In this document: positions 1 through 64,000 of the stretch, one piece after another
Position numbering within the stretch: position 1 is the first letter of the stretch
Layout: every line of letters begins with the position of its first letter
IMG/VR virus record: IMGVR_UViG_2534682025_000001
Coordinates: 1 to 64,000 of that record
From: a virus
Lineage: Duplodnaviria; Caudoviricetes
DNA: 64,000 bases
Reading direction: 5' to 3' (one strand)
Position numbers and translations under genes: made by a program
The notes under the pieces: generated by a model
Seen by the model: the letters and a program-made list of their open reading frames with translations, nothing else
The model's database searches: none
What the model was told of the DNA's origin: nothing

Positions 1-384
1 ATGGGGTGTTTGCTTTCAACGGGGAAACTGGTGACAAGCTGTTTACAAGAGTCAGTGACAAGTACTTGGTTTTATGCCTATTTAACTGGAATAGCTCAAC
101 AAGTAAAACAGACATATAACCTTCCATTGGTTCTTATTGTTGATAATGCCTCGATTCATAGAAGTAAAAAGATGGCTGATTACAGAGAGCTACTTAAAAC
201 TAACTTTTCGACGAATCTGTATTTTATTCCAGCTTATAGCCCTGAGTTAAATCGAATCGAGATGGTATGGAAGCAGATGAAATATTATTGGCGAGATTTT
301 CAAGTCATGACAGCTGACAAAATAGAGCAATGGGTGGAGAAAGTATCAAACCAATTCGGAAAAGAATACATGTTTACTTTTTAA
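1..384 (+). mobile_element. IS630-family transposase, C-terminal DDE part (start outside window)
   Basis: Motifs LIVDNASIH and FIPAYSPELNRIEMVW are typical of IS630/Tc1 DDE transposases. Confidence 0.85.
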
Positions 385-421
385 TGGATACTTATTAAAC
401 TGAATGAATTGCGCAGACATT

Positions 422-446
422 AAAAAAGCTCGCATTTCTGCGAGCT
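422..446. terminator. Intrinsic terminator-like hairpin
   Basis: AAAAA-AGCTCGCA-tttc-TGCGAGCT stem-loop with the A-run on its left, giving a U-tract on the minus strand. Confidence 0.5.
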
Positions 447-1256
447 CTGTGTTGGATGGCTAGTGCTAGATTTATTGTCTGGTGATGAACATCAAACTCA
501 ACTAACTGTCATTGATCCGTCCAACTTATCGGTAGCGTCTTATTGGTTTTACGACCTACCATGAGTTCAATATAACAGTATTTTTTTAGCCAACAATACT
601 CTTTTACACTTCTAAAAGAAGACTTATACAAGATTCCAATTGTCATTTTTTTAAAGCAGATTAGAATATTTCTGGCTTGTCTTACGAAGAATTTTGCATT
701 CATATCATCTTTATCTAATTTATTGATTTCTAGAAAAATACCTTATTAAGCATACAACTTCCCATTGCATAGACGGCTCAATACTCTCGTTCATAATCTC
801 AATAAGCGCTTTAAAATTTAAGTTGGAATATGATTTTTTATAAAAAAATACTTCCGGAAAAGGACGCAATATTCAAAGAAACTACTGTCATAGAATCGAT
901 ACGACTAATTTTAAAATGATTATTTTTCAAAAAATGGCAACAATTTAATCTCCCATCAAGATCAATTAACCATATTTTTGTCTGAGTATTTAATTACTTA
1001 CATAAGGAAATCAAAATTATTCAATTGATTTTCTGAACGTTAAATACCATATTTTTATTTGCAGCATAGTCAAATATTCAGAACCTTACTCAGCTTTTCA
1101 AATCCACCCTATTTACAGCCAAGCGATCTATAGATTCTCAATTTGATTAAAATAAAAACATCCACTTAATGAAAATTTAATTTTATATCAACCTTAAACA
1201 TTGAATATAAATGCAATACAATGCTCATAAATACATCGAGATATATCTAATTTTTT

Positions 1257-2828
1257 ATGTCAGCTAATAATTTTAGGAAACACCTTGATCTCAATTTAAG
1301 GCAGTTAATACTTTTATTGGCTATTTTTAGTGTGTCTAGCCTTTTTATTATTTCTCTCATTATTAGCTATCAGATCGTAAAAAATCAGTTAATCGACAAT
1401 TCTCTTGCCTTAAACTCTGATCATGCACATAAAATTGCATTAAGCACAGACAACCATTTTAGAAATATGCTTCTTGAGCTGGACTATAGTGCCAAGATAT
1501 TAGGTCAAGACTTTAATAACAATGAGCTAAGAGAAGCCGAGGTCAATAAATTAAAATATCAGTCTGAACACTATAACAGTGTTGTGATCAGTGACACCCA
1601 AGGCAGACTGATAAACTTTTCCCCTAATATTCTGCATATTGATAAAAGCAAAATACAACATACTCAAGGGATTATTGACTCTCTTCATAAAAAATCGACT
1701 TATATATCTTCGCCCTATTTTTCTGTGCAAAAAAATATGATTGTGTTTATTTCTCAACCTATTTTTGACAAGTCAAATCACTATCAGGGCTTCATCGGTT
1801 CAGCGATTTATTTAAAAGAAAAAAATGTAATTAATCAGCTTCTAACCACTTATAAAAATTATAAGAATAGTTATATGTATGTGATTAACAATGAAAATAA
1901 AATTATTTTCCATCCCGATCGTGAAAGAATCGGTCAATTGGCCAGCAATAATACTGGTCTGGAATATATGCATGCGCATAAAAATGGTCAAATTCGTTTA
2001 ATCAATAGTCAAGGCGTTGATAATCTGGCAGGTTTTTCTCATATTCCGACTTCAAACTGGATCGTGGTTTCCCAACAACCCACCCATGACTTACTTAAAC
2101 AGGCAAATTCTATCCTCTATAAATTAGCCGCAGGATTCTTTTTATTTTATCTGCTTGTTTTTTATATTGTATGGCGACTGTCTGACTCTATCTCGGCCCC
2201 GTTGAACCAACTGGCAGATATGGCGAGTTTACTGAATCAGGCAGAAATCGGCTCAAAAATTAAGAATATCCAGCCCTGGTACTATGAGGTCACAAAATTC
2301 AAGTTAGCCCTACTGCTCAGTGTTCGCAAATTTTCGCAACAAATGAGCAAGATGGATCATCATATTAATACAGATCCTTTAACCGGCTTGATGAATCGTC
2401 GTGGTTTGAATTATGCCATGACTCAAAACATGAAGATGAACATCCCTTTTTCAGTACTTCTGATGGATGTGGATCATTTTAAAAACATTAATGACAATTA
2501 TGGTCATGATCAAGGTGATGTTGTCTTAAAGCATATTGCCAAGACGATGCAGCAAAAATTTCGTAAAGATGATATTTGCTGCCGCTACGGTGGTGAAGAA
2601 TTTATCATTATTATACCGAACAGCAATCTCACTGAAGTTTATGAAAGCGCAGAAAGGTTCAGAAAAGAAATTGCAGGTAAAGAGATTCAGGACATAGGTC
2701 ACATTAGCATTTCGATTGGTATTGCTTCTTGGCCAGACAGTTCTAAAAATATTCTAGACGTTTTGAAAACTGCCGATAACAATCTTTATCGGGCGAAAGA
2801 CGATGGACGCAACTGTGTGCGTTACTAA
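1257..2828 (+). CDS. Sensor (dCache) diguanylate cyclase, host gene
   Basis: Two TM segments flank a Cache-like domain; DPLTGLMNRR, DVDHFKNIND and RYGGEEF motifs of a GGDEF domain. Confidence 0.9.
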   Translation: MSANNFRKHLDLNLRQLILLLAIFSVSSLFIISLIISYQIVKNQLIDNSLALNSDHAHKIALSTDNHFRNMLLELDYSAKILGQDFNNNELREAEVNKLKYQSEHYNSVVISDTQGRLINFSPNILHIDKSKIQHTQGIIDSLHKKSTYISSPYFSVQKNMIVFISQPIFDKSNHYQGFIGSAIYLKEKNVINQLLTTYKNYKNSYMYVINNENKIIFHPDRERIGQLASNNTGLEYMHAHKNGQIRLINSQGVDNLAGFSHIPTSNWIVVSQQPTHDLLKQANSILYKLAAGFFLFYLLVFYIVWRLSDSISAPLNQLADMASLLNQAEIGSKIKNIQPWYYEVTKFKLALLLSVRKFSQQMSKMDHHINTDPLTGLMNRRGLNYAMTQNMKMNIPFSVLLMDVDHFKNINDNYGHDQGDVVLKHIAKTMQQKFRKDDICCRYGGEEFIIIIPNSNLTEVYESAERFRKEIAGKEIQDIGHISISIGIASWPDSSKNILDVLKTADNNLYRAKDDGRNCVRY

Positions 2829-2858
2829 TTTGATTTTTCAGATTTATAGTTAAATAAA

Positions 2859-2872
2859 TGGTGCGCTCAGCG
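2859..2872 (-). repeat. att core copy (tRNA 3' end CGCTGAGCGCACCA on minus strand)
   Basis: TGGTGCGCTCAGCG is identical to 41615-41628; the reverse complement ends in CCA. Confidence 0.85.
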
Positions 2873-2932
2873 TGCATACGAATTGCATTTTAAGCTATTG
2901 TTTTGACTAAATTTATATTTTGCTTTTAAAAT

Positions 2933-2956
2933 ATGTACCACTAAATGTACTACTAA
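2933..2956. promoter_or_regulatory. Integrase arm-type sites, left arm of prophage 1
   Basis: ATGTACCACTAA-ATGTACTACTAA tandem; the same 12-mer recurs at 41451-41503. Confidence 0.7.
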
Positions 2957-3197
2957 AATAAAAAGTGCTTCGGGTTCTAGTCCCTTTTATCAATATATTA
3001 CACCAGTAAAGCTCAGGAAATACGCATCATTTTTCTGTTATCTCTACCATGTCAACGTAGTATCTTTATAGCAAAAACAATAGGTTATTTAAATTTGGGG
3101 TAATCTTGGTCTAAACGTGACTTTATCCACAAGTCTTTGAATCCTTGTGTAAGTAGATTATATCATCTATTTTGATTGAGATAGAGGGGAAAATATA

Positions 3198-3413
3198 ATG
3201 GAACAACCACACATTTACTGCGATAGAAAAATTATTAAGTGCTCTGTATGTAGAGCGTGGGATGACTATAGTTTTAATGATACCCAGCACTTTTCTATTA
3301 TTGCGGCTGCGGAAGGCAAACAAACTCGTGGGCTCTACTCTATTGAGAGTATTAAGTGCAAAGAATGCAATAAGGTGGCTAAGAACAATCAGGATCCCTA
3401 TTTTTATTATTGA
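3198..3413 (+). CDS. Small Cys-rich (CxxC...CxxC) protein
   Basis: ORF with AGAGGGG RBS; CSVC and CKEC pairs. Confidence 0.55.
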   Translation: MEQPHIYCDRKIIKCSVCRAWDDYSFNDTQHFSIIAAAEGKQTRGLYSIESIKCKECNKVAKNNQDPYFYY

Positions 3414-3422
3414 GGGATTGTT

Positions 3423-3539
3423 ATGAAAACATGGACCTACTTTTACATAGAGCGCACGATAAAGAATGGAGAGATTTTTAGGAGGGAATCTGGGTGGGCT
3501 CTATTTTTATCTAGAGATATGAATAAATCAAATAGCTAA
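3423..3539 (+). CDS. 38-aa micropeptide MKTWTYFYIERTIKNGEIFRRESGW... (not in ORF track)
   Basis: GAGGG RBS; homologue at 42797-42898 with mostly synonymous changes. Confidence 0.5.
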   Translation: MKTWTYFYIERTIKNGEIFRRESGWALFLSRDMNKSNS

Positions 3540-3552
3540 CAAGGTGAATTAA

Positions 3553-4500
3553 ATGGGTGAAGCTAAAAAGCGTGGAAATTTTGAAAAACGAAAAAAGGAA
3601 GCTTTAAAGAATATTAAGCGTGGAATCATCACCCCACCTGGCAAAATTAATATTCAAGGCAGTACTTACCACATGCAGCAAGGTATGAGCGCGGATGAAA
3701 TGCTTTATCTGAGTTTATATTGGGATGAGATATTAATTCCAACAGGATATATCCATGTTTCAACACCATTTGAACAAGAGTTAATATCCAATAAAATACT
3801 AATTAGGCCTCATAGTTCTCAAATACCACCATGTGCATCATCTTTAACACCGGAAGGACACTTACGGATTGAAGCTCATGAGCTTTATGCCTTTGGTGAG
3901 TTCGCGAAAAATAAATTACAATCAAAAGGAGAGGATTGGATAATTCAACATATTTCAGATGATCCAATGTATTTACCAGAACACAGAAACGAGCAAAACA
4001 GCATTCGTTTTAGAATCACAAACTCCCTCCCATTTCCAGCCTATAATGAGTCGTTTAATATAGATGACCTTTTAGATTTTAAACAAAGAAGAAAAGATCA
4101 ATTAGGGGAGCTTCACCAATCAATGGATGAGCTACTGAAGCGTGTTTATCTAGAGCCTATTCATGCATTAAGAGAAAGTGAATTAAAAAGGTTTGAAAAT
4201 GCTGTGGATGAGCTAGATAAGCCACTAATTGAACGTTTTAAGATTATTAGAAAGAGTGACTGGGAGGTTAATCTTAGTCCTGACATTCCCACATTGATTG
4301 AAAAAGGAGGGTTTATAGGGTCGGGTGTGGCTGCTGATCAAGCACTAGGACTAAGCCTGCCAGTGTTTAGTGGTATTGCAGCATTAAGTTCTATTTTATC
4401 AATTTCAAAAAAATATGGCTTTACTTTCAATCAATTTGCTAAAGATGATTTGAGGTTGGAGTACATCTCAGGTGCAAAATCTGAAAAAATAATTCCATAA
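3553..4500 (+). CDS. Accessory (moron) protein, resembles DUF6236 family
   Basis: 315-aa AT-rich ORF opposite to the late operon; motifs LYWDEI and DDLLDFKQRR; absent at the equivalent site of prophage 2. Confidence 0.6.
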   Translation: MGEAKKRGNFEKRKKEALKNIKRGIITPPGKINIQGSTYHMQQGMSADEMLYLSLYWDEILIPTGYIHVSTPFEQELISNKILIRPHSSQIPPCASSLTPEGHLRIEAHELYAFGEFAKNKLQSKGEDWIIQHISDDPMYLPEHRNEQNSIRFRITNSLPFPAYNESFNIDDLLDFKQRRKDQLGELHQSMDELLKRVYLEPIHALRESELKRFENAVDELDKPLIERFKIIRKSDWEVNLSPDIPTLIEKGGFIGSGVAADQALGLSLPVFSGIAALSSILSISKKYGFTFNQFAKDDLRLEYISGAKSEKIIP

Positions 4501-4560
4501 CACAAGCCAACCCGGTATATACCATCATATACCTCTAGAATCACTTATTTATTAAAATAA

Positions 4561-4584
4561 AAAACAAAGCCCTCATTAGAGGGC
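4561..4584 (-). terminator. Terminator at the end of the late/lysis operon
   Basis: GCCCTC-atta-GAGGGC plus A-run; near-identical copy at about 42901-42925. Confidence 0.65.
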
Positions 4585-4614
4585 ATTATTTTATTTAATT
4601 GGGAAACTAATTTC

Positions 4615-5361
4615 TTAATTCCATTGCTCATATTCAATTAGAACTTTGGCCACAGCTTTAGCAGCCAACCAGTAACGCGCATTGAATCGGGCTAATTCAT
4701 CCTCATTCGAGATAAAACCCAATTCAACAATCAAGCCACCGGCATTCACGTATGCCAGCCGACCACGTGCTGATTTGCTTTGGTCGATCCAGCCGTTATC
4801 GCCACGTAATCGACTACCCAATGCATCGGCTACAGCCTTTGATAGGTCTTGAGCTAGCTTCTTATCTTTTGACAGCGCAATGGTTTCAATGCCGTTTGCC
4901 TGTTTTGATGCTGCAGCATTCATGTGGAATTCAACTGCTACAGATGAGCCTTGAATCAATTTTACCGCAGCAGACAGTGGATCGTTTTTGGTTCCGGTTC
5001 CATCGGTTTTGATCTGCAACCCTGCCTCACGTAAATAGTGAGTCACCGCATTGCGGAAATTGACGACCAGATCTGCTTCTTTAATTTTTCCATTTACAGC
5101 ACCCGGGTCGGTATTGCTATGCCCTGCTGTAATGGTGGCGAAGCCTAAAGGCTGATTGTGTAATTGTGGTTGTGCGATTTTACGACCCACCCAACTCAGT
5201 GCTGGCAATACAGTACCAATAATAAAAGGTGCATATTGTTCAGGGATAAAATTAAAGTCTAATGCCCACTGCAGTGTTAAAGCTGCAAGCATTAAAAAAG
5301 CCCCCAGTAGAGGGAGCTTCACAGATAAGTATTTCCAGACATTTTCAGGGATGAATTTCAT
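4615..5361 (-). CDS. Endolysin: N-acetylmuramoyl-L-alanine amidase (Amidase_3) with N-terminal 2-TM holin-like domain
   Basis: AGHSNTDPGA, KEAD, EFHMNA and VELGFISN zinc-amidase motifs after two hydrophobic helices. Confidence 0.85.
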   Translation of the reverse strand: MKFIPENVWKYLSVKLPLLGAFLMLAALTLQWALDFNFIPEQYAPFIIGTVLPALSWVGRKIAQPQLHNQPLGFATITAGHSNTDPGAVNGKIKEADLVVNFRNAVTHYLREAGLQIKTDGTGTKNDPLSAAVKLIQGSSVAVEFHMNAAASKQANGIETIALSKDKKLAQDLSKAVADALGSRLRGDNGWIDQSKSARGRLAYVNAGGLIVELGFISNEDELARFNARYWLAAKAVAKVLIEYEQWN

Positions 5362-5915
5362 TTTTCCTCTCTCATATTTCGTTCATAAAGTTTGTTTCGG
5401 ATTTCTTCAACTGTTCTTAAGAGCTGGTCGGATTGTTTTTCAAGAACTTGGATGGACTGGCTATTTGCCATTGTCTGAGTGTTCACTGTGTCAGTCTTGG
5501 CGGTTTGATTATTCCAGGTGACAGCAAAGGCCCCAATTAATGCAATGCCACCCCACCGAACCAAATTGGTCACACTATCGATCTTGGTTTTACTTTCATT
5601 CAGCACCCGGATCTGAAGATCGATTTCCTTAAATTTTGGATCGATCTCATTTCGGACTTGTTTGATCTCGCTTTTAAAGTTTGACTTGGCTCGATCCAGA
5701 TCATCTTGTAGATTGTCCCGAGTCTGAGTTAAGTCATTCCGGGTTTGCTGATGCTCTTTGTTGAGTTGCTCTAACTGCATATTCATACGGTCAAGCTTTT
5801 GGGGCATTTCAGCTAACTTATCCATGCTTTTAGATATGTCATTGATCTTGTCTGAGATGGCAAGAAGTTGCCCTGCTGTTGCTACTGGTGGGTCAGATGA
5901 GTAGTCATTTGACAT
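5358..5915 (-). CDS. Coiled-coil single-TM lysis-cassette protein (holin/antiholin-like)
   Basis: Start MSND with GGGGG RBS; coiled coil then TM (WGGIALIGAFAVTW); overlaps the endolysin start. Confidence 0.6.
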   Translation of the reverse strand: MSNDYSSDPPVATAGQLLAISDKINDISKSMDKLAEMPQKLDRMNMQLEQLNKEHQQTRNDLTQTRDNLQDDLDRAKSNFKSEIKQVRNEIDPKFKEIDLQIRVLNESKTKIDSVTNLVRWGGIALIGAFAVTWNNQTAKTDTVNTQTMANSQSIQVLEKQSDQLLRTVEEIRNKLYERNMREEK

Positions 5916-5978
5916 TGCGCCCCCTAAATTTTGGTAATAAAAAAGCACCCAGTTGGGTGCCTTGATTCACTTATACTC

Positions 5979-6158
5979 TTAACTCTTTAAAACCAAAGAT
6001 TCTTTGAATATTAAATATTCTTGAGGTGATACTTGAGATTCAACCTGCAGGTAACTTTGATTTCCATCCAGGTGTATTGTGTCTGATAAGAACTCAGGAC
6101 ATTCAACTACATTTTCAATCTCACCAGATGATTTATCATAAACTGCATAATAAGCCAC
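5979..6158 (-). CDS. 59-aa protein after the tail tip gene, possible fibre assembly factor (not in ORF track)
   Basis: GTG start with GAGG RBS; MAYYAVYDKSSGEIENVVECP...; same position as the 181-aa protein in prophage 2. Confidence 0.6.
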   Translation of the reverse strand: MAYYAVYDKSSGEIENVVECPEFLSDTIHLDGNQSYLQVESQVSPQEYLIFKESLVLKS

Positions 6159-6161
6159 TTT

Positions 6162-9100
6162 TTATTTCCTCATTGTCATTGCGTGTATGTATCGCTGTGA
6201 AACACTAATATTTCCTCCAGTTACAGCAATTAATTGAAGCTGGAATGTGCCAGCAATGCCGGTTGAATCATGTCTTGAAATATTCATAGTTCCTGCACCT
6301 CTAGATTGGTTATCGATATTCACTGAGTGAGTATGTCCAGGATCGGCTGCAGATGTAAAACTAGAACTATTCACATTAAATGAGTGACTATGAGTTCCAG
6401 CAGAATTGGTTCCTGCTGAATCACTGAAGCTGTGACTATGAAAAGTACCGCCTGCATTTGTTGATCCTGTATTGCCGGAAACGCTCACGCTGTGAGAATG
6501 GCTACCTTCATTGCTTGTATTTCCTGAAAAAGAAACCGAGACCCCGTGTGAGTGCGATCCCGATAGTGATGTAGTTTTTCCAACAGTATTGGACTCTAGA
6601 TAAAACACTTCCAGATTCTCAAATACTACATTTCCATTTTTCAGCACACGACATAGGATTTGCTGTTTAGTATCAAAACTATTAAAGCTAAATACAGCCC
6701 CGAAAGTTAAAATCGTATGCCCCATGTCAGCAGGAACGTAGAGCGTTTGAATTGTGGTATATCCTGCCCCAACTTGGATTGCAGCCTCAGCAAATGCAGA
6801 TACAGGTACAGTTACTGCATTGTCCTTGATCTTCAATGTATCAACAGCAAGATTTGCAATCTTTGCAGTCTTAACCGCCAAATCTTCAATATGCGAAGTC
6901 TTGACAGACTGATAGTCCATCATTGCTGATCTCAAGTAAGCGGACACAGGAAACACTGTACCTGTCACCGGATCAGTGAATGGCGTATTGCGGAAAATGA
7001 ATGGGTAATAACCTGTGCTATTACCAGAACCAATGGCAAATGAATCAAAGTTCAAAATGAAATTAGATTCCTTGCCATCGTTAGCACCACCCCAACCTGC
7101 GACCTTTCCATTTACGTCGAGTTTGATGTACTTCTGTGCATACAGACCACTGACTGATTGTACGACCTCTTGAATTGATGCGGTATTTTGACCAACACTG
7201 GATTGAACTGTGTTAATGGTTTGACTTAGTGCATTGTCTGCATCAGCACGGGCAATCGCTTCAGCCTGAATAAGCGCTGTATTATCTCCAATCTGTGCAA
7301 CCGTCGTATCAATGCGCTGACTCAAAGCCATGTCGTTTTCAATCATTGCTGATTGCAAAGTCCATGTACCCGCAAAGCCTTCGGTTGAGCCAATCAGGTC
7401 TTCAGTTGAGCCAATTAACTTCGGATTGACTTGTGCATATACACCATCAATTTTGGTTGTATTGGCACTGATTTTTCCCTCATGCTCAGCCACTTTTGCA
7501 TCGGTTTGAGACAATGCGCCAGTACTGGCCTTATTTCCCAGCTCCAGAGTAATCGCATCAAGTCGTGTTGCGTTCGCGCCTGATTGTGTTGCAGCAACAT
7601 TCGCAGTAGATAAGGCAGTTGCAGCGGTTTGATTTGCTGTGTCTGCTGTATCGGCTGCCTGATTTGCAATTGCACTGGCCTGACTGGCTAGACTTGCTGC
7701 TGATCCAGCCTGAGTCGTTGCAGTCTCAGCCTTGTTTAATGCAGTGGCTGCATTGGTCTTTGCAGTATTTGCATTGCCTTCTGTCGTAGTTACACGACTA
7801 TCCAGCGCTTGCACTGCTTGCGTATTTGCAGATGTCGCGGTTACCGCTGTGTTTACCTGTTGCTGAACATTTGCAAGTGCCTGATCATTGCTGCTCTTGT
7901 AGTTATTCAAAGCGTTCAGGTTAGCAGTATCACCACTTTGACGATCTTCAATCTCCTGAGTTAGGCCATCATCCAGATCCTGCACTGCCGAGATGCGTTG
8001 CTGGGTCTCCTGATTCAATGCAGTATTCAGCTGATCTGCCTGAGTCTGTACTGCTGTGATATTATCGATTAAATTGCCGATATCACCATCAAGTCCTGCA
8101 ATCGTGTCGATCTTATCAATCTTGGTTTGCAAATCTTGGTGCAGTTGAAGCTCTGTAATTTTCCCCGACAAAATATCTAGCACTGCTGAAGCATCAGCAG
8201 ATGTTGTAGCACTAACACGTGCAGACCATGGCCCAACATTCCCGATCCGGTCAATCAGGCGACCGCGGAAATAGCGCGTTAAGTTTGGCTGCATACCTTG
8301 AATTACGTGTGTATCTGTTGGATAGGCAAACAAGCCCAGCTGCGCAGCATTGGCACCGTTGGCTGTGCTAGAAATCTCAATTTCCGTATACGCGGTATCA
8401 AGCGCACCAACTGCAGGAAAGTTCCAATTCAAACGATAGCCAAACAGAATGCCGGTAGCTGATAGATTTGCCAAAGCAGGCGGCAAGCCTTGTTTTCCAG
8501 TCAGTGCAGTCAGAATTGAATATGTTGGCAGTGAAGCAATATCAAAGGCTGAAATTGCTGTCACGCGCGCTTCGTAATTACCTGCATATATACCTGATAC
8601 TTCAGCTGAGTTGTTCCCAGTAATTGGTAACTTAATCCAAGTACCATCATCCTTGCGCCATTCCACCTGATACTTGGTGGCACCAATTGCCTGCGGCCAA
8701 GCGATAATCATGGTTTCAACAGATAGGCCTTGCTGCACCATAGTTTCAGAAGTAATTGATACTGACTCTACGGGTGCTTGAATTGTTGGATTGATGATGG
8801 AAATCGGACGCTCATCAATGAAAGCACCGAAATCGATTGCATCATATTTGGCTGATTCATATTGCAGACCTGTAATTGAAAACTGATGTTTGTCATCCTG
8901 AGTAATACTCATGACGCGAAACTTCATGGTTTTCAAATCCTGCGCATCAACTGCCCAGACATTTTCCGCAGCAACCGCATCAAATGCAGTGGTTACTATG
9001 ATATTACGACCATTTACGGACGATACGATTCGACCCTGTGCCTTTCCATCCTCACCATTCACCACCAGTCGATCACCTGCACGGCATACCACATCATCAC

Positions 9101-10640
9101 GATCCAGAGTAATGACTTTGCGATCAGCGCTGACAGCAGAAATACGCCCACCATTGGCACGACCTGCGAATAACTCGTCTGCAATTTCAATCACGCGCCC
9201 TGGTTGTGGAATATAGCCATCTAAGCCGACTTTAAAAGATACAGTGCGAGTTTCTAGTTGCTCAGACTTTAACGCCCAAAGACCTGCACGTTGCGCCTGA
9301 CCTTCCGATGTACAGCCCCATGCGTCAATCTCAGCAATACGCACACCGAGCTTTGCAATAGCTGCTTCATCACGCACATAGACATACTCTGTCTTATAGT
9401 GGTTTGCAGGGTTATCCCATGCAACCTTAGCAACTGTGTGACGGTCACGCGCACGTGTGCCTGTGTATTCAAACAGCCCCTCGATAACATTGGCACGGGT
9501 ATAAGTGAAGTAAGTATCTTGCGGAATATCCGCATCACAGACAATGGAGTTTCCATCCCAATAACTGATGGCACGGAATACACCAGCGAGTTTACTTAGA
9601 ATGGTATAAGCATCTTCGGTTGATTGCAGATACACATTACAAGTAAAACGCGGCTCCTGACCGCCTTTGCCGTCATCTACAAGCTGATCACAATATTGTG
9701 CCAGGCGATATAAAGACCATTTATCTAGCATTGCAGAGGTTAATCGATCACCCAATGCATAGCGTTTCGCGGTGCAAATATCGTAATAAATCCATGCCGG
9801 GTTATTGGTATAAGCGCGTTTAAATGTACCGTCCCACATGCCTGCATAGGTACGTGCAACAGGGTCATAATTTGATGGAACCTGAAGCTTAATCCCTTTT
9901 AGATCAACTGCGACTTTTGCCACATTGGAAAAGGTTTCAGCATCATATTGCAGACCGAGCATAGCGGTATTCGGGTAGCTTAACTTTAGGTCGATGACTT
10001 CTGTTAGTGCATCCACATACATCTTGTCGCTGATATATTCTGATGTTGAATTAGGTGTCAATCGACGCACGCGAACTGTCCAGCCAGTATCAGACTTTGG
10101 CAAATCAATCCGGTGTGAACGCTCATAGTTTGCGGAAGTTTTATCAGCGATTTGAGTATTTAAAACCTCAGTCCATGTGCCGCGATCAGTTTGTAGATCA
10201 ATCGCATACTGAATGACGATGCCTTTTACATCACCATTTTCAGCATTCTGCTGACGCAATGGCCCCCATTTAAAGCGCAAACGGATTGCATCCAGATCAG
10301 TATTAGTCAGTGAGCGAACCCAAGGCGATTCAGACTTCAGCTCCACATTGATTGCGGTTTCAGAGGAGATATCTGGAAAGCCTTCGATGTGGGTCTGGTC
10401 ATTGGTGCCATGGCGAAAATCAGCCTGAATATCTTCAAAGTTCCAGCCACCAGCCGGATTTTGTAGCGGTGTCTCTTCCAGATAAACCGATTGCAAGCCA
10501 CTGGCTAGACCTTCCACCTCCCCCTCAGACAGCCCGTACAGGATTTTTATATAGGTTTTTGACTGAGCTGAGTCTGGTGCAATTACCGCTTTTCTTGCCT
10601 TGCCTTCACCTGCTTTTGCGCCTTTAATTACTGCGTTCAT
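6162..10640 (-). CDS. Tail tip / host specificity protein (lambda J-like)
   Basis: 1492 aa; J-like N-terminus (YTNNPAWIYYD, EPRFTCN), fibronectin-like domains, coiled coil, His-box C-terminus. Confidence 0.92.
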   Translation of the reverse strand: MNAVIKGAKAGEGKARKAVIAPDSAQSKTYIKILYGLSEGEVEGLASGLQSVYLEETPLQNPAGGWNFEDIQADFRHGTNDQTHIEGFPDISSETAINVELKSESPWVRSLTNTDLDAIRLRFKWGPLRQQNAENGDVKGIVIQYAIDLQTDRGTWTEVLNTQIADKTSANYERSHRIDLPKSDTGWTVRVRRLTPNSTSEYISDKMYVDALTEVIDLKLSYPNTAMLGLQYDAETFSNVAKVAVDLKGIKLQVPSNYDPVARTYAGMWDGTFKRAYTNNPAWIYYDICTAKRYALGDRLTSAMLDKWSLYRLAQYCDQLVDDGKGGQEPRFTCNVYLQSTEDAYTILSKLAGVFRAISYWDGNSIVCDADIPQDTYFTYTRANVIEGLFEYTGTRARDRHTVAKVAWDNPANHYKTEYVYVRDEAAIAKLGVRIAEIDAWGCTSEGQAQRAGLWALKSEQLETRTVSFKVGLDGYIPQPGRVIEIADELFAGRANGGRISAVSADRKVITLDRDDVVCRAGDRLVVNGEDGKAQGRIVSSVNGRNIIVTTAFDAVAAENVWAVDAQDLKTMKFRVMSITQDDKHQFSITGLQYESAKYDAIDFGAFIDERPISIINPTIQAPVESVSITSETMVQQGLSVETMIIAWPQAIGATKYQVEWRKDDGTWIKLPITGNNSAEVSGIYAGNYEARVTAISAFDIASLPTYSILTALTGKQGLPPALANLSATGILFGYRLNWNFPAVGALDTAYTEIEISSTANGANAAQLGLFAYPTDTHVIQGMQPNLTRYFRGRLIDRIGNVGPWSARVSATTSADASAVLDILSGKITELQLHQDLQTKIDKIDTIAGLDGDIGNLIDNITAVQTQADQLNTALNQETQQRISAVQDLDDGLTQEIEDRQSGDTANLNALNNYKSSNDQALANVQQQVNTAVTATSANTQAVQALDSRVTTTEGNANTAKTNAATALNKAETATTQAGSAASLASQASAIANQAADTADTANQTAATALSTANVAATQSGANATRLDAITLELGNKASTGALSQTDAKVAEHEGKISANTTKIDGVYAQVNPKLIGSTEDLIGSTEGFAGTWTLQSAMIENDMALSQRIDTTVAQIGDNTALIQAEAIARADADNALSQTINTVQSSVGQNTASIQEVVQSVSGLYAQKYIKLDVNGKVAGWGGANDGKESNFILNFDSFAIGSGNSTGYYPFIFRNTPFTDPVTGTVFPVSAYLRSAMMDYQSVKTSHIEDLAVKTAKIANLAVDTLKIKDNAVTVPVSAFAEAAIQVGAGYTTIQTLYVPADMGHTILTFGAVFSFNSFDTKQQILCRVLKNGNVVFENLEVFYLESNTVGKTTSLSGSHSHGVSVSFSGNTSNEGSHSHSVSVSGNTGSTNAGGTFHSHSFSDSAGTNSAGTHSHSFNVNSSSFTSAADPGHTHSVNIDNQSRGAGTMNISRHDSTGIAGTFQLQLIAVTGGNISVSQRYIHAMTMRK

Positions 10641-10694
10641 ACTTTTCCTTAGACAATAAAAAAGGCGCTTATTGCGCCTGTGTTTTTTAAATAT

Positions 10695-11276
10695 TTACAT
10701 TAAATCTTCTGGATACTGTCCAGCACTTGCGATAAAACCACCAACCTCACGCTGACCGTAAAGCACTGGCACTGGATTGCCTTGCGCTACTGTGGTGACT
10801 GCGCCACCAAAGCCCTTGTTTGCCTTGTTGCCGTCTTGGTTCTGGTCTTGGTTTTCAATCTTTGGCATCAACATCATTGCAATACCACCGACCATCATAC
10901 CGACACCCGCACCAATTAATGCAGCACCAACCGCACCCGCCGAACCAAAGGACATACCAGTCACAACAATACCCACAACCACTAGCACAGCGCCAAGAAT
11001 GGTTTGAACTGCACCACCTGCACCCTTTACTTTCGGAACAACCTTAATCACCTTGGCACTGGTGCTCATGTCGAGTTCGGTTTCAGAAATATTTTGCTTA
11101 TCCTGAAAAACGGCAAACTCCAAGCCTTGCTCATGTGCATGTAGCATGAAGTGTTCAAAGCCTTGCACTTGCACTGATAAAGCCCGCATGGCTTCACGGG
11201 TATTATCAACAGCTAAATGAAACTCTTTGCCGAACTTCTTGGCTAAAATGCCGTAAAGTCTAATTGTTTTGAGCAT
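10695..11276 (-). CDS. Tail assembly protein (lambda I-like)
   Basis: MLKTIRLYG... and AQGNPVPVLYG motif; start moved to MLKT by comparison with prophage 2. Confidence 0.88.
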   Translation of the reverse strand: MLKTIRLYGILAKKFGKEFHLAVDNTREAMRALSVQVQGFEHFMLHAHEQGLEFAVFQDKQNISETELDMSTSAKVIKVVPKVKGAGGAVQTILGAVLVVVGIVVTGMSFGSAGAVGAALIGAGVGMMVGGIAMMLMPKIENQDQNQDGNKANKGFGGAVTTVAQGNPVPVLYGQREVGGFIASAGQYPEDLM

Positions 11277-12012
11277 ATCGAACCACCTTTGCAACTCGTT
11301 CTTGCCACTGTGAACCAAACACTTCACGCACTGATTTGCGGCCATACGGATGATGTAAAATGATTGATGAGCCTACACACGATTCTGTTTGTTCGGACTT
11401 CAATTCAGTCTGATCTCCAAGCCAAATCACGGCATGGTTTACATGCTCAGTGCGTCCAACACGGCACAGCAGCACATCACCGTATTGCATGTCGCTCACC
11501 TCAACAAAGCCAGCTTCACCAAAGCCATCCAGATACAGTGATTTGTTCTCTTTGGATTCCCACCACAAATCCTGTCGTTCAAAGTCAATTAACTTGATAT
11601 CTAGTTCACGCTGATAAAAATCACGCACGATTGAATAGCAGTCTTGTATGCCGTGAATATAGTTGCGACCCACCAATGGCGCTTTATATCCGTATGGCTC
11701 ATAGACCTGAAATTCAATATCAGGATAAGCACAGATTACCCATGGCTTTTCATGCAATTCGATCTGAATTAAATCAATCTCAGACGCACGTGCAGAAGCA
11801 TTCGGATGTGAATGTACATAGGCTTGAATCTCGCCTAAATCCTCTGCTGCTGCTAAATCCTCGTGATGAATTTCAAACTGGTCTTTATTGTCTGAAATAT
11901 TGCGGCACGGAATGTATTCTTTACCGACAATCACGCCACAGCACTCATCTGGGTAAACTTCAGCAGCATGTGTCTGGATTGCTTTTTTAAGTTTTGCGGT
12001 TAGTTTCATCAC
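11260..12012 (-). CDS. Tail assembly protein (lambda K-like; JAB + NlpC/P60)
   Basis: YPDECCG, VHSHP, DCYSIVRD and NHAVIWLG motifs. Confidence 0.9.
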   Translation of the reverse strand: MMKLTAKLKKAIQTHAAEVYPDECCGVIVGKEYIPCRNISDNKDQFEIHHEDLAAAEDLGEIQAYVHSHPNASARASEIDLIQIELHEKPWVICAYPDIEFQVYEPYGYKAPLVGRNYIHGIQDCYSIVRDFYQRELDIKLIDFERQDLWWESKENKSLYLDGFGEAGFVEVSDMQYGDVLLCRVGRTEHVNHAVIWLGDQTELKSEQTESCVGSSIILHHPYGRKSVREVFGSQWQERVAKVVRYAQNN

Positions 12013-12806
12013 ATTAAACTCGACGCTGGAAAGCCACCAAAGCAGATTTCATTATTGCGAATACGGCATGAAGATAAACGGCCAGAACAGCGATCTAGCG
12101 CAGGGTTATCTGTTGGCTCATCCTTATCAGTAAACATCGCTGCACCTGTAAATTGACACGATTCACCCCTATATTCGCCCATCGCGCACCAGTGGCAGTA
12201 ATTAGAAATCTGCCGAACTGGTATTTTCAGACCCTCAAAATCAATTGGATTCGATAGCTCAAATGTTACTGCGTTGGCATTTTCGGAAGTCTTTTGTTCG
12301 ATGTACCAAAGCTGCTCTTTTGCTTCGTTTGATGCAGAGGAGTTGCCCTCACTAAAGTTTTCAGCATCAAGGTACTTGGCAAGCGTGGTAATAACTTTGA
12401 GCTTCGCGCCTGCGAAGTCACCAAACTGTAAACAGTAAGCAGATACAGCACCTTGCAGCCCACCAATATTGTTCACCATGCTAAAAGTGGGAGCGGAAGC
12501 TTTACCATCTGAACGCATCTCTAAACCTGATACTTCAAGCGCCATGGGTTCAAATGTTTGACCTTGCCAGATGATATTTCTGAACCATGTTTTTTCATTG
12601 CCCTGCTCGAACACTTCACCAATGAGTTGGGTGGTATCACCCATCAAACCATCAGAGCCAATTAAGCTGTAAATACGCTCCCAATCTTCATAAGAAATAT
12701 GACCATGAAAACGCAAAATGCCCGCACCTAAAGCACGAGCATCTAGTTCAAACAGCGTGATCAGACCATCTACATACAGCTTTTGAAAATCACTGTTCAG
12801 TGTCAT
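12009..12806 (-). CDS. Minor tail protein L
   Basis: CHWC...YRGESCQF...DRCSGRLSSC...FGGFP Fe-S signature. Confidence 0.9.
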   Translation of the reverse strand: MTLNSDFQKLYVDGLITLFELDARALGAGILRFHGHISYEDWERIYSLIGSDGLMGDTTQLIGEVFEQGNEKTWFRNIIWQGQTFEPMALEVSGLEMRSDGKASAPTFSMVNNIGGLQGAVSAYCLQFGDFAGAKLKVITTLAKYLDAENFSEGNSSASNEAKEQLWYIEQKTSENANAVTFELSNPIDFEGLKIPVRQISNYCHWCAMGEYRGESCQFTGAAMFTDKDEPTDNPALDRCSGRLSSCRIRNNEICFGGFPASSLM

Positions 12807-13785
12807 TGTATGACTCCATTACTGTAGCAACCGCTTCAGCCAAGCCAGTAGGTTGAAAGTCAGGTGGTGTAATTGATTCAGGTTCTTCAATTTCAGGTTG
12901 CGGAAGCTCTTGCAAGCGCAAGTCAACCCAACGGTTTTCGTTAATATCCACCGGATTATCAAGATCAGCAACAATAGACACTGTTTCAAAATCAAACTTT
13001 TTCTTATATGTTTTTACTGAGATATCGCCATTTTCCAGTGTTGTATAAATTACTGAAAACAACACATTACCGTTTGCGTCTTTCGGGGTTTCAACATACC
13101 AGCCTTCTTGCGCGAAACCTGATGAGCCTTTGATCAAGTAATCGCCAACGCCTAATTTTTCAAACTCGATATTCTGCTGTTGTGCTTCGTAGTTGAGTTC
13201 AATTTTATCTGCAAATAATTGAACAATTGGAGATGCCGCTTTGACAAAACCATTTGCGTCAACTGTTGTGTTTCCACTTGAGTAGAGCTTAAACCAAGAA
13301 CCCATAGATGAAGTGCCATTGCGTCTTCTGAAGTAGATATTGCCATCATTCAGCGTATCTCTTGTAGCCATCTGAAAGACCCTGTGAGATGCGCTTGTTC
13401 CTCCAGAATTACTTTGAATAACATGACCCCATGAAAGGTCTACACCAGCAGGGAAGGTTCCCGCAATTCCACCGTTGGATGATGCTATACAAGGCTCGGT
13501 AGAAGTATCTATATTAATGGGCGGCGCTAATCCAAGACCGTTCGTCAAGAGTGCCTGAGTTGCTGCCGTACCTAAGCCTAAATTTGTACGTGCTGCTGCT
13601 GCTGTGGTTGCACCTGTACCTCCTTTACTTATTGGAAGTGCAGCAGGCAATACTCCTTGAGCTGTTGCACCCAATTGGCTGTAAAGCTCATCATCATTCG
13701 CCTGTAGTTTTGCTGAACCTGATCGGAACGTGTCACCGCCTGCGCCTGTAGGTGCTGTACCTGGATTAATTGTTTGTTTAGCCAT
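12790..13785 (-). CDS. Short tail fibre-like protein
   Basis: MAKQTINPGTAPTGAGGDT N-terminus, GGTGATTAAAARTNLGLG fibre repeat, NTTVDANGFVKAASP C-terminal domain. Confidence 0.75.
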   Translation of the reverse strand: MAKQTINPGTAPTGAGGDTFRSGSAKLQANDDELYSQLGATAQGVLPAALPISKGGTGATTAAAARTNLGLGTAATQALLTNGLGLAPPINIDTSTEPCIASSNGGIAGTFPAGVDLSWGHVIQSNSGGTSASHRVFQMATRDTLNDGNIYFRRRNGTSSMGSWFKLYSSGNTTVDANGFVKAASPIVQLFADKIELNYEAQQQNIEFEKLGVGDYLIKGSSGFAQEGWYVETPKDANGNVLFSVIYTTLENGDISVKTYKKKFDFETVSIVADLDNPVDINENRWVDLRLQELPQPEIEEPESITPPDFQPTGLAEAVATVMESYNDTEQ

Positions 13786-13837
13786 AATTTACGCCCACAA
13801 AAAAGCCCCAACATGTGGGGCATAAAATTGATTGAAG

Positions 13838-14179
13838 TTAAGGTTTAAAGTCTTGGGTGAAAGTGGTGGAGATGGACCAGATACCACCGCCTAAACTGAC
13901 TGGCATATAATCCCCTGCGACTACACGAACCTCGCCATCTAGCGGTGAATCCCAAAGGAAAGAATCAGCGCCTTTGTGTGCATCAAAAAAGGCCTTGATC
14001 TCTTGTATCAAAGCCTTCTTGCCAGTTTTTTTGTATGCCCATGTGCCTGACCTATTGTTAATCCCTACACTTGTTCGCTGTGTGTATCCATCGCCAAAAC
14101 TGGACTTAAGAACCTTAAAGCTTGATGTTTGTGAGTTGCCATCTAGGTCATTGCACCAGGTGAATTTTTGATTGCTCAT
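13838..14179 (-). CDS. Minor tail protein M
   Basis: FGDGYTQR...GINN and FLW motifs; follows the tape measure gene. Confidence 0.85.
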   Translation of the reverse strand: MSNQKFTWCNDLDGNSQTSSFKVLKSSFGDGYTQRTSVGINNRSGTWAYKKTGKKALIQEIKAFFDAHKGADSFLWDSPLDGEVRVVAGDYMPVSLGGGIWSISTTFTQDFKP

Positions 14180-16704
14180 TTAGATAATAGGCCTCCTTGA
14201 CGTTGCTCTTGTCGAATCACCGTACGAACTGCATTACCAATCATCTGACCAAGTTGCTTCTGATCTGACTGATTGGATTGTGTTGTTACACCTGAATCGG
14301 TGACATGAACAGTGATATTTACATCGCCCGAACCAGAGCCATTCGCAAGATAGTTCTTCAAGTCAGCATTCGTCCGACTATCCACAACACGTTCCCCCTT
14401 ATCTAGCAGCCATGTGCCTTCTTTCGGGATATTGTCGATACCGTCGTGGGCCATACCTGCAATGGTTTGACCGGCGATTAGGCCAACTGATGCATAGCCC
14501 ATACCGCGAACCAAAGTAGATGCTGGAATACCTAGAATTGGGCCAAGCTCTAGCGCTCTTGTTGCAGCCAACTCTGTGCTAATAATAGCCTGACCAATCG
14601 CAATTGCTTGCTGCATTAAGAACATGGCCTTATAAGCGCCTGACTGCTCTCCCGCACTGTCCTTGACCATTTGAGTCATAGATCCCCAAACGGTTCCGGC
14701 TTGCGAGAGAAGCATTCCGTAGACCTCTAGCTTATCCTCATAATTTTGGACTTCTAAATCCTTGACTCTTTCATGATAATCAACATCAATGGCAGCCATT
14801 CCATCACGGTATTCTTGATGCGCTTCCAGTAATGCATCGTAACGCTCATCGTCAGTCGAATAAGCATCACTGGTCATGATGTCCTGCTCGACTCTGACGC
14901 GCTCACTCTTCAAACCCAGTTGAGAATTTGAGCGATCATTTTCCAGTGACCAGCGATCATAGTCTTGCGGCGACATTGTTGCTTGAGCAAAGATTTCATC
15001 AGCTCCATAAGAAAGGCCTTTAATACTTTCTCGCATGGTTTGTTGTACGTTTTGAGCATGGAAGCGAGCTTTTTGAAGCTCGATAGCATATTGCTCATCG
15101 AGGGCTTTGAGTTTTAATTGCTTAAGCTCATCATTATATTTGCCAGACTCATTTACAATAATTCGCTGAGTCTCATAAAAATAATCAAGCTTCTGCTCTT
15201 CAGACCACTTAAAGGTATTAATTTCCTCAGTGATCTGGCGAAGATACATCTCCTCTTCATACTCATAACGAGCTTTTGCTTTGGCTAGATATTCAGATTC
15301 TTGTGGCCCGAAATTGGCTTTTTGAATTTCCTCAAGTTCGCGTTTAAGATCAACAGAGAATTTCGCAAAATCATCCATGTAATCATACGAGATTGCGTCA
15401 CGCGCCCGGGCTTGCTCTTCGAGCAACCTGTTTAATTCTTGCTGAGCCTTATTGTTTTCCTTGGTGGCTTTGGCTGCTTCGTTTTGTTTTTTAATCCACT
15501 CATCCGAGCCTTTGGTTACACCAGCCTGACTGTTTTGGATTTTTGCCATAGCAGAAACAGACTGATTAACAGCATCGTTATAAATACGATTAATAGAGTT
15601 TGCTACATCATCGGCAACCTGAGCATTATCTTGAGCCGCCATCTGGACAGGGCTGTCTTTATTAACTTGAGCATTTGTGGCACCCAAAATAAATGCCTTG
15701 GTAATTTTAACACCCGGCAATTTATCAAAAAAACTTCCGCCTTCCGCAGCTTTATCAACCATCTGTTTTGATTGCGCAGCCTGAGCAGCAAGACCAGCGA
15801 TGCTATTGGTGAGCATCTTAACGACCGCATAAACCCCCATGCCGGTTGCAGCCACACCCTTAAATACCTCACCAAGCGTTTCGCCAGCATCTGACATTAA
15901 GTTGGTTTGCAATGTAGCATCAGAAAGACCGTCGCCAACCGACACAAGTGCAGGCATCAAACCTTGAATAAATTGATTTTTAACGCCTTGCACCTGAAGA
16001 TTAAGCAAATCCATTTGAACACGAAGCTCATTTGCTTTTTCTATGGCGTGCTCGTCCATGATTACACCAGCGCGTTCAGCAGCATCAGCCCAATATTCAA
16101 AACCTTTACCACCATCTCTTAAGAGCGGGATAAGGTTGGTTGTATCAGATGCCATGCTTTCTAAATAGAAAGACATTTGTTGCTGAGTAACGCCTGCTTC
16201 TTCAAGTTTATCTACATAAAGTTGTAGCGCTTTAGGGCCGGAAAGATTCTGCATTTCAAGCGCTAGTTTTCGTGCAGCCTCTGCCGAACCCTCTGTTTTA
16301 ATCGCGATCTGCTCAAAGAAATCAACTGCACCGCCGGAACCAATGGTAATAAACTCACCCAACTTTTCATTAAAGTCTTTTAACTGGTCAGATAGCTTTT
16401 CCGAGCTGATCCCCATGGTCTCAGCGCCCACAGCCATTCTCTGAAATTCTTGTGTTGTTGTATTTGAGATGGAAGCAAAAGTCTGTAGCTCACGAGCGGC
16501 ATTTGCATATTCGTTTGCCATGGCAAGCACACCAGCACCTACAGCCGCAGCGCCTGAGACAGCTATTGCACCATAGGTTAGTACGCTTTTTTTCATCGCA
16601 TCAAAACTGGTTACGGTTTGTTTTTCTGCCGTTTTAATTGGCGCTGTAAAGCCAGCGGTTCTGGTTACCAGATCAAGGGTTAATGTTCCCAGTTTTGTGC
16701 TCAT
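14176..16704 (-). CDS. Tape measure protein
   Basis: LGTLTLDL N-terminus, helical Ala/Gln-rich body, MAHDG...GERV C-terminus. Confidence 0.9.
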   Translation of the reverse strand: MSTKLGTLTLDLVTRTAGFTAPIKTAEKQTVTSFDAMKKSVLTYGAIAVSGAAAVGAGVLAMANEYANAARELQTFASISNTTTQEFQRMAVGAETMGISSEKLSDQLKDFNEKLGEFITIGSGGAVDFFEQIAIKTEGSAEAARKLALEMQNLSGPKALQLYVDKLEEAGVTQQQMSFYLESMASDTTNLIPLLRDGGKGFEYWADAAERAGVIMDEHAIEKANELRVQMDLLNLQVQGVKNQFIQGLMPALVSVGDGLSDATLQTNLMSDAGETLGEVFKGVAATGMGVYAVVKMLTNSIAGLAAQAAQSKQMVDKAAEGGSFFDKLPGVKITKAFILGATNAQVNKDSPVQMAAQDNAQVADDVANSINRIYNDAVNQSVSAMAKIQNSQAGVTKGSDEWIKKQNEAAKATKENNKAQQELNRLLEEQARARDAISYDYMDDFAKFSVDLKRELEEIQKANFGPQESEYLAKAKARYEYEEEMYLRQITEEINTFKWSEEQKLDYFYETQRIIVNESGKYNDELKQLKLKALDEQYAIELQKARFHAQNVQQTMRESIKGLSYGADEIFAQATMSPQDYDRWSLENDRSNSQLGLKSERVRVEQDIMTSDAYSTDDERYDALLEAHQEYRDGMAAIDVDYHERVKDLEVQNYEDKLEVYGMLLSQAGTVWGSMTQMVKDSAGEQSGAYKAMFLMQQAIAIGQAIISTELAATRALELGPILGIPASTLVRGMGYASVGLIAGQTIAGMAHDGIDNIPKEGTWLLDKGERVVDSRTNADLKNYLANGSGSGDVNITVHVTDSGVTTQSNQSDQKQLGQMIGNAVRTVIRQEQRQGGLLSK

Positions 16705-16766
16705 ATAAAACCTCAGGCAATAAAAAAGCGCCCTTTCGGACGCTTTGCTGTTTATCTTCTATGTAA

Positions 16767-17420
16767 TTAATTCCATTCCAAGCCACTTACATCAAATGTA
16801 AACTGCTTTTTCCCTTGCTGATAAAAGGGCACTTCAATTACTAATTTTTTGCTATTTTTCAGCTGGCTTATAATTTTACTTTCGGTTTTATCATAAGCAA
16901 CAAACAGCAAGTCTGAAGCGTGACTATCAGGCTCAGACATGGTTATTGATTGCACTGCGCCATCATCGAATTTAAAGGCAGCCTCGCAATTTTGTATTCC
17001 GCAAAGAATTTGACCCTTGGTGATGCTCACCATCACATCAACTTCTGATCCGCGCTTTCTTAAAGCCAGTATCAACTTTGATCCACCGTTGTATGGAAAG
17101 TCAAAATCAACCGTATTGGTACTAACTGTGGTTGCAAATCTAGATTCAATCCCTCGCATCTCATCTTTGGATGCTTCGTATTGCCAATTTTTTGGTTTTA
17201 CATTTTCCGATTCTGTTGCTTGAGTTGTCGACACTACCCCTGATGATGTGCTAGGCGTCTTATCGGAATACATCCAAATTATGGCAGCTAATCCCAAAAT
17301 ACACACACATACCCAAGTTAAAACACTAGTTTCCTTTGGCTGTTTTGCACCACACATTGGGCAACCTTCAGCCTTATCACTTACCGGCGCACCGCATTCC
17401 TTGCAAGGCTTTATAGCCAT
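16767..17420 (-). CDS. Zinc-ribbon + TM + periplasmic domain moron protein
   Basis: CKECG...CPMCG followed by a TM helix; lies between the chaperone and tape measure genes and is followed by its own terminator. Confidence 0.65.
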   Translation of the reverse strand: MAIKPCKECGAPVSDKAEGCPMCGAKQPKETSVLTWVCVCILGLAAIIWMYSDKTPSTSSGVVSTTQATESENVKPKNWQYEASKDEMRGIESRFATTVSTNTVDFDFPYNGGSKLILALRKRGSEVDVMVSITKGQILCGIQNCEAAFKFDDGAVQSITMSEPDSHASDLLFVAYDKTESKIISQLKNSKKLVIEVPFYQQGKKQFTFDVSGLEWN

Positions 17421-17484
17421 AACTCACCCCGAATATTAATTATTCAAGACAAGATACTAATTATTAGGTGAAAAAGAAACCAAG

Positions 17485-17811
17485 CTAACCTGATTTCTTC
17501 TTAATGGCTAACATCCGCTCTTCTTCAAAAGTTAGCTCTGGAACTTTCTCATGCGGCATAAATACGCGAGCATCAACACGCTTGTCTTCTTCAACCTTGC
17601 CATTAAAATAAAGCGCGTATAAGTTACCCGCGCCCTGCTCTATGCGTCGGCCCATGTTAAATGAGCCGTATTTATGGCGATATGCCTGCCAGACCCTTAG
17701 TTCTTTTGGAGTGATTTTCTTTTTGGCTTGCTCAATGGTTCTTCCACCGATTCCGTTGAGGACGAGTTCACACCAGAGCTCGTGCTCTTCAACTTCAATT
17801 TGTTCTTTCCC
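17485..17811 (-). CDS. Tail assembly chaperone frameshift extension (gpT-like, -1 frame)
   Basis: GGGAAAG at 17805-17811; the -1 frame reads EQIEVEEHELWCELVLNGIGGRTI...KYGSFNMGRRIE...KKSG*. Confidence 0.8.
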   Translation of the reverse strand, partial: GKEQIEVEEHELWCELVLNGIGGRTIEQAKKKITPKELRVWQAYRHKYGSFNMGRRIEQGAGNLYALYFNGKVEEDKRVDARVFMPHEKVPELTFEEERMLAIKKKSG

Positions 17812-18146
17812 AAAAAATCATTCACTTCATTCGAAGCATCATGAATCGCACCAATAATGGCTGGGTGAAGGTTTCCAACTTCTTCAATCGTAGAGCACAG
17901 CGGCTTCTTCGTATCCGCATTAAAGACCGTAAGCAAAACCCGACGCTTCACAACATCCGCGACAGTGATTTTTTCAGGATCTTCACCTTTAAACATATTC
18001 GTCACTTCATCGTAACTCAATGCTTTAACCAAAATATCTACTTCAAACTCTTCATCATTAATAATGAATTTCGGAGATTTTGGAGATAAGTCAGATAGGG
18101 CTGTGCTTGAGAGTGCTAAAAGTTCAGATGTATTTAACTTAGCCAC
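17697..18146 (-). CDS. Tail assembly chaperone (gpG-like)
   Basis: Follows the major tail gene; LGK at the slippery site. Confidence 0.8.
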   Translation of the reverse strand: MAKLNTSELLALSSTALSDLSPKSPKFIINDEEFEVDILVKALSYDEVTNMFKGEDPEKITVADVVKRRVLLTVFNADTKKPLCSTIEEVGNLHPAIIGAIHDASNEVNDFLGKNKLKLKSTSSGVNSSSTESVEEPLSKPKRKSLQKN

Positions 18147-18624
18147 CTGTCACCACCTTAAATTCATCAGTTACTTCAGTTTGGCGTTTCATTGGAATGG
18201 TGTGATTTACCAGCGCATCAGCATTAAATACCGGTGAGCCTTTGCGCAGAATTGCACGGAAAGATGACCATGTACGATCTTCTGGGAGTGTCACGGTATT
18301 TCCGGAAACTGTTGGTGCAGATTCACCATCAGACCAGCCCACATGAACACCTACTTCTGCACGCTCAGCCGCAAGCTGCAGTAAGGTCATGTGAGTTGCG
18401 TTTTTAGGATCAGTATCAATCTGGATTGAACCTTCACCCGGTGTAGTTAAACCCCAATCCGAAGTTGCTGTGGTTTCTTCTTCCAGACAGGTTGTACTGA
18501 TTTCAGTAGTACTGTCATCGCCAAGCACTAGAGCTTTGATGCAGTTCATTTTTGTTAGTGTTGGAGTATCGCCATGTAAAATCCATACATGCGTACCCTG
18601 AGATAAAACACCTTTCTTCGCCAT
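18139..18624 (-). CDS. Major tail tube protein
   Basis: SQGT...TTCLEE...GLTTPG...VGWSDG motifs and gene position. Confidence 0.8.
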   Translation of the reverse strand: MAKKGVLSQGTHVWILHGDTPTLTKMNCIKALVLGDDSTTEISTTCLEEETTATSDWGLTTPGEGSIQIDTDPKNATHMTLLQLAAERAEVGVHVGWSDGESAPTVSGNTVTLPEDRTWSSFRAILRKGSPVFNADALVNHTIPMKRQTEVTDEFKVVTGG

Positions 18625-18691
18625 GAGTAGCTACTCCTCAATTTTAGGCATAAAAAAAGCACCCGGTTGGGTGCTATGTGGAAAATTCTTT

Positions 18692-19066
18692 TTATCGATC
18701 TACAAACCAGTTTGAATCAAAACCAGTTCGATACATCTTGCTGTCTGGATCACGCTCATTTCCTCGCAGACCAGTTACAGTGCACGAGTTATCAGCCTCA
18801 AAAGCCCTACGAACCGCTTCACGGATATTTCGCAGGTCATCCGCATTCGCTGTATAGATATCAACTTGGATCGTCACATGATCGATATTTGCCGGACAAT
18901 CTAAATGATTTTGCGGAATACCAGAGATATCCTGCCAGACCAGGTACGGCGGCTTTGGTTTATCTGGTGCAAGACCAAATTCAAATGCACGTAAAATCCC
19001 GCCAGATTCCAGATAAGACTTAACTTCATCACTCGCATTAAGTAATGGGAAAATAGGTGCTGTCAT
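18692..19066 (-). CDS. Tail terminator/completion protein (DUF3168-like)
   Basis: PYLVWQ and QVDIY motifs; synteny. Confidence 0.75.
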   Translation of the reverse strand: MTAPIFPLLNASDEVKSYLESGGILRAFEFGLAPDKPKPPYLVWQDISGIPQNHLDCPANIDHVTIQVDIYTANADDLRNIREAVRRAFEADNSCTVTGLRGNERDPDSKMYRTGFDSNWFVDR

Positions 19067-19533
19067 ATAGCCTCACGTAATGCTTTGGTGATTTCAGCAT
19101 CAAATACCTGGACAAACTTGGTTGTGACCTTATCAACATTATTAGCTAAAGCAGGTCTTAAAAATGGAGTGGCTGGAATCTTGCTGGTACCAAACTCAAT
19201 AAATCTAAAGTGCCGAGTATCTCCACCACTTAAGCCAGCCGTGCTGACAGAGTATTGATTCTGACCTGCTCCACCTTTCACCCCCACTCGAATCTTAATC
19301 TCATTAGGATTACGGCTCTTACCACCTTGGGTCACAATATTCTTATGAATCTTTTCCCGTGTTTCAGGATCATCAATTTCCTTTGCATTGCTACGTGCAG
19401 CATCGCGAACAAGATTCATCGCTTGGCGCCCGGCTTTTCGTGCAATTTGCTTGGCTTTTTTAGGATTTGAAAGCTGCTTGAGTTTTTTATTCAGCTCATC
19501 CAAGCCTTCAATATTTAACTCGACTGTTGCCAT
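19063..19533 (-). CDS. HK97 gp10-like tail morphogenesis protein
   Basis: IEGLDEL...RFIEFGT...PFLRPA. Confidence 0.85.
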   Translation of the reverse strand: MATVELNIEGLDELNKKLKQLSNPKKAKQIARKAGRQAMNLVRDAARSNAKEIDDPETREKIHKNIVTQGGKSRNPNEIKIRVGVKGGAGQNQYSVSTAGLSGGDTRHFRFIEFGTSKIPATPFLRPALANNVDKVTTKFVQVFDAEITKALREAI

Positions 19534-19871
19534 TCTGATTCACCTTCTGCAAGATTGAGCGTCAACCACTCAAGGCCACTTTCATTGTCTGGTACTGGAT
19601 CACCGTCAATCTTCCAGTACTTACCCCGGAAATATAGACGCATGGTTGAATCAATCTGACTTGCCTTTGAGCTGTAACGAATGCGACAACGTGCAGTCAT
19701 GCTTGAATCAATCGCTTGAGCTTGCAGCTGGTCACGCGTAGATAAGGCCTCGTGTTTTCCCCAGACTGTACAAAACTCTGTCCAGGCTTGAGTAATACGG
19801 CCTGTGGTTTTGTCTTGGGTTTCGGTAAAGGCTTCAATATGGATGCGATGTCTTAAAGGACCTGCTCTCAT
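19515..19871 (-). CDS. Head closure protein
   Basis: MRAGPLRHRI...RIRY. Confidence 0.85.
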   Translation of the reverse strand: MRAGPLRHRIHIEAFTETQDKTTGRITQAWTEFCTVWGKHEALSTRDQLQAQAIDSSMTARCRIRYSSKASQIDSTMRLYFRGKYWKIDGDPVPDNESGLEWLTLNLAEGESEWQQSS

Positions 19872-20345
19872 CTATACCCCCAGATCTAAACGGTATGGAT
19901 CAAGCAACCACAAAGCGCCTTTCGGCAACTCATTTACCGTGGTACTGGTTTCATCTTCCCGATTTTCATAAAGACTGCCCAAGATCAATAAAACAGCCGC
20001 TTCAATAGATGGATTGATAACAATGCCCTGCATAGCCATTTTGGTATTGCGCTGAGCTTCTTTCTTAAGGTTTTCAGCCGCAGATAACAGCATATTTCTT
20101 GAGACTGGATCTGTAACCAGATTAGCTGCATCGCAACTCTCTTTGTATTTCACAAGCTCATAATTTAGCTGGTCCAAAGTGAGAGAAATCGCATCTGTCC
20201 ATGCAGCTGAAGTGGCATAAAAAAAGCGATTCAAATATTGAGCCGCTTTATCTTCCGCTGAATTCAACTTAGCCAGGACATCACCGCCAGTATCTTCATC
20301 TACTCGCAAATGAACCATAGCTTTTTCAATGTTAATAACTGGCAT
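19872..20345 (-). CDS. Head-tail connector (gp6-like)
   Basis: HLRVD...AVLLILGSLYENRE...LLDPYR. Confidence 0.85.
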   Translation of the reverse strand: MPVINIEKAMVHLRVDEDTGGDVLAKLNSAEDKAAQYLNRFFYATSAAWTDAISLTLDQLNYELVKYKESCDAANLVTDPVSRNMLLSAAENLKKEAQRNTKMAMQGIVINPSIEAAVLLILGSLYENREDETSTTVNELPKGALWLLDPYRLDLGV

Positions 20346-20354
20346 GATATGACC

Positions 20355-20648
20355 TTACTTTGTTTTGGTTTCTTTGGCTTTTTCTTCTTCAGCAGCTTTA
20401 GCCTTGGCCTCTTCTTCAGCCTTTAACTTTTCCTCAGCTTCGGCTTTAGCCTTGGCCTCTTTTTCAGCTGCAGCTTTGGCTTTTTTTTCCGCATCAGCTT
20501 TAGCTTTGTCAGCTGCCGCCTGCTCAGGGTTAATGGCTAATTTTTTCTTGATAAGCTCACCGGCTGTAATATCTGGAATCTCAGCTTCATCACCTTTGAC
20601 GTAAACCTTATTTCCAAGCATTGCAGCATCTAAGAATTTAATTTTCAT
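20355..20648 (-). CDS. Small post-capsid protein with Ala/Lys/Glu-rich tail
   Basis: GGAG RBS; low-complexity AKAEAEEK repeats. Confidence 0.65.
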   Translation of the reverse strand: MKIKFLDAAMLGNKVYVKGDEAEIPDITAGELIKKKLAINPEQAAADKAKADAEKKAKAAAEKEAKAKAEAEEKLKAEEEAKAKAAEEEKAKETKTK

Positions 20649-20697
20649 GTTCTAAACTCCAAGGTGAAAGGGCCGACTGGCCCCTTCGGGATTTTAA

Positions 20698-21906
20698 TTA
20701 AGCTGGAAATTCACCTTTTACGAATGCTTCTGGGCGATACACAGCCAATGCCAGACGCTCTTCACAACGAACAGAGATCATGTTCTTTTCAAAGTCATCA
20801 GCATTTTCGGTTGAGATCACTACGTTTGCATCTTCACGGTCAAAGATTTGAGCAGCCTCAGCAAAGCTACCAGTCAAAAATTTACTAGCCATTGCTGCAT
20901 GATTGGTTTCAGCAACAGGCAACCCCCAAAGACTTGGCGTATTAGGTGAGAACGGGTTAGTAAACAAGTATGCACCGGTAGTGTCTTTCAGTAATTCAAT
21001 TGCAGTCCAATCATTCATGTGTAGCACATGACCTGTTGCAAACACATCCGCCAAAGCAGCTTGCAGCATGGCCAAACGCATAGTATCTACGCGAGTCGGT
21101 GATGCAATCGTAATTGGAGCTGAATAAGCAGTTGCCTGAGTATAAATACCATGCAGGTTGTTACCAGTGCCTGAACCAAATAACAGTTGCGCATCTTCAA
21201 CACGCTTAAGGCCATTAAGCAAACGACCATTGATAAAGCTTTGTAACTGAGGCAAGTCATCAAGGATCTGCTTAGATGCTTTCAGCATGTGAGCAATCGT
21301 TTTCACACCTTCCAGCACTTCTTCAAATGTTAATTCTGAATATGGCTTGGTGGTGTTTTCAGCTACTGGTGCAGCGTTATTGGTAAATCCAGTTTCACGT
21401 AAGTAAGCAATCGCATTACTGGCCGTTTGACCTGGAGCTAATAGGTCACGGATGGTCACGCGCTGATTTGGCGCAGTCACAATACGAGTCGAACCATCAA
21501 CAGGGTTTACTGCAAATGATGTCAGTGCATTACGGGGAACAGCTACACTGATACGTTTTCCAGAGGTTGCATTGCTTGCAAATGAAATAATCTGCTCATC
21601 TTTTACAGCAAGATCACCTGCACGAGCATCCACTTGTGCACCTGGATTACCAGTGCCACCACGTGCAAATAATTGCTCAGCTTCACCCAACTTCACCTGT
21701 AGGTCATTCTGGGCTTGGCGCAAGTTGTTTAGATCAGTCAGCGTTTTATCTACTGTTTCTTTGGTTTCAGCAGATAGATCATTGGCTTTTTTCGCTTCAT
21801 TTAAAGCATTTTCAGCCAGTGGTTGAACTTTTTCAGTAAGCGCTTTAAGTTGATTATTTACTTCTTTAAGTGCCGCTGCAGCTTGGTCTTTAGTTTGATC
21901 AGTCAT
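20698..21906 (-). CDS. Major capsid protein, HK97 fold
   Basis: Coiled-coil delta domain; KTIAH...QILDD and EERLALAVYRPEAF motifs. Confidence 0.93.
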   Translation of the reverse strand: MTDQTKDQAAAALKEVNNQLKALTEKVQPLAENALNEAKKANDLSAETKETVDKTLTDLNNLRQAQNDLQVKLGEAEQLFARGGTGNPGAQVDARAGDLAVKDEQIISFASNATSGKRISVAVPRNALTSFAVNPVDGSTRIVTAPNQRVTIRDLLAPGQTASNAIAYLRETGFTNNAAPVAENTTKPYSELTFEEVLEGVKTIAHMLKASKQILDDLPQLQSFINGRLLNGLKRVEDAQLLFGSGTGNNLHGIYTQATAYSAPITIASPTRVDTMRLAMLQAALADVFATGHVLHMNDWTAIELLKDTTGAYLFTNPFSPNTPSLWGLPVAETNHAAMASKFLTGSFAEAAQIFDREDANVVISTENADDFEKNMISVRCEERLALAVYRPEAFVKGEFPA

Positions 21907-21970
21907 GATTTTTCATCTCTCAAAAATAAGAAAACCGCCATATAGGCGGTCATAAAAATTGGTATTAGGC

Positions 21971-22816
21971 TTAAGTGCTGAATTTCTCGGTAGCGTTACG
22001 CATACTTTGAAGAACACTTTCGAGTACATCATTGCTAGCGCTTGGCGTAGCTTGGTTGGTAGCGCCAGGCGTACCCTTTAAATCTTGAATAAGTTCCCGT
22101 CGTGAGCTTCGAGACATTCCCGCTTTGGCAAGCAAGATATCTGCTTTATGGGCAGCGACTTTTTCTTTAGTGAAGTTCTTTGTATCTTCAACAACCACAT
22201 CAGATGGCAGGAAGGCGTCGGCAAAGCCACTATCAATAGCATCACGCCCATTGATCCAGCGCTCTTTATCCATATCTGCTTTAAGTTCATCCATACTAAG
22301 GCCAGACTTCACATGGTAAATATCAGCAATCGTGTCATCGATCTGTTCAAGGAAATCCGCTGTTTCACGTAAGTCGTTGCGATTACCCCAAAGCCCTGTC
22401 CAGGCATTGTGAATCATAAAGAATCCAGCACGGGCAATTTGAATCTCATCGGCTGCCATGGCAATAAATGATGCTGCTGAAGCTGCAACCCCCAATACAC
22501 GTACAGTCACATGGCCTTTGTATTCGCGAAGCAGGTTGTAAATAGCCAGACCTTCAAATACATCACCACCCGGTGAATTGATATTGACTACAACATCAGC
22601 GCCATCAAGTGAACGCAATGCCGCGCTGATTCGCTTAGCAGTTACACCAGAGTCATCCCAGTAGTCATAACCAATCGGATCATAAATACCAATCGTGTTG
22701 TCATTTTCATCTGATGCTTTAATTGCAGGATTCCAACGATCAAAAGCCAACGGCGAAACACCACCTTTTTCTTTTGCATTAAAATTAGCGACTGGCAGCA
22801 GGTTTCGTTTGCTCAT
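21971..22816 (-). CDS. ClpP-type head maturation protease
   Basis: NINSPGGDVFEG, AASAAS and MIHNAW motifs. Confidence 0.9.
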   Translation of the reverse strand: MSKRNLLPVANFNAKEKGGVSPLAFDRWNPAIKASDENDNTIGIYDPIGYDYWDDSGVTAKRISAALRSLDGADVVVNINSPGGDVFEGLAIYNLLREYKGHVTVRVLGVAASAASFIAMAADEIQIARAGFFMIHNAWTGLWGNRNDLRETADFLEQIDDTIADIYHVKSGLSMDELKADMDKERWINGRDAIDSGFADAFLPSDVVVEDTKNFTKEKVAAHKADILLAKAGMSRSSRRELIQDLKGTPGATNQATPSASNDVLESVLQSMRNATEKFST

Positions 22817-24050
22817 TATTATCACCTTTGTAATTGGTCCCGACTTTATCAAGCGGAATTAATGCCGATTGAATTGTATAAATTTCCCCACCCGCAATAG
22901 GCGCTTCATTTTCTTTGCGTCTTACTTCATTTCGGTTATACCAACCATTGTTGAGTGCAGATGCATAATATTCAGCACGGCCTTTTGAGTCTGCCCGCAA
23001 TAAGCCTTCCACACCAAACTCAACGTAATAGGTTTCAAACTCTGCAGCACCAATCAGGCACCGTGAAATTTCCTGTTCAATATTGACCAGTAATGGACGC
23101 AAGGTATTGGTCAGGAATTGCATGTTCATGCCTTCAACACTGGAGGCCCATGAGCTTTGCTTATCCAAATGTCCAACCATGAATGGTGGTACCCGGAACC
23201 AGCGGCAAATTTCCTCAATTTCAAATGTCCGGGTTTCTAACATCTGAGCCGCTTCAGGATTCATAGTGATACCGTGGTATTGCATACCATTTTCAAGCAC
23301 CATCATTTTTCCGGCATTCTTGGATCCCATGAATTTCTTCATATTGTCTCTAAGTGAATCACGCTGATCCGGCGTTAATTTCCCCTGGGCAGATAAAAGA
23401 CCTGATGTTTGCAAACCGTTTTCAAAGAACTTTGCTGCGGCTTCTTCAGCAGCCTGTGCAGCCCCAATGGTTTCACGCGCTTTCTGGACCTTAAATAAGC
23501 CCATCACCCCATCGATACCAAAACCACGAACATGCATCATGTTTTTTTCAGTGATTTCACGCTTAGCACCACTTTCTGTGTAAGTGTATTTCAGCATTCC
23601 ATTGGTCTTGTTTCTGGTCACTACCATGTTTTGGGGTAGCAATGGATTCAATGAAATAATCCGGCCTGATGCACTGCGAATAATTTCAATGTATGAATTT
23701 CCCCATAGGCAGATACTGGCCACAATCATCAGCATGAACCGGCTTGGCGTCATTTCATAGTTTGGTGACCGGCACAAAAGATTGTAGAGCGGATGCTTAA
23801 CTGCAACATCCCGGCTACCGTCCGCTTTTCGCTGATAAATCTTAAGAGGCAGCGTTGATACTGTTTCTGAAATCAAACTCACACATGAAAAAACGGCGCT
23901 CAATTGAAGCGCCGAATCTACAGTTACATGCTTACCACTCGATGTGGCCAATAATGCCCTTAATAATTCAGGCTCCAGACTCAGATGCCCATCAAGCCCA
24001 AGGAAGCGCAAAGCTGCTTGAGCAAACCGACCCGGCTTCTTTGTACTCAT
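22785..24050 (-). CDS. Portal protein (HK97 family)
   Basis: SAVFSCV...LPL, EEICRWFRVPP and NEVRRKEN motifs. Confidence 0.93.
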   Translation of the reverse strand: MSTKKPGRFAQAALRFLGLDGHLSLEPELLRALLATSSGKHVTVDSALQLSAVFSCVSLISETVSTLPLKIYQRKADGSRDVAVKHPLYNLLCRSPNYEMTPSRFMLMIVASICLWGNSYIEIIRSASGRIISLNPLLPQNMVVTRNKTNGMLKYTYTESGAKREITEKNMMHVRGFGIDGVMGLFKVQKARETIGAAQAAEEAAAKFFENGLQTSGLLSAQGKLTPDQRDSLRDNMKKFMGSKNAGKMMVLENGMQYHGITMNPEAAQMLETRTFEIEEICRWFRVPPFMVGHLDKQSSWASSVEGMNMQFLTNTLRPLLVNIEQEISRCLIGAAEFETYYVEFGVEGLLRADSKGRAEYYASALNNGWYNRNEVRRKENEAPIAGGEIYTIQSALIPLDKVGTNYKGDNNEQTKPAASR

Positions 24051-25765
24051 TCAACACCTACCATAATTGGATCATCATAAAATTCATCACCTGTAGGTTC
24101 CCCTGCAAGCACCATTGCCCGACTGATGCCCATTAATAACGCTACAGCACCATCGATTTTCTTAAACTTCTTTTCCTTATCCGGGAACTCGGTTTCATTT
24201 TTTCCTGTTTTAGAAATAACGTTGCCGATCATCCAGCTAAGAATTGGGTTTCCATCATGATGAAAACGACCTGCAGCAATAGCAGCTTCAAGCTCCTTCA
24301 TTGCTGGTGAGAATGTCTTTGTGGTTTTGGGCATCTTGATTGAGGTATATCCAGCATCATCCACAGTTTTTGCAATCTGGAATCCACCCCACTCATCGTA
24401 AGGAACCTCAGTCAAAGGCACTCGCTGAGCATCTTCGATTAATTCCTTTGCAATTTGATTCAGGTCATTCTCATAGCCATCACAGACATTCAGCAGGCCT
24501 TTGTTGAACCATTTCTGATACCGCTCAACTACCTGCTTTTCATCACCGCTATAAACCGTGTCTTCAGGTAGATAGAACTGCGGATCTATACAGTAGTAAT
24601 GCAGTCGACCATCATCCTCAATTCTGTAAAACAGGTTGATACGTGCTGCAATATCAATTTTTGATGATAGATCCACACACATCATGCAAGGCGTTGCTTC
24701 AAAGTCATCAATGTTCAGGTCTGGATTACCGCAAGCTTTCCACTTTTCCATGTTGAAAAATGCAGATTTTGCTGATACCCAAACGTTTAAGTGCTTAGTT
24801 TTAAAAGCACCTTGCTTTGATGCGTTCTGAATTGCCCGGCGTTGCTGAGATTCCAGATAGTCCGAATAAACAGAAACCCCATAATTGGGGTTTGCTTTGG
24901 CCAGTACTGCCGGATCTGTCCAGTCATCTCCCTCATCAATGGTCCATATCCAGCCAAACAGCTCATCATCTGGTACGGTATCCAAGAGCATTTCCTGAAC
25001 ACGTGCACGTAAATCATAACAAGGGCCTTCAATATTGAAGCCAGCTGTTGTGATTGTGAAAATCATAGGCTGTCGACGTGCACCCATACCGGTCTGCATG
25101 GTGTCATACAGCGCAGATGTTGGATGCTCATGGAATTCATCGACTACAGCACAATGCGGTGACTGGCCATCAGGTGGATCACCAATGATAGGCTCAAAGA
25201 TAGAACCTTCATCTGGAATCTCTAAGCTACCGGCATTAATCAGTACGCCAGCTGCTTCAATGAAGTCTGGCGAACGTACCGCCATTAAGCGTGCAGGTTT
25301 AAAAACTTCCCAAGCCTGCTTCTCGGTGGTAGCACCAGCATAAACTTCTGAACCAAATTCACCATCATTGGCAAACATGTTGAGAGCAACACCAGCGGCA
25401 ATCGCAGACTTACCGTTTTTACGCGGCACCTCCCAATAGCTTTCACGGAAGCGGCGGTACCCATCTTTTTTACGAACCCAACCAAATGTGCAACCAATAC
25501 CAAACTTTTGCCAGGGCTCAAGCGTGATACTCAGACGCTTCATTGCCCACTCACCCTTTGTATGGGGCAGCAACTCAATAAAAGCGATCTTCTTTTCTGC
25601 TAGTTTTGGCTCAAATTTATAAGGAAAATCTTTATTTTTTGACTTAATCAGGTCATCTAAGTGGCGTTTACAAGCAAGTCTTACCCACTTACATGCAGGT
25701 ATTTTTCCTGAAACAACCTGCTTTGCCCATCTATTTGCAATGCCAACGTTTGGGAAAGCTGTCAT
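24047..25765 (-). CDS. Terminase large subunit
   Basis: Walker A VPRKNGKS, VVDEFHEH, ITTAG and KIDGAVA motifs. Confidence 0.95.
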   Translation of the reverse strand: MTAFPNVGIANRWAKQVVSGKIPACKWVRLACKRHLDDLIKSKNKDFPYKFEPKLAEKKIAFIELLPHTKGEWAMKRLSITLEPWQKFGIGCTFGWVRKKDGYRRFRESYWEVPRKNGKSAIAAGVALNMFANDGEFGSEVYAGATTEKQAWEVFKPARLMAVRSPDFIEAAGVLINAGSLEIPDEGSIFEPIIGDPPDGQSPHCAVVDEFHEHPTSALYDTMQTGMGARRQPMIFTITTAGFNIEGPCYDLRARVQEMLLDTVPDDELFGWIWTIDEGDDWTDPAVLAKANPNYGVSVYSDYLESQQRRAIQNASKQGAFKTKHLNVWVSAKSAFFNMEKWKACGNPDLNIDDFEATPCMMCVDLSSKIDIAARINLFYRIEDDGRLHYYCIDPQFYLPEDTVYSGDEKQVVERYQKWFNKGLLNVCDGYENDLNQIAKELIEDAQRVPLTEVPYDEWGGFQIAKTVDDAGYTSIKMPKTTKTFSPAMKELEAAIAAGRFHHDGNPILSWMIGNVISKTGKNETEFPDKEKKFKKIDGAVALLMGISRAMVLAGEPTGDEFYDDPIMVGVE

Positions 25766-25775
25766 TTCGGCCTCG

Positions 25776-26267
25776 CTACATATTCAGCACCTGCGCAAAT
25801 TTATTTGTTTTAGGTTTATTACCCCCACCACCTAACCGCCCCCGGGAAGATGGATCCAGACCCAGCATTGCCCCAAAAGAAGCCATCTGTTTTGATGCCT
25901 CATTCACTGCAGTCAAGGCTGGATTTTTAATCGTACTGCCTTGCGCTGTTTCCAGTGTGGGTCCATTCTCGACTACTTCTTTTTGGGCTACGCGCAAGTT
26001 GTGATAAGCCATGCAGAACATTTCCACGTTGTGCATGTCTGTAATTTTAAGAACTTTGTTTTTTAATAATTCCGGAATAACCGAGCGCCACATTATCTCA
26101 GCGTACTCCATCTCTGAAAGATATTCTGGTACTTCAATATCTACGACATCAGCAAATTCAGGCACATTGGTATTGAGAGGACGTCTGCCCGGGTTGCCAG
26201 CTGCCCGTTTTGCTTCCTGCGGTTTTGGCTTTCGGCCACGCCCAGGAACAGAAGAAACTCCACCCAT
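25776..26267 (-). CDS. Terminase small subunit (P27 family)
   Basis: GRKPKP...GNPGRR, KNPA and LGLDPSSR motifs. Confidence 0.9.
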   Translation of the reverse strand: MGGVSSVPGRGRKPKPQEAKRAAGNPGRRPLNTNVPEFADVVDIEVPEYLSEMEYAEIMWRSVIPELLKNKVLKITDMHNVEMFCMAYHNLRVAQKEVVENGPTLETAQGSTIKNPALTAVNEASKQMASFGAMLGLDPSSRGRLGGGGNKPKTNKFAQVLNM

Positions 26268-26284
26268 TTGTCAACACCCTGAAT

Positions 26285-26370
26285 TTTTAATTTCGCGCAC
26301 GTAAAAATGAACGGAGGGGGGCGGTCATTTAGGCAAAGGCCCTGAACTCTCGACCCACCCCTCCCCATCC
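26285..26370 (-). other. Probable cos region
   Basis: GC-rich intergenic (GGGGAGGGGTGGGT...GACCGCCCCCCTCC...GCGCGAAATT on minus) between HNH and terS, the usual cos position. Confidence 0.5.
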
Positions 26371-26379
26371 GGAAGATTT

Positions 26380-26628
26380 TTAGCCTTCATTTCTTGCATT
26401 TTTTGCCTGCTCTTTCATGATGCCGACCAACATATCTAACTGCTCTTCATATTCATCACCAAGCAAGTGGAATAAGTCAGCAGATGCACGCAACATGATT
26501 GTTGAAGCAAATACTTCTTTTGCTTCTTGCTGCTTAATATCATCCGCAACAGTTTTTAAGTTCTTGTCGTAAAGTCGGTGAGCTGAGCGCGAAGCTACAA
26601 CACCAACATGAGTGATTCTTTTACGCAT
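26380..26628 (-). CDS. Hypothetical protein
   Basis: Likely start MRKRITH immediately after the HNH stop. Confidence 0.5.
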   Translation of the reverse strand: MRKRITHVGVVASRSAHRLYDKNLKTVADDIKQQEAKEVFASTIMLRASADLFHLLGDEYEEQLDMLVGIMKEQAKNARNEG

Positions 26629-26629
26629 C

Positions 26630-26989
26630 TTATTTTCCTTCTGTAGCTGTTTTCTCTCTATGACACGGCGCACACAACGACTGTAGATTGTCTGGATCAT
26701 CTGTACCACCATGAGCCTTAGCCTTGATGTGATCTACGTCTGTAGCCTCAGCCACACGCCCAGCAACGGCGCATTTCACACAGAGATAGTTATCACGCTT
26801 CATGATGCTTTCACGCAGTACTCGCCATGCATGACCATAGCCACGTGCCGTAGTTGATCCTGATCGGTCTTGGCGTGCTGTCCAGTTGCTGCGCTTATGT
26901 GCATGCTTATCACAATAGCCTTGTTCTTTTGGTGACTTGGTTAGGTTTGGGCAGCGAAACTCACGGCATGGTCTGCTCATATCCATCAA
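26630..26989 (-). CDS. HNH endonuclease (terminase-associated)
   Basis: CVKC...DHI...NLQSLCAPCHREKT. Confidence 0.9.
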   Translation of the reverse strand: MMDMSRPCREFRCPNLTKSPKEQGYCDKHAHKRSNWTARQDRSGSTTARGYGHAWRVLRESIMKRDNYLCVKCAVAGRVAEATDVDHIKAKAHGGTDDPDNLQSLCAPCHREKTATEGK

Positions 26990-27207
26990 TCCAAATAAGG
27001 CGACTTAGGTTTATCTTCATCATCTTCGGTCTGCATCATCGCTATCAGCTCATTGTTCTGATCCATGATACGAGCCATGACTTTATTTTGTTCTGCCAAT
27101 AGATTGCTTTGAGCTGTCGTCGCCTGGCTTTGGTTGCTCATTGCTTGAAGCATCTCGACCAGTAAGGCGTTCGATACACAGCCGCATTCTTTCTTTTGCT
27201 CGTTCAC
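26986..27207 (-). CDS. Hypothetical phage protein
   Basis: Coiled-coil ORF with acidic tail, coupled to the HNH start. Confidence 0.55.
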   Translation of the reverse strand: MNEQKKECGCVSNALLVEMLQAMSNQSQATTAQSNLLAEQNKVMARIMDQNNELIAMMQTEDDEDKPKSPYLD

Positions 27208-27265
27208 TTTGCTTCCTTATCCATTCACGGTTTCTTTCACACGATGCACATGTCATCTGAATCAC
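27083..27265 (-). CDS. Small CxxC protein (overlaps its neighbour)
   Basis: MTCASCERNREWI; same strand as the operon. Confidence 0.4.
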   Translation of the reverse strand: MIQMTCASCERNREWIRKQSERAKERMRLCIERLTGRDASSNEQPKPGDDSSKQSIGRTK

Positions 27266-27455
27266 CCAAGGTCACATTGATTTCGCTAAGCAGGTATTGA
27301 TTGACTTGATCTACAGTGGAGACATTCACAAATACCAACTCAACATCTTTGATTGCCAGGCCAGTCTCAGCCTCAAACAATCGCTTACGATCAGCTATGT
27401 CTTGGTATAAATCCCGCTTAAAGGTATCGAGTCGTTCTTGATCACTTGTACCCAC
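27237..27455 (-). CDS. Hypothetical protein
   Basis: ORF track; GTG start with GGAG RBS. Confidence 0.5.
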   Translation of the reverse strand: MGTSDQERLDTFKRDLYQDIADRKRLFEAETGLAIKDVELVFVNVSTVDQVNQYLLSEINVTLGDSDDMCIV

Positions 27456-27459
27456 GGCG

Positions 27460-27645
27460 CTATCTCCGACTTAAATTGATTTGAATGTTCTTCATGCGAG
27501 TACGGATGTTTGCCATTACCTCATCAATAGCCATCATCTGTTTGCTATTCATGAATGCTCGACTTAGGTTCTGGTACTTCACCAACTCATCGTGCAATTC
27601 ATTTAGATTCTTTTGCGCCTCTTTGACATCCATACGCACCACCAA
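27460..27645 (-). CDS. Hypothetical coiled-coil protein
   Basis: ORF track; probable start MDVKE. Confidence 0.5.
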   Translation of the reverse strand: MVVRMDVKEAQKNLNELHDELVKYQNLSRAFMNSKQMMAIDEVMANIRTRMKNIQINLSRR

Positions 27646-27855
27646 TAAGAAAAGAAAAACCCCTCAACATCTAGAATGCGAGGGGCTTTATTTGCCGTAA
27701 TACGTCCGGCGAATTTTAAGAATAAAAAAAGCCTGTTTAACTCTCTCTCCAATTAAACAGGCTTGACTTGCGCTACAACTTATTTCTTATTTGCAGGGCT
27801 ACCATATTGTTTAAGTATTTCAATCTAATGACATGGCTATTTGTTTGAGTGATTG

Positions 27856-27966
27856 TTATTCAACTTCTTTCAAACAATCCCGACACACTTTGATTTCTTC
27901 ATCAACCGTGTAATCGATTTCAGTCACACCGTGAAGGCCGAATAAACACATTAAGAATCGGAGCAT
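27856..27966 (-). CDS. 36-aa protein MLRFLMCLFGLH...CRDC (not in ORF track)
   Basis: GGAG RBS; C-x-FG-x-H...CxxC pattern seen in small prophage proteins. Confidence 0.55.
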   Translation of the reverse strand: MLRFLMCLFGLHGVTEIDYTVDEEIKVCRDCLKEVE

Positions 27967-28331
27967 TACTTTTCTCCAGACAAAAAAATACCTCCTTTAC
28001 AGGGAAAGGAGGCAGAAACTTAATAGAAACTACAGCCATAGAATCTGGCCCGCATTATATACATAATAATATTATATGCAAGGCTGTACCCTTAAATTGA
28101 ACCTTGCAATAAAAAGCCTGCTTAGCTGGAGGGCTAAACAGGCCGTGGAGTATTACATTATACTTGTTGTTGTAGCGTTCTAGGAATGAACACAAGATAC
28201 CAGTTGCTCACCACAAATAAGTATAAGAAATATATGCAGAATGTTTTAACGTGTAATAATTAAGTTATATTTATCAATAAATTGATCATCATTTAGTCAA
28301 AAATATCACTTAATAATCAATCTTGTTTATC

Positions 28332-28408
28332 TGGCACGCCATGTAGGACTCGAACCCACAACCATTGGTATAGAAAACCTATGCTCTTTCCAGTTGAGCT
28401 AATGGCGC
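28332..28408 (-). tRNA. Phage tRNA-Arg, anticodon TCT
   Basis: Cloverleaf: GCGCCAT acceptor, GCTC/GAGC D-arm, loop TTTCTAT, GTGGG-TTCGAGT-CCTAC T-arm, encoded CCA. Confidence 0.9.
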
Positions 28409-28410
28409 AT

Positions 28411-28649
28411 AAAAAAGGATATGACGATCTGCCACACCCTTGCCTTAGATTACGATACTGACCAGCTCGGCAACTGATCTACCGCTACTCACAATCCCAC
28501 ACACCTAACATGCACGGTCCGCTTTACTTGCTTTCAATCCTCTTTAGGTCGGGACGCTACTCCCTAGTCTAAATTCCCGAAGGAAGTTTACTCGATGGCA
28601 TGTTCCACTGCTCGGCACTCCAGAAGGCTTGGGTCGCCTTTTCACAGGC
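28411..28649 (-). ncRNA. Candidate about 240-nt multi-helix structured RNA upstream of the tRNA
   Basis: Several nested helices found by hand, a cUUCGg tetraloop, repeated UGCCGAGC and GAGUAGCG motifs, 3' terminator; no ORF in the track. Confidence 0.6.
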
Positions 28650-28652
28650 ATT

Positions 28653-28679
28653 AAAAAAGCCCACCATTTGGCGAGCTTT
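28653..28679 (-). terminator. tR'-like terminator after the late promoter
   Basis: AAAGCTCGCC-aaat-GGTGGGCTTTTTT on minus. Confidence 0.75.
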
Positions 28680-28714
28680 CAAATCAATCTAGTGCTTTAA
28701 CGTACACTTCGATC

Positions 28715-28754
28715 ACTATAACATAAATATACACATATATGGCGCACCAAGCAA
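28715..28754 (-). promoter_or_regulatory. pR'-like late promoter with -10-like pause element
   Basis: TTGCTT-17 bp-TATATT followed by TATAGT near +1, downstream of the Q gene. Confidence 0.65.
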
Positions 28755-28838
28755 ATATTATTTTGAAAGCTTGTTCTTTAATTTAAAATCATATAAAACA
28801 ATGTATTAACTACTTTAGAATAAGCTTATGAATGAAAG

Positions 28839-31067
28839 ATGATTAATTGTCTACATATTAAAAAAATCGCGACTTATAATTCTATTGGTGTAGAAATAAA
28901 TGACCTAAATAAAGTCAACTTTATCTATGGTGGTAACGGTTGTGGGAAAACAACTATTTCAAATTTTTTATTTCATCATACCCATCCTGATGAATCTGCT
29001 AGCAATTATTCTTCATGTAACATTGCATTTAAAAGCCTAGAAAAGATCAAAATTTTAACTTATAACAAAAAGTTCAGGGATCTAAATTTCTATAAAGATT
29101 CTGAAATACCGGGTGTTTTCACGTTAGGTGAGGCTTCAATTGAGGAAATACAGGCAATAAATAGCAAAACAGAAGAGTTAAATCTAGCAAATAAAGAATT
29201 AAACAAGACTCAAACTCAAATTACTAACTTTACTGAATTATCAAATAAACAAGAAAAAGAATCGATAGAAAAATGCTGGGACGTATTCAAACAATATGAA
29301 GATGATTTCAGACCAGCTCTTCTAGGTTCTGGATTTTTGGGCTCTAAGGCTAACTTCAGAAAAAAAATTTTAAATACATTACCTTTGGGCGGGAGAATCA
29401 TCAAACCACATTCTTCTCTTGTTGATCGCACCAAAACACTTTTTTCAACAAAATTAGAAACACTCGATGAAATTCACCTTAATGAATCAAATCCCCTAGA
29501 ACTTTATGAATCATCAGATATTTGGAAAACAATTATCATTGGTAAAAAAGACTTAGATATAGCTAAATTAATTAATAATTTAAATATTACAGATTGGGTA
29601 AACCAAGGACGTTCATACATAAATGATTCAACTTGCCCTTTTTGCCAAAAAGAAACTATTGATGATGTTTTTAAAAGCAGACTTGAGGAGTATTTTGATA
29701 ATGAATTCGAAAACAAGGTAAAAAATCTAAAAGCTTTGCAAGAAAAATATGAAATTGCTTGTACTAATTTGATTAAAGAATTAGAAAACGTCTTAGCCAA
29801 AGAAATAAGTAGAAACAGTAAGCTCAATATAAAAGAGTTTGAAATCGAATTAGAAAGTCTTAAAAACCTACTAAGATTAAATATTCAATTATCACGGGAA
29901 AAGCTAACCAGTATAAGTAGCATAATAGAATTAAGCTCATCTAATGATATTTTTAATGAAATTACTTCACTTATTAACAGTGCAAATATCGAGATTAAAA
30001 ATCACAACGATTTAGTTAATTCACATGTTCAAGAAACCACTAAGTTGACTTCAGAAATTTGGGATTTTTTAACATTCGAAGCTAATCACCGTATTTCATC
30101 ACATGAAACTCAAATAGAAAATCATTGTAAGGCCCTCAACGGAATGAAGGCATCTGAAGAGAAAGGAAAAGAAAAAATTCAGCGCTTAAGCAATGAGCTT
30201 TCCCAATTAAATTCAACTTCAACAAGTGTACAGCCTGCAGTAGATGAGATTAACCTCTTATTAAAAGGATTTGGTTTTACTAATTTCAAAATTGATAAAG
30301 CTGAAAAGCCTAATCATTACTGGATCAAACGTGATAATGGTGACAATGCCTTGCACTCACTAAGTGAGGGTGAATCTACATTTATTACTTTTTTGTATTA
30401 TCTACAGGTAGTTAAAGGCTTATCAACTAAAGATGAGGCAATCACAAGCAAAATCTTAGTTATCGATGATCCAATTTCAAGCTTAGATAGCAATGTATTA
30501 TTTATAGTAAGCACATTAATTAAAAATCTTATAAAAGGTACAATATCTAGAGATAGCACACTGGGTATTAAACAAATTATCATCCTTACTCATAACGTAT
30601 ATTTTCATAAGGAGATCTCATTCCAACTCCAAAAAGATGATTCAAATCATGTTAATTACTGGATATTAAGAAAAAAAGAAAACACGACATTCATTACAAA
30701 TCATGGTAAAAACAATCCTATTTCCTCAACATATCAAATGCTTTGGAATGATGTAAAAGAAGCAGACAAAAGTAGCTCAACATCAATTCAAAATATCATT
30801 AGAAGAATTCTAGAAAATTATTTCAAAATTCTAGGAAATTACAGCGACACACAAATTATTGATGAATTTAATACATATGAAGAAAAGAAAATTTGCCAAT
30901 CATTACTGCATTGGATAAATGATGGATCTCATTGCATTCCTGATGATTTATTTATTCAACCCATAGATTCAGAAAAAGATATTTATTTAGATGTTTTCAG
31001 AAAAATATTTGAGAAATCTGGACATGAGGCTCACTACAATATGATGATGGGTATAACTAATCATTGA
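28839..31067 (+). CDS. RloC-like Rad50/ABC ATPase with C-terminal HEPN-type nuclease (AAA_13 family)
   Basis: Walker A GGNGCGKT, coiled coil with CPFC zinc hook, LSEGE signature, VIDDPISSLD, LTHN, C-terminal RRILE...NDGSH; very AT-rich. Confidence 0.8.
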   Translation: MINCLHIKKIATYNSIGVEINDLNKVNFIYGGNGCGKTTISNFLFHHTHPDESASNYSSCNIAFKSLEKIKILTYNKKFRDLNFYKDSEIPGVFTLGEASIEEIQAINSKTEELNLANKELNKTQTQITNFTELSNKQEKESIEKCWDVFKQYEDDFRPALLGSGFLGSKANFRKKILNTLPLGGRIIKPHSSLVDRTKTLFSTKLETLDEIHLNESNPLELYESSDIWKTIIIGKKDLDIAKLINNLNITDWVNQGRSYINDSTCPFCQKETIDDVFKSRLEEYFDNEFENKVKNLKALQEKYEIACTNLIKELENVLAKEISRNSKLNIKEFEIELESLKNLLRLNIQLSREKLTSISSIIELSSSNDIFNEITSLINSANIEIKNHNDLVNSHVQETTKLTSEIWDFLTFEANHRISSHETQIENHCKALNGMKASEEKGKEKIQRLSNELSQLNSTSTSVQPAVDEINLLLKGFGFTNFKIDKAEKPNHYWIKRDNGDNALHSLSEGESTFITFLYYLQVVKGLSTKDEAITSKILVIDDPISSLDSNVLFIVSTLIKNLIKGTISRDSTLGIKQIIILTHNVYFHKEISFQLQKDDSNHVNYWILRKKENTTFITNHGKNNPISSTYQMLWNDVKEADKSSSTSIQNIIRRILENYFKILGNYSDTQIIDEFNTYEEKKICQSLLHWINDGSHCIPDDLFIQPIDSEKDIYLDVFRKIFEKSGHEAHYNMMMGITNH

Positions 31068-31117
31068 TGATTAGTTATTTCATTTTGAAAATAAAACTCT
31101 ATTTATTTAATAGAGTT

Positions 31118-31513
31118 TTATTGGTTACATATAAACTCTAATCTACAATCCAACCAGGTTTCCCCAGCAAGTAAATATTTATCGATTATGCGCCTGTCAA
31201 CTTTACTTAATTTTTCCAAAGCTCGGATTGACAACCCCTTCAAATAATGAAACTCAATCCACTGGTACAGATCTGGCCGTGAAAAGCGCAACTGCGTCAC
31301 CAGGTGATCAATAGCAACCAAAGCATCATCATCCAGCATCACCTGAATACCTGACGACTTCTGCCCCTCTTTCAAACGCATCAAACCATATGTAGGTGAG
31401 GTATAAGTCAATTCACTTGGATTATATGAAGCATGACGCGCCCACTTACCCCACTGCGCCAATTCATTCTGCATCATTCGAACCGTTGGTTTTACTTCTA
31501 CAATTGCGCTCAT
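31118..31513 (-). CDS. Late antiterminator Q
   Basis: LAQWGKWAR, DDDAL..ID and C-terminal HTH; last gene of the early right operon. Confidence 0.8.
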   Translation of the reverse strand: MSAIVEVKPTVRMMQNELAQWGKWARHASYNPSELTYTSPTYGLMRLKEGQKSSGIQVMLDDDALVAIDHLVTQLRFSRPDLYQWIEFHYLKGLSIRALEKLSKVDRRIIDKYLLAGETWLDCRLEFICNQ

Positions 31514-31526
31514 TTATATTCTTCCC

Positions 31527-31958
31527 TTAAACCTTCCAAAATCTTTTAAAAACCAACATTGCTGCATCACGTGCATGCTCATTCGTGCGGCCAGTCCAAC
31601 CGGTGATCTTCTTAAATAGATCCGCTTTGGTTTTAGTAGCATTTGCCTTTGGGTGAACCATGATGTAATTGAACTCCTGCTCCTTACACCAGTCCTCCCA
31701 GATCTGTGCATCACGCTTTACTGACCCAACGCCTTGAGCTTTTTCTTTACCACCAGTAAACCAAGTGCGTTTACGTGCATCTTCGATATACAGCTTTAAA
31801 TTATCTTTCCCATGAATCGCTTTTATTTCCTGAACCGCCTGCATTGCCTTGGTGATGCTTAAGCACTCCACCTGGTGCAACTCCCCACCGGAGCCATGGT
31901 CGATTGCCACGGCGTAACCGGTTTTAACTCCTGTATCGATGCCGATGAGGATTTTCAA
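31527..31958 (-). CDS. RNase H-fold (RuvC-like) resolvase candidate
   Basis: IGIDTG...YIED...NEHARDA acidic motif pattern. Confidence 0.55.
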   Translation of the reverse strand: MKILIGIDTGVKTGYAVAIDHGSGGELHQVECLSITKAMQAVQEIKAIHGKDNLKLYIEDARKRTWFTGGKEKAQGVGSVKRDAQIWEDWCKEQEFNYIMVHPKANATKTKADLFKKITGWTGRTNEHARDAAMLVFKRFWKV

Positions 31959-32125
31959 ATCACAAACTCCTTATCATCTTTGCACCAGCACACATATGCG
32001 ATTTGTACTGTTAAGTTGCGGTACCCAATACCTTGGTCAAAATCAAACAAGCGGCCCCCATAGATATATTTCAGTTGCAGGTAGAAGGACTGAGCCATGA
32101 AGAAATTTTCGAATTGGTCTTTCAT
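31955..32125 (-). CDS. 56-aa hypothetical protein (not in ORF track)
   Basis: MKDQFENFF...; start and stop overlap both neighbours. Confidence 0.6.
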   Translation of the reverse strand: MKDQFENFFMAQSFYLQLKYIYGGRLFDFDQGIGYRNLTVQIAYVCWCKDDKEFVI

Positions 32126-32961
32126 GCTGCACCACCAAATAAATCAGGTTGAGCAGCCGCTGGATTCATCCATAAACATTCAATTCGGGTATCAGTGCCG
32201 CGGCCAGATGAAATACGCGCTTTAATTTCTACCTTTTGCCAGCCTTTGAGCATTTCTTCATACAAATCGGATTGGTAACCGGAAAGCATGACCATTCCGT
32301 CTAGCTCGAGTAATGTGTTGAGTAAATCCAGGTGATCTTTATCATCCATCTCATGACGGTAAACTCGACCAGTTTTGGCACCTTCATAACGGGTATCGTG
32401 AACATACGGCGGATCCACATAATGCAAAGTGGTAGGCGCGTCATGATCTTTAAGAATCTGGATTGCTGGACGGTTCTCAATTAAAACTCCACTCAATCTC
32501 TGGCCAATCTGACTTAGATGTTCTGGATAAGTGGTCCACAATGACTGAGCTGTTCCGTACTGGCGCTTTGTATCAATACGAAAACCTGTAATACCTTTGG
32601 TTGCACCGGCAGATCCAAAGCCCATCTGAGCACGGATGATCGTACGGCGTGCACGTTCTACTGAATCCTCAGAACCCAACCAAGAATTTTCAAATTCTTC
32701 ACGGCTGTAAGGCGTTAGAATTAATTGTTCAATTAGCTTTTCTCTCGAGCTAGAACTTCGAAGTACCTTAAAAAGATTTACGATGTCACCATCAAGGTCG
32801 TTATAGACCTCAGCGTACGCTCGTGGCTTTTGTAGAAGAACTCCAGCTGCTCCACCAAATACTTCTGTGTAGCAAGTGTGATTTGGCATTTGAGAAATAA
32901 TCCAATGAGCAATTCGGAATTTACCACCGTGGTACCGGATTAAAGGATGATTCATTTTCAA
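32122..32961 (-). CDS. DNA adenine methyltransferase (Dam/D12 class)
   Basis: RYHGGK, EVFGG, YNDLD and DPPY motifs. Confidence 0.92.
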   Translation of the reverse strand: MKMNHPLIRYHGGKFRIAHWIISQMPNHTCYTEVFGGAAGVLLQKPRAYAEVYNDLDGDIVNLFKVLRSSSSREKLIEQLILTPYSREEFENSWLGSEDSVERARRTIIRAQMGFGSAGATKGITGFRIDTKRQYGTAQSLWTTYPEHLSQIGQRLSGVLIENRPAIQILKDHDAPTTLHYVDPPYVHDTRYEGAKTGRVYRHEMDDKDHLDLLNTLLELDGMVMLSGYQSDLYEEMLKGWQKVEIKARISSGRGTDTRIECLWMNPAAAQPDLFGGAA

Positions 32962-33563
32962 GCTGCTCTCCCCGGACGCTTAAAAGCACCCTTCACTTTT
33001 GCAGCCAACTCAGGCGGACACGGCACACCTTTACGATTGCGCTCGTCATAAGTTAAAGACTTAGCCTTACCCTCTTTCTTCCACATTTCCTGCACGCGGC
33101 CTTTTTCCTTCGCCCGGGCAAGGTAGTCCTGATAAATCGCATTAAAGGCGTAATGCGCTGCTTTCTGCCCCTCTACGTTGAGGATATGGCGCACCTCATC
33201 AAGACTGCGCTTCGCAAGTGTCGTAATTTCTGATTTTTTATCGTTTTCAAACTGCAGTGCTTTGGCCCATGCCATATCTGCAGTCCACCAGTCACCACCT
33301 TGTTCACACCAGCTGCGGAATTTCGGAAGGTTTGGACACCACTCTTCAGAATTCATACGCAAGATGCCGCGAGTGATATCAGCTGGAGTTAGGCCACTCA
33401 AAACAGTGCATGCCAACTGAACAAGCTCTTCATCTGAATAACCTGCGTATTTTTTAGTGAACTCAGCGCCGTAGACGTCACCAATACGGTTTAAAACCAT
33501 TTCTGCCACTTCAACTGGAAAGTTCACAGCAAAAGCGTTTTCGAATAATTGAATATTGCTCAT
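32958..33563 (-). CDS. Replication protein, lambda P-like position
   Basis: WCPNLPKFRSWC motif; follows the initiator gene. Confidence 0.6.
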   Translation of the reverse strand: MSNIQLFENAFAVNFPVEVAEMVLNRIGDVYGAEFTKKYAGYSDEELVQLACTVLSGLTPADITRGILRMNSEEWCPNLPKFRSWCEQGGDWWTADMAWAKALQFENDKKSEITTLAKRSLDEVRHILNVEGQKAAHYAFNAIYQDYLARAKEKGRVQEMWKKEGKAKSLTYDERNRKGVPCPPELAAKVKGAFKRPGRAA

Positions 33564-34339
33564 TAGTTTGACTCTCCCACTGTGCGCATTTGATTTGGAT
33601 CTACCTGGTTGCCAAAGCGACGGCGCTGCATTGGCTGTTGGTTTTGAGCTGGTGTTTGTTGTTTAGGGGGATAAACACTCTGATAACTTCCGATGATTGA
33701 AGCTTCCAGCGATTGATTTGCCTGATCACCAAAGCCAACCAATTTTTTAATCAAAAGGTTTACGGCGTTTTCAGTGAGTGGCTTTCTGATGCTGTTGCGC
33801 ATATCAACAAATTGAATCCACAAATCACGATTTACGTTTGCTGGTAACTCAACTGGTTTTGCATCGAATGCAGTTGGTTTTTTAGAAGAAGATTTCTCTT
33901 TTTCACCCTTATCTTTATTTGTTTTTGTATTAGTTGTTTTTGAGTTGTTATTGTGGGTCGAATCTTTAGAGTGCACGCTATCTAAAATATCGACTCCCCC
34001 CTCTATATTTTCGACGGCGTTTTTTTCGCTATCTAAAATATCGACTGCAAAAATACTGTCAGTTAGAACATACTTTGCCGGCTGATTTGAGAAAGATTTA
34101 CGCTCAATAACACCCATTTGAACTAATTTTTCACAACCTTTTAGGACTGAGTCTTTGTTGTATCCAGTACCCGCCACCAGTTGAGAAACACTGATGCTAT
34201 CGTCAGATTTATTCCAGCCACGAGTTTTACGCACAATGAATAGATAACAAGGCAAAGCTGGGCCTTTCATATGAGCCATATAACCTTTGTCAATTAGGTC
34301 ATTAGGCAGCATGAAGGCGTTAGAAATAAAACTGCTCAT
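33563..34339 (-). CDS. Replication initiator (lambda O-like)
   Basis: IVRKTRGWNK..D.IS.SQ winged-helix N-terminus; internal iterons. Confidence 0.85.
   Translation of the reverse strand: MSSFISNAFMLPNDLIDKGYMAHMKGPALPCYLFIVRKTRGWNKSDDSISVSQLVAGTGYNKDSVLKGCEKLVQMGVIERKSFSNQPAKYVLTDSIFAVDILDSEKNAVENIEGGVDILDSVHSKDSTHNNNSKTTNTKTNKDKGEKEKSSSKKPTAFDAKPVELPANVNRDLWIQFVDMRNSIRKPLTENAVNLLIKKLVGFGDQANQSLEASIIGSYQSVYPPKQQTPAQNQQPMQRRRFGNQVDPNQMRTVGESN
33955..34046. repeat. Origin iterons within the initiator gene
   Basis: CGCTATCTAAAATATCGACT at 33976-33995 and 34027-34046, a degenerate copy between them and an inverted one to the left, next to an AT-rich tract. Confidence 0.75.
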
Positions 34340-35106
34340 TGCACCACCCCTTCTACCAAACCGGCATCACGAACCATAGCTGCTAAACGCGTAAGACCTT
34401 TTGAGGTAATGCGAGCCTGAGTGAAAACTTGTGGACCTTTTGACGTTTCAATAACGCGAGTTACTTTCTCGATCATGACTTTTTGAGCAAGGCGTTTGCT
34501 GTAAGCGCACAGGGTGTTGCTGCCATCTTTGGCACGATAGATCCAGTTCTGATTCATCAAAAACTGAATAAACTTTTTCTCTGGCACGCCTACAGTCTTT
34601 GCAGCATCACGAATACAGAAAGAGCTTGATGTTTCAGCAATCTGGTCAAGCGCATTAGCTTTTGGCTCCAATACCGCTACCTTTTCACTTAGCTCAATAT
34701 TGAGTTTTGCCTGCACTTCGATTGCTTGAAGGAGATGTGTTGGGTTTGTAATATCGAAACTATTTTTAGCCTTAAGTGCTTCTTCCATCGCCGTCATGCG
34801 ATCAAAGACTCGAGCTTGTAATTCATAGCTATATGACATGGCCATGAGGCAGGCTTCGCGTTTTGGAAAGTTATAGATATGGCGTGTGTTATTGTTGCCA
34901 TAGTTTTGCGTTCCGATAAATTTCGGAGCGTGCTCTTCACCCAAAACACTTAAAACTTTACGCATAAAGTCATCATGGCGAAGTTCTTTGTATGGCTTCT
35001 CGACAGTGGCAGTTTCTTTGCGAAAATTGTTAATAAAACCAACAATATCGGGTGATGACATTGTCACTTCGTTTATGTTAAAATTTCCTTGTGTTAACAT
35101 ATTCAT
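34336..35106 (-). CDS. Rha-like / KilA-C antirepressor protein
   Basis: MSS..I, LRHDDF and REACLMAMSYS motifs; C-terminal PKA...ITSKGL. Confidence 0.8.
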   Translation of the reverse strand: MNMLTQGNFNINEVTMSSPDIVGFINNFRKETATVEKPYKELRHDDFMRKVLSVLGEEHAPKFIGTQNYGNNNTRHIYNFPKREACLMAMSYSYELQARVFDRMTAMEEALKAKNSFDITNPTHLLQAIEVQAKLNIELSEKVAVLEPKANALDQIAETSSSFCIRDAAKTVGVPEKKFIQFLMNQNWIYRAKDGSNTLCAYSKRLAQKVMIEKVTRVIETSKGPQVFTQARITSKGLTRLAAMVRDAGLVEGVVQ

Positions 35107-35157
35107 GTTTACTTTCCTCGACGTTAGTGAACAACCGGAAAAGCCTGACCTCGCACG

Positions 35158-35622
35158 TCAGGCTTTTTCTGTTTCTGGGTTATCAATACAAGCCTGAATT
35201 TGTTTATCCAGCTCGGCCAAAGCAACATGCATCTGGTGGATCACCTTTGACATGTCCTGCACTTCACCTTGTGTAATACGGCCATCTGCCATAATTTCTC
35301 GGAATAGGCTCATCACATCGCCACCTTTCATACCAATGCACAGCACTTTGTCTGTCAGAGACATATCGCGGCATTCAGGAATTTCAGGGAGATCGATTGC
35401 GACCTTTTCATGCTCAGCAGCCAAAGCTTGCAAAATTCGATAATCACCAGTCATTGCCATCATTTTTGAGGCTTCTGATAGTGTTAAATGATGGGTATCT
35501 GTGTTTGGATTTACCTTACTGTTTAAAACAGCTGGACTTTTGATTCCCATCCTTGGGGCTAATGCATTTGCCCCACCTGGGTAGTCATGCACTGTGCTGT
35601 ATGCTGCATCCGCTATGTTCAT
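35158..35622 (-). CDS. Phage regulatory CII-family protein
   Basis: VHDYPGG..ALAPRMG...KVNPN...HHL. Confidence 0.8.
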   Translation of the reverse strand: MNIADAAYSTVHDYPGGANALAPRMGIKSPAVLNSKVNPNTDTHHLTLSEASKMMAMTGDYRILQALAAEHEKVAIDLPEIPECRDMSLTDKVLCIGMKGGDVMSLFREIMADGRITQGEVQDMSKVIHQMHVALAELDKQIQACIDNPETEKA

Positions 35623-35683
35623 TTAGCCTTCCTAAAAACGTATTTATTGAAAATCAAATGTTTAATAATTGGTCTAAGCAGTA

Positions 35684-35881
35684 TTAAGCTGCATTATTTT
35701 TTGGGGGAGTTGGTTGTGGTTTTAAAAATAGTTCAGGGTATTCAAGCTTTACCTTTGCCGGAATGCCGCGAACCGTCCAGTTTTGAACTCGCTGAATGCT
35801 ATAACCAAGTGAATCAGCTACCTTTGCAGGACCGCCTAGATTCGCGATGGTTTGCTTATCAGCTTTTACTGAGATAGCCAT
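35684..35881 (-). CDS. Cro-like repressor
   Basis: LGGPAKVA.SLG...RVQNW..RGIP HTH; divergent from cI. Confidence 0.8.
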   Translation of the reverse strand: MAISVKADKQTIANLGGPAKVADSLGYSIQRVQNWTVRGIPAKVKLEYPELFLKPQPTPPKNNAA

Positions 35882-35889
35882 AATCTTAT

Positions 35890-36010
35890 TCTCAACATCA
35901 CGTTAAGTATATGGTAAACACAGCGTTAAGTATTGTCAATTTTTTCTGTTTAACACAAGTTGTTTACTTTTTTAGATAATAAAAGGGCTTTTACACACCG
36001 GGTTAACACG
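35890..36010. promoter_or_regulatory. OR region with pR
   Basis: Minus-strand TTGACA (35934-35939)-17 bp-TACCAT (35911-35916); imperfect palindromes such as TAACACAAGTTGTTTA. Confidence 0.65.
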
Positions 36011-36013
36011 AGC

Positions 36014-36694
36014 ATGCATCCTTCATTAGAAAGAATTTTAAAAATAAGTGGCTTGAATCAAGAAGAGCTAGCTAAGAAAATTGATGAATCTCCACAAACT
36101 GTTAGCAACTGGAAGAGACGTGGAGTATCTAAGTCAGGTGCGATTAAGGCGTCTGCTCAATTTGGTGTGTCGGTCAACTGGATCTTGCAAGGTGATGAGA
36201 AGGGTCAAAATGTTGAAGTTACAAAAGTTCAAGGATGGGATCATCAAACCCCACTAGATGATGATGAGGTTGAAATACCATTTTATAAGGAATTCTTAGT
36301 GTCTTGTGGCTCTGGTACAGCTGCAGAAATTATTGGTGAAGCAACAAGGAAGTTGCGCCTAAGTAAGGCAACACTCAATAAATACGGCGTTTATGAAGGA
36401 AATGCTTATGCTCTAACAGCATTCGGGAACTCTATGGCACCAGTAATTAATAACGGCGCTACTGTGTATGTAGATACCGGCAGAACACAGATTATTGATG
36501 GAAAGATTTATGCCATAAATCATGGTGGATTATTCAAATTCAAGTATTTATATCGCATGCCTAAAGGTGGGGTGCGAATTGTTAGCGCCAATTCTGAAGA
36601 GTATCCAGAAGAGGTACTGACTATCGAAGATATTATGGAGCAGGAATTTTGCGTAGTAGCTTACGCATTCAATGTACAAAACCCTCTGCCGTAA
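36014..36694 (+). CDS. CI repressor, HTH + S24 peptidase
   Basis: HTH (QEELA...TVSNWK), SCGSG cleavage-site region, GNSM and FK catalytic residues; likely start MHPS. Confidence 0.9.
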   Translation: MHPSLERILKISGLNQEELAKKIDESPQTVSNWKRRGVSKSGAIKASAQFGVSVNWILQGDEKGQNVEVTKVQGWDHQTPLDDDEVEIPFYKEFLVSCGSGTAAEIIGEATRKLRLSKATLNKYGVYEGNAYALTAFGNSMAPVINNGATVYVDTGRTQIIDGKIYAINHGGLFKFKYLYRMPKGGVRIVSANSEEYPEEVLTIEDIMEQEFCVVAYAFNVQNPLP

Positions 36695-36712
36695 CCACTT
36701 AAAAATTATATG

Positions 36713-36736
36713 ACCGCCCACTGAGGCGGTTTTTTA
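36713..36736 (+). terminator. Terminator after cI
   Basis: ACCGCC-cactga-GGCGGT-TTTTTT. Confidence 0.75.
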
Positions 36737-36759
36737 TCGCCTCTATAAAAGTTCACAAA

Positions 36760-36832
36760 AATAGTAAACAAAAATAGTCCACACAAAGTTAACAAAATTA
36801 CTTGACGATAGTACACGTCATGTTTACTATTA
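36760..36832 (+). promoter_or_regulatory. OL region with pL
   Basis: TTGACG (36802-36807)-17 bp-TACTAT (36825-36830), overlapped by a GTACACGTCATGTTTAC operator-like palindrome. Confidence 0.7.
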
Positions 36833-36910
36833 ATTCACAGGAAACAAAAAGCCCCAGCGTAGCGCGAACTACCTGGAGCATGACTCATCACCCTACTGAG
36901 TGAAATTATT

Positions 36911-37153
36911 ATGAATAAAAACCCAATCCAAAGCAACCTTCCGGAGTTCGGCCAATCCAGCATGACCTCAGAGTGTTTGTATCAACACCCAAAGCCTAAA
37001 TCTGTAGCGAAAGAAGTCGCTTCAAATGTTGCAGCTTGGTCTTTAGTTTTCTCAATCCTTTTAGGTCTTTCGGCAATGTTTATCAATCAGGCAGACAAAA
37101 CGTCTAATCGCCAGGTTGAAGCAATTGCCACTTCTGTTGGAACAAACAACTAA
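36911..37153 (+). CDS. Hypothetical single-TM early protein
   Basis: First ORF of the pL operon. Confidence 0.55.
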   Translation: MNKNPIQSNLPEFGQSSMTSECLYQHPKPKSVAKEVASNVAAWSLVFSILLGLSAMFINQADKTSNRQVEAIATSVGTNN

Positions 37154-37192
37154 TTCAACACAGCTTACACAAGTAATTTTTGGAGAATAACC

Positions 37193-37567
37193 ATGTCAAA
37201 AAACAAAACCTCTTTCGCTCAAACACTTGAAAATTTACGTCACGGTACTGTGGCTGAAGAAATTGATGAGCTGCTTACTGAAGCACTCCAGGCAACGGCG
37301 GATACCGGCAAGCAAAGCAAGGTCACTATCTCTTTGACCATCAAGCCAAACGGCAACGGCGTCTACAAAATCATGGATGACGTTAAATCAATTCTTCCTA
37401 AGTTCGATAAAGAACCAACTGTTCTATTCACCGATGGAAAACAGCAGCTTGTTCGTGAAGATCCACGCCAACAGAAATTGAATCTTGAACAGATCCAATC
37501 AAGTGGTCCAGTAGATGTGAAAGCTCTGCCGGAAACCAAAAAACCAACTTTCAAAAACCTCAGCTAA
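37193..37567 (+). CDS. Conserved phage protein (YfdP-like partner of DUF2303)
   Basis: TGK.SKVTISLTIKP...L.REDPRQ..L motif. Confidence 0.6.
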   Translation: MSKNKTSFAQTLENLRHGTVAEEIDELLTEALQATADTGKQSKVTISLTIKPNGNGVYKIMDDVKSILPKFDKEPTVLFTDGKQQLVREDPRQQKLNLEQIQSSGPVDVKALPETKKPTFKNLS

Positions 37568-37585
37568 TTAAAAGGCCTTAACAAC

Positions 37586-38485
37586 ATGAATAACTCTGAA
37601 CTAAATAATCAAGTGGGTACAGTAATGCATAAAGATGCTTTCGTAATTGGTCAAACTTCTCTACAGGCAGCTGGTGACGTTTTACCTTTCGTGGTTACAC
37701 CTGAAGGTGGCAGCGTTCACACCTTTGAAGAAACACTGGAACGCCCACTTCAACTTAAGCAAGCAACAATCTTGCATACAGCAAAAGACCTGATCGCTTA
37801 CGTCACTCGTTTTGCAGACAGCGACTCAATGGTTTTTGTAGATGTACTGGGTGGGAAAATTCAAGCGGTACTGGACTTCCACCAAGCCGAAAAAGTTGCA
37901 GGTTATGGCGCTAATGCTTATCAACGCCATTGCAAACACACTGCCCATTTCATTGTTAGTAAAACTCCAGAATTTGAAAAAGTTGTAGCGAACTCTGGCC
38001 GAAAAATGTCACAGATGGATTTTGCATTATTCCTAGAAGATGTAATGCCGTATGTGAATCAGCCTGCTGCAGCTGAGCTTTATGAAATCGTGAATACTCT
38101 TCAGGCCAAAACCAATATCGATTTCAAATCTGGTACTCGTACTGACAATGGCCAAGTGTCATTGACCTACAACGAAAACATTGAAGCCAGTGCCGGACGT
38201 CAAGGCAACTTGAATATTCCTGAGCAGATTGTATTTGGTATTCAGGTACATCGTGGTGGTGAGCACTATGCCCTGCCTGCCCGTTTCCGCTACCGCATCA
38301 AGGATGGAAATATTGCCTTGTGGTACGACTTGGATCAGCTCGAAAAAGCGATTGAAAAGTCTATGGAAGATACCGTGACTTATATCCGCGAAGGCAAAAC
38401 CGTTTTCAATAATGATGATACTGAAACGGCGTTACCAGGTGTTCCATCATTTGTGACGATCCTTGAAGGCTCTGCAAATATCTAA
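37586..38485 (+). CDS. DUF2303 / YfdQ-family protein
   Basis: AVLDFH, MSQMDFALFLED, IPE and ARFRYR motifs. Confidence 0.75.
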   Translation: MNNSELNNQVGTVMHKDAFVIGQTSLQAAGDVLPFVVTPEGGSVHTFEETLERPLQLKQATILHTAKDLIAYVTRFADSDSMVFVDVLGGKIQAVLDFHQAEKVAGYGANAYQRHCKHTAHFIVSKTPEFEKVVANSGRKMSQMDFALFLEDVMPYVNQPAAAELYEIVNTLQAKTNIDFKSGTRTDNGQVSLTYNENIEASAGRQGNLNIPEQIVFGIQVHRGGEHYALPARFRYRIKDGNIALWYDLDQLEKAIEKSMEDTVTYIREGKTVFNNDDTETALPGVPSFVTILEGSANI

Positions 38486-38537
38486 CCATTAGACCGGATG
38501 GCCATGCACTGCGCATGGTCATTTAAAGGATAGTGAA

Positions 38538-38834
38538 ATGAATTACCCACCCATTGAACCCAAAGGCACCAAGAAAATTCATTTTAGCTTGGCTGCACCT
38601 TTTGAAAACTGGCTATTGAATGACGGGTATCAACCAAAACTGGTCAAGCATGCAGCCTTGGTTCGATACAGCAAATCAAATAAACCTACGCTGGAAATTG
38701 ATAGTACTGGAAAGATGAGCGAAGCCACCCAAAAGCGCTATGCCATTTTTCTTAAGCAGTATTTGAAGGTTGGTAAGCCCTTACTGGCTTCTTTACGAGC
38801 TCAGGCACCGAAAGTATTAAGGATGGCAGCGTGA
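38538..38834 (+). CDS. Hypothetical protein
   Basis: ORF track; AAGGA RBS. Confidence 0.6.
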   Translation: MNYPPIEPKGTKKIHFSLAAPFENWLLNDGYQPKLVKHAALVRYSKSNKPTLEIDSTGKMSEATQKRYAIFLKQYLKVGKPLLASLRAQAPKVLRMAA

Positions 38835-39487
38835 TGGATATTTCAGAAAAACAAGCTATATGGCGTGAACAAAAACCTTTATTTGAAGCTGAGTTCATTC
38901 ACTCTCACCTTCTACCGTTTTTCAACTTTAATGAAAATACGGGTGATTACGAAATCAAAAGTGAGTGTGTGAACAACACTGATGATGAGGATCGAAAGGT
39001 TGCTTATGAGACTTTAAATACCGGCTGGGTTATGTGGTTACGTGCAAAACGTGATGCCAAAGCCCAAGCGGTGCCGGAAGGTTTTGTACTGGTTAAGAAA
39101 GAGCTGCCTGAGCAGATTGCGGAAAAAATGGCGATCGATCGCATCGATAAGCCAAGACACGAGAATGATCCGGTTTGGAGTGAAATTGCGGAGCAATCAT
39201 ACAAGGATCAGGTTAAATCTAAAAATTGGGAATTTTGGCGTGATTACAAAGCCATGATCGAAGCACAGGAGCCAAAAATAACTGAATTAAAAATTGATTG
39301 GGGAATGGAGTGCCCTAAATGCAACCATAACGAAGCTACCATTCATTCCACAGCTAAAAAAGATAGTGGTTATGAATTCATGCATGGTGATGCTGTTACC
39401 TGCAATAAATGCGGAAACACAGGTGAAATGGACGCTCAAGGCGAAGACAGCGACATCGTTTGGAATGAGGATGAAACCAATGACTAA
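38831..39487 (+). CDS. Mosaic hypothetical protein with C-terminal CxxC...CxxC
   Basis: AKAQAVPEGFVLV and YKAMIEAQE linker motifs; CPKC and CNKC. Confidence 0.6.
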   Translation: MMDISEKQAIWREQKPLFEAEFIHSHLLPFFNFNENTGDYEIKSECVNNTDDEDRKVAYETLNTGWVMWLRAKRDAKAQAVPEGFVLVKKELPEQIAEKMAIDRIDKPRHENDPVWSEIAEQSYKDQVKSKNWEFWRDYKAMIEAQEPKITELKIDWGMECPKCNHNEATIHSTAKKDSGYEFMHGDAVTCNKCGNTGEMDAQGEDSDIVWNEDETND

Positions 39488-39755
39488 TAAACCCATGCTG
39501 GTTATCAACCACATCGAACCTGTCGGCTTGATTGCTGAAAGTGGATCAGAATTAGCGAAAGCGTTTAGCAACACCTATTTCAACCAAGCAGCAAATGAAA
39601 TTTCTGATCAAAATGAAGTTGAAGCATTGCACTTTATGGGCAGCGTAGCTGGTCATGCCTTATGTCAGATGTTTAGCCAGAACATTAATATTAAGGAACT
39701 TGATTCTGTTTTGGCTCAGATACGCAGCTATGTAATACAGGCACAAGGATCTTGA
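39480..39755 (+). CDS. Hypothetical protein
   Basis: Likely start MTNKP overlapping the previous gene. Confidence 0.55.
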   Translation: MTNKPMLVINHIEPVGLIAESGSELAKAFSNTYFNQAANEISDQNEVEALHFMGSVAGHALCQMFSQNINIKELDSVLAQIRSYVIQAQGS

Positions 39756-39756
39756 T

Positions 39757-40044
39757 ATGACTGAAATTCAACAAGCAAGAATTGCTGTGGCCAATTTCCT
39801 CATTGATGAACTTCACAAGGACAAGCCTTTCAATCTGGTTCTAGACCGACAACAAGCTGATGTTTTCTTTTTGGCAGCAGAAGGATATCAGGGTGATTTA
39901 CGACTATCTATAACTCACAAATCTGGAATCACCACCATTCAAGTTGATAACGGTAATGCTGATGCAATTGATCGCATGCTTTCTATTTTCATCACAAAGC
40001 ATGACCGGTTTGGAGTGGTACAAAGTTTAAAGGAGGTGTCTTGA
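39757..40044 (+). CDS. Hypothetical protein
   Basis: ORF track; tightly coupled to its neighbours. Confidence 0.6.
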   Translation: MTEIQQARIAVANFLIDELHKDKPFNLVLDRQQADVFFLAAEGYQGDLRLSITHKSGITTIQVDNGNADAIDRMLSIFITKHDRFGVVQSLKEVS

Positions 40045-40220
40045 TGGTTCTTACAATTTCGCAAACCTGTAAATTATTAAATATCGGACGCACTACGGTT
40101 TACAGAATGTTTGAGCGAGAGGAATTAGAAAAAATTGAAATAGGAAAATCAGTCCGGGTTAAGCTCCCGGACCATCTGGCCAAAGCATACGAAGATCAAA
40201 TTAAAGCCCTTATGCATTAA
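40044..40220 (+). CDS. Excisionase (HTH_17-like), not in ORF track
   Basis: AGGAGG RBS; MVLTISQTCKLLNIGRTTVYRM...IEIGKSVRV. Confidence 0.8.
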   Translation: MVLTISQTCKLLNIGRTTVYRMFEREELEKIEIGKSVRVKLPDHLAKAYEDQIKALMH

Positions 40221-41448
40221 GGGCTTTTAGTTTTAATGAGTCCAGATAATCAGACCACGCCTGCATCATCACCTGTCTTTCTTCTAAATACTTAGTACGG
40301 TTATATGCCCGACCATGCATATCCCTCACCTGGTGGCCCAGCTGCTGCTCAATACGTTCAATCGGAAATTTTAAAACTTCATCTAATAAGGTACGTGCTG
40401 TTGCACGGAAGCCGTGGCCTGTGGTTTCGCCATTTTCCCAGCCTAAATTTTTAAGTGCCTTATTTATTGAGCTATCAGACAACAATCTGGTTTTACCCCA
40501 GTAATTGGCAAAGCAGTATTCAGATCCACCGGTAATCATATGCAACTCTTTAAACATTGCAGTGACCTGATCAGAAAGCGGTATCACCAATTGAGTACCT
40601 AAAGCATTTGCGGTTTTGGACGGCGTGTAGGCCCAAGTCTTTTCATCAAAATTTATATCGGCCCACATTGCATGACGCAACTCACCAGGACGAACAAACA
40701 CATGAGGTAAAATTCTAAGAGCATAAGCCATTACGATTGAGCCGCGATTTGTATAGTTATCAATTGCCACCAGTAATTCACCAAGCAAACTAGGATCGGT
40801 GACGGCAGCATGATGTGTTTTTTTATGGGGCTTTAATAGCCCTTGAATATCCAGTGCCACATTTCGATCACAAAGACCAAGCACTAAACCGTATTTAAAC
40901 ACTTGCCCTGCTTTTGATCGCATACGTCTTGCTGTTTCAGACTTACCTTGTTTTTCATAAATCTGGCAAACGTCGAGCAACTGGCGGGCTGATATTTCAT
41001 GAATTGGCTTTTTACCAATAGCATCAAACAAATACTGATAAATAAATTCGTTTCTATGTCTTGTTGATTCAGCAACAACTTCAGTTTGCATAAATTCGCG
41101 TGCCACAGCTTCGAATGTGTTTCGCATGGCAAAGCGGGCTTGTTCTTCCTGTTCTTTTCGATGGGCAAACGGATCTATATCTTGAGCAAGTAGCTCTTTA
41201 TATTCTTCACGGAACTTTCTGGCATCGGCCAAAGATAAATTTGGATATACACCTATACCAATTGTCGTTCTTTTTTTTGTAATAGGTCGAAAATAATCAA
41301 AACGCCAATATGTGCCGCCTTTTTTATCTAAAAGCAGAAATAAACCACCACCATCAGCCAGTTTTATTATCTTTTCTGGTGACTTTTTTTGCTTAGATAT
41401 TGCAGATTTAATTTTTGCGTCTGTGAGACTTACAACTGTTCTAGCCAT
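40210..41448 (-). CDS. Tyrosine integrase, P4/IntA-type with arm-binding domain
   Basis: DGGGLFL, GVYP.LSLADAR, RPGELR, HGFR, QLGH and RAYNR motifs. Confidence 0.95.
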   Translation of the reverse strand: MARTVVSLTDAKIKSAISKQKKSPEKIIKLADGGGLFLLLDKKGGTYWRFDYFRPITKKRTTIGIGVYPNLSLADARKFREEYKELLAQDIDPFAHRKEQEEQARFAMRNTFEAVAREFMQTEVVAESTRHRNEFIYQYLFDAIGKKPIHEISARQLLDVCQIYEKQGKSETARRMRSKAGQVFKYGLVLGLCDRNVALDIQGLLKPHKKTHHAAVTDPSLLGELLVAIDNYTNRGSIVMAYALRILPHVFVRPGELRHAMWADINFDEKTWAYTPSKTANALGTQLVIPLSDQVTAMFKELHMITGGSEYCFANYWGKTRLLSDSSINKALKNLGWENGETTGHGFRATARTLLDEVLKFPIERIEQQLGHQVRDMHGRAYNRTKYLEERQVMMQAWSDYLDSLKLKALNA

Positions 41449-41450
41449 TT

Positions 41451-41540
41451 TTAGTAGTACATTTTAGAGTTAAATCCTGATGTACTACTAAAAGTACCAC
41501 TAAAATAGCGGTACATAGTGGAACATCATGGAACAAATGA
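41451..41540. promoter_or_regulatory. Integrase arm sites and Xis-like repeats, right arm of prophage 1
   Basis: Inverted 12-mer at 41451-41462; direct ATGTACTACTAA/AAGTACCACTAA at 41480-41503; 10-bp-periodic GG(T/A)ACA x3 from 41510. Confidence 0.65.
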
Positions 41541-41614
41541 ATTAGTTCTGATTCTTTATAATACAGTATTTATAAGGCTTTGAGGGCAATTTGGAGTGAT
41601 ATGATACATGTAAG

Positions 41615-41630
41615 TGGTGCGCTCAGCGGG
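41615..41630 (-). repeat. att core shared by both prophages
   Basis: TGGTGCGCTCAGCG(GG); minus strand reads CCCGCTGAGCGCACCA, the T-stem 3' half plus acceptor plus CCA. Confidence 0.85.
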
Positions 41631-41647
41631 CACTTTCCGAAATTTGC

Positions 41648-41787
41648 TGTTTCCTTATTATTCCCTAGTTTTCCTTATTTTTTCTTTAATTTTATAGGTT
41701 TAAGTGTGGCTCATTAATTCAATAGTTTAATGTTTCCTTATTATTCCCTATTATTCATTCTATATTGATTACGCCAAATTTACGCCA
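41648..41787. repeat. Putative arm/accessory sites of prophage 2
   Basis: TGTTTCCTTATTATTCCCTA at 41648-41667 and 41731-41750; TTACGCCA at 41769-41776 and 41780-41787. Confidence 0.6.
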
Positions 41788-41808
41788 CGACATTTTGAGA
41801 GAGAATTT

Positions 41809-42795
41809 ATGGCCACCTTTAGACAAAGGGGTGATGCTTGGCGAGTTGAGATTAGTGTGAATGGTACTCGGGAAAGTGCAACATTCGATACTAAGACTCA
41901 GGCTCGCGCATGGGCATCAAAACGTGAAACTGAATTAAGAGAGTTATCACGCGGAAAGCTTCCTGATTATACATTAAATTGTGCAATTGATAGATACATA
42001 GAAGAAGTGTGCCCAAAGCACAAAGGTTGTGATGCAGAGATTAAAAGATTCCGAGCATTTCAAAGGAACTTCCCAAAGATTGCCAAAAAACATATTGCCA
42101 AAATTACCACCGATGATTTTGTGGTGTGGCGAGATACCAGACTAAAAACAGTCAAGCCGGCCTCGGTACGACGTGAGGGTAATATCCTGTCTGCCCTATT
42201 CACTGTTGCACGCACAGAATGGAAGTGGGTCTATGATTCACCCATGAGTGACTTAAAGATGCCACCACCACCAGCACATCGAGATAGACGTATATCGGAG
42301 GATGAAATTTACAGGCTTTGTCTTGCTGCTGAATTTGATGATCAGGCGCCTGAGAATTTCACACAGCAAATTATGATTGCTTTCCTGTTGGCGATTGAAA
42401 CTGCAATGCGTGCCGGTGAGATCCGTGGCCTGACTTGGGATCGAGTTTATTTAAAGAATAGATATGTGACTTTGAATGAAACCAAAAATGGTACGAAGCG
42501 ACATGTGCCCTTATCAAAGCGTGCTGTTGAATTGCTTGAGCTTATGAAAGGTGTCGGCAGTCATCAGGTTTTTACGGTGAAAGATTCGAGCTTTGATACA
42601 CTTTGGAGGAAGTTGCGAGATAAGTGTGAAATTGAAGATTTGCATTTTCACGACTCAAGACATGAAGCATGCACACGGCTTGCTCAGAAATTGGAAGTAT
42701 TAGATTTGGCGCGGATGATCGGGCATAAGGATTTAAGAAGCCTGATGATTTATTACAATGCAACTGCATCAGAGATTGCAAATAGGTTGGATTAA
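41809..42795 (+). CDS. Tyrosine integrase (short, Rci/HP1-like)
   Basis: ETAMRAGEI, TKNG, FHDSRHEA and IGH...YYN motifs. Confidence 0.92.
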   Translation: MATFRQRGDAWRVEISVNGTRESATFDTKTQARAWASKRETELRELSRGKLPDYTLNCAIDRYIEEVCPKHKGCDAEIKRFRAFQRNFPKIAKKHIAKITTDDFVVWRDTRLKTVKPASVRREGNILSALFTVARTEWKWVYDSPMSDLKMPPPPAHRDRRISEDEIYRLCLAAEFDDQAPENFTQQIMIAFLLAIETAMRAGEIRGLTWDRVYLKNRYVTLNETKNGTKRHVPLSKRAVELLELMKGVGSHQVFTVKDSSFDTLWRKLRDKCEIEDLHFHDSRHEACTRLAQKLEVLDLARMIGHKDLRSLMIYYNATASEIANRLD

Positions 42796-42796
42796 A

Positions 42797-42898
42797 ATGA
42801 AAACATGGACCTACTTTTACATAGAGCACACGATTAAGAACGGAGAGATTTTTAGGAAGGAGTCTGGGTGGGGGTTGAGGAATTATTTATTAAAGTAA
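42797..42898 (+). CDS. 33-aa micropeptide MKTWTYFYIEHTIKNGEIFRKESGW...
   Basis: ATG begins 2 nt after the end of the integrase stop; homologue at 3423. Confidence 0.5.
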   Translation: MKTWTYFYIEHTIKNGEIFRKESGWGLRNYLLK

Positions 42899-42911
42899 AA
42901 AAACAAAGCCC

Positions 42912-43661
42912 TCATTTGAGGGCATTATTATATTTAATTAGGATATTAGCCACAGCCTTAGCAGCCAGCCAGTAACGCGCATTGAATCGTGCAAGTTCAT
43001 CTTCATTGGAAATAAAGCCAAGCTCTACAATCAAACCGCCAGCATTCACGTATGCCAGACGGCCACGCGCTGATTTACTTTGATCAATCCAACCGTTGTC
43101 ACCACGTAATCGACTACCCAATGCATCGGCTACAGCTTTAGATAAGTCCTGTGCAAGTTTCTTGTCTTTGGGTAATGCAATCGTTTCAATGCCATTTGCC
43201 TGTTTTGATGCTGCAGCATTCATGTGGAATTCGACTGCAACACTTGAGCCTTGAATCAATTTTACCGCAGCAGACAAAGGGTCGTTTTTGGTGCCAGTGC
43301 CATCGGTCTTGACTTGCAGCCCCGCTTCACGCAAATAATGAGTTACTGCATTGCGGAAATTAACCACCAGATCGGCTTCTTTCACTTTGCCATTGACTGC
43401 ACCGGGGTCTGTATTACTGTGCCCTGCTGTAACTGTGACAAAGCCTAAAGTCTGATTATGTAATTGTGGTTGTGCGATTTTACGACCTACCCAGCTTAGG
43501 GCTGGCAATACAGTACCAATGATAAAAGGCGCATATTGTTCAGGGATAAAATTAAAGTCTAATGCCCACTGAATAACTAAAACTGCAAGCATTAAAAAAG
43601 CCCCCAGTAGTGGGAGCTTTACGGATAAGTACTGAAGTGCACTTTCTTGGATTAATTTCAT
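42912..43661 (-). CDS. Endolysin: Amidase_3 with N-terminal 2-TM holin-like domain
   Basis: Highly similar to 4615-5361. Confidence 0.85.
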   Translation of the reverse strand: MKLIQESALQYLSVKLPLLGAFLMLAVLVIQWALDFNFIPEQYAPFIIGTVLPALSWVGRKIAQPQLHNQTLGFVTVTAGHSNTDPGAVNGKVKEADLVVNFRNAVTHYLREAGLQVKTDGTGTKNDPLSAAVKLIQGSSVAVEFHMNAAASKQANGIETIALPKDKKLAQDLSKAVADALGSRLRGDNGWIDQSKSARGRLAYVNAGGLIVELGFISNEDELARFNARYWLAAKAVANILIKYNNALK

Positions 43662-44017
43662 TTTAAGGTTTCCTCAAGTCGAGTGACTTTCTCTTTCATT
43701 AGTGATTGTGTTTGATTGATTTGAATGATTGATGCACCAACCCAAATACATGCGCCGAGAATCGAACCACCACAAAGGCCGAGCAAAACCCTTAAAACCC
43801 CAAGACCTCCATCCTGAGTTGCAGACTTGTTTTCAAGGCTTGATACTTTTAACTCAAGGGCATCAAGTTCTTTTTGGATTTTGGCAATTGCATTCTCATG
43901 GTGTTCGTTAATAAAGGTTTGGCGTGCAACATGTTCCAGGATCAATCGAATGTCTTTATGAATGGAATCAATTTTCCCCTCCCATCCATTATTGTTGTAC
44001 GGCCTATTTTCAGGCAT
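43658..44017 (-). CDS. Coiled-coil single-TM lysis-cassette protein
   Basis: TM GLGVLRVLLGLCGGSILGACIWVG; overlaps the endolysin start. Confidence 0.6.
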   Translation of the reverse strand: MPENRPYNNNGWEGKIDSIHKDIRLILEHVARQTFINEHHENAIAKIQKELDALELKVSSLENKSATQDGGLGVLRVLLGLCGGSILGACIWVGASIIQINQTQSLMKEKVTRLEETLK

Positions 44018-44125
44018 ACATCCCCCCTATAAAATTGGCATTAAAAAAGAGCCTTTCGGCTCTGGTGGTGGATCATTTGACATTGTGCCCCCTAAATTTT
44101 GGTAATAAAAAAGCACCCGAAGGTG

Positions 44126-44671
44126 CTAGAGATTGATTTCTTCTACTTGCTCTTTAGTTTCAGCTTCAAAGATTAACTGTCTAGCAATGCGCCCTTTTTC
44201 GTGAACGCTTGCGATATGGGCTTGTAGTGCTGCATAGAGTTGCTGCAACTGTGATGCGCTTAACTCGGCTGTTGTGTTGTCCGCTAGAGTCCATACTTGA
44301 TCTATGCTCGCAGCAGCCGCGCCCATAATGCGACCTTGAGAAACCTGATCTGAATCATAAGTACTCCCATCGAACTCAAAGCCGCCGAACTCAAGTTGAT
44401 CGCGCTGTGATTTAATCTCGGCCCATTTCTGGGCTTTGATTTCATCAAGGGTGCGCGGATCAATCCATTGTTTGATAATGTAGTCAAACATGTGGTTAGA
44501 AGAAGGTGCTGGTGGTGGTGTAATCCAGCCGCGCTCTATGTCAAAGTAATCAAGATTTGTGCTCGGCGGCATCTCTACTAACAGGTCTTCTGTGACATAT
44601 TTAACTGAGTTTGAGGTATTTATTTCACCAACAAACCTCCCGGTGTCCTTACATACAATGTAAAACTTCAT
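44126..44671 (-). CDS. Tail fibre assembly-like protein (DUF4376-like)
   Basis: KWAEIKSQRD...YDSD..SQGRI...WTLADN. Confidence 0.75.
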   Translation of the reverse strand: MKFYIVCKDTGRFVGEINTSNSVKYVTEDLLVEMPPSTNLDYFDIERGWITPPPAPSSNHMFDYIIKQWIDPRTLDEIKAQKWAEIKSQRDQLEFGGFEFDGSTYDSDQVSQGRIMGAAAASIDQVWTLADNTTAELSASQLQQLYAALQAHIASVHEKGRIARQLIFEAETKEQVEEINL

Positions 44672-47600
44672 CGCTTGACGCTCGTTACGGTCATTAATAC
44701 ATTATTCCCACGGAATTGACGCATATTATCCATCGCTTCATTCCCACCTGTTGTTAGTTTGCAGAACCTTAATGTCACAACTGTGCCATTCGGAACCCCC
44801 TTTAATATCCAACGAAGTGAAAGCCCATTTATAACGTAGCTCTGTATAAAACCATTTGAGTGCCAGGCTTCCTTGCTATCCATCACAGCTGCCACCACCT
44901 GCACCTGCGTCCCGGCGACAACCGCAACATAAACCCTTTTTTCAAAATTACTCCCTGCATCCCGTGTATCGTAATAAAGCATGGATGCCGTAAGGTCAAC
45001 TTGAACACCACCACCTTCAGGATTAACAACAAAGCTACCGATAGGATTGCCAAACAGGTAGCCTTGCCCACTAGCCGAGTAATCTGGCATCAAGGCTTTC
45101 AATTGAGCCCCAACATCCGAGTTCACTTCAAAAGCTCTACCGCTTTGGAAATTAGCATAAACTACATTACTAATCGCTGTTACGGCCTCCCCGTCAATCT
45201 TTAATGTCTTGACCTGCGCATCACCAATCTTGGCAGCTGTTACGGCCAAATTATCAATATTGGCAGTTTTTACTGCTAAGTTATCAATCTTCGCTGTCTT
45301 AACCGCCAAATCCTCAATATGCGAAGTTTTGACAGACTGATAGTCCATCATTGCTGATTTTAAGTAAGCGGACACAGGAAACACTGTGCCTGTCACCGGA
45401 TCAGTAAATGGCGTATTGCGGAAGATGAATGGGTAATAACCAGTGCTATTCCCTGAACCAATCGCGAAAGAATCAAAGTTCAGAATGAAATTCGATTCCT
45501 TGCCATCATTCGCCCCGCCCCAGCCTGCGACTTTTCCATTCACGTCGAGCTTGATGTACTTCTGCGCATACAAACCATTAACCGACTCACTAACCTCCTG
45601 AATTGATGCGGTGTTTTGACCTACAGTGGTTTGAATGGTGCCAACTTGTGTTGCTGTAGCCCCCTGCTGTGTAGTCAAAGTATTAACTTGGTTTTGCACT
45701 GTCGCGATGTTTTGCGTTGCAGTGTTAGCCTTGCCGAGTGCATCATTTGCTGTGGCCTGAGCTGCGTTGGCTACAGCCTTGGCGGCGGCTTCGGCAGCAT
45801 CCGCTTTATTTTTGGCGTCTAGCGCTGCTGCTGCTTTTGCTGCTGACTCAGCTGCATTGGCTTTAGCGGTTGCATCACTTGAAGCTGATGCCTTTGCTGC
45901 ATCCGCCTCGGCTTTTGCCTTCGCTTCTGCATAAGTTTTTGCTGCCGCCTCCGCTGCTGCTGATTTAGATTGCGCATCTAAAATAGCTTGATCTGCCGTT
46001 GATTGGGCTATTTGTGTTGATGCCTGAACAGTATCCACACGTGATGACAAGGCAGAATCCGCGTCAGCTAAAACACTCATTTCTGAGCGAATAGCTGCTA
46101 GATTCTGTTGCAGATCATTACCCACTTGAGCTTGCAGGGTATCAACCCGATGCCCCAGTGCGGAATCCGCATTAGCCCGAGCAATAGTTTCAGCCTGAAT
46201 GAGCGCTGTATTATCTCCAATCTGTGCAACCGTTGTATCAATACGCTGACTCAAAGCCATATCACCTTCAATCAATGCTGATTGCAAAGTCCATGTACCT
46301 GCAAAACCTTCAGTTGAGCCAATCAGGTCTTCAGTTGAGCCAATTAACTTCGGGTTAACCTGTGCATATACACCATCAATTTTGATTGTATTGGCACTGA
46401 TTTTTCCTTCATGTTCAGCCACTTTTGCATCGGTTTGAGACAATGCGCCAGTACTAGCCTTATCACCTAACTCTAATGTAATAGCATCAAGTCGTGTTGC
46501 ATTTGCCCCTGATTGAGTTGCAGCAACATTCGCAGTAGATAAAGCAGTTGCAGCGGTTTGATTTGCTGTATCTGCTGTATCGGCTGCCTGATTTGCAATT
46601 GCACTGGCTTGGCTTGCAAGACTTGCTGCTGATCCAGCCTGAGTCGTTGCGGTTTCAGCCTTGGTTAATGCGGTAGCTGCATTGGTTTTGGCGGTATTTG
46701 CATTGCCTTCTGCCGTAGTTACACGACTATCCAGCGCTTGCACTGCTTGCGTATTTGCAGATGTTGCGGTTACGGCACTTTCGGCAGTTTGTCGCACATT
46801 TGCTAAAGCTGTGTCATTAATAGATCGATAATCCGTTAATGCTTGAGCATTTGCCGTATCACCATCAGCTCGTGCTTCTGATTCCGAGATAATGTTCGCT
46901 TCATTGTCACCAACACGCGCATTCATACCAGAAATATCACTAGCTAAAGCTTGATCAGTATCTGCAAGTGTCTGCAACTTTTGATTAATCGATGCTGTAT
47001 TTCCGCTAAATTCAACATTTAATGAATCAATGCGTTCAGACAATGCATCATCTGCACTTACACGAGCTGTCTGTTCAGTTAAAATATTTGCAGCATTATT
47101 ATTTACTGATACAGTCAATAGATCTGTGCGCTGCGCTTGAAATAAATCACCTTCTTGCACTGCGGACAGAATCGACCATGCCCCCGCATTTCCAGATTCA
47201 CTACCAATTAAATCATCAGTAGAGCCGATCATATCTGGATTTGTGATGACTTCAACACCAGTGACACGCTCGGCCAATACTCTATCAGCATCAACTCGAG
47301 CATTACTTTCATCAACAACCATGGCTCGAAGGTCTTGATTACTCTGGTTCGATTCGGCACGAACTGTTTCAATTAGTGATGCATTTGCAGAATCGGCATC
47401 AGCTCGAGCAATTGCCTCTTGATTAATTGCAGCAGTGTTTTCATCAACTTCAGCCAAGACTGAATCAATCCTATGGCTGATCGCGGAATCAGCGCTTGCT
47501 CTCGCTTCCGCTTCTTGCTGAATCGCTGCTGCATTATTTCCTAAACTTGCACTTACAGTATCAATGCGACTGCTTAAATTGCTATCAGCAGAAATACGCT

Positions 47601-50427
47601 CATTCTTTTCGGTTAAAATTGCAGTCGATCTTGCATTAGCTTCTTGCAGAATCGCAGTATTTCTAGCTGTAGCTTCAGATGCAATAGCAGTATTGCGATT
47701 CGTTATTTCTTGAGTAATTGCTGATTGACGGTCTACGATTTCTTGAGTTAAACCATCATCCAAGTCTTGTACTGCTGAAATCCGTTGTTGAGTCTCCTGA
47801 TTTAAGGCTGTATTTAGCTGATCTGCCTGAGTCTGTACTGCTGTGATATTGTCAATCAAATTGCCGATATCACCATCAAGCCCTGCAATCGTATCGATCT
47901 TATCAATCTTGGTTTGCAAATCTTGATGTAGTTGACTTTCGGTGATCTTATTGGAAAGTAAATCCAGAACAGCAGAGGCATCCGCAGATGTAGTCGCACT
48001 TACACGCGCAGACCATGGCCCAATGTTTCCAATCCGGTCAATCAAGCGACCACGGAACCAGCGGGTCAGATTTGGCTGCATGCCTTGAAGTTCATGTGTG
48101 TCTGTCGGGTAGGCAAATAAACCGAGTTGAGCAGCATTGGCACCATTTGTTGTGCTTGAGATTTCAATTTCCGTATAAGCGGCATCAAGCGCTCCAACCG
48201 CAGGAAAATTCCAGTTCAGGCGATAACCGAACAGAATGCCAGTCGCAGACAGGTTGGCCAAAGCAGGTGGTAGACCAGTTTTACCGGTTAATGCTGTCAG
48301 CATGGAATACGTTGGCAATGAAGCAATATCAAATGCAGAAATTGCAGTGACACGCGCTTCATAATTACCGGAATAAATACCCTGTACTTCTACCGAGTTA
48401 CTACCCGTAATTGGCAATTTAATCCAACTACCATCATCCTTGCGCCACTCCACCTGATACTTGGTTGCGCCTTGTGCCTGTGGCCAAGCAATAATCATGG
48501 TTTCAACAGATAGACCCTGTTGCACCATGCTTTCAGATGAGATTGATACAGACTCCACTGGTGCCTGAACAGTCGGATTAATGATGGAAATCGGACGCTC
48601 ATCAATAAAAGCACCGAAATCGATTGCATCATATTTAGCTGATTCATATTGCAAGCCAGTGATTGAAAACTGATGTTTGTCGTCTTGAGTAATACTCATG
48701 ACGCGAAACTTCATGGTTTTCAAATCTTGCGCATCAACTGCCCAGACATTCTCTGGTGCAACAGAATCGAATGCAGTGGTCACAGTGATATTGCGCCCAT
48801 TTACGGATGACACGATTCGAGCCTGTGCTTTTCCATCTTCACCATTCACCACTAGACGATCACCGGCACGGCACACCACATCATCACGATCTAAAGTAAT
48901 GGTGCGTAAATTTGCAGAAACTTTGGAGATACGACCACCGTTGGCACGACCTGAAAATAGCTCGTCTGAAATTTCAATCACACGACCCGGCTGTGGAATA
49001 TAACCATCAAGACCGACCTTAAAAGATACGGTTCGGGTTTCTAGTTGCTCAGACTTTAAAGCCCAAAGACCTGCACGCTGTGCCTGTCCTTCTGAGGTAC
49101 AACCCCATGCATCAATTTCAGCCATACGCACGCCAAGTTTTGCAATAGCCGCTTCATCACGCACATACACATATTCAGTTTTGTAGTGATTTGCAGGGTT
49201 ATCCCAAGCCACTTTTGCAACCGTATGACGGTCACGCGCACGGGTGCCTGTGTATTCAAACAGACCATCTATGACGTTGGCGCGTGTGTAAGTAAAATAA
49301 GTGTCCTGTGGAATGTCAGCATCGCAAACAATTGAGTTGCCATCCCAATAACTGATTGCGCGGAATACGCCCGCCAATTTGCTTAAAATTACATAAGCAT
49401 CTTCAGTTGATTGCAGATATACATTACAAGTAAAACGTGGCTCTTTTCCGCCTTTGCCATCATCCACCATTTGGTCGCAATACTGTGCAAGGCGATATAA
49501 AGACCATTTATCCAGCATTGCAGACGTTAAGCGGTCGCCTAATGCATAGCGTTTTGAAGTGCAAATGTCGTAATAAATCCACGCAGGGTTATTGGTATAA
49601 GCGCGTTTAAATGTACCATCCCACATGCCTGTATAGGTACGCGCAACTGGATCGTAATTTGACGGGACTTGAAGCTTAATACCTTTTAAATCGACTGCAA
49701 CTTTTGCCACATTAGAAAATGTTTCAGCATCATATTGCAGGCCAAGCATAGCGGTATTCGGGTAGCTAAGTTTTAGATCAATGACTTCAGTGATTGCATC
49801 CACATACATCTTGTCGCTGATGTATTCAGATGTGGAGTTAGGTGTAATGCGACGCACGCGAATCGTCCAGCCGGTATCTGCTTTAGGCAAATCAATACGA
49901 TGTGAGCGCTCATAGTTTGCAGAGGTTTTATCGGCAATTTGGGTATTTAAAACTTCGGTCCATGTGCCACCATCAGCCTGAAGGTCAACCGCATACTGAA
50001 TGACGATGCCTTTTACATCTCCATTCTCAGCATTCTGCTGACGCAATGGCCCCCACTTAAAGCGTAAACGGATTGCATCCAGATCAGTATTGGTAAGTGA
50101 GCGAACCCAAGGTGTATCAGACTTTAATTCGACGTTAATCGCGCTCTCAGATGAGATATCCGGAAAGCCTTCGATATGAGTCTGATCATTAGTACCATGA
50201 CGAAAATCAGCCTGAACATCTTCAAAGTTCCAACCACCCGCCGGATTCTGTAGTGGCGTTTCCTCAAGAAATACCGATTGCAGACCATTGGCCAGGCCCT
50301 CAACTTCACCTTCAGATAGGCCATATAGAATTTTAATATAGGTCTTAGATTGGGCTGAATCTGGTGCAATCACCGCTTTTCTTGCTTTGCCTTGCCCTGC
50401 TTTTGCGCCTTTAATTACTGCGTTCAT
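44668..50427 (-). CDS. Tail tip / host specificity protein J-like, long variant
   Basis: 1919 aa; the first roughly 900 aa are near-identical to prophage 1 J, with extra coiled-coil modules and a different C-terminus. Confidence 0.92.
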   Translation of the reverse strand: MNAVIKGAKAGQGKARKAVIAPDSAQSKTYIKILYGLSEGEVEGLANGLQSVFLEETPLQNPAGGWNFEDVQADFRHGTNDQTHIEGFPDISSESAINVELKSDTPWVRSLTNTDLDAIRLRFKWGPLRQQNAENGDVKGIVIQYAVDLQADGGTWTEVLNTQIADKTSANYERSHRIDLPKADTGWTIRVRRITPNSTSEYISDKMYVDAITEVIDLKLSYPNTAMLGLQYDAETFSNVAKVAVDLKGIKLQVPSNYDPVARTYTGMWDGTFKRAYTNNPAWIYYDICTSKRYALGDRLTSAMLDKWSLYRLAQYCDQMVDDGKGGKEPRFTCNVYLQSTEDAYVILSKLAGVFRAISYWDGNSIVCDADIPQDTYFTYTRANVIDGLFEYTGTRARDRHTVAKVAWDNPANHYKTEYVYVRDEAAIAKLGVRMAEIDAWGCTSEGQAQRAGLWALKSEQLETRTVSFKVGLDGYIPQPGRVIEISDELFSGRANGGRISKVSANLRTITLDRDDVVCRAGDRLVVNGEDGKAQARIVSSVNGRNITVTTAFDSVAPENVWAVDAQDLKTMKFRVMSITQDDKHQFSITGLQYESAKYDAIDFGAFIDERPISIINPTVQAPVESVSISSESMVQQGLSVETMIIAWPQAQGATKYQVEWRKDDGSWIKLPITGSNSVEVQGIYSGNYEARVTAISAFDIASLPTYSMLTALTGKTGLPPALANLSATGILFGYRLNWNFPAVGALDAAYTEIEISSTTNGANAAQLGLFAYPTDTHELQGMQPNLTRWFRGRLIDRIGNIGPWSARVSATTSADASAVLDLLSNKITESQLHQDLQTKIDKIDTIAGLDGDIGNLIDNITAVQTQADQLNTALNQETQQRISAVQDLDDGLTQEIVDRQSAITQEITNRNTAIASEATARNTAILQEANARSTAILTEKNERISADSNLSSRIDTVSASLGNNAAAIQQEAEARASADSAISHRIDSVLAEVDENTAAINQEAIARADADSANASLIETVRAESNQSNQDLRAMVVDESNARVDADRVLAERVTGVEVITNPDMIGSTDDLIGSESGNAGAWSILSAVQEGDLFQAQRTDLLTVSVNNNAANILTEQTARVSADDALSERIDSLNVEFSGNTASINQKLQTLADTDQALASDISGMNARVGDNEANIISESEARADGDTANAQALTDYRSINDTALANVRQTAESAVTATSANTQAVQALDSRVTTAEGNANTAKTNAATALTKAETATTQAGSAASLASQASAIANQAADTADTANQTAATALSTANVAATQSGANATRLDAITLELGDKASTGALSQTDAKVAEHEGKISANTIKIDGVYAQVNPKLIGSTEDLIGSTEGFAGTWTLQSALIEGDMALSQRIDTTVAQIGDNTALIQAETIARANADSALGHRVDTLQAQVGNDLQQNLAAIRSEMSVLADADSALSSRVDTVQASTQIAQSTADQAILDAQSKSAAAEAAAKTYAEAKAKAEADAAKASASSDATAKANAAESAAKAAAALDAKNKADAAEAAAKAVANAAQATANDALGKANTATQNIATVQNQVNTLTTQQGATATQVGTIQTTVGQNTASIQEVSESVNGLYAQKYIKLDVNGKVAGWGGANDGKESNFILNFDSFAIGSGNSTGYYPFIFRNTPFTDPVTGTVFPVSAYLKSAMMDYQSVKTSHIEDLAVKTAKIDNLAVKTANIDNLAVTAAKIGDAQVKTLKIDGEAVTAISNVVYANFQSGRAFEVNSDVGAQLKALMPDYSASGQGYLFGNPIGSFVVNPEGGGVQVDLTASMLYYDTRDAGSNFEKRVYVAVVAGTQVQVVAAVMDSKEAWHSNGFIQSYVINGLSLRWILKGVPNGTVVTLRFCKLTTGGNEAMDNMRQFRGNNVLMTVTSVKR

Positions 50428-50481
50428 ACATTTCCCTAGACAATAAAAAAGGCGCTTAATGCGCCTGTGTTTTTTAAATAT

Positions 50482-51057
50482 TTACATTAAATCTTCTGGA
50501 TATTGTCCAGCACTTGCGATAAAGCCACCAACCTCACGCTGACCGTAAAGCACTGGCACCGGATTACCTTGCGCCACTGTAGTCACAGCACCGCCAAACC
50601 CCTTGTTTGCTTTGTTGCCGTCTTGGTTCTGATCCTGATTCTCAATTTTTGGCATTAGCATCATGGCAATACCGCCGACCATCATACCGACACCTGCGCC
50701 GATTAATGCCACCCCCAGTGGAGCACCAACACCAGTGAATACCATAACAGCACCAACCACTACCAAAACAGCACCAATAATGGTCTGCACCACACCACCC
50801 GCACCCCTTACCTTTGGCACCACCTTGATCACTTTGGCGCTTGTGCTCATGTCGAGTTCAGTTTCAGAAATATTCTGCTTATCCTGAAATACAGCAAATT
50901 CTAAGCCTTGTTCATGTGCATGTAGCATGAAGTGCTCAAAGCCCGGCACCTGAACTGATAAAGCTCTCATCGCTTCACGGGTATTTTCCACATCGAGCCG
51001 AAATTCTTTACCGAACTTCTTGGCTAGAATGCCGTACAACTTAATTGTTTTGAGCAT
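50482..51057 (-). CDS. Tail assembly protein I-like
   Basis: Homologue of 10695-11276. Confidence 0.88.
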   Translation of the reverse strand: MLKTIKLYGILAKKFGKEFRLDVENTREAMRALSVQVPGFEHFMLHAHEQGLEFAVFQDKQNISETELDMSTSAKVIKVVPKVRGAGGVVQTIIGAVLVVVGAVMVFTGVGAPLGVALIGAGVGMMVGGIAMMLMPKIENQDQNQDGNKANKGFGGAVTTVAQGNPVPVLYGQREVGGFIASAGQYPEDLM

Positions 51058-51790
51058 ATCGAACCACCTTTACCACTCGTTCCTGCCACTGTGGGCCAAA
51101 GATTTCACGCACAGATTTACGGCCATAAGGATGGTGCAAAATGAGTGCTGACCCAATGCAAGATTCGGTTTGTTCAGATTTAAGTATGCCATTATCACCC
51201 AACCAGATCACCGCATGATTGACATGCTCGGTGCGTCCGACGCGGCACAGCAGTACATCACCATATTCAGGCTGATCCACTTCAATGAAGCCTTCTTTCT
51301 CAAAGTTATCAAGATAAAGCGAAGGGCTGTCCTTAGACTCCCACCACAGGTCTTGACGCTCATAATCAGGAATGCTGATGCCAAGCTCGCGTTTGTAGAA
51401 ATCACGAACAATGGCATAACAGTCTTGAATGCCGTGAATATAGTTGCGACCAATTAAAGGCGCTTTATATCCGCACGGCTCGTAAACCTGAAATTCAATA
51501 TCGGGATAGGCACAAATCACCCAAGGCTTTTCATGCAGTTCAATTTGAATTAAATCAATCTCAGATGCACGCGCTGAAGCATTTGGATGTGAATGAACAA
51601 AGGCTTGAATTTCACCCAGATCTTCAGCCTTGGCTAAATCCTCATGGTGAATTTCAAACTGATCTTTATGGTCTGAAATATTGCGACACGGAATATATGT
51701 CTTATTCACAATCACACCACAGCATTCACCTGGATAAACTTCAGCAGCATGTGTCTGGATTGCTTTTTTAAGTTTTGCGGTTAGTTTCAT
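51041..51790 (-). CDS. Tail assembly protein K-like
   Basis: Homologue of 11260-12012. Confidence 0.9.
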   Translation of the reverse strand: MKLTAKLKKAIQTHAAEVYPGECCGVIVNKTYIPCRNISDHKDQFEIHHEDLAKAEDLGEIQAFVHSHPNASARASEIDLIQIELHEKPWVICAYPDIEFQVYEPCGYKAPLIGRNYIHGIQDCYAIVRDFYKRELGISIPDYERQDLWWESKDSPSLYLDNFEKEGFIEVDQPEYGDVLLCRVGRTEHVNHAVIWLGDNGILKSEQTESCIGSALILHHPYGRKSVREIFGPQWQERVVKVVRYAQNN

Positions 51791-51911
51791 AGAATGCCTT
51801 TATTTTTGAGCACTTGTCACATTGATGCTGTATTTGTGGTGGGTATGAAAGCAATACAATTCCAGTAGGCTTAAGCACACCACCACATAAACAATATTTT
51901 TTATCACTCAT
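51768..51911 (-). CDS. 47-aa zinc-ribbon-like protein (not in ORF track)
   Basis: MSDKKYCLCGG...YPPQIQHQCDKC; TGATG coupling to the L stop. Confidence 0.6.
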   Translation of the reverse strand: MSDKKYCLCGGVLKPTGIVLLSYPPQIQHQCDKCSKIKAFYETNRKT

Positions 51912-52708
51912 CACATTAAACTCGACGCTGGAAAGCCACCAAAGCGGATTTCATTATTGCGAATACGGCATGAAGACAGTCGGCCAGAGCAGCGATCTAA
52001 CGCAGGGTTGTCCGTTGGCTCGTCTTTATCTGTAAACATGGCTGCACCTGTAAATTGACATTCTTCCCCCCTGTAATTACCCATCGCGCACCAGTGGCAG
52101 TAATTAGAAATCTGTCGAACTGGTATTTTCAGACCTTCAAAATCAATTGGGTTTGAAAGCTCAAAAGTAACGGCTTGAGCATTTTCAGAGGTCTTTTGCT
52201 CGATGTACCAAAGTTGCTCTTTTGCTTCGTTTGATGCGGTCGGGTTGCCAGTGCTAAAGTTTTCAGCATCAAGGTACTTGGCGAGTGTAGTAATAACTTT
52301 GAGTTTTGCACCTGCGAAGTCACCAAGCTGCAAACAAAGAGCAGAAACTGCGTTTTGAATACCGCCGATGTTGTTCGCCATGCTGAATGTTGGTGCAGAC
52401 GCTTTGCCATCGGAGCGCATCTCAAGACCAGATACTTCAAGCGCCATTGGCTCGAATATCTCGCCTTGCCAGATGATATTTCGATGCCATGCTTTTTTAT
52501 CACCAGAATCAAAAGCTTTACCAATCGAGCCTGTATCCGCGCCGATTAACTCAGCCGAGCCAATGGATGTATAAATGCGCTCCCAATCTTCATAAGAAAT
52601 ATGACCATGGAAACGCAAAATACCCGCACCTAAAGCGCGAGCATCGAGTTCAAACAACGTAATCAGGCCATCTACATAGAGCTTTTGAAAATCACTGTTC
52701 AGGGTCAT
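51911..52708 (-). CDS. Minor tail protein L
   Basis: Homologue of 12009-12806. Confidence 0.9.
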   Translation of the reverse strand: MTLNSDFQKLYVDGLITLFELDARALGAGILRFHGHISYEDWERIYTSIGSAELIGADTGSIGKAFDSGDKKAWHRNIIWQGEIFEPMALEVSGLEMRSDGKASAPTFSMANNIGGIQNAVSALCLQLGDFAGAKLKVITTLAKYLDAENFSTGNPTASNEAKEQLWYIEQKTSENAQAVTFELSNPIDFEGLKIPVRQISNYCHWCAMGNYRGEECQFTGAAMFTDKDEPTDNPALDRCSGRLSSCRIRNNEIRFGGFPASSLM

Positions 52709-53687
52709 TGTATGACTCCATTACTGTAGCAACCGCTTCAGCCAAACCAGTAGGTTGAAAGTCAGGTGGTGTAGCTGATTCTGGCATTTCAATTTCAGGC
52801 TGTGGCAGCTCTTGCAGACGCAAGTCAATCCAACGGTTTTCGGTAATATCTACCGGATTATTAAGATCAGCGACAATAGATGCAGTTTCCAGATCAAACT
52901 TTTTCTTATATGTTTTTACTGAGATATCGCCATTTTCCAGTGTTGTATAAATTACTGAAAACAACACATTACCGTTTGCGTCTTTCGGGGTTTCAACATA
53001 CCAGCCTTCTTGCGCGAAACCTGATGAGCCTTTGATCAAGTAATCGCCAACGCCTAATTTTTCAAACTCGATATTCTGCTGTTGTGCTTCGTAGTTGAGT
53101 TCAATTTTATCTGCAAATAATTGAACAATTGGAGATGCCGCTTTGACAAAACCATTTGCGTCAACTGTTGTGTTTCCACTTGAGTAGAGCTTAAACCAAG
53201 AACCCATAGATGAAGTGCCATTGCGTCTTCTGAAGTAGATATTGCCATCATTCAGCGTATCTCTTGTAGCCATCTGAAAGACCCTGTGAGATGCGCTTGT
53301 TCCTCCAGAATTACTTTGAATAACATGACCCCATGAAAGGCTCACACCTGCAGGGAAGGTGCCCGTAATTCCCCCGTTAGATGATGTAATACAAGGCTCG
53401 GTAGAAGTATCAAGATCAATAGTTGGTGATAGCCCTGAACCGTTGGTTAATAGACTCTGAGTTGCTGCCGTACCCAAGCCCAAATTTGTACGCGCTGCTG
53501 CTGCGGTTGTTGCGCCCGTCCCACCCTTATTGATTGGAAGTGCAGCAGGCAATACACCTTGAGCAGTCGCACCCAATTGCGCATAAAGCTCATCATCATT
53601 CTCCTGTAGTTTTGCCGAGCCTGATCGGAACGTGTCACCGCCTGCGCCTGTAGGTGCTGTACCTGGATTAATTGTTTGTTTAGCCAT
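52692..53687 (-). CDS. Short tail fibre-like protein
   Basis: Homologue of 12790-13785. Confidence 0.75.
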   Translation of the reverse strand: MAKQTINPGTAPTGAGGDTFRSGSAKLQENDDELYAQLGATAQGVLPAALPINKGGTGATTAAAARTNLGLGTAATQSLLTNGSGLSPTIDLDTSTEPCITSSNGGITGTFPAGVSLSWGHVIQSNSGGTSASHRVFQMATRDTLNDGNIYFRRRNGTSSMGSWFKLYSSGNTTVDANGFVKAASPIVQLFADKIELNYEAQQQNIEFEKLGVGDYLIKGSSGFAQEGWYVETPKDANGNVLFSVIYTTLENGDISVKTYKKKFDLETASIVADLNNPVDITENRWIDLRLQELPQPEIEMPESATPPDFQPTGLAEAVATVMESYNDPEQ

Positions 53688-53738
53688 AATTTACGCCCAC
53701 AAAAAAGCCCTCATTTGAGGGCATAAAATTGATTGAAT

Positions 53739-54080
53739 TTAAGGTTTAAAGTCTTGGGTGAAAGTGGTGGAGATTGACCACATGCCACCACCCAAGCTGA
53801 TCGGCATATAATCTCCCGCCACCACGCGAACCTCGCCATCCAGTGGTGAATCCCAAAGGAATGAATCAGCACCCTTATGTGCATCAAAAAAGGCCTTGAT
53901 CTCTTGTATCAAAGCCTTTTTGCCTGTTCGCTTGTATGCCCACGTTCCTGACCGATTGTTAATCCCAACACTCGTTCGCTGTGTATATCCATCCCCGAAA
54001 CTGGATTGAAGGACTTTAAAACTTGAGGTTTGGGAGTTTCCGTCTAGGTCATTGCACCAAGTGAATTTTTGATTGCTCAT
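53739..54080 (-). CDS. Minor tail protein M
   Basis: Homologue of 13838-14179. Confidence 0.85.
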   Translation of the reverse strand: MSNQKFTWCNDLDGNSQTSSFKVLQSSFGDGYTQRTSVGINNRSGTWAYKRTGKKALIQEIKAFFDAHKGADSFLWDSPLDGEVRVVAGDYMPISLGGGMWSISTTFTQDFKP

Positions 54081-57000
54081 TTAGATAATAGGCCTCCTTG
54101 TCGTTGCTCTCTGCGAATTACAGCTAGAGTCATATTTTCCATCATTTTCCCTAATTGCTTTGCGTCAGATTCACTGGTTGCAGACCCATCAGAGGCAATA
54201 TTAATGGTTTGTGTGTAATAAACATCGCCACCTGACCCACCGCCATTCGCAAGATAGTTCTTCAAGTCAGCATTCGTCCGACTATCAACAACACGTTCAC
54301 CCTTATCCAAAAGCCATGTACCTTCTTTCGGGATGTTGTCGATACCGTCATGGGCCATGCCGCTCAAGGCCACACCTTGAATTGCCGACATTAGATCATT
54401 GGTTTGTACTGCAACCGCTGCCGCGCCCGCTATCTTTTGCCACATAGTCACATTCGATGGGTCATTCCACGCCGACATGATTGCGCCTTTCGCATTTAAT
54501 ATCGCACTTGAAAGAACAAACCCTTTTTGCATGGCGAATGCAACTTTGTAAGCTGTACTTTCTTTTGCTCCATATGCATCGAGCATTGAACCCATCATGC
54601 CGAACATTGCACCATATCCAGCTAAAGATGCAGCTTGTGTTTGGTTTTGCAAATCCTCCAAGCCTTGATAATACTTAACATCAATTGCAGCCAAACCATC
54701 ACGATATTGCTGATGTGCCTCTTTAAGAGCCTCATAGCGCTCATCATCAGTTGAATAAAGATTGCTAGTCATGATGTCCTGCTCAACACCTACTCGCTCT
54801 TTCTTTAAAGCCGCTTGAGAGTTTGATCGGTCATTTGCTAGCGACCATTGACCGTAACCTTCTGGTGACATAGTGGCTCGTGCGAATATTTCATCTGCGC
54901 CTGATGACAGCCCAGCAATCCGATCATACATCGCCACAGAATCGTTCAAGAATTTATATCGATCTGTAAGTATTTTCTGATTAGCCTCATTCTCAGCTTT
55001 TACACGATCATCCTGAGCCTTAATCCAATTAGCCACATCATCTTCATAGGCCTTCTGTTGAAGTCCTAAAAGACGGTCGCGCTCTGTTGGATCAGTAGCA
55101 AAAGCTTTTTCGATTTCCTTGATTCTTTCTTGGTTATCGTATTCAAGATTTTGCCATTCGTTGTAGTAGCTGACCTGAATAGCCTTCTGCTCGTCGGCTT
55201 GCTCCTGTTTTCTCTTGATCATATCCTCGAGAAATTTATCAAGATCAAGCTCCTCCGTTTTAACCACGGTGGTTGATGCGTTGAAGCTCTTAAGCCATGC
55301 CTGCTCAGAATCCATGCCAAGCGCAATATTTTCACGATAGACTTTCTGCTGAGCAAGCAGTGATTCAGTCATTTTCTCAGCGGAAATAGAGGCTTTATTA
55401 TTGCCCTGACCAGCATAGTAGGACTTGCCAGTACTTGGGTTGGCAACAGAAGCAAACTCCTTTGCTGAACCCAATAGCGCATCATTCAAGGTGGCTTTAT
55501 TGCTTCCTGTAATAAATCCTTTGATTTCAGGCCGCTTTATGGCAACTAAATACTGCTTAAAGATTCTCTCCTGAACCTCCGCAGTAAATTTCTCAGCACT
55601 TGATACAACACCTTTATCAACAGCCTCTTGAAGAGTGGAGTTGATAGTTTGATATTTACCAGCAGCATTAAATTCCTTTGCTCTCTGAGCGGAAAGAATT
55701 TGAGCCACGGTCATATCAGTCAGATTCCGAGTGCTGGCCTTATACCCTCCTTTCTGCCCAAGATTTACGGAATTGTAATTTCCCTCACCACTCGAAATTA
55801 CTGCATCAATTGTACTTGCCTTGGTCAGCTTGGCTTGCTTTTCCTTCTCTTGGGTTATCTTTTTCTCAGCTTCATTTCGAGCATCAGTGGCATTTTTAGC
55901 CTTCATAACCTCGTTATATTCAGTAGTAAACATTTTTTGCAGATCAGCCCTAAGAGATAATCTGCCTTGTTCATTTTTGACAATCGCCCCCTCAACATTG
56001 AGGTATTTTTTAGCCAACTCGATCATGGTGTCGTTATAACCACGATTTGCCAAGGCGGAAGTGATTGCTGAATCCTTAATGTTTTGACCAGATGCTTTTA
56101 GAAGTTTTTTAATTTCCTCACTTAATTCGCCCACTCCAGCGGCCTGCTCTTTGGCCTCTTTGGTCGTCTTTTTCATCGACTTCTCTAAAGCGTCCTGTGC
56201 TCGTTCTGCTGCTTTCAACTCCTTCTTGTTGTCAGAATAAGCTCCGATTAATTTACTTACTTTTGCAAGCTGATCATCGGTAAGAATATTTACGTTCTTA
56301 ATCGCTTCATAGTATTCGTTGCTGTCAATTCTGCCTTGAGATAGTTCGCTATTGAGCTTTTTGAAGGTGTTAATCTTCTCGTCTGCTATCGGCAAACCTT
56401 CCATGAAGGCAAATAGATCAGATGCAGCCACACGGTACTTAAGGCTCAGGTCTTCGACCTGCTGAGCAAGTGCCCTAGTCTCGTTGTCTCGCTGAAGTGT
56501 ATTTAGCTCTTGATATTTTTCAATCAGATCGCTAACTGATTGGCCCTGAGTATCAATTGAAGCGGTGGCCTTATCAGCATTGCCTTTCATTAACAGATAG
56601 CCAGCTGCTACAGTTGCAATAGCAACCCCCATACCAACAGGGCCAAAAAGAACCCCAAGTGCAGCCCGACCAACACCAGCACTAGCAGTTCCTGCTGCTG
56701 CGGATCTTGCTCTTGCTGCCGCCAGAGCTGTTTCTGCTGCTACAAGCTCAGCGGTTGCTTGCGCTTCAATTCGGCGTAGTTGAGCCATACGCGTTGTTGT
56801 AGCCATCCTTCCGGCAGCATTAATCTGTGCTTGCAGCCTCTGTACTTCTAAAGCTTTTTCGGCCGCCAGCGCTGTTAATGTCGAGCGTGTATTCACAATC
56901 TGAGCTTGAGCTTGCGCCAAGGCTGACGCAGCCGCAGCACGCTCCGCATTAATTGCACCATACTGAATTGCAGTCTGGTCAATAAGCTGTTTAGTTTTTG

Positions 57001-57907
57001 CATACCCCGCTGTAATAGTGCTGTATATAGCTGGAATATAGGTTCCAGCCATAAATGCAGCGCCCACCATCATACTATTGACAACCCCTTCCATGTTTTC
57101 AGAAAGTGTTGTGATGCCCTCCACAAAGGTTTTGGATGCACCAGTGGCAGAATCAAACTCCCCAACCATTTTCGTAACTTCAGTGGTGATCAGGTTAAAA
57201 GAGGCGGCAATGGTGGTATCTGTTTTAGAGTACAACTCATCAACACTATCGCCTGCTTTTAGTAATGCCTCAGTAATAACTTGACCCGATAGCTTCCCGT
57301 CTAGCATCATCTGACGTAGTTCACCGCGAGTCACATTAAGGCCTTTTGCCATGGCATTTAGTAAGCCGCCAGCGCCATCAACCAAGCTGTTATATTCCTC
57401 AGCACGAAGAATATTTCCATCAAGAGCCTGCCCAAACTGAAACAAAGCCCCCGCTGCTGCCTCGGTTGTAGATCCGCTGATAGAAACTGCTTTTGATGTA
57501 ACCTCAGTAAGCCTTGCAGTTTCTGCTTGGGTTAAGTTAAGTACTTTGGCATTTGACATGTATTTTGAGTAAACAGTATTTACCGCCCCCCAACTAGATG
57601 CGGTGGCTTGTGCAATCTTATAGGTGTCATTCATTGCGGTATTTAATTCAGCCTGCCCACTGGTCACAAGCTTGAGCTGATTGACGATGCCTGTGTAACT
57701 ATCTGCATAATTCTTAATCTGATTGATAGAAAACACTGCGCCTGCTGTAGCTGCTAATTTCCCAAGCATGCCATTCATGACATTTACGCTACTGCTGGCC
57801 CGCTGCATTTCACGTTCTGCTGAGGATGAGGCTTGGCGCATCCCTTGTGTAAAGTTGCCAATTTTTGCAACCAGATCAAGAGTTAGTGTTCCGAGTTTTG
57901 TAGCCAT
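54077..57907 (-). CDS. Tape measure protein with internal lysozyme-like domain
   Basis: Tape-measure N-domain (QFGQAL..LRAEEYNS); EGNYN...AAGKYQ...EFAS muramidase-like segment. Confidence 0.9.
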   Translation of the reverse strand: MATKLGTLTLDLVAKIGNFTQGMRQASSSAEREMQRASSSVNVMNGMLGKLAATAGAVFSINQIKNYADSYTGIVNQLKLVTSGQAELNTAMNDTYKIAQATASSWGAVNTVYSKYMSNAKVLNLTQAETARLTEVTSKAVSISGSTTEAAAGALFQFGQALDGNILRAEEYNSLVDGAGGLLNAMAKGLNVTRGELRQMMLDGKLSGQVITEALLKAGDSVDELYSKTDTTIAASFNLITTEVTKMVGEFDSATGASKTFVEGITTLSENMEGVVNSMMVGAAFMAGTYIPAIYSTITAGYAKTKQLIDQTAIQYGAINAERAAAASALAQAQAQIVNTRSTLTALAAEKALEVQRLQAQINAAGRMATTTRMAQLRRIEAQATAELVAAETALAAARARSAAAGTASAGVGRAALGVLFGPVGMGVAIATVAAGYLLMKGNADKATASIDTQGQSVSDLIEKYQELNTLQRDNETRALAQQVEDLSLKYRVAASDLFAFMEGLPIADEKINTFKKLNSELSQGRIDSNEYYEAIKNVNILTDDQLAKVSKLIGAYSDNKKELKAAERAQDALEKSMKKTTKEAKEQAAGVGELSEEIKKLLKASGQNIKDSAITSALANRGYNDTMIELAKKYLNVEGAIVKNEQGRLSLRADLQKMFTTEYNEVMKAKNATDARNEAEKKITQEKEKQAKLTKASTIDAVISSGEGNYNSVNLGQKGGYKASTRNLTDMTVAQILSAQRAKEFNAAGKYQTINSTLQEAVDKGVVSSAEKFTAEVQERIFKQYLVAIKRPEIKGFITGSNKATLNDALLGSAKEFASVANPSTGKSYYAGQGNNKASISAEKMTESLLAQQKVYRENIALGMDSEQAWLKSFNASTTVVKTEELDLDKFLEDMIKRKQEQADEQKAIQVSYYNEWQNLEYDNQERIKEIEKAFATDPTERDRLLGLQQKAYEDDVANWIKAQDDRVKAENEANQKILTDRYKFLNDSVAMYDRIAGLSSGADEIFARATMSPEGYGQWSLANDRSNSQAALKKERVGVEQDIMTSNLYSTDDERYEALKEAHQQYRDGLAAIDVKYYQGLEDLQNQTQAASLAGYGAMFGMMGSMLDAYGAKESTAYKVAFAMQKGFVLSSAILNAKGAIMSAWNDPSNVTMWQKIAGAAAVAVQTNDLMSAIQGVALSGMAHDGIDNIPKEGTWLLDKGERVVDSRTNADLKNYLANGGGSGGDVYYTQTINIASDGSATSESDAKQLGKMMENMTLAVIRREQRQGGLLSK

Positions 57908-57964
57908 AACTTTTCCTCTAGGCGTAAAAAAACCGCCTAGTGGCGGTTAGTGGATTTTATTAAT

Positions 57965-58606
57965 TTAGCCCTCAATGATGCTTATTTCACCCTTGCCTTC
58001 TGGTGTAAACACGCATCTAGCCTTAGCTGGCAATTCTGCCCCAAAGCTGTTTTTTGCCTCAAAACCCAGCATAACAACCACATTGCCTGTTGTGGCAGCA
58101 GTAAAACCACTGCTATCTAGTAGTTTGAAATTTACTGAGGTTGGGTATTTAGCATTAGCTTTCACCATGTCGCGACACCTATCGAATGCATCGGTTTGAC
58201 TAATTGCTTTTTGAGTTTGTGATTTAATTTCTTTCGTGCCAACTAAATCTGTCTGCGATACATAAAATCGCTCACCATTCACGCAGTCCACAAAGAAAAC
58301 TGCTTCTTTTTTTGGAGTGCTTCTATTATCAGATAGCGCCACCATATCAATAGAATCACACGTATTTGGTTCATTTGCTATTTTTTGAACTGCTTGTTTT
58401 TCAAGCTCTGAAATCCTCTTAACCCAATCCTCACCCCATTCAGCATAGAGTCTAGGGAATTGATCAATAGAGTAATTGTTATATGCATACTGGCTAATTT
58501 TTTTAGGGCCTGATTGCTCGCTGGTATTGGATTTTTTAGGGCTTTCCACTTCCCCACCACACCCTAAAAGACCAATAGCCAAAGCTAATAAAATAATTTT
58601 CTTCAT
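57965..58606 (-). CDS. Lipoprotein moron
   Basis: Lipobox LLGC after a signal peptide; FEAKNSFGA C-terminal motif. Confidence 0.75.
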   Translation of the reverse strand: MKKIILLALAIGLLGCGGEVESPKKSNTSEQSGPKKISQYAYNNYSIDQFPRLYAEWGEDWVKRISELEKQAVQKIANEPNTCDSIDMVALSDNRSTPKKEAVFFVDCVNGERFYVSQTDLVGTKEIKSQTQKAISQTDAFDRCRDMVKANAKYPTSVNFKLLDSSGFTAATTGNVVVMLGFEAKNSFGAELPAKARCVFTPEGKGEISIIEG

Positions 58607-58679
58607 ATCTAATCCCTCTTTATTTAGGACAAGATACTAATTCCAGCACAAAAAAACCACTCCGAAGAGTGGTCTTGTT

Positions 58680-59003
58680 TTATTTAACCATCAGCACTAT
58701 CGACACAATGACCAAGATAGCTGTTAGTAGATAACAATTGGTTCGCCACATTAGAATGGTTTTAGTGCTCTGCTTCATTAATATTTCATACTCTTGCATT
58801 CTTTTCGCGGCATGATCCATGGCGCTCGCTCCACGACTAAGCGTGTCTTGAAGCATTTGGTTTTCTTGCTTTAGCATTCTTTCTTCCACACGGTGGAGCT
58901 TCATCAACTCGCGTATGGCTTGAATCCTATCCGCCACCTCCTCTAGCAATTCATCACGAGTCATATTTAAGATATCTTCATCTAGATCATAATTATCAGT
59001 CAT
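58680..59003 (-). CDS. Coiled-coil protein with C-terminal TM
   Basis: Likely start MTDNY overlapping the antirepressor stop. Confidence 0.55.
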   Translation of the reverse strand: MTDNYDLDEDILNMTRDELLEEVADRIQAIRELMKLHRVEERMLKQENQMLQDTLSRGASAMDHAAKRMQEYEILMKQSTKTILMWRTNCYLLTAILVIVSIVLMVK

Positions 59004-59547
59004 TTGAACTGCCCTCAAATGGCAATTGGGGTTGTGCTCTTGCAACTAGATCATCTAGCGTCTGCATCAACTGAGGCTTCACTTGCTTACCCATAACACA
59101 TAGTGTTCGGCCTGCGTTGGAAAGAACATCTGTAACATGCTCAAGCTTTAGCATAGCTTTGTTTATCTCAATCTGGATGCCATAAACCATATCTCGCGCT
59201 ATCTTTTCCTGCTCAATGAAATATCGACGAACAGCTCTACCTTGATCTGTTTTTTCAACCATTCCCAGCTCTTTTGCCATGTCTAGAGTGATAAAGTAGT
59301 CTTTCTTGATCTGAGGCCTGCTTTTTGAGGTATCCTTTTTGGGATAGCTCAAATTCTGGACAATTATATAATCTGAACCCTCTTGAAATTTATACTCCTT
59401 GATTCGACCATTAATCCATCCTGAAAACATCCTCCCCACCCCAAGAGCAGCATGAAGTGTTCTGGCATCCACACACAAGCGAATCTCACCATCAATTTCA
59501 TATTCAACTACCGGAATTAAAGAATCCTGCTTAACAATTGCATTCAT
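58996..59547 (-). CDS. AntA/AntB-type antirepressor
   Basis: VDARTLH..L, FSGWI, DYFITLDMAKEL and GRAVRRYFI motifs. Confidence 0.85.
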   Translation of the reverse strand: MNAIVKQDSLIPVVEYEIDGEIRLCVDARTLHAALGVGRMFSGWINGRIKEYKFQEGSDYIIVQNLSYPKKDTSKSRPQIKKDYFITLDMAKELGMVEKTDQGRAVRRYFIEQEKIARDMVYGIQIEINKAMLKLEHVTDVLSNAGRTLCVMGKQVKPQLMQTLDDLVARAQPQLPFEGSSND

Positions 59548-59834
59548 GCTACTGACTCCTGTGCTAATAACTTTGCCGCTCTTGGTGAATGTTTCTCAAA
59601 GTAAGCAACCTCTTCACAGCACTCATCGACCCATTTATTCAAATGATCCCAAGTGATTGACGCCAAGGTGTAGGCCGTAGTGTGCTTTTCAGACTTTTCC
59701 ATGATTAATGTGACAAGCGTTTGTAGGTCACTAAAGCCATTTTCAGCATTGTTAATAAAATCAACAAAGCGCTCTAGTTGGTGCTGACTGATCTGAACTT
59801 GATTCGCTTCAGTGATATGAGTTATATTTGACAT
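59544..59834 (-). CDS. Hypothetical protein
   Basis: Likely start MSNITH with AGGA RBS. Confidence 0.55.
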   Translation of the reverse strand: MSNITHITEANQVQISQHQLERFVDFINNAENGFSDLQTLVTLIMEKSEKHTTAYTLASITWDHLNKWVDECCEEVAYFEKHSPRAAKLLAQESVA

Positions 59835-59911
59835 AGTTACATTTCCTATTGTGACCACACTAAAGCCCCGATCCGCCAAGATTTGATGGGCTTTTTTGTT
59901 GTCTATTGATT

Positions 59912-60070
59912 TCATGCTTTCGCACTCTTTTGGTTTTGTTTGAGCCATTCTTCAACAATAGTATTCAACTGTGCTGTCAAAGAACGACGGTTTTCTGCTG
60001 CTGCCTTTTTCAGCCCATCTATATTTTCATGAGCCATTCGGACATTTAGCTGCTTGTCATGTCGTGTCAT
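59912..60070 (-). CDS. Arc-family ribbon-helix-helix protein (52 aa, not in ORF track)
   Basis: MTRHDKQLNVRM...AAAENRRSLTAQL; GGAG RBS. Confidence 0.8.
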   Translation of the reverse strand: MTRHDKQLNVRMAHENIDGLKKAAAENRRSLTAQLNTIVEEWLKQNQKSAKA

Positions 60071-60188
60071 TTTTACTCCATTTAAAGTGTTTTGCTTTAT
60101 AGCGTTTTAATTTATAGCAAAATACTTTATTGAAGTAAAGCGTTTTGCTATATATCATTAAAATAATTTCACACTTTGCTGAACTGCT

Positions 60189-60500
60189 ATGGCTCAAGAA
60201 TATTCACAAGTAAACTTCAGAATACCCTCAAAGCTAAAAGAAGATATAGAAAAGGCAGCTTTCGCCAATAACCGTTCAATCACATCTGAACTCGTGTCTC
60301 GGCTTGAGGATAGCTTCACTCCAAAAACACTTACCCCATCCCCAGAAATGGTAAAATATAAAGAGGAAATGGAAGCTCAGACTAAGATTCTTCTAGAAAG
60401 CCAGCGTGTTTTATTGGAGCAAAATGAAAGGCAGGCCAAGATTTTAGCTGAACTTAAAGACTTTCAAGCTTGGAAAAATCAACAAAAGAAACCAAGCTAA
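60189..60500 (+). CDS. Arc/Mnt-family repressor, divergent
   Basis: QVNFRIP..LKE.IE.AA..NNRSITSELV.RLE.S. Confidence 0.85.
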   Translation: MAQEYSQVNFRIPSKLKEDIEKAAFANNRSITSELVSRLEDSFTPKTLTPSPEMVKYKEEMEAQTKILLESQRVLLEQNERQAKILAELKDFQAWKNQQKKPS

Positions 60501-60509
60501 CCTGATTTC

Positions 60510-60815
60510 TTATTTCCCGAAATTCTCCACCAGATAATCCTCAAGATTCTTTTCTACTGGCTTTTCTTCATGGGTCATTAAGTCATGCAGCTTCACATTC
60601 TTAACACCTTTCAGCATTAAAATAGACTGGTGAATCCTTGCTAATTCTTGCTCAAATCTTCTTCCAAGGTTGAGGCTTCCGTATTTTCGGATGTAGGCGG
60701 TGTACTTTTTGATTTCTCGGTATGGGAGGTCTGCGATTTCGCTGTACGTTTTGCCGAGCGCGATACTGATCTCGATGAGGATTTCGTCGTCTTGGTTGAG
60801 TTCAGTTGCTTTCCC
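60510..60815 (-). CDS. Tail chaperone frameshift extension (gpT-like)
   Basis: GGGAAAG at 60809-60815; the -1 frame reads ...IRKYGSLNLGRRFEQ...FGK*. Confidence 0.8.
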   Translation of the reverse strand, partial: GKATELNQDDEILIEISIALGKTYSEIADLPYREIKKYTAYIRKYGSLNLGRRFEQELARIHQSILMLKGVKNVKLHDLMTHEEKPVEKNLEDYLVENFGK

Positions 60816-61126
60816 AATACGTTAATATCCACAATTTTTGACCACAACGCATCTACTAAGGCTTGGTTAAAATGGGTGCGGATTTCATCTTCAGTGAATG
60901 CAAGTTGCCCTTTTTCATCACAGATAACACTTGCCAAAACACCAGCTAAAGCCTCTTTGTTTTCACCATAGGCTTTCATTTGGGCTACTGCTGTGCTGTA
61001 GCTGAATGGCAGAATATGAGTATCAAATTCCGCATCTTCACCAGCAACTTTAATTTGAACAGTTACGTGCTCCGGCTTACCCATTAGTGCGCCAGATTTA
61101 ATGTCTTTTAAAGTTAATTTTTTCAT
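60641..61126 (-). CDS. Tail assembly chaperone (gpG-like)
   Basis: Gene position; LGK slippery site. Confidence 0.8.
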   Translation of the reverse strand: MKKLTLKDIKSGALMGKPEHVTVQIKVAGEDAEFDTHILPFSYSTAVAQMKAYGENKEALAGVLASVICDEKGQLAFTEDEIRTHFNQALVDALWSKIVDINVLGKQLNSTKTTKSSSRSVSRSAKRTAKSQTSHTEKSKSTPPTSENTEASTLEEDLSKN

Positions 61127-61166
61127 GATTCACCAAGAAAGCAAAAGGCCCTGTACGGGCCTTAAA

Positions 61167-61631
61167 TTAAACAGTTGCTGGAGTTAGAGTCACACCAGTT
61201 GAACGCTGTAAAGTGAACTGGTAGCCCACAATGGAATCCGCTTCAAAGGTTGGTACTGCTGGAGTTAGTGCGCCTTTAAATGACCAGAATGAGCGACCAG
61301 TTGGTAGAGTCACCTTCTTTGTAGCTACTGTTGGCGGAGCAACTGAATCACTTGCACCAATATAAAATTCAAGTTCAGTGCGATTTTCTGCCCATTGAAT
61401 AAGTTTTAGGTGTGAGCTGTTTTTAGGGTCGAGTCGAATTGAAAGTGAACCATCACCCGGATCAGATAGTCCGGGCACATAGGATTTGGATTTCTTTTCT
61501 TCAAGACAGGTTGTTTCAATTTTTGAAGTACTGTCACTCCCTAAGTCGATACCGGTTACACAGACAAGTTGCGTAATGTCGGTACCATCAAAAGCAAAGA
61601 CGTTTGTCCCTTGCGTGCGTAATTCTGCCAT
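61167..61631 (-). CDS. Major tail tube protein
   Basis: TQGT...ETTCLEE...GLSDPG; homologue of 18139-18624; start MAELR. Confidence 0.8.
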   Translation of the reverse strand: MAELRTQGTNVFAFDGTDITQLVCVTGIDLGSDSTSKIETTCLEEKKSKSYVPGLSDPGDGSLSIRLDPKNSSHLKLIQWAENRTELEFYIGASDSVAPPTVATKKVTLPTGRSFWSFKGALTPAVPTFEADSIVGYQFTLQRSTGVTLTPATV

Positions 61632-61719
61632 TTGCGAGTGCTCCTCAATTTTAGGCATAAAAAAAGCCACCGAGTGGTGGCATTGGTTTGGAAATAATTA
61701 ACCCCGCACTTGGTGGGGT

Positions 61720-61995
61720 TTAATGTTTGTTGGAATCTATGGTTTCACCCTGTATGCCTTTGCATAGTTTCAGGATGCTTTCGGCATGCAGCGTGATGTG
61801 TCGATGGTTTGGCTTGGTTCGCTCAATATCAATTCCAATCAATATGGCTGCTTCAATATTTTTCTGCCAATCACCTGTATCCGGTACTGGTTCGATTGAG
61901 CAAAACACATAACTATCATCACCAATATTAATGTCAGCATAATTTTCTTCGTCTGTGCTTGGTCGACATTCTGCGACCACATAAGCAATATTCAT
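61720..61995 (-). CDS. Hypothetical protein
   Basis: ORF track; coupled to the Rha gene. Confidence 0.55.
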   Translation of the reverse strand: MNIAYVVAECRPSTDEENYADINIGDDSYVFCSIEPVPDTGDWQKNIEAAILIGIDIERTKPNHRHITLHAESILKLCKGIQGETIDSNKH

Positions 61996-61997
61996 GA

Positions 61998-62522
61998 TTA
62001 AACCCCGCCAGCAAATGGTAGTGATGGCTGCAACTCACTTTCTAATTGCGCTATCTCATCATCAAGCGGATGCTTTTCATGTTTCCACACATTCATATCT
62101 CTGGCTGAACAACTAACTTGCTGCTTTCGACTATTGCGATAACCGACAATATGGTTATATCGCGCCCATTTAGATTGAAAGACTTGGGTTAATTGGCCTG
62201 CCATCCAGTTAAAAGCATCAATAAATTGCTCTTTTACAGCATCAGCTTTATCACCAGTAAAACCCATCACCAGAAACATCCAGCCATCTTTAGTCATTCT
62301 ATAAAATTTTCTTGCTTTTCCATTCTGTAACTTATTGTTTTCAAAGCAAAGCTCAAAATTGAGCGCTTTAAATTTGTCAGAGCATCTTAGTTTTTCAATA
62401 TCTCGTATTACGTTTTTATGTAGTTTTCCAAATGCTTCAGCCACAGCATAACTGGTTGTTTTTGGCTCACCATCATCACTTGAGACCATGGCGCGTAAAT
62501 TTAATGTTGTCATCATATTCAT
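61998..62522 (-). CDS. Rha-family regulatory protein
   Basis: TTS..VAE.FGK.HKNVIRDI and MTKDGWMFLVMGFTG motifs. Confidence 0.9.
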   Translation of the reverse strand: MNMMTTLNLRAMVSSDDGEPKTTSYAVAEAFGKLHKNVIRDIEKLRCSDKFKALNFELCFENNKLQNGKARKFYRMTKDGWMFLVMGFTGDKADAVKEQFIDAFNWMAGQLTQVFQSKWARYNHIVGYRNSRKQQVSCSARDMNVWKHEKHPLDDEIAQLESELQPSLPFAGGV

Positions 62523-62536
62523 GACTTTCTCCTAAT

Positions 62537-62610
62537 CATATTCAAAAAAAAGAAACTGGCAGGCACGCTGAATATGGAAACGTGCTTTTCGAACCGTCGT
62601 TCTAGCCAGT
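62537..62610 (-). ncRNA. c4-like structured leader RNA
   Basis: Three-way junction; loop CAUAUUCA is complementary to UGAAUAUG beside the RBS. Confidence 0.5.
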
Positions 62611-62673
62611 GGTTTGCCTGAAAACAGGCATAAAAAAACCGCCCAATAAGGACGGTTTGATTAAGTGGTGAAG

Positions 62674-63045
62674 TTATCTATCCAAAAACCAATTCGCATC
62701 AAAGCCACGACCAAAAATATTGGTATCAGCAATGCGCTCAAAATGATTTGGGTGAATATTGGTGACATAGCAATATGGCTCTAGGGCCTTTCTGATTGCG
62801 GCTCGAATATCCGATGCTCTTTTCTGCTGGGTGTCGTAAACCACAATCTGAAATGACACATGATCGATATTGGCTGGGCAATCCAAGTGGTTTTCAGGAT
62901 TTGCTGTGACTACTGACCAGACTGCATAAGGGTATGGCGTTTTGTGTGGTGCAACATCCTCAAATACTCTCAAAGGATTGGTGCCAAGCAATTCTTTCAC
63001 ATCAATACTGGCATTGAGCACCGGAACTACAGGTAAAATGTTCAT
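62674..63045 (-). CDS. Tail terminator (DUF3168-like)
   Basis: Homologue of 18692-19066 (NHLDCPANIDHV). Confidence 0.78.
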   Translation of the reverse strand: MNILPVVPVLNASIDVKELLGTNPLRVFEDVAPHKTPYPYAVWSVVTANPENHLDCPANIDHVSFQIVVYDTQQKRASDIRAAIRKALEPYCYVTNIHPNHFERIADTNIFGRGFDANWFLDR

Positions 63046-63500
63046 AATTTAGCGAGTTCCTTGTCGATTTCTTTATTGAAGTTTTCAGCAAAGCTATTGG
63101 TCACGGCTTGGATGTTGTTTTGCAGTGCTGGGCGCATGAATGGAGTTGGTGGATTGTGCACAGAGCCAAATTCTAACCAACGCCAATGCCTGGTATCCCC
63201 ACCACTTGTATTGGGTGGATTTGGATTGGAGAATGATGCTCCACCACGCACACCAACACGCATGATCACTTCATTTGGGTTTCGGGTTTTACCCGCAGCA
63301 ATCGCAATATTTTTCCAGATCTTTTCCGCTGTTTGTGGATCATCAATGCCTTTTGCATTATTTCGTGCGGCATCACGTACAATTGCCATTGCCTTGCGCA
63401 TGGAACGCCTTGCAGCATTCTTCATCAAGCGAGGATTTGCCAGTCTTTTAAGCTTTTCCTGAACCTCATCCAAGCCCTCAATATTGAATTCTACTGACAT
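63042..63500 (-). CDS. HK97 gp10-like protein
   Basis: GGDTRHWRWLEFG...PFMRPA. Confidence 0.85.
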   Translation of the reverse strand: MSVEFNIEGLDEVQEKLKRLANPRLMKNAARRSMRKAMAIVRDAARNNAKGIDDPQTAEKIWKNIAIAAGKTRNPNEVIMRVGVRGGASFSNPNPPNTSGGDTRHWRWLEFGSVHNPPTPFMRPALQNNIQAVTNSFAENFNKEIDKELAKL

Positions 63501-63503
63501 GGC

Positions 63504-63833
63504 CTACTCCACTAGCGACAACTCCAGCGTCATATAAATCCGACCGTTTTCATTGTCTGGTTTAGGTGGTGAAACGATCTGAAAGGTCTGACCATCAAAT
63601 AAAACGCGCATACCAGTATCAATATCTTTGCGTTTACGCAGTTTTAGCCGGGCCGTGGTTTCTGATCCGGCAGCCTTGGCGTTAATGGAGTCTTTGACAG
63701 ACAGGAAATCCAACTTACCCCAGAGTTTTTTAAACTCCGTCCAAGCTTCGGTTTCATAGTTGTATTCATCATAGGTCGTGGTTTTATGCTGAATCGTTAC
63801 ACGGTGGCATAATTCGCCGGCACGTTGGGCCAT
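63504..63833 (-). CDS. Head closure protein
   Basis: RAGELCHRVTIQ; synteny. Confidence 0.8.
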   Translation of the reverse strand: MAQRAGELCHRVTIQHKTTTYDEYNYETEAWTEFKKLWGKLDFLSVKDSINAKAAGSETTARLKLRKRKDIDTGMRVLFDGQTFQIVSPPKPDNENGRIYMTLELSLVE

Positions 63834-63841
63834 AGATCACC

Positions 63842-64000
63842 TCAAATCGCTGTAGGCTTACGATATGGATAAAGCAGGCTTTGCACCGGCATCGGCAGAA
63901 AGTTGCCATTTACCGGCATTTCCTGCTCAGCATTGCGGTACTGGTCCCAATGTCCACACAGTAATAAAATTGCCTGATGAATTGCTTTAGGGTAATCAGG
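63842..64000 (-). CDS. Head-tail connector, C-terminal part
   Basis: Translated by hand: PKAIHQAILLLCGHWDQYRNA...LLYPYR. Confidence 0.75.
   Translation of the reverse strand, partial: PDYPKAIHQAILLLCGHWDQYRNAEQEMPVNGNFLPMPVQSLLYPYRKPTAI

Follow-up and report, generated by a model that had tools for sequence, protein, structure and literature searches.

The window, a 64,000-nucleotide stretch (positions 1 to 64,000) of the virus record IMGVR_UViG_2534682025_000001, holds a prophage of lambdoid layout in which a long rloC-like gene lies between the late antiterminator gene Q and the late leader (Table 1). Transcription of this gene converges with that of Q and diverges from that of the leader; its other neighbours are a Holliday-junction resolvase gene and an orphan D12 methyltransferase gene. 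The cI repressor carries a Peptidase_S24 domain, and the terminase has its closest named relatives in Acinetobacter. Judging from these genes, the carrier is a lambdoid prophage under an S24-type repressor, from an Acinetobacter-type host. Neither deposited phages nor complete E. coli genomes gave a megablast match to 27500-31600. Among sequencing runs, ten rows from nine studies hold 73-95% of the sampled words (four possible-source rows left out); run X6 yielded a single contig over 28694-31568 with seven differences, and run X16 gave fragments only. The RNA-library run X17 returned three short contigs within the rloC-like gene (28892-29128, 29463-29609 and 30962-31119), which carry no strand or level and stem from a library that may contain DNA; we base no claim of expression on them.

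Table 1 Features at the junction of Q and the late leader, in window coordinates.
Feature	Position	Strand	Basis
rloC-like gene	28839..31067	+	742 aa; intact full-length ORF
Segment without counterpart in relative L145	28680..31233		blastn break points
Likely bidirectional terminator	31090..31122		perfect 14-bp hairpin, A-run and T-run flanks
Q-type late antiterminator gene	31118..31513	-	phrog_79 E 1.7e-22; Pfam Phage_antitermQ 52.9 bits, cut-off 26
Putative late promoter	28726..28754	-	TTGCTT, 17 nt, TATATT; read by eye
Putative hairpin and T-run just upstream of the RNA	28653..28676	-	read by eye
Pseudomonadales-1 RNA (Rfam RF03046)	28460..28627	-	112.7 bits, gathering score 68
Terminator-like hairpin between RNA and tRNA	28415..28441	-	terminator scan
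tRNA-Arg(UCU) with encoded CCA, in the variable slot of the leader cassette	28332..28408	-	Rfam tRNA 55.7 bits
Further terminator-like hairpins in the leader	28144-28115, 28050-28034, 28014-27989, 27764-27729	-	terminator scan

The product of the rloC-like gene is predicted to consist of a Rad50-like ABC ATPase head, a coiled coil with a CPFC hook and a C-terminal anticodon-nuclease domain. Pfam AAA_13 matches residues 10-725 (E 1.7e-157; 526.7 bits against a cut-off of 36) and is covered from position 2 to 713 of its 713 positions, and the PADLOC model PDC-S06 matches across the full length with an E-value of 1.6e-242. Moreover, the PADLOC model of PrrC aligns to residues 471-726 (E 1.1e-12), a stretch that spans the nuclease domain. 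PADLOC files PDC-S06 as a "candidate" system only, and where PMC11514479 names the system it merely lists it. Homologues at 41-44% identity are labelled "wobble nucleotide-excising tRNase" by JGI, and NCBI labels them no more specifically than "AAA family ATPase". Among species representatives, the best homologues reach no more than 45% identity and come from Bacteroidota and other phyla.

An alignment of 32 homologues, reaching down to 41% identity, was used to follow the motifs. Walker A (G31..G36-K37-T38-T39) is invariant in 32 of 32 homologues, and the same holds for the CxxC hook C266-P-F-C269, the signature motif S509-E-G-E512, Walker B (D543-D544), the D-loop (S548-L-D550), the linchpin histidine H585 of the H-loop and the nuclease triad R655-x3-E659-x38-S697-H698, for whose arginine R655 and R656 were both noted. 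Approximately 470 residues separate Walker A from the signature, and they contain long helices and the CPFC motif. The AlphaFold2 (AF2) model has a mean pLDDT of 79.4 and places helices at residues 101-161, 288-357 and 369-460, with the CPFC loop as a non-helical stretch flanked by long paired helices; its confidence falls below 50 at residues 693-701, i.e. around the catalytic Ser-His. Foldseek with this model returned Rad50 (7zr1_C, E 1.5e-7) as its top match, and the best structural matches comprise Rad50, SMC, LmuB and PtuA. A sequence search of the PDB gave no relative (best E 0.22).

Judging from these sequence and model comparisons, 28839-31067 encodes a full-length RloC-family protein with a predicted Rad50/SMC-like fold, and profiles, motifs and fold all support its assignment to the RloC-like anticodon nucleases. 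This agrees with the sequence-only reading, which had proposed such a nuclease and named PADLOC as a way to check it. Its description of an AT-rich gene of 742 residues, antisense between Q and the leader, was likewise borne out, as was the divergent course of the structured RNA and the tRNA, both of which lie on the minus strand. Of the motifs that it listed, the CxxC zinc-hook motif and the C-terminal R-x3-E...SH pattern were recovered in every homologue; its phrase "all ABC motifs" was slightly overstated, since no Q-loop could be placed in the translation, and holds for Walker A, signature, Walker B, D-loop and H-loop.

The characterised RloC proteins of Geobacillus kaustophilus and Acinetobacter baylyi ADP1 (COG4694, AAA_13) are described as excising the wobble nucleotide of tRNAs, with a nuclease that is activated by linear DNA and ATP hydrolysis (PMC2610378, PMC3874168). 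With them the present gene shares an ABC head split by a CxxC coiled coil, a stand-alone position without restriction-modification linkage, and rare-codon features that go with low expression. It also shares the C-terminal triad, published as Arg-X3-Glu-X36-52-His with a Ser often preceding the His (PMC2610378) and spaced by 38 residues here. The gene differs from these RloC proteins in being cargo of an inducible lambdoid prophage, placed between Q and the late promoter. Its nearest named homologues do not exceed 45% identity, and its likeness to the characterised proteins is one of motifs and architecture. PrrC, the EcoprrI-linked anticodon nuclease for tRNA-Lys, has ABC ATPase motifs and a nuclease triad in common with the present protein. 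[quoted passage not shown] We rejected identity with PrrC on account of this long stretch between Walker A and signature and of the lack of hsd neighbours, no hsd gene being found within the annotated prophage segments.

The rloC-like gene stands out from its surroundings. The GC content of its ORF is 29.6%, compared with 44.3% in the late and 43.4% in the early genes, and AGA makes up 11 of its 18 arginine codons (14.8 per 1000 codons) as against 32 of 281 in the late genes (4.8 per 1000). In the relative L145, which is 94% identical on both sides, 293 nt are found where the present phage has 2554 nt; the blastn blocks pair window positions 26634-28679 with L145 930-2978 and 31234-33931 with L145 3272-5972. 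The segment between them comprises part of the putative late promoter (its upstream half), the rloC-like gene, the terminator and the 3' end of Q, and a search around it for transposon-type direct or inverted repeats found none. The terminator hairpin, with a fold of -17.4 kcal/mol (z -3.86), lies between the convergent rloC-like gene and Q and overlaps the Q stop codon. The comparison with L145 thus suggests that the gene arrived as one self-contained unit and brought a bidirectional terminator along. A consensus scan offers TTGAAA, 18 nt, AATCAT at 28763-28792 as the gene's own promoter, which is a consensus-level guess. Foreign GC content, an empty site, antisense orientation and a hairpin terminator are the marks of a prophage moron, and by sequence the rloC-like gene bears each of them. 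In another relative, L115, a different antisense ORF of 227 aa occupies the same slot between Q and the RNA. The ORFs found in this slot (L115, L120, L132, L138 and L167) matched no defence family in Pfam and PADLOC; their only hits were a weak one to T5orf172 (L120) and SmpB, a host gene (L132).

The leader extends for ~1 kb before the first late ORF. Its putative promoter agrees with the consensus at 8 of 12 positions, which lies under the threshold of the promoter scan, and so was not listed by it. The hairpin just upstream of the RNA was not listed by the terminator scan and is identical in both prophages of the record; on the minus strand, five terminator-like sites were seen against 1.4 expected from shuffles. 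The tRNA-Arg(UCU) has an unusual anticodon arm with a 28:42 mismatch and U32/U38, positions at which the versions in L155 and L158 carry a canonical-looking C32/A38. Its A28 in the anticodon stem is unique to the allele beside the nuclease and represents a single substitution from the G of the closest relatives. A sensitive blastn search of 28300-28700 against deposited phages matched the tRNA part only and left the RNA part unmatched, the best hit being the tRNA-Arg of Gifsy-1 (75% over 107 nt). Enterobacterial lambdoid prophages carry a tRNA-Arg in the same position, in a late leader that follows Q and the late promoter. In Stx phages, the tRNA genes ileZ-argN-argO are located between Q and stx. 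These enterobacterial leaders are not known to carry the Pseudomonadales-1 RNA.

The sequence-only reading had further suggested that the adjacent tRNA or RNA might rescue the phage from its own nuclease or act as a decoy. Such a rescue module requires conserved co-occurrence of the nuclease with the tRNA or RNA, which was not found. In a survey by exact DNA pattern within one viral collection, in which phages may be redundant and diverged copies may escape, an RloC homologue was present at 1 of 64 RNA-bearing loci, the one being the same phage, and absent from 63. Likewise, 13 of 14 tRNA-Arg(UCU) cassettes, each with a flank of 500 nt or more on the side in question, were without the nuclease and one had it. 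Conversely, 100 of 101 loci with an RloC homologue were without tRNA-Arg(UCU), the exception (L005) again being the same phage, and a tRNA of any kind was present at 4 of the 101. Moreover, the record's second prophage shares this leader (~97% identity from the hairpin through the RNA), with a tRNA-Trp and no nuclease, and across related loci the tRNA slot is filled by Arg, Trp, Trp+Met, Trp+Ile or Met, or is empty. Finally, a contig of run X15 joins 28082 to 28483 through 45 other letters and continues over the first 790 nt of the rloC-like gene, so that the tRNA is absent there though the 5' part of the nuclease gene is present. The tRNA and RNA thus occur at least as often without the nuclease as with it, the outcome that the sequence-only reading had itself named as refuting its proposal. 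By these sequence comparisons, the RNA and tRNA-Arg(UCU) are the standard late-leader backbone of this phage group, in place before the nuclease arrived; they appear untied to it and to be neither a dedicated antidote nor a decoy.

Taken together, we consider it probable, at roughly 0.8, that the locus holds a horizontally acquired RloC-family gene which serves as an ordinary, independent defence moron at the junction of Q and the late promoter; the comparative data thus favour what the sequence-only reading had kept as a fallback. Family membership, motifs, fold, insertion architecture and the absent co-occurrence were computed directly. Expression in the lysogen, trigger, tRNA targets and defence phenotype we infer by analogy with characterised RloC. 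By this homology, a promoter of its own would drive the gene antisense to the phage operons, and the bidirectional terminator would insulate it from Q, which could permit low-level production of the nuclease in the lysogen. DNA ends, e.g. from an infecting phage, would then cause the ATPase/hook switch to turn the nuclease on. The nuclease would cut or excise the wobble position of particular tRNAs, translation would stall, and the stall may protect the lysogen population.

Several observations had made a toxin/self-rescue pair attractive, in which the break-activated nuclease poisons the lytic cycle and a resistant tRNA-Arg(UCU) or decoy RNA offsets the damage. [quoted passage not shown] The unusual anticodon arm and the unique A28, a single substitution, would suit a resistant tRNA, and with an S24-type cI DNA damage is a plausible trigger of both induction and nuclease. 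Phage tRNAs are, moreover, reported to evade tRNA-targeting defences (PMC10264068, PMC11555353). The likeness to those systems lies in a phage tRNA beside a tRNA-targeting system, here with a non-canonical anticodon arm; the tRNAs described there counter a host defence, whereas here nuclease and tRNA reside in one phage and are comparatively unlinked. We regard the self-rescue pair as very unlikely, given that cassette and nuclease family each occur almost throughout without the other, that in sister phages the same scaffold bears a Trp, Met or Ile anticodon or the tRNA is missing, and that the X15 contig ties the 5' part of the nuclease gene to a tRNA-free leader. In addition, the natural targets of A. 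baylyi RloC, the one RloC studied within an Acinetobacter host, are tRNA-Glu and tRNA-Gln, of which a minor fraction is cleaved (PMC3874168), so that self-poisoning may need no remedy. HepS of Gifsy-1 offers the single worked example of this problem: this anticodon nuclease is likewise encoded by a prophage, and it has to protect the lysogen while leaving the prophage free to spread. It is described as a single-domain HEPN tetramer triggered by a siphovirus tail-tip protein, and the self-sparing reported for Gifsy-1 works through a non-triggering tail-tip variant and no tRNA (PMC13043305). The literature nevertheless leaves room for an incidental functional interplay between nuclease and tRNA-Arg(UCU).

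A wider form of this idea, which we deem unlikely, takes the conserved late-leader unit of these Acinetobacter phages as a modular counter-defence device against tRNA-targeting immunity. The unit comprises the Pseudomonadales-1 RNA and, behind it, a slot whose common tRNA scaffold bears swappable anticodon arms (Arg-UCU, Trp-CCA, Met/Ile partners); here the atypical tRNA-Arg(UCU) might also sustain late translation when the phage's own nuclease fires on induction-associated DNA ends. If so, the nuclease would have landed in a leader that was already pre-adapting the phage to carry it. It is most improbable that the tRNA-Arg(UCU) matters only by decoding the AGA codons of the AT-rich nuclease gene. 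The AGA excess over the late genes would fit, but the tRNA lies on the opposite strand in a Q-dependent late leader behind terminator-like hairpins, a defence gene must be made in the lysogen, and the leader cassette is older than the insertion, as L145 indicates; rare codons that predict low expression are, besides, described as a general RloC trait (PMC2610378). The nuclease assignment itself could be questioned, with the protein being an AAA_13/Rad50-like ATPase whose C-terminal domain lacks, or has lost, tRNA nuclease function and acts as a DNA-directed or other effector, or is a decaying passenger. The NCBI naming, the candidate status in PADLOC, the low model confidence at residues 693-701 and the lack of a solved relative in the PDB sequence search are in line with this. 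We judge it distinctly unlikely, as the frame is intact and full length, every catalytic and ATPase residue is invariant among the 32 homologues, the match to the PrrC profile takes in the nuclease domain as well, and the motif spacing fits the RloC triad that PMC2610378 presents as mutationally validated.

Read as an independent defence moron, the gene clearly exemplifies how an anticodon nuclease of the RloC family can travel as prophage cargo, here in a lambdoid phage of Acinetobacter type, and the adjacency of nuclease and phage tRNA alone gives no evidence for a toxin/antidote pair. The present phage, L145 with its empty site and L115 with another gene in the slot form a ready-made experimental trio, with which one could ask against what threat an RloC carried by a prophage protects, and by what means a prophage that can be induced puts up with a tRNase activated by DNA breaks.

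A more curious by-product is the leader RNA and the interchangeable tRNA behind it. The RF03046 pattern was matched by 64 viral loci, 20 of 20 tested loci scored above the gathering score, and a second copy lies at 73306-73473 of the record. What Rfam lists as an "sRNA" (Pseudomonadales-1) proves to be part of the late leader of phages, with a swappable tRNA behind it. A text search of the literature for "Pseudomonadales-1" found no paper, and an RF03046 search of 151 genomes from the order of L027 gave no match, yet the control genomes were silent too. Downstream of the RNA, the gene content is mosaic, with homologues of the present phage's TerL, TerS or HNH in 7 of 35 loci that have at least 3.5 kb of flank, and therefore shows no uniform layout of RNA followed by terminase. 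This leader may hold more lasting interest than the nuclease.

Within the 84,614-base IMG/VR provirus record that contains the window, we identified an intact gene of the RloC family, which lies in antisense orientation, with Q on one side and the late leader on the other, and is predicted to carry its own terminator. The position, the AT-rich composition and the length of this gene had been proposed by the sequence-only reading and are borne out here. Its surroundings form a minus-strand prophage of classical lambdoid type. After Q, the order is the rloC-like ORF, the leader RNAs, small ORFs, HNH, TerS, TerL and the head and tail genes, and the early side further holds cro-like, cII-like and O-like replication genes, a D12 methyltransferase and a resolvase. 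The nearest named relatives of the terminase come from Acinetobacter species (about 73-82% identity), so that the host is very probably Acinetobacter. A tandem second prophage starts at ~42.9 kb with its tail genes first, and its leader lies at record position 73.3 kb; the junction of the two prophages holds a pair of integrase genes in back-to-back arrangement.

Features of the nuclease locus and of the prophage around it (window positions)
Feature	Position	Strand	Basis or description
tRNA-Arg(UCU)	28332-28408	-	tRNA call
Pseudomonadales-1 RNA, RF03046 (between tRNA-Arg and ORF)	28460-28627	-	Rfam 112.7 bits, gathering score 68
rloC-like ORF	28839-31067	+	742 aa
Hairpin	31090-31122		perfect 14 bp, A/T-flanked, overlaps Q stop codon; -17.4 kcal/mol, z -3.86
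Q	31118-31513	-	Pfam Phage_antitermQ 52.9 bits, cut-off 26
cI	35960-36694	+	HTH plus Peptidase_S24
Integrase, first prophage	40210-41448	-	gene annotation
Second integrase gene	41809-42795	+	gene annotation

The assignment to RloC, likewise put forward from the sequence, is upheld by profiles, motifs and predicted fold. Pfam AAA_13 matches over the whole length of the ORF (residues 10-725, E 1.7e-157), as does the PADLOC candidate single-gene system PDC-S06 (E 1.6e-242), a name that occurs in six papers and is given in PMC11514479 as a list entry. The PADLOC PrrC model also matches residues 471-726 (E 1.1e-12), and the NCBIfam profile search of the protein returned nothing specific. We retrieved 1305 protein homologues at E <= 1e-5; the closest three, all unnamed, share 87, 80 and 67% identity, and the remainder begin at ~44%. 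Several homologues are named 'wobble nucleotide-excising tRNase' by JGI and 'AAA family ATPase' by NCBI. In an alignment of 32 homologues (41-87% identity), the Walker A motif (G31, G36-K-T-T39), C266-P-F-C269, the signature S509-E-G-E512, Walker B D543-D544 with the D-loop S548-L-D550, H585, and R655, R656, E659 and S697-H698 are all invariant. The triad spacing R655-x3-E659-x38-H698, with S697 before the histidine, falls inside the RloC definition of PMC2610378 (Arg-X3-Glu-X36-52-His, the His often preceded by Ser), where mutation of each triad residue is described to abolish the nuclease activity of G. kaustophilus RloC. At the level of sequence, the ORF thus presents every feature that defines RloC.

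The 32-sequence alignment was used for an AlphaFold2 model (mean pLDDT 79.4), in which residues 101-161, 288-323, 331-357 and 369-460 form long helices and CPFC lies in a segment between them that is not helical; confidence is below 50 at residues 693-701. The first match of a Foldseek search against the PDB was Rad50 of the Mre11-Rad50-Nbs1 complex (7zr1_C, E 1.5e-7), and the next matches were SMC heads, Lamassu LmuB and the retron-associated PtuA. A sequence search of the PDB detected no solved relative. The RloC family, defence morons carried by prophages and anticodon nucleases encoded by them have all been described, and passages found by literature text search name RloC in defence surveys and prophage contexts. 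The present gene is a new RloC member with a new carrier, and the kind of system to which it belongs is known.

How the gene came to the prophage is suggested by a viral locus (L145) that is ~94% identical to it on both flanks (window 26634-28679 and 31234-33931) and has 293 nt at the insertion slot vs 2554 nt in the window. This relative, in which the slot is seen empty, retains a Q protein of 88% identity, the leader RNA and the same tRNA-Arg(UCU). The extra segment of the window holds the upstream half of a putative late promoter (read by eye), the nuclease gene and the hairpin, which can probably serve as a bidirectional terminator. A search around the insert for the border repeats that would mark a transposable element found none. 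The GC content is 29.6% in the ORF vs 44.3% in the late and 43.4% in the early genes, and AGA makes up 11 of 18 arginine codons (61%) in the nuclease gene vs 32 of 281 in the late genes. Among bacteria sampled at one genome per species, the best homologues reach at most 45% identity and are spread across Bacteroidota, Gammaproteobacteria, Campylobacterota and Firmicutes; 21 IMG/VR loci encode relatives, the only close one being from the same phage in a metagenome (L005). Taken together, these features form a moron signature, with foreign composition, apparently independent transcription and termination, and placement in a phage-operon junction. The independent moron, offered by the sequence-only reading as its fallback, is hence the reading we adopt.

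The AGA-rich gene also fits the rare-codon, low-expression trait of RloC genes described in a passage of PMC2610378. In another close relative (L115), the slot between Q and the late promoter is filled by a different ORF, also antisense and 227 aa long (5828-6511, +); this ORF has no Pfam or PADLOC match and is a candidate moron or defence gene. The nuclease-gene allele is more than a one-off assembly: with possible-source runs set aside, 10 sequencing runs from 9 studies contain 73-95% of the sampled words, and in the one of these whose contigs were aligned to the window (X6), a single contig crosses positions 28694-31568 with 7 differences.

A tie between the nuclease and the neighbouring RNA and tRNA, through which the phage would be rescued from its own enzyme, had also been proposed. 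The record holds two copies of RF03046, one per prophage, and thereby an internal control. The second copy (119.6 bits, record 73306-73473, i.e. 9306-9473 (-) of locus L004) is followed by tRNA-Trp(CCA) (L004 9181-9255, -); immediately before it lies an ORF of 182 aa that occupies the Q slot, and there is no nuclease. This 182-aa protein is non-homologous and has no Pfam match. Over the stretch that begins with the hairpin preceding the RNA and takes in the tRNA, the two leaders show very few differences. We then scanned IMG/VR with an exact pattern that combines two conserved segments of the RNA, and the scan yielded 64 loci; all 20 that were checked against RF03046 scored above gathering (98-129 bits). 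With the nuclease as tblastn query, a homologue was found at a single one of the 64, on the same contig as L005 (L126). The slot downstream of the RNA holds tRNA-Arg(UCU) in 14 loci, tRNA-Trp alone in 3, Trp plus Met(CAT) in 7, Trp plus Ile(TAT) in 1, Met alone in 1, a degenerate tRNA in 1 and no tRNA in 37; of the 59 loci whose flank there reaches 350 nt or more, 34 lack a tRNA. Each of the 14 tRNA-Arg(UCU) loci extends 500 nt or more towards Q, a length at which the start of a nuclease gene would be seen, and 1 of them has the gene.

From the nuclease side, 101 loci with RloC homologues (21 viral, 80 genomic) included 4 with any tRNA within the fetched flanks, and tRNA-Arg(UCU) occurred only in L005, the same phage. 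Outside this phage, the RloC family shows no tRNA linkage among these loci. The internal control and both surveys therefore identify the cassette as a backbone feature of the whole phage group and the nuclease as a rare passenger, and the proposed tie does not hold from either side. A single Logan contig from run X15 gives weak support to this independence: it joins window 28082 to 28483 via 45 other letters, without the tRNA-Arg, then continues across the leader and covers the first 790 nt of the nuclease gene at ~99% identity before it diverges near the contig end. Contigs from both X15 and X16 have 41-45 other letters in place of the ~400 nt with the tRNA-Arg (window 28083-28482).

By analogy with characterised RloC proteins, the nuclease gene would be expressed constitutively at a low level in the lysogen. 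Linear DNA ends would then act through an ATPase/zinc-hook switch to turn on the C-terminal nuclease, which would cleave a small set of tRNAs at the wobble position, arrest translation and abort the superinfecting phage. [quoted passage not shown]

Rescue by the phage tRNA-Arg(UCU) or the RNA would be at most an incidental benefit. Over-expressed G. kaustophilus RloC is described in PMC2610378 to cut mainly tRNA-Glu and to a lesser extent tRNA-Lys, tRNA-Arg4(UCU) and tRNA-Gln1. The substrates of native A. baylyi RloC are tRNA-Glu and tRNA-Gln, of which a minor fraction is cleaved after nalidixic acid, and a weak tRNA-Arg signal was left open (PMC3874168). In the phage tRNA-Arg, the anticodon stem is rich in A and U and includes a 28:42 mismatch, and positions 32 and 38 are both U; versions that look canonical, with C32/A38, occur in two other loci (L155, L158). 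The nuclease-adjacent copy differs from its nearest relatives at one anticodon-stem base. None of these substrate and anticodon-arm facts is evidence of rescue. The 61% AGA share suggests, trivially, a link through codon supply, with the phage tRNA-Arg(UCU) decoding the nuclease gene; this tRNA, however, belongs to the late transcript that depends on Q, and terminator-like hairpins precede it.

Pseudomonadales-1 is filed by Rfam as 'sRNA' and is, in these loci, a phage late-leader element; a literature text search found no mention of this name. The RNA typically lies 100-350 nt downstream of a small Q-slot gene, for which several unrelated families occur, and is flanked by terminator-like hairpins. 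Outside the anticodon arm, the tRNA-Arg(UCU) of the first prophage and the tRNA-Trp(CCA) of the second agree at 56 of 60 positions, but inside the arm at only 9 of 17, which looks like swapping of anticodon arms on a constant phage tRNA body. One of the differences outside the arm is an A at the D-loop position of A20, the identity element required by arginyl-tRNA synthetase.

In L168, the place that the tRNA has in other phages, ~450 nt downstream of the Pseudomonadales-1 RNA, is taken by an Rfam abiF RNA motif (2542-2578, +; 54.5 bits, gathering 37), and within the fetched DNA no long abiF-like ORF comes after it. In L132, the RNA and a Trp+Met tRNA cassette lie ~840 nt from host smpB (8355-8828, +; Pfam SmpB E 9e-57), and this leader therefore appears to sit at a prophage end or to be a remnant. 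For the tRNA after the RNA in L122, ARAGORN gives a two-base 'anticodon'; compared with the Arg(UCU) tRNA of L167, its anticodon arm is one base shorter and differs at one further base, and it is therefore probably a decayed copy.

Follow-up and report, generated by a model that had tools for sequence, protein, structure and literature searches.

Gene order at the locus and identity of the RNA

We analysed a window of 64,000 nucleotides, by which we mean the whole stretch of viral DNA, taken from a provirus entry of 84,614 bases that holds two copies of the RNA described here. On the minus strand, a gene of prophage A (31118-31513) matches PF06530 (Phage_antitermQ, 52.9 bits against a cut-off of 26) and phrog_79 (E 1.7e-22), and judging by these matches its product is a Q antiterminator of the phage 82 type. 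Further along the same strand lie a structured RNA, with its core at 28460-28627, and a tRNA-Arg(UCU) at 28332-28408, which was found by ARAGORN and scored 55.7 bits with the Rfam tRNA model. They are followed by further terminator-like hairpins at 28144-28115, 28014-27989 and 27764-27729 and, downstream of the terminators, by genes for an HNH endonuclease and for the small and large terminase. Within the 1.4 kb from 27400 to 28800, the minus strand has five terminator-like sites, compared with 1.1 ± 1.1 in shuffled sequences. The HNH family, phrog_131, matches 28 of the 147 downstream ORFs that we compared among homologues, and divergent members of the RNA in other genomes are also located between Q-like and terminase genes.

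Two other elements lie close by. Between the Q gene and the late promoter, in the opposite orientation (28839-31067, plus strand), there is a gene of 742 aa that matches AAA_13 with 526.7 bits, the PADLOC candidate system PDC-S06 with 805 bits and, over residues 471-726, PrrC with 45.7 bits. It looks like a defence gene of the PrrC/RloC-like anticodon-nuclease type, placed back to back with the phage tRNA cassette. On the minus strand at 27985-28080, after the tRNA and its terminator, TTGCAT, a 16-nt spacer and TATAAT precede a short hairpin and the strong terminator at 28014-27989, a unit whose transcript would be about 60 nt long and which is followed by a short cysteine-containing ORF (roughly 36 aa).

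The core of the RNA is a full-length match to the Rfam family RF03046 (Pseudomonadales-1), with its helices P1-P5. Using cmscan it scored 112.7 bits, the curated gathering score being 68, and in a permissive Rfam scan of 28200-28800 the model was matched untruncated, from position 1 to 164 of 164, at an E-value of 1e-27. That scan gave four Rfam matches at E <= 1, none of which, beyond RF03046 and the tRNA, was better than chance; two leader families at E 0.4-0.46 matched just a terminator hairpin. Comparison of the whole window with Rfam at the curated thresholds gave three matches, namely RF03046, the tRNA (28335-28408) and int-alpA (RF02996; 62539-62612, minus strand, 40 bits, the cut-off being 35.8). 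The RNA is an ordinary, typical member of a known family, one catalogued without a known function. An earlier, sequence-only reading of this DNA had assigned the RNA to no recognised named family and had proposed a cmscan against Rfam as a check, noting that a strong match would remove the novelty of the RNA; at 112.7 bits, the match does remove it. Rfam files RF03046 as a small RNA with a model of 164 positions, and we take its source to be the survey by comparative analysis that Weinberg et al. published in 2017 (PMC5737381). Searching the literature for ‘Pseudomonadales-1’ we found no paper text naming the family, and a search of the literature on Acinetobacter small RNAs returned nothing relevant to RF03046. 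The main text of PMC5737381 does not mention Pseudomonadales-1; its supplements may already note the prophage context.

The general description given by the sequence-only reading, namely a conserved non-coding RNA with several helices, located between a terminator and a phage tRNA on the strand of the late genes, agrees with both the covariation data below and the RF03046 match. The stretch is indeed free of ORFs (none of at least 40 aa occurs between 28195 and 28839) and richer in GC than its flanks (0.48 at 28400-28699, compared with 0.25-0.39), and every sequence string quoted in that reading was located at its coordinates when recomputed. Folding energy, which it had named as a measure of structure, did not distinguish the RNA: the 241-nt stretch had a z-score of -1.42, equalled by 18 of 200 shuffles, and for the 168-nt core (z = +1.05) 174 of 200 shuffles were as good. 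The folding energy of both is no better than chance, a result that we do not take as disproof because the covariation and the model score stand.

Conserved structure and limits of the cassette

Homologues were collected from viral contigs with a motif pattern, which gave 78 loci. Thirteen of these were judged by eye in the alignment to be chance matches and dropped (L003, L004, L009, L012, L015, L022, L025, L031, L038, L049, L056, L058 and L075), and three hits that lay at the ends of contigs (L026, L028 and L093) were not used. Covariance-model hits from five of the Acinetobacter genomes were added. The covariation set, alignment A2, comprises 87 distinct aligned homologues out of 91 distinct extracts, L117 and L119 (32.9 and 36.9 bits) having been left out by eye, and set A3 comprises 147 of 164 distinct downstream ORFs. 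All 19 genome loci found by the motif pattern were from Acinetobacter, a host range within the Pseudomonadales, as is that of the family. When the family of one Acinetobacter genome was sampled, 10 of 151 genomes gave a match at E <= 0.001 and 5 of 151 one above the cut-off. With the 401-nt module as query, blastn gave matches to 54 of 50,697 cultured-phage records, and the 40 matches listed involved only the tRNA part (query 284-393), none of them covering 80% of the query; a megablast search of cultured phages with the 20 kb around the module returned one match only, to a capsid gene. Other RNAs were seen near some homologues: a match to abiF RNA (RF03085, 54.5 bits) is found some 450 nt downstream of the RF03046 copy in a nectar-type Acinetobacter (L103 2115-2151, plus strand), and in L112 sRNA-Xcc1 (57.3 bits) lies upstream of the RF03046 copy.

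The pairs counted in A2 were those of T0, P0, P1, the pseudoknot, the UUCG insert hairpin, P2, P3, P5 and T1. P4 was left out of the counts because MAFFT misaligns it in divergent rows; it covaries in divergent members in the cmscan alignments. Over the whole structure 81.2% of cells were paired, compared with 75.6 ± 0.3% after shuffling, a level that none of 500 shuffles reached, and the figure dropped to 34-43% with slid partners. Cells changed on both sides numbered 285 against 135 ± 9.8 in shuffled data, which again was reached in none of 500 shuffles.

Five helices of the sequence-only reading were borne out by these 87 homologues. The long-range helix AACAUGC/GCAUGUU (28598-28604 with 28507-28513, minus strand), in which 4 of 7 pairs vary on both sides, is a genuine pseudoknot that joins the P1/P2 junction to the loop of P4, where its 3' strand lies. 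There are at least five alternative complementary versions of it among divergent members (GUUAGC/GCUAAC, UGGGC/GCCCA, AUGCAC/GUGCAU, AUUGG/CCAAU and AUCGG/CCGAU). All three pairs of the UUCG hairpin covary, and this hairpin proved to be an optional insert. Changes on both sides were also seen in the GGGA/UCCC hairpin, which corresponds to Rfam P2, and in the last hairpin, GAUCAGU/GCUGGUC, which corresponds to P5, and in the 5' hairpin GCCU-GUGAAA-AGGC the column pair 76/93 is CG in 36 homologues and UA in 21. Helices P1, P3 and P4 were absent from the earlier fold. In the window copy P1-P5 can all be formed, with non-standard pairs at two places in P1 and at a few in P2 and P4; at both places in P1 the pairing is restored in copy 2.

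The remaining helices of that fold fared differently. Neither the closing helix (28624-28634 paired with 28436-28446) nor the lower second arm, GGAUUGUGA/UCGUAAUCU, covaries: together they had 73.2% of cells paired compared with 73.4% after shuffling, reached by 375 of 500 shuffles, and 17 cells changed on both sides compared with 18.3, reached by 356 of 500. The lower second arm occupies a strand that Rfam pairs in P3 and P4. The doubling of UGCCGAGC and GAGUAGCG, also pointed out earlier, is present in the window and is not kept in copy 2 or in most homologues. These results bear directly on the proposal that the closing helix competes with the stem of T1, the terminator-like hairpin before the tRNA, and so gates transcription of the tRNA or of the late genes. 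In the window the strands of the closing helix are complementary, its 3' strand overlaps the 5' arm of T1, and the full-length minimum-energy fold draws part of it. Among homologues, however, the covariation of the helix is nil, with an invariant 3' strand and a variable 5' strand, and the 27 of 86 RNAs that end in another 3' hairpin (class 2) keep the 5' strand and lack the 3' partner, so that a cis switch finds no support. As is established for Q antitermination, a Q-modified polymerase would in any case pass T1. Overall we regard such gating as extremely unlikely. A switch based on terminator competition was accordingly set aside, the competing helix showing no covariation and T1 covarying.

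Conservation extends beyond the Rfam model, to a unit that consists of T0, the 5' hairpin, the core, a 3' extension, T1 and, as an optional last part, the tRNA. T0 (28653-28676, minus strand) is an intrinsic-terminator-like hairpin, GCUCGCC-AAAU-GGUGGGC with six U, that folds with -15.3 kcal/mol (z -4.81) and lies 1-2 nt before P0. In 84 of 86 homologues the RNA is immediately preceded by a hairpin with a U run, the stems being of at least six kinds, and a conserved UGCCUG comes after the U run; it is on this fold and conservation that T0 rests, the output of a simple terminator scan not including it. Locus L126 has a late promoter with a terminator of its own and then a separate T0 abutting the RNA, and L145 has the same promoter and terminator and is missing the RNA, which indicates that T0 is part of the cassette and not of the phage backbone. 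P0 (28634-28651), that is, the GCCU-GUGAAA-AGGC hairpin with flanking pairs, lies outside the Rfam model; it folds with -6.4 kcal/mol (z -4.11, none of 200 shuffles as good), and GCC/GGC alternates with GUC/GAC in homologues.

On the 3' side, likewise outside the Rfam model, an extension of 18 nt, AGUAUCGUAAUCUAAGGC (28442-28459), is conserved in sequence in class 1 (53 of 86 homologues); a covarying partner for it was looked for and none was found. T1 (28411-28441) comprises a hairpin at 28441-28415 and a run of six U to 28411, and folds with -13.6 kcal/mol (z -4.36, equalled by none of 200 shuffles). It was found by both scan and fold, 2 nt before the tRNA as the earlier reading had it, and 11 of its 11 pairs vary on both sides among the 87 homologues. 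By the criterion used, T1 is present in 60 of 86 homologues and is thus not universal, and in one 3' subclass the terminal hairpin has no U run. The 3' ends fall into 53 that are window-like, with P5, the extension and T1 (class 1), 27 with another hairpin replacing P5 (class 2) and 6 others. In many class 2 homologues a unit of the type seen at 27985-28080 directly follows the RNA.

The limits of the cassette are also visible from its second copy, which lies beyond the window at 73306-73473 of the record, in the neighbouring prophage, scores 119.6 bits and is followed by a tRNA-Trp(CCA). The two cassettes are identical at 317 of 348 bases (91%), and the match begins exactly at T0, with its first base, and stops just beyond the 3' end of the tRNA, the flanks being unrelated. 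The two tRNAs (28332-28408 of the window and 1376-1450 of L001, both on the minus strand) have identical acceptor, D and T arms and differ in the anticodon arm, Arg(UCU) versus Trp(CCA). The tandem prophages themselves are siphovirus-like; they have tail-fibre and assembly regions that are 83-91% identical (window 4630-14457 and record 42930-54361) and differ in head, packaging, replication and regulatory genes. RF03046 also occurs twice in the Acinetobacter locus L106, about 600 nt apart (894-1059 and 1501-1656, plus strand, 111.4 and 107.9 bits). The second of these copies is a variant with about 170 nt from the T0/UGCCUG start to P1, and this variant is found in L107 and L109 as well.

It is plausible, as the earlier reading had it, that the RNA is freed by tRNA 5' processing after being co-transcribed with the tRNA. 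The position of the tRNA raises the question of whether the RNA is a leader that serves it in processing, stability or expression. Of the 53 class 1 homologues, 34 have a tRNA immediately behind T1 (counting the first tRNA, 18 are Arg-UCU, 14 Trp-CCA, one Met and one undetermined), and both copies in the record carry one. These 34 are nonetheless the only ones among 86 homologues: the other 52, including 27 of 27 in class 2, have no tRNA directly after the RNA, and the core is conserved whichever tRNA follows. A function as tRNA leader thus seems very unlikely.

Candidate late promoter, Q genes and proposed expression of the RNA

A candidate late promoter lies at 28754-28715 on the minus strand, where TTGCTT (28754-28749), a 17-nt spacer and TATATT (28731-28726) are followed, after 5 nt, by TATAGT (28720-28715). 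The layout can be read directly from the sequence and would make this the start of the late transcript; the scan tool missed it because the -35 box is too weak. In many homologues, Q-like genes are likewise followed by a -35/-10 pair and then by a second -10-like box of the TATAGTG or CTATACT type. A -10 box with a second -10-like box within 1-9 nt was found in 58 of the 84 homologues with enough upstream sequence, using an ad hoc pattern that missed the other 26, at least ten of which have an ORF and two terminators upstream and no visible promoter. In lambdoid late promoters, a second -10-like element in this layout loads Q at a sigma-dependent pause. The window holds the elements of a Q-dependent late leader, i.e. 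a gene of a Q family, a candidate promoter with a -10-like repeat and then a terminator.

The genes upstream of the RNA are of more than one kind. Among 61 distinct upstream ORFs (60 immediate neighbours and the window Q), 20 match the Q-like phrog_79 and 12 match phrog_5656. The phrog_5656 protein encoded before copy 2 (182 aa; record 73602-74147, equal to L001 1797-2342, minus strand) has no Pfam family and no sequence relative among solved structures (best E 0.55). Its predicted structure (pLDDT 77.9) gave an E-value of 0.28 with Foldseek alone. Using VIA-align, the model matched Q-lambda in loading complexes with Z-scores of 9.9 and 9.8, the former with an rmsd of 2.8 Å over 115 residues and below the value of about 13 advised for helical proteins, and matched AlpA with 7.4 and 6.1, unrelated rows starting from Z 5.5. 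On the strength of this model, phrog_5656 is probably an unannotated family of Q-type antiterminators in Acinetobacter phages.

The RNA does not accompany Q genes as a rule. Of 30 loci encoding relatives of the window Q (48-100% identity), 4 have it within 4 kb downstream; the 26 without it often carry other genes after Q, and four of them have less than 2.3 kb of downstream sequence, so that the RNA may lie beyond the flank. That the cassette is found with two Q types unrelated to each other speaks against its being a component of the Q mechanism itself and, together with the 4 of 30 Q loci and the tandem divergent copies, leads us to argue that the RNA is cargo that acts independently and not a cog of antitermination. 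The same evidence weighs on the idea that it acts in cis, in the manner of put RNAs, by modifying, pausing or stabilising the polymerase or its late transcript. Its location would suit such a role, as it always shares the strand of the late genes and has a Q-type gene on one side, the packaging genes on the other and several terminators around it, and so would its compact pseudoknotted fold with conserved junctions. Yet T0 precedes the RNA in 84 of 86 homologues, so the RNA cannot help the polymerase to reach it; moreover, 26 of 30 related Q genes lack it within 4 kb, it goes with Q proteins of two unrelated types and it occurs in tandem divergent copies in one genome, and only the RF03046 and tRNA families match the region beyond chance. 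Action in cis therefore appears improbable to us.

An independent small-RNA gene, or moron, with an unrecognised promoter of its own and expressed in the lysogen, would agree with the filing of RF03046 as a small RNA, with the sharp limits of a cassette that moves among unrelated phage backgrounds and with the class 1 and class 2a ends, which resemble small-RNA terminators. What speaks against it is the space available: from the U run of T0 to the conserved 5' hairpin there are just 1-2 nt, and between T0 and the RNA neither inspection by eye, which found no -35/-10 pair in any upstream class, nor the scan tool detected a promoter. We consider a separate gene of this kind unlikely. If there is no promoter at this place, the RNA would be made only by a polymerase that ignores terminators, that is, after Q has been produced.

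We therefore favour as fairly probable that the RNA is a promoter-less, terminator-flanked cassette in the late-operon leader of this Acinetobacter-type prophage that is gated by Q, excised and active in trans during lytic growth. Unmodified polymerase starting at the late promoter would stop at T0 and leave a short RNA of about 65 nt, and only Q-modified polymerase would pass T0 and make the RNA and the tRNA alongside the late genes. The 5' end could then be set by cleavage in the U-rich spacer after T0 and the 3' end either by RNase P at the 5' end of the tRNA or by termination at T1, and the freed product would persist as a stand-alone structured RNA during lytic growth. In short, RF03046 is most likely a cargo RNA made only by antiterminated late transcription.

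As to what such a cargo might do, one speculative reading, which we rate as rather doubtful, is that RF03046 is a late counter-defence or host-takeover RNA, delivered with spare tRNAs and kept silent in the lysogen by its own T0; it could, for example, be a decoy or inhibitor for tRNA-targeting nucleases. Its accessory nature, its tandem divergent copies, its occurrence with tRNA-Arg(UCU), tRNA-Trp or tRNA-Met, and a cargo slot that it shares with a PrrC/RloC-like gene and an abiF RNA are compatible with this.

Meaning and comparison with known systems

The RNA itself was already known, and our contribution is to place an orphan family in its setting. Its members are phage cargo in what is most likely a Q-controlled late leader; they come with a T0 of their own, exceed the Rfam model in length and are frequently joined to a tRNA. 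A ‘small RNA of unknown function’ thereby becomes the subject of a testable claim, namely that antitermination is required for its synthesis and that it acts in lytic growth, which directs experiments to induction time courses and not to lysogen physiology.

The relation to RF03046 is one of membership and not of analogy, as the match is full length and above the cut-off, and the helices and the host order are identical. The unit described here differs from the Rfam model in adding T0, P0, the optional UUCG insert, the 18-nt 3' extension, T1 and often a tRNA. The other comparisons are of a looser kind. The put RNAs of HK022 are structured phage RNAs in an operon leader, close to terminators, and the RNA in the window is also phage-encoded, structured and placed in an operon leader near terminators; in contrast to put, it has no sequence or model similarity to those RNAs, a terminator comes first, and the RNA is an accessory element found alongside Q proteins. 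The sequence-based tests made here lend no support to a put-like or riboswitch-like nature.

GOLLD and ROOL are structured RNAs of prophages, described in PMC5737381 as frequent neighbours of tRNAs, with which they may be co-transcribed, and as having no known function. They share with the RF03046 RNA the association with prophages, the structure and the neighbourhood of tRNAs, and differ in being much larger. Their models are absent from the three matches at gathering score in the window and from the four at E <= 1 in 28200-28800. Identity with GOLLD/ROOL or with HK022 put was rejected, neither having matched as an Rfam family at E up to 1, and both are analogies only.

The closest likeness by map position is to short transcripts of late promoters. 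Lambda 6S RNA is such a transcript of a lambdoid late promoter. StxS is the short late-promoter transcript of Shiga-toxin phages (PMC7547250). As in those cases, the RNA lies in a leader between a Q-controlled late promoter, here a candidate one, and the late genes, where Q overrides, or here would override, a terminator. The lambda 6S and StxS RNAs are constitutive products that end at the first terminator, whereas RF03046 sits behind the first terminator and should thus be made only on read-through. With its conserved pseudoknotted fold RF03046 is not a by-product, and its likeness to lambda 6S and StxS is one of map position only.
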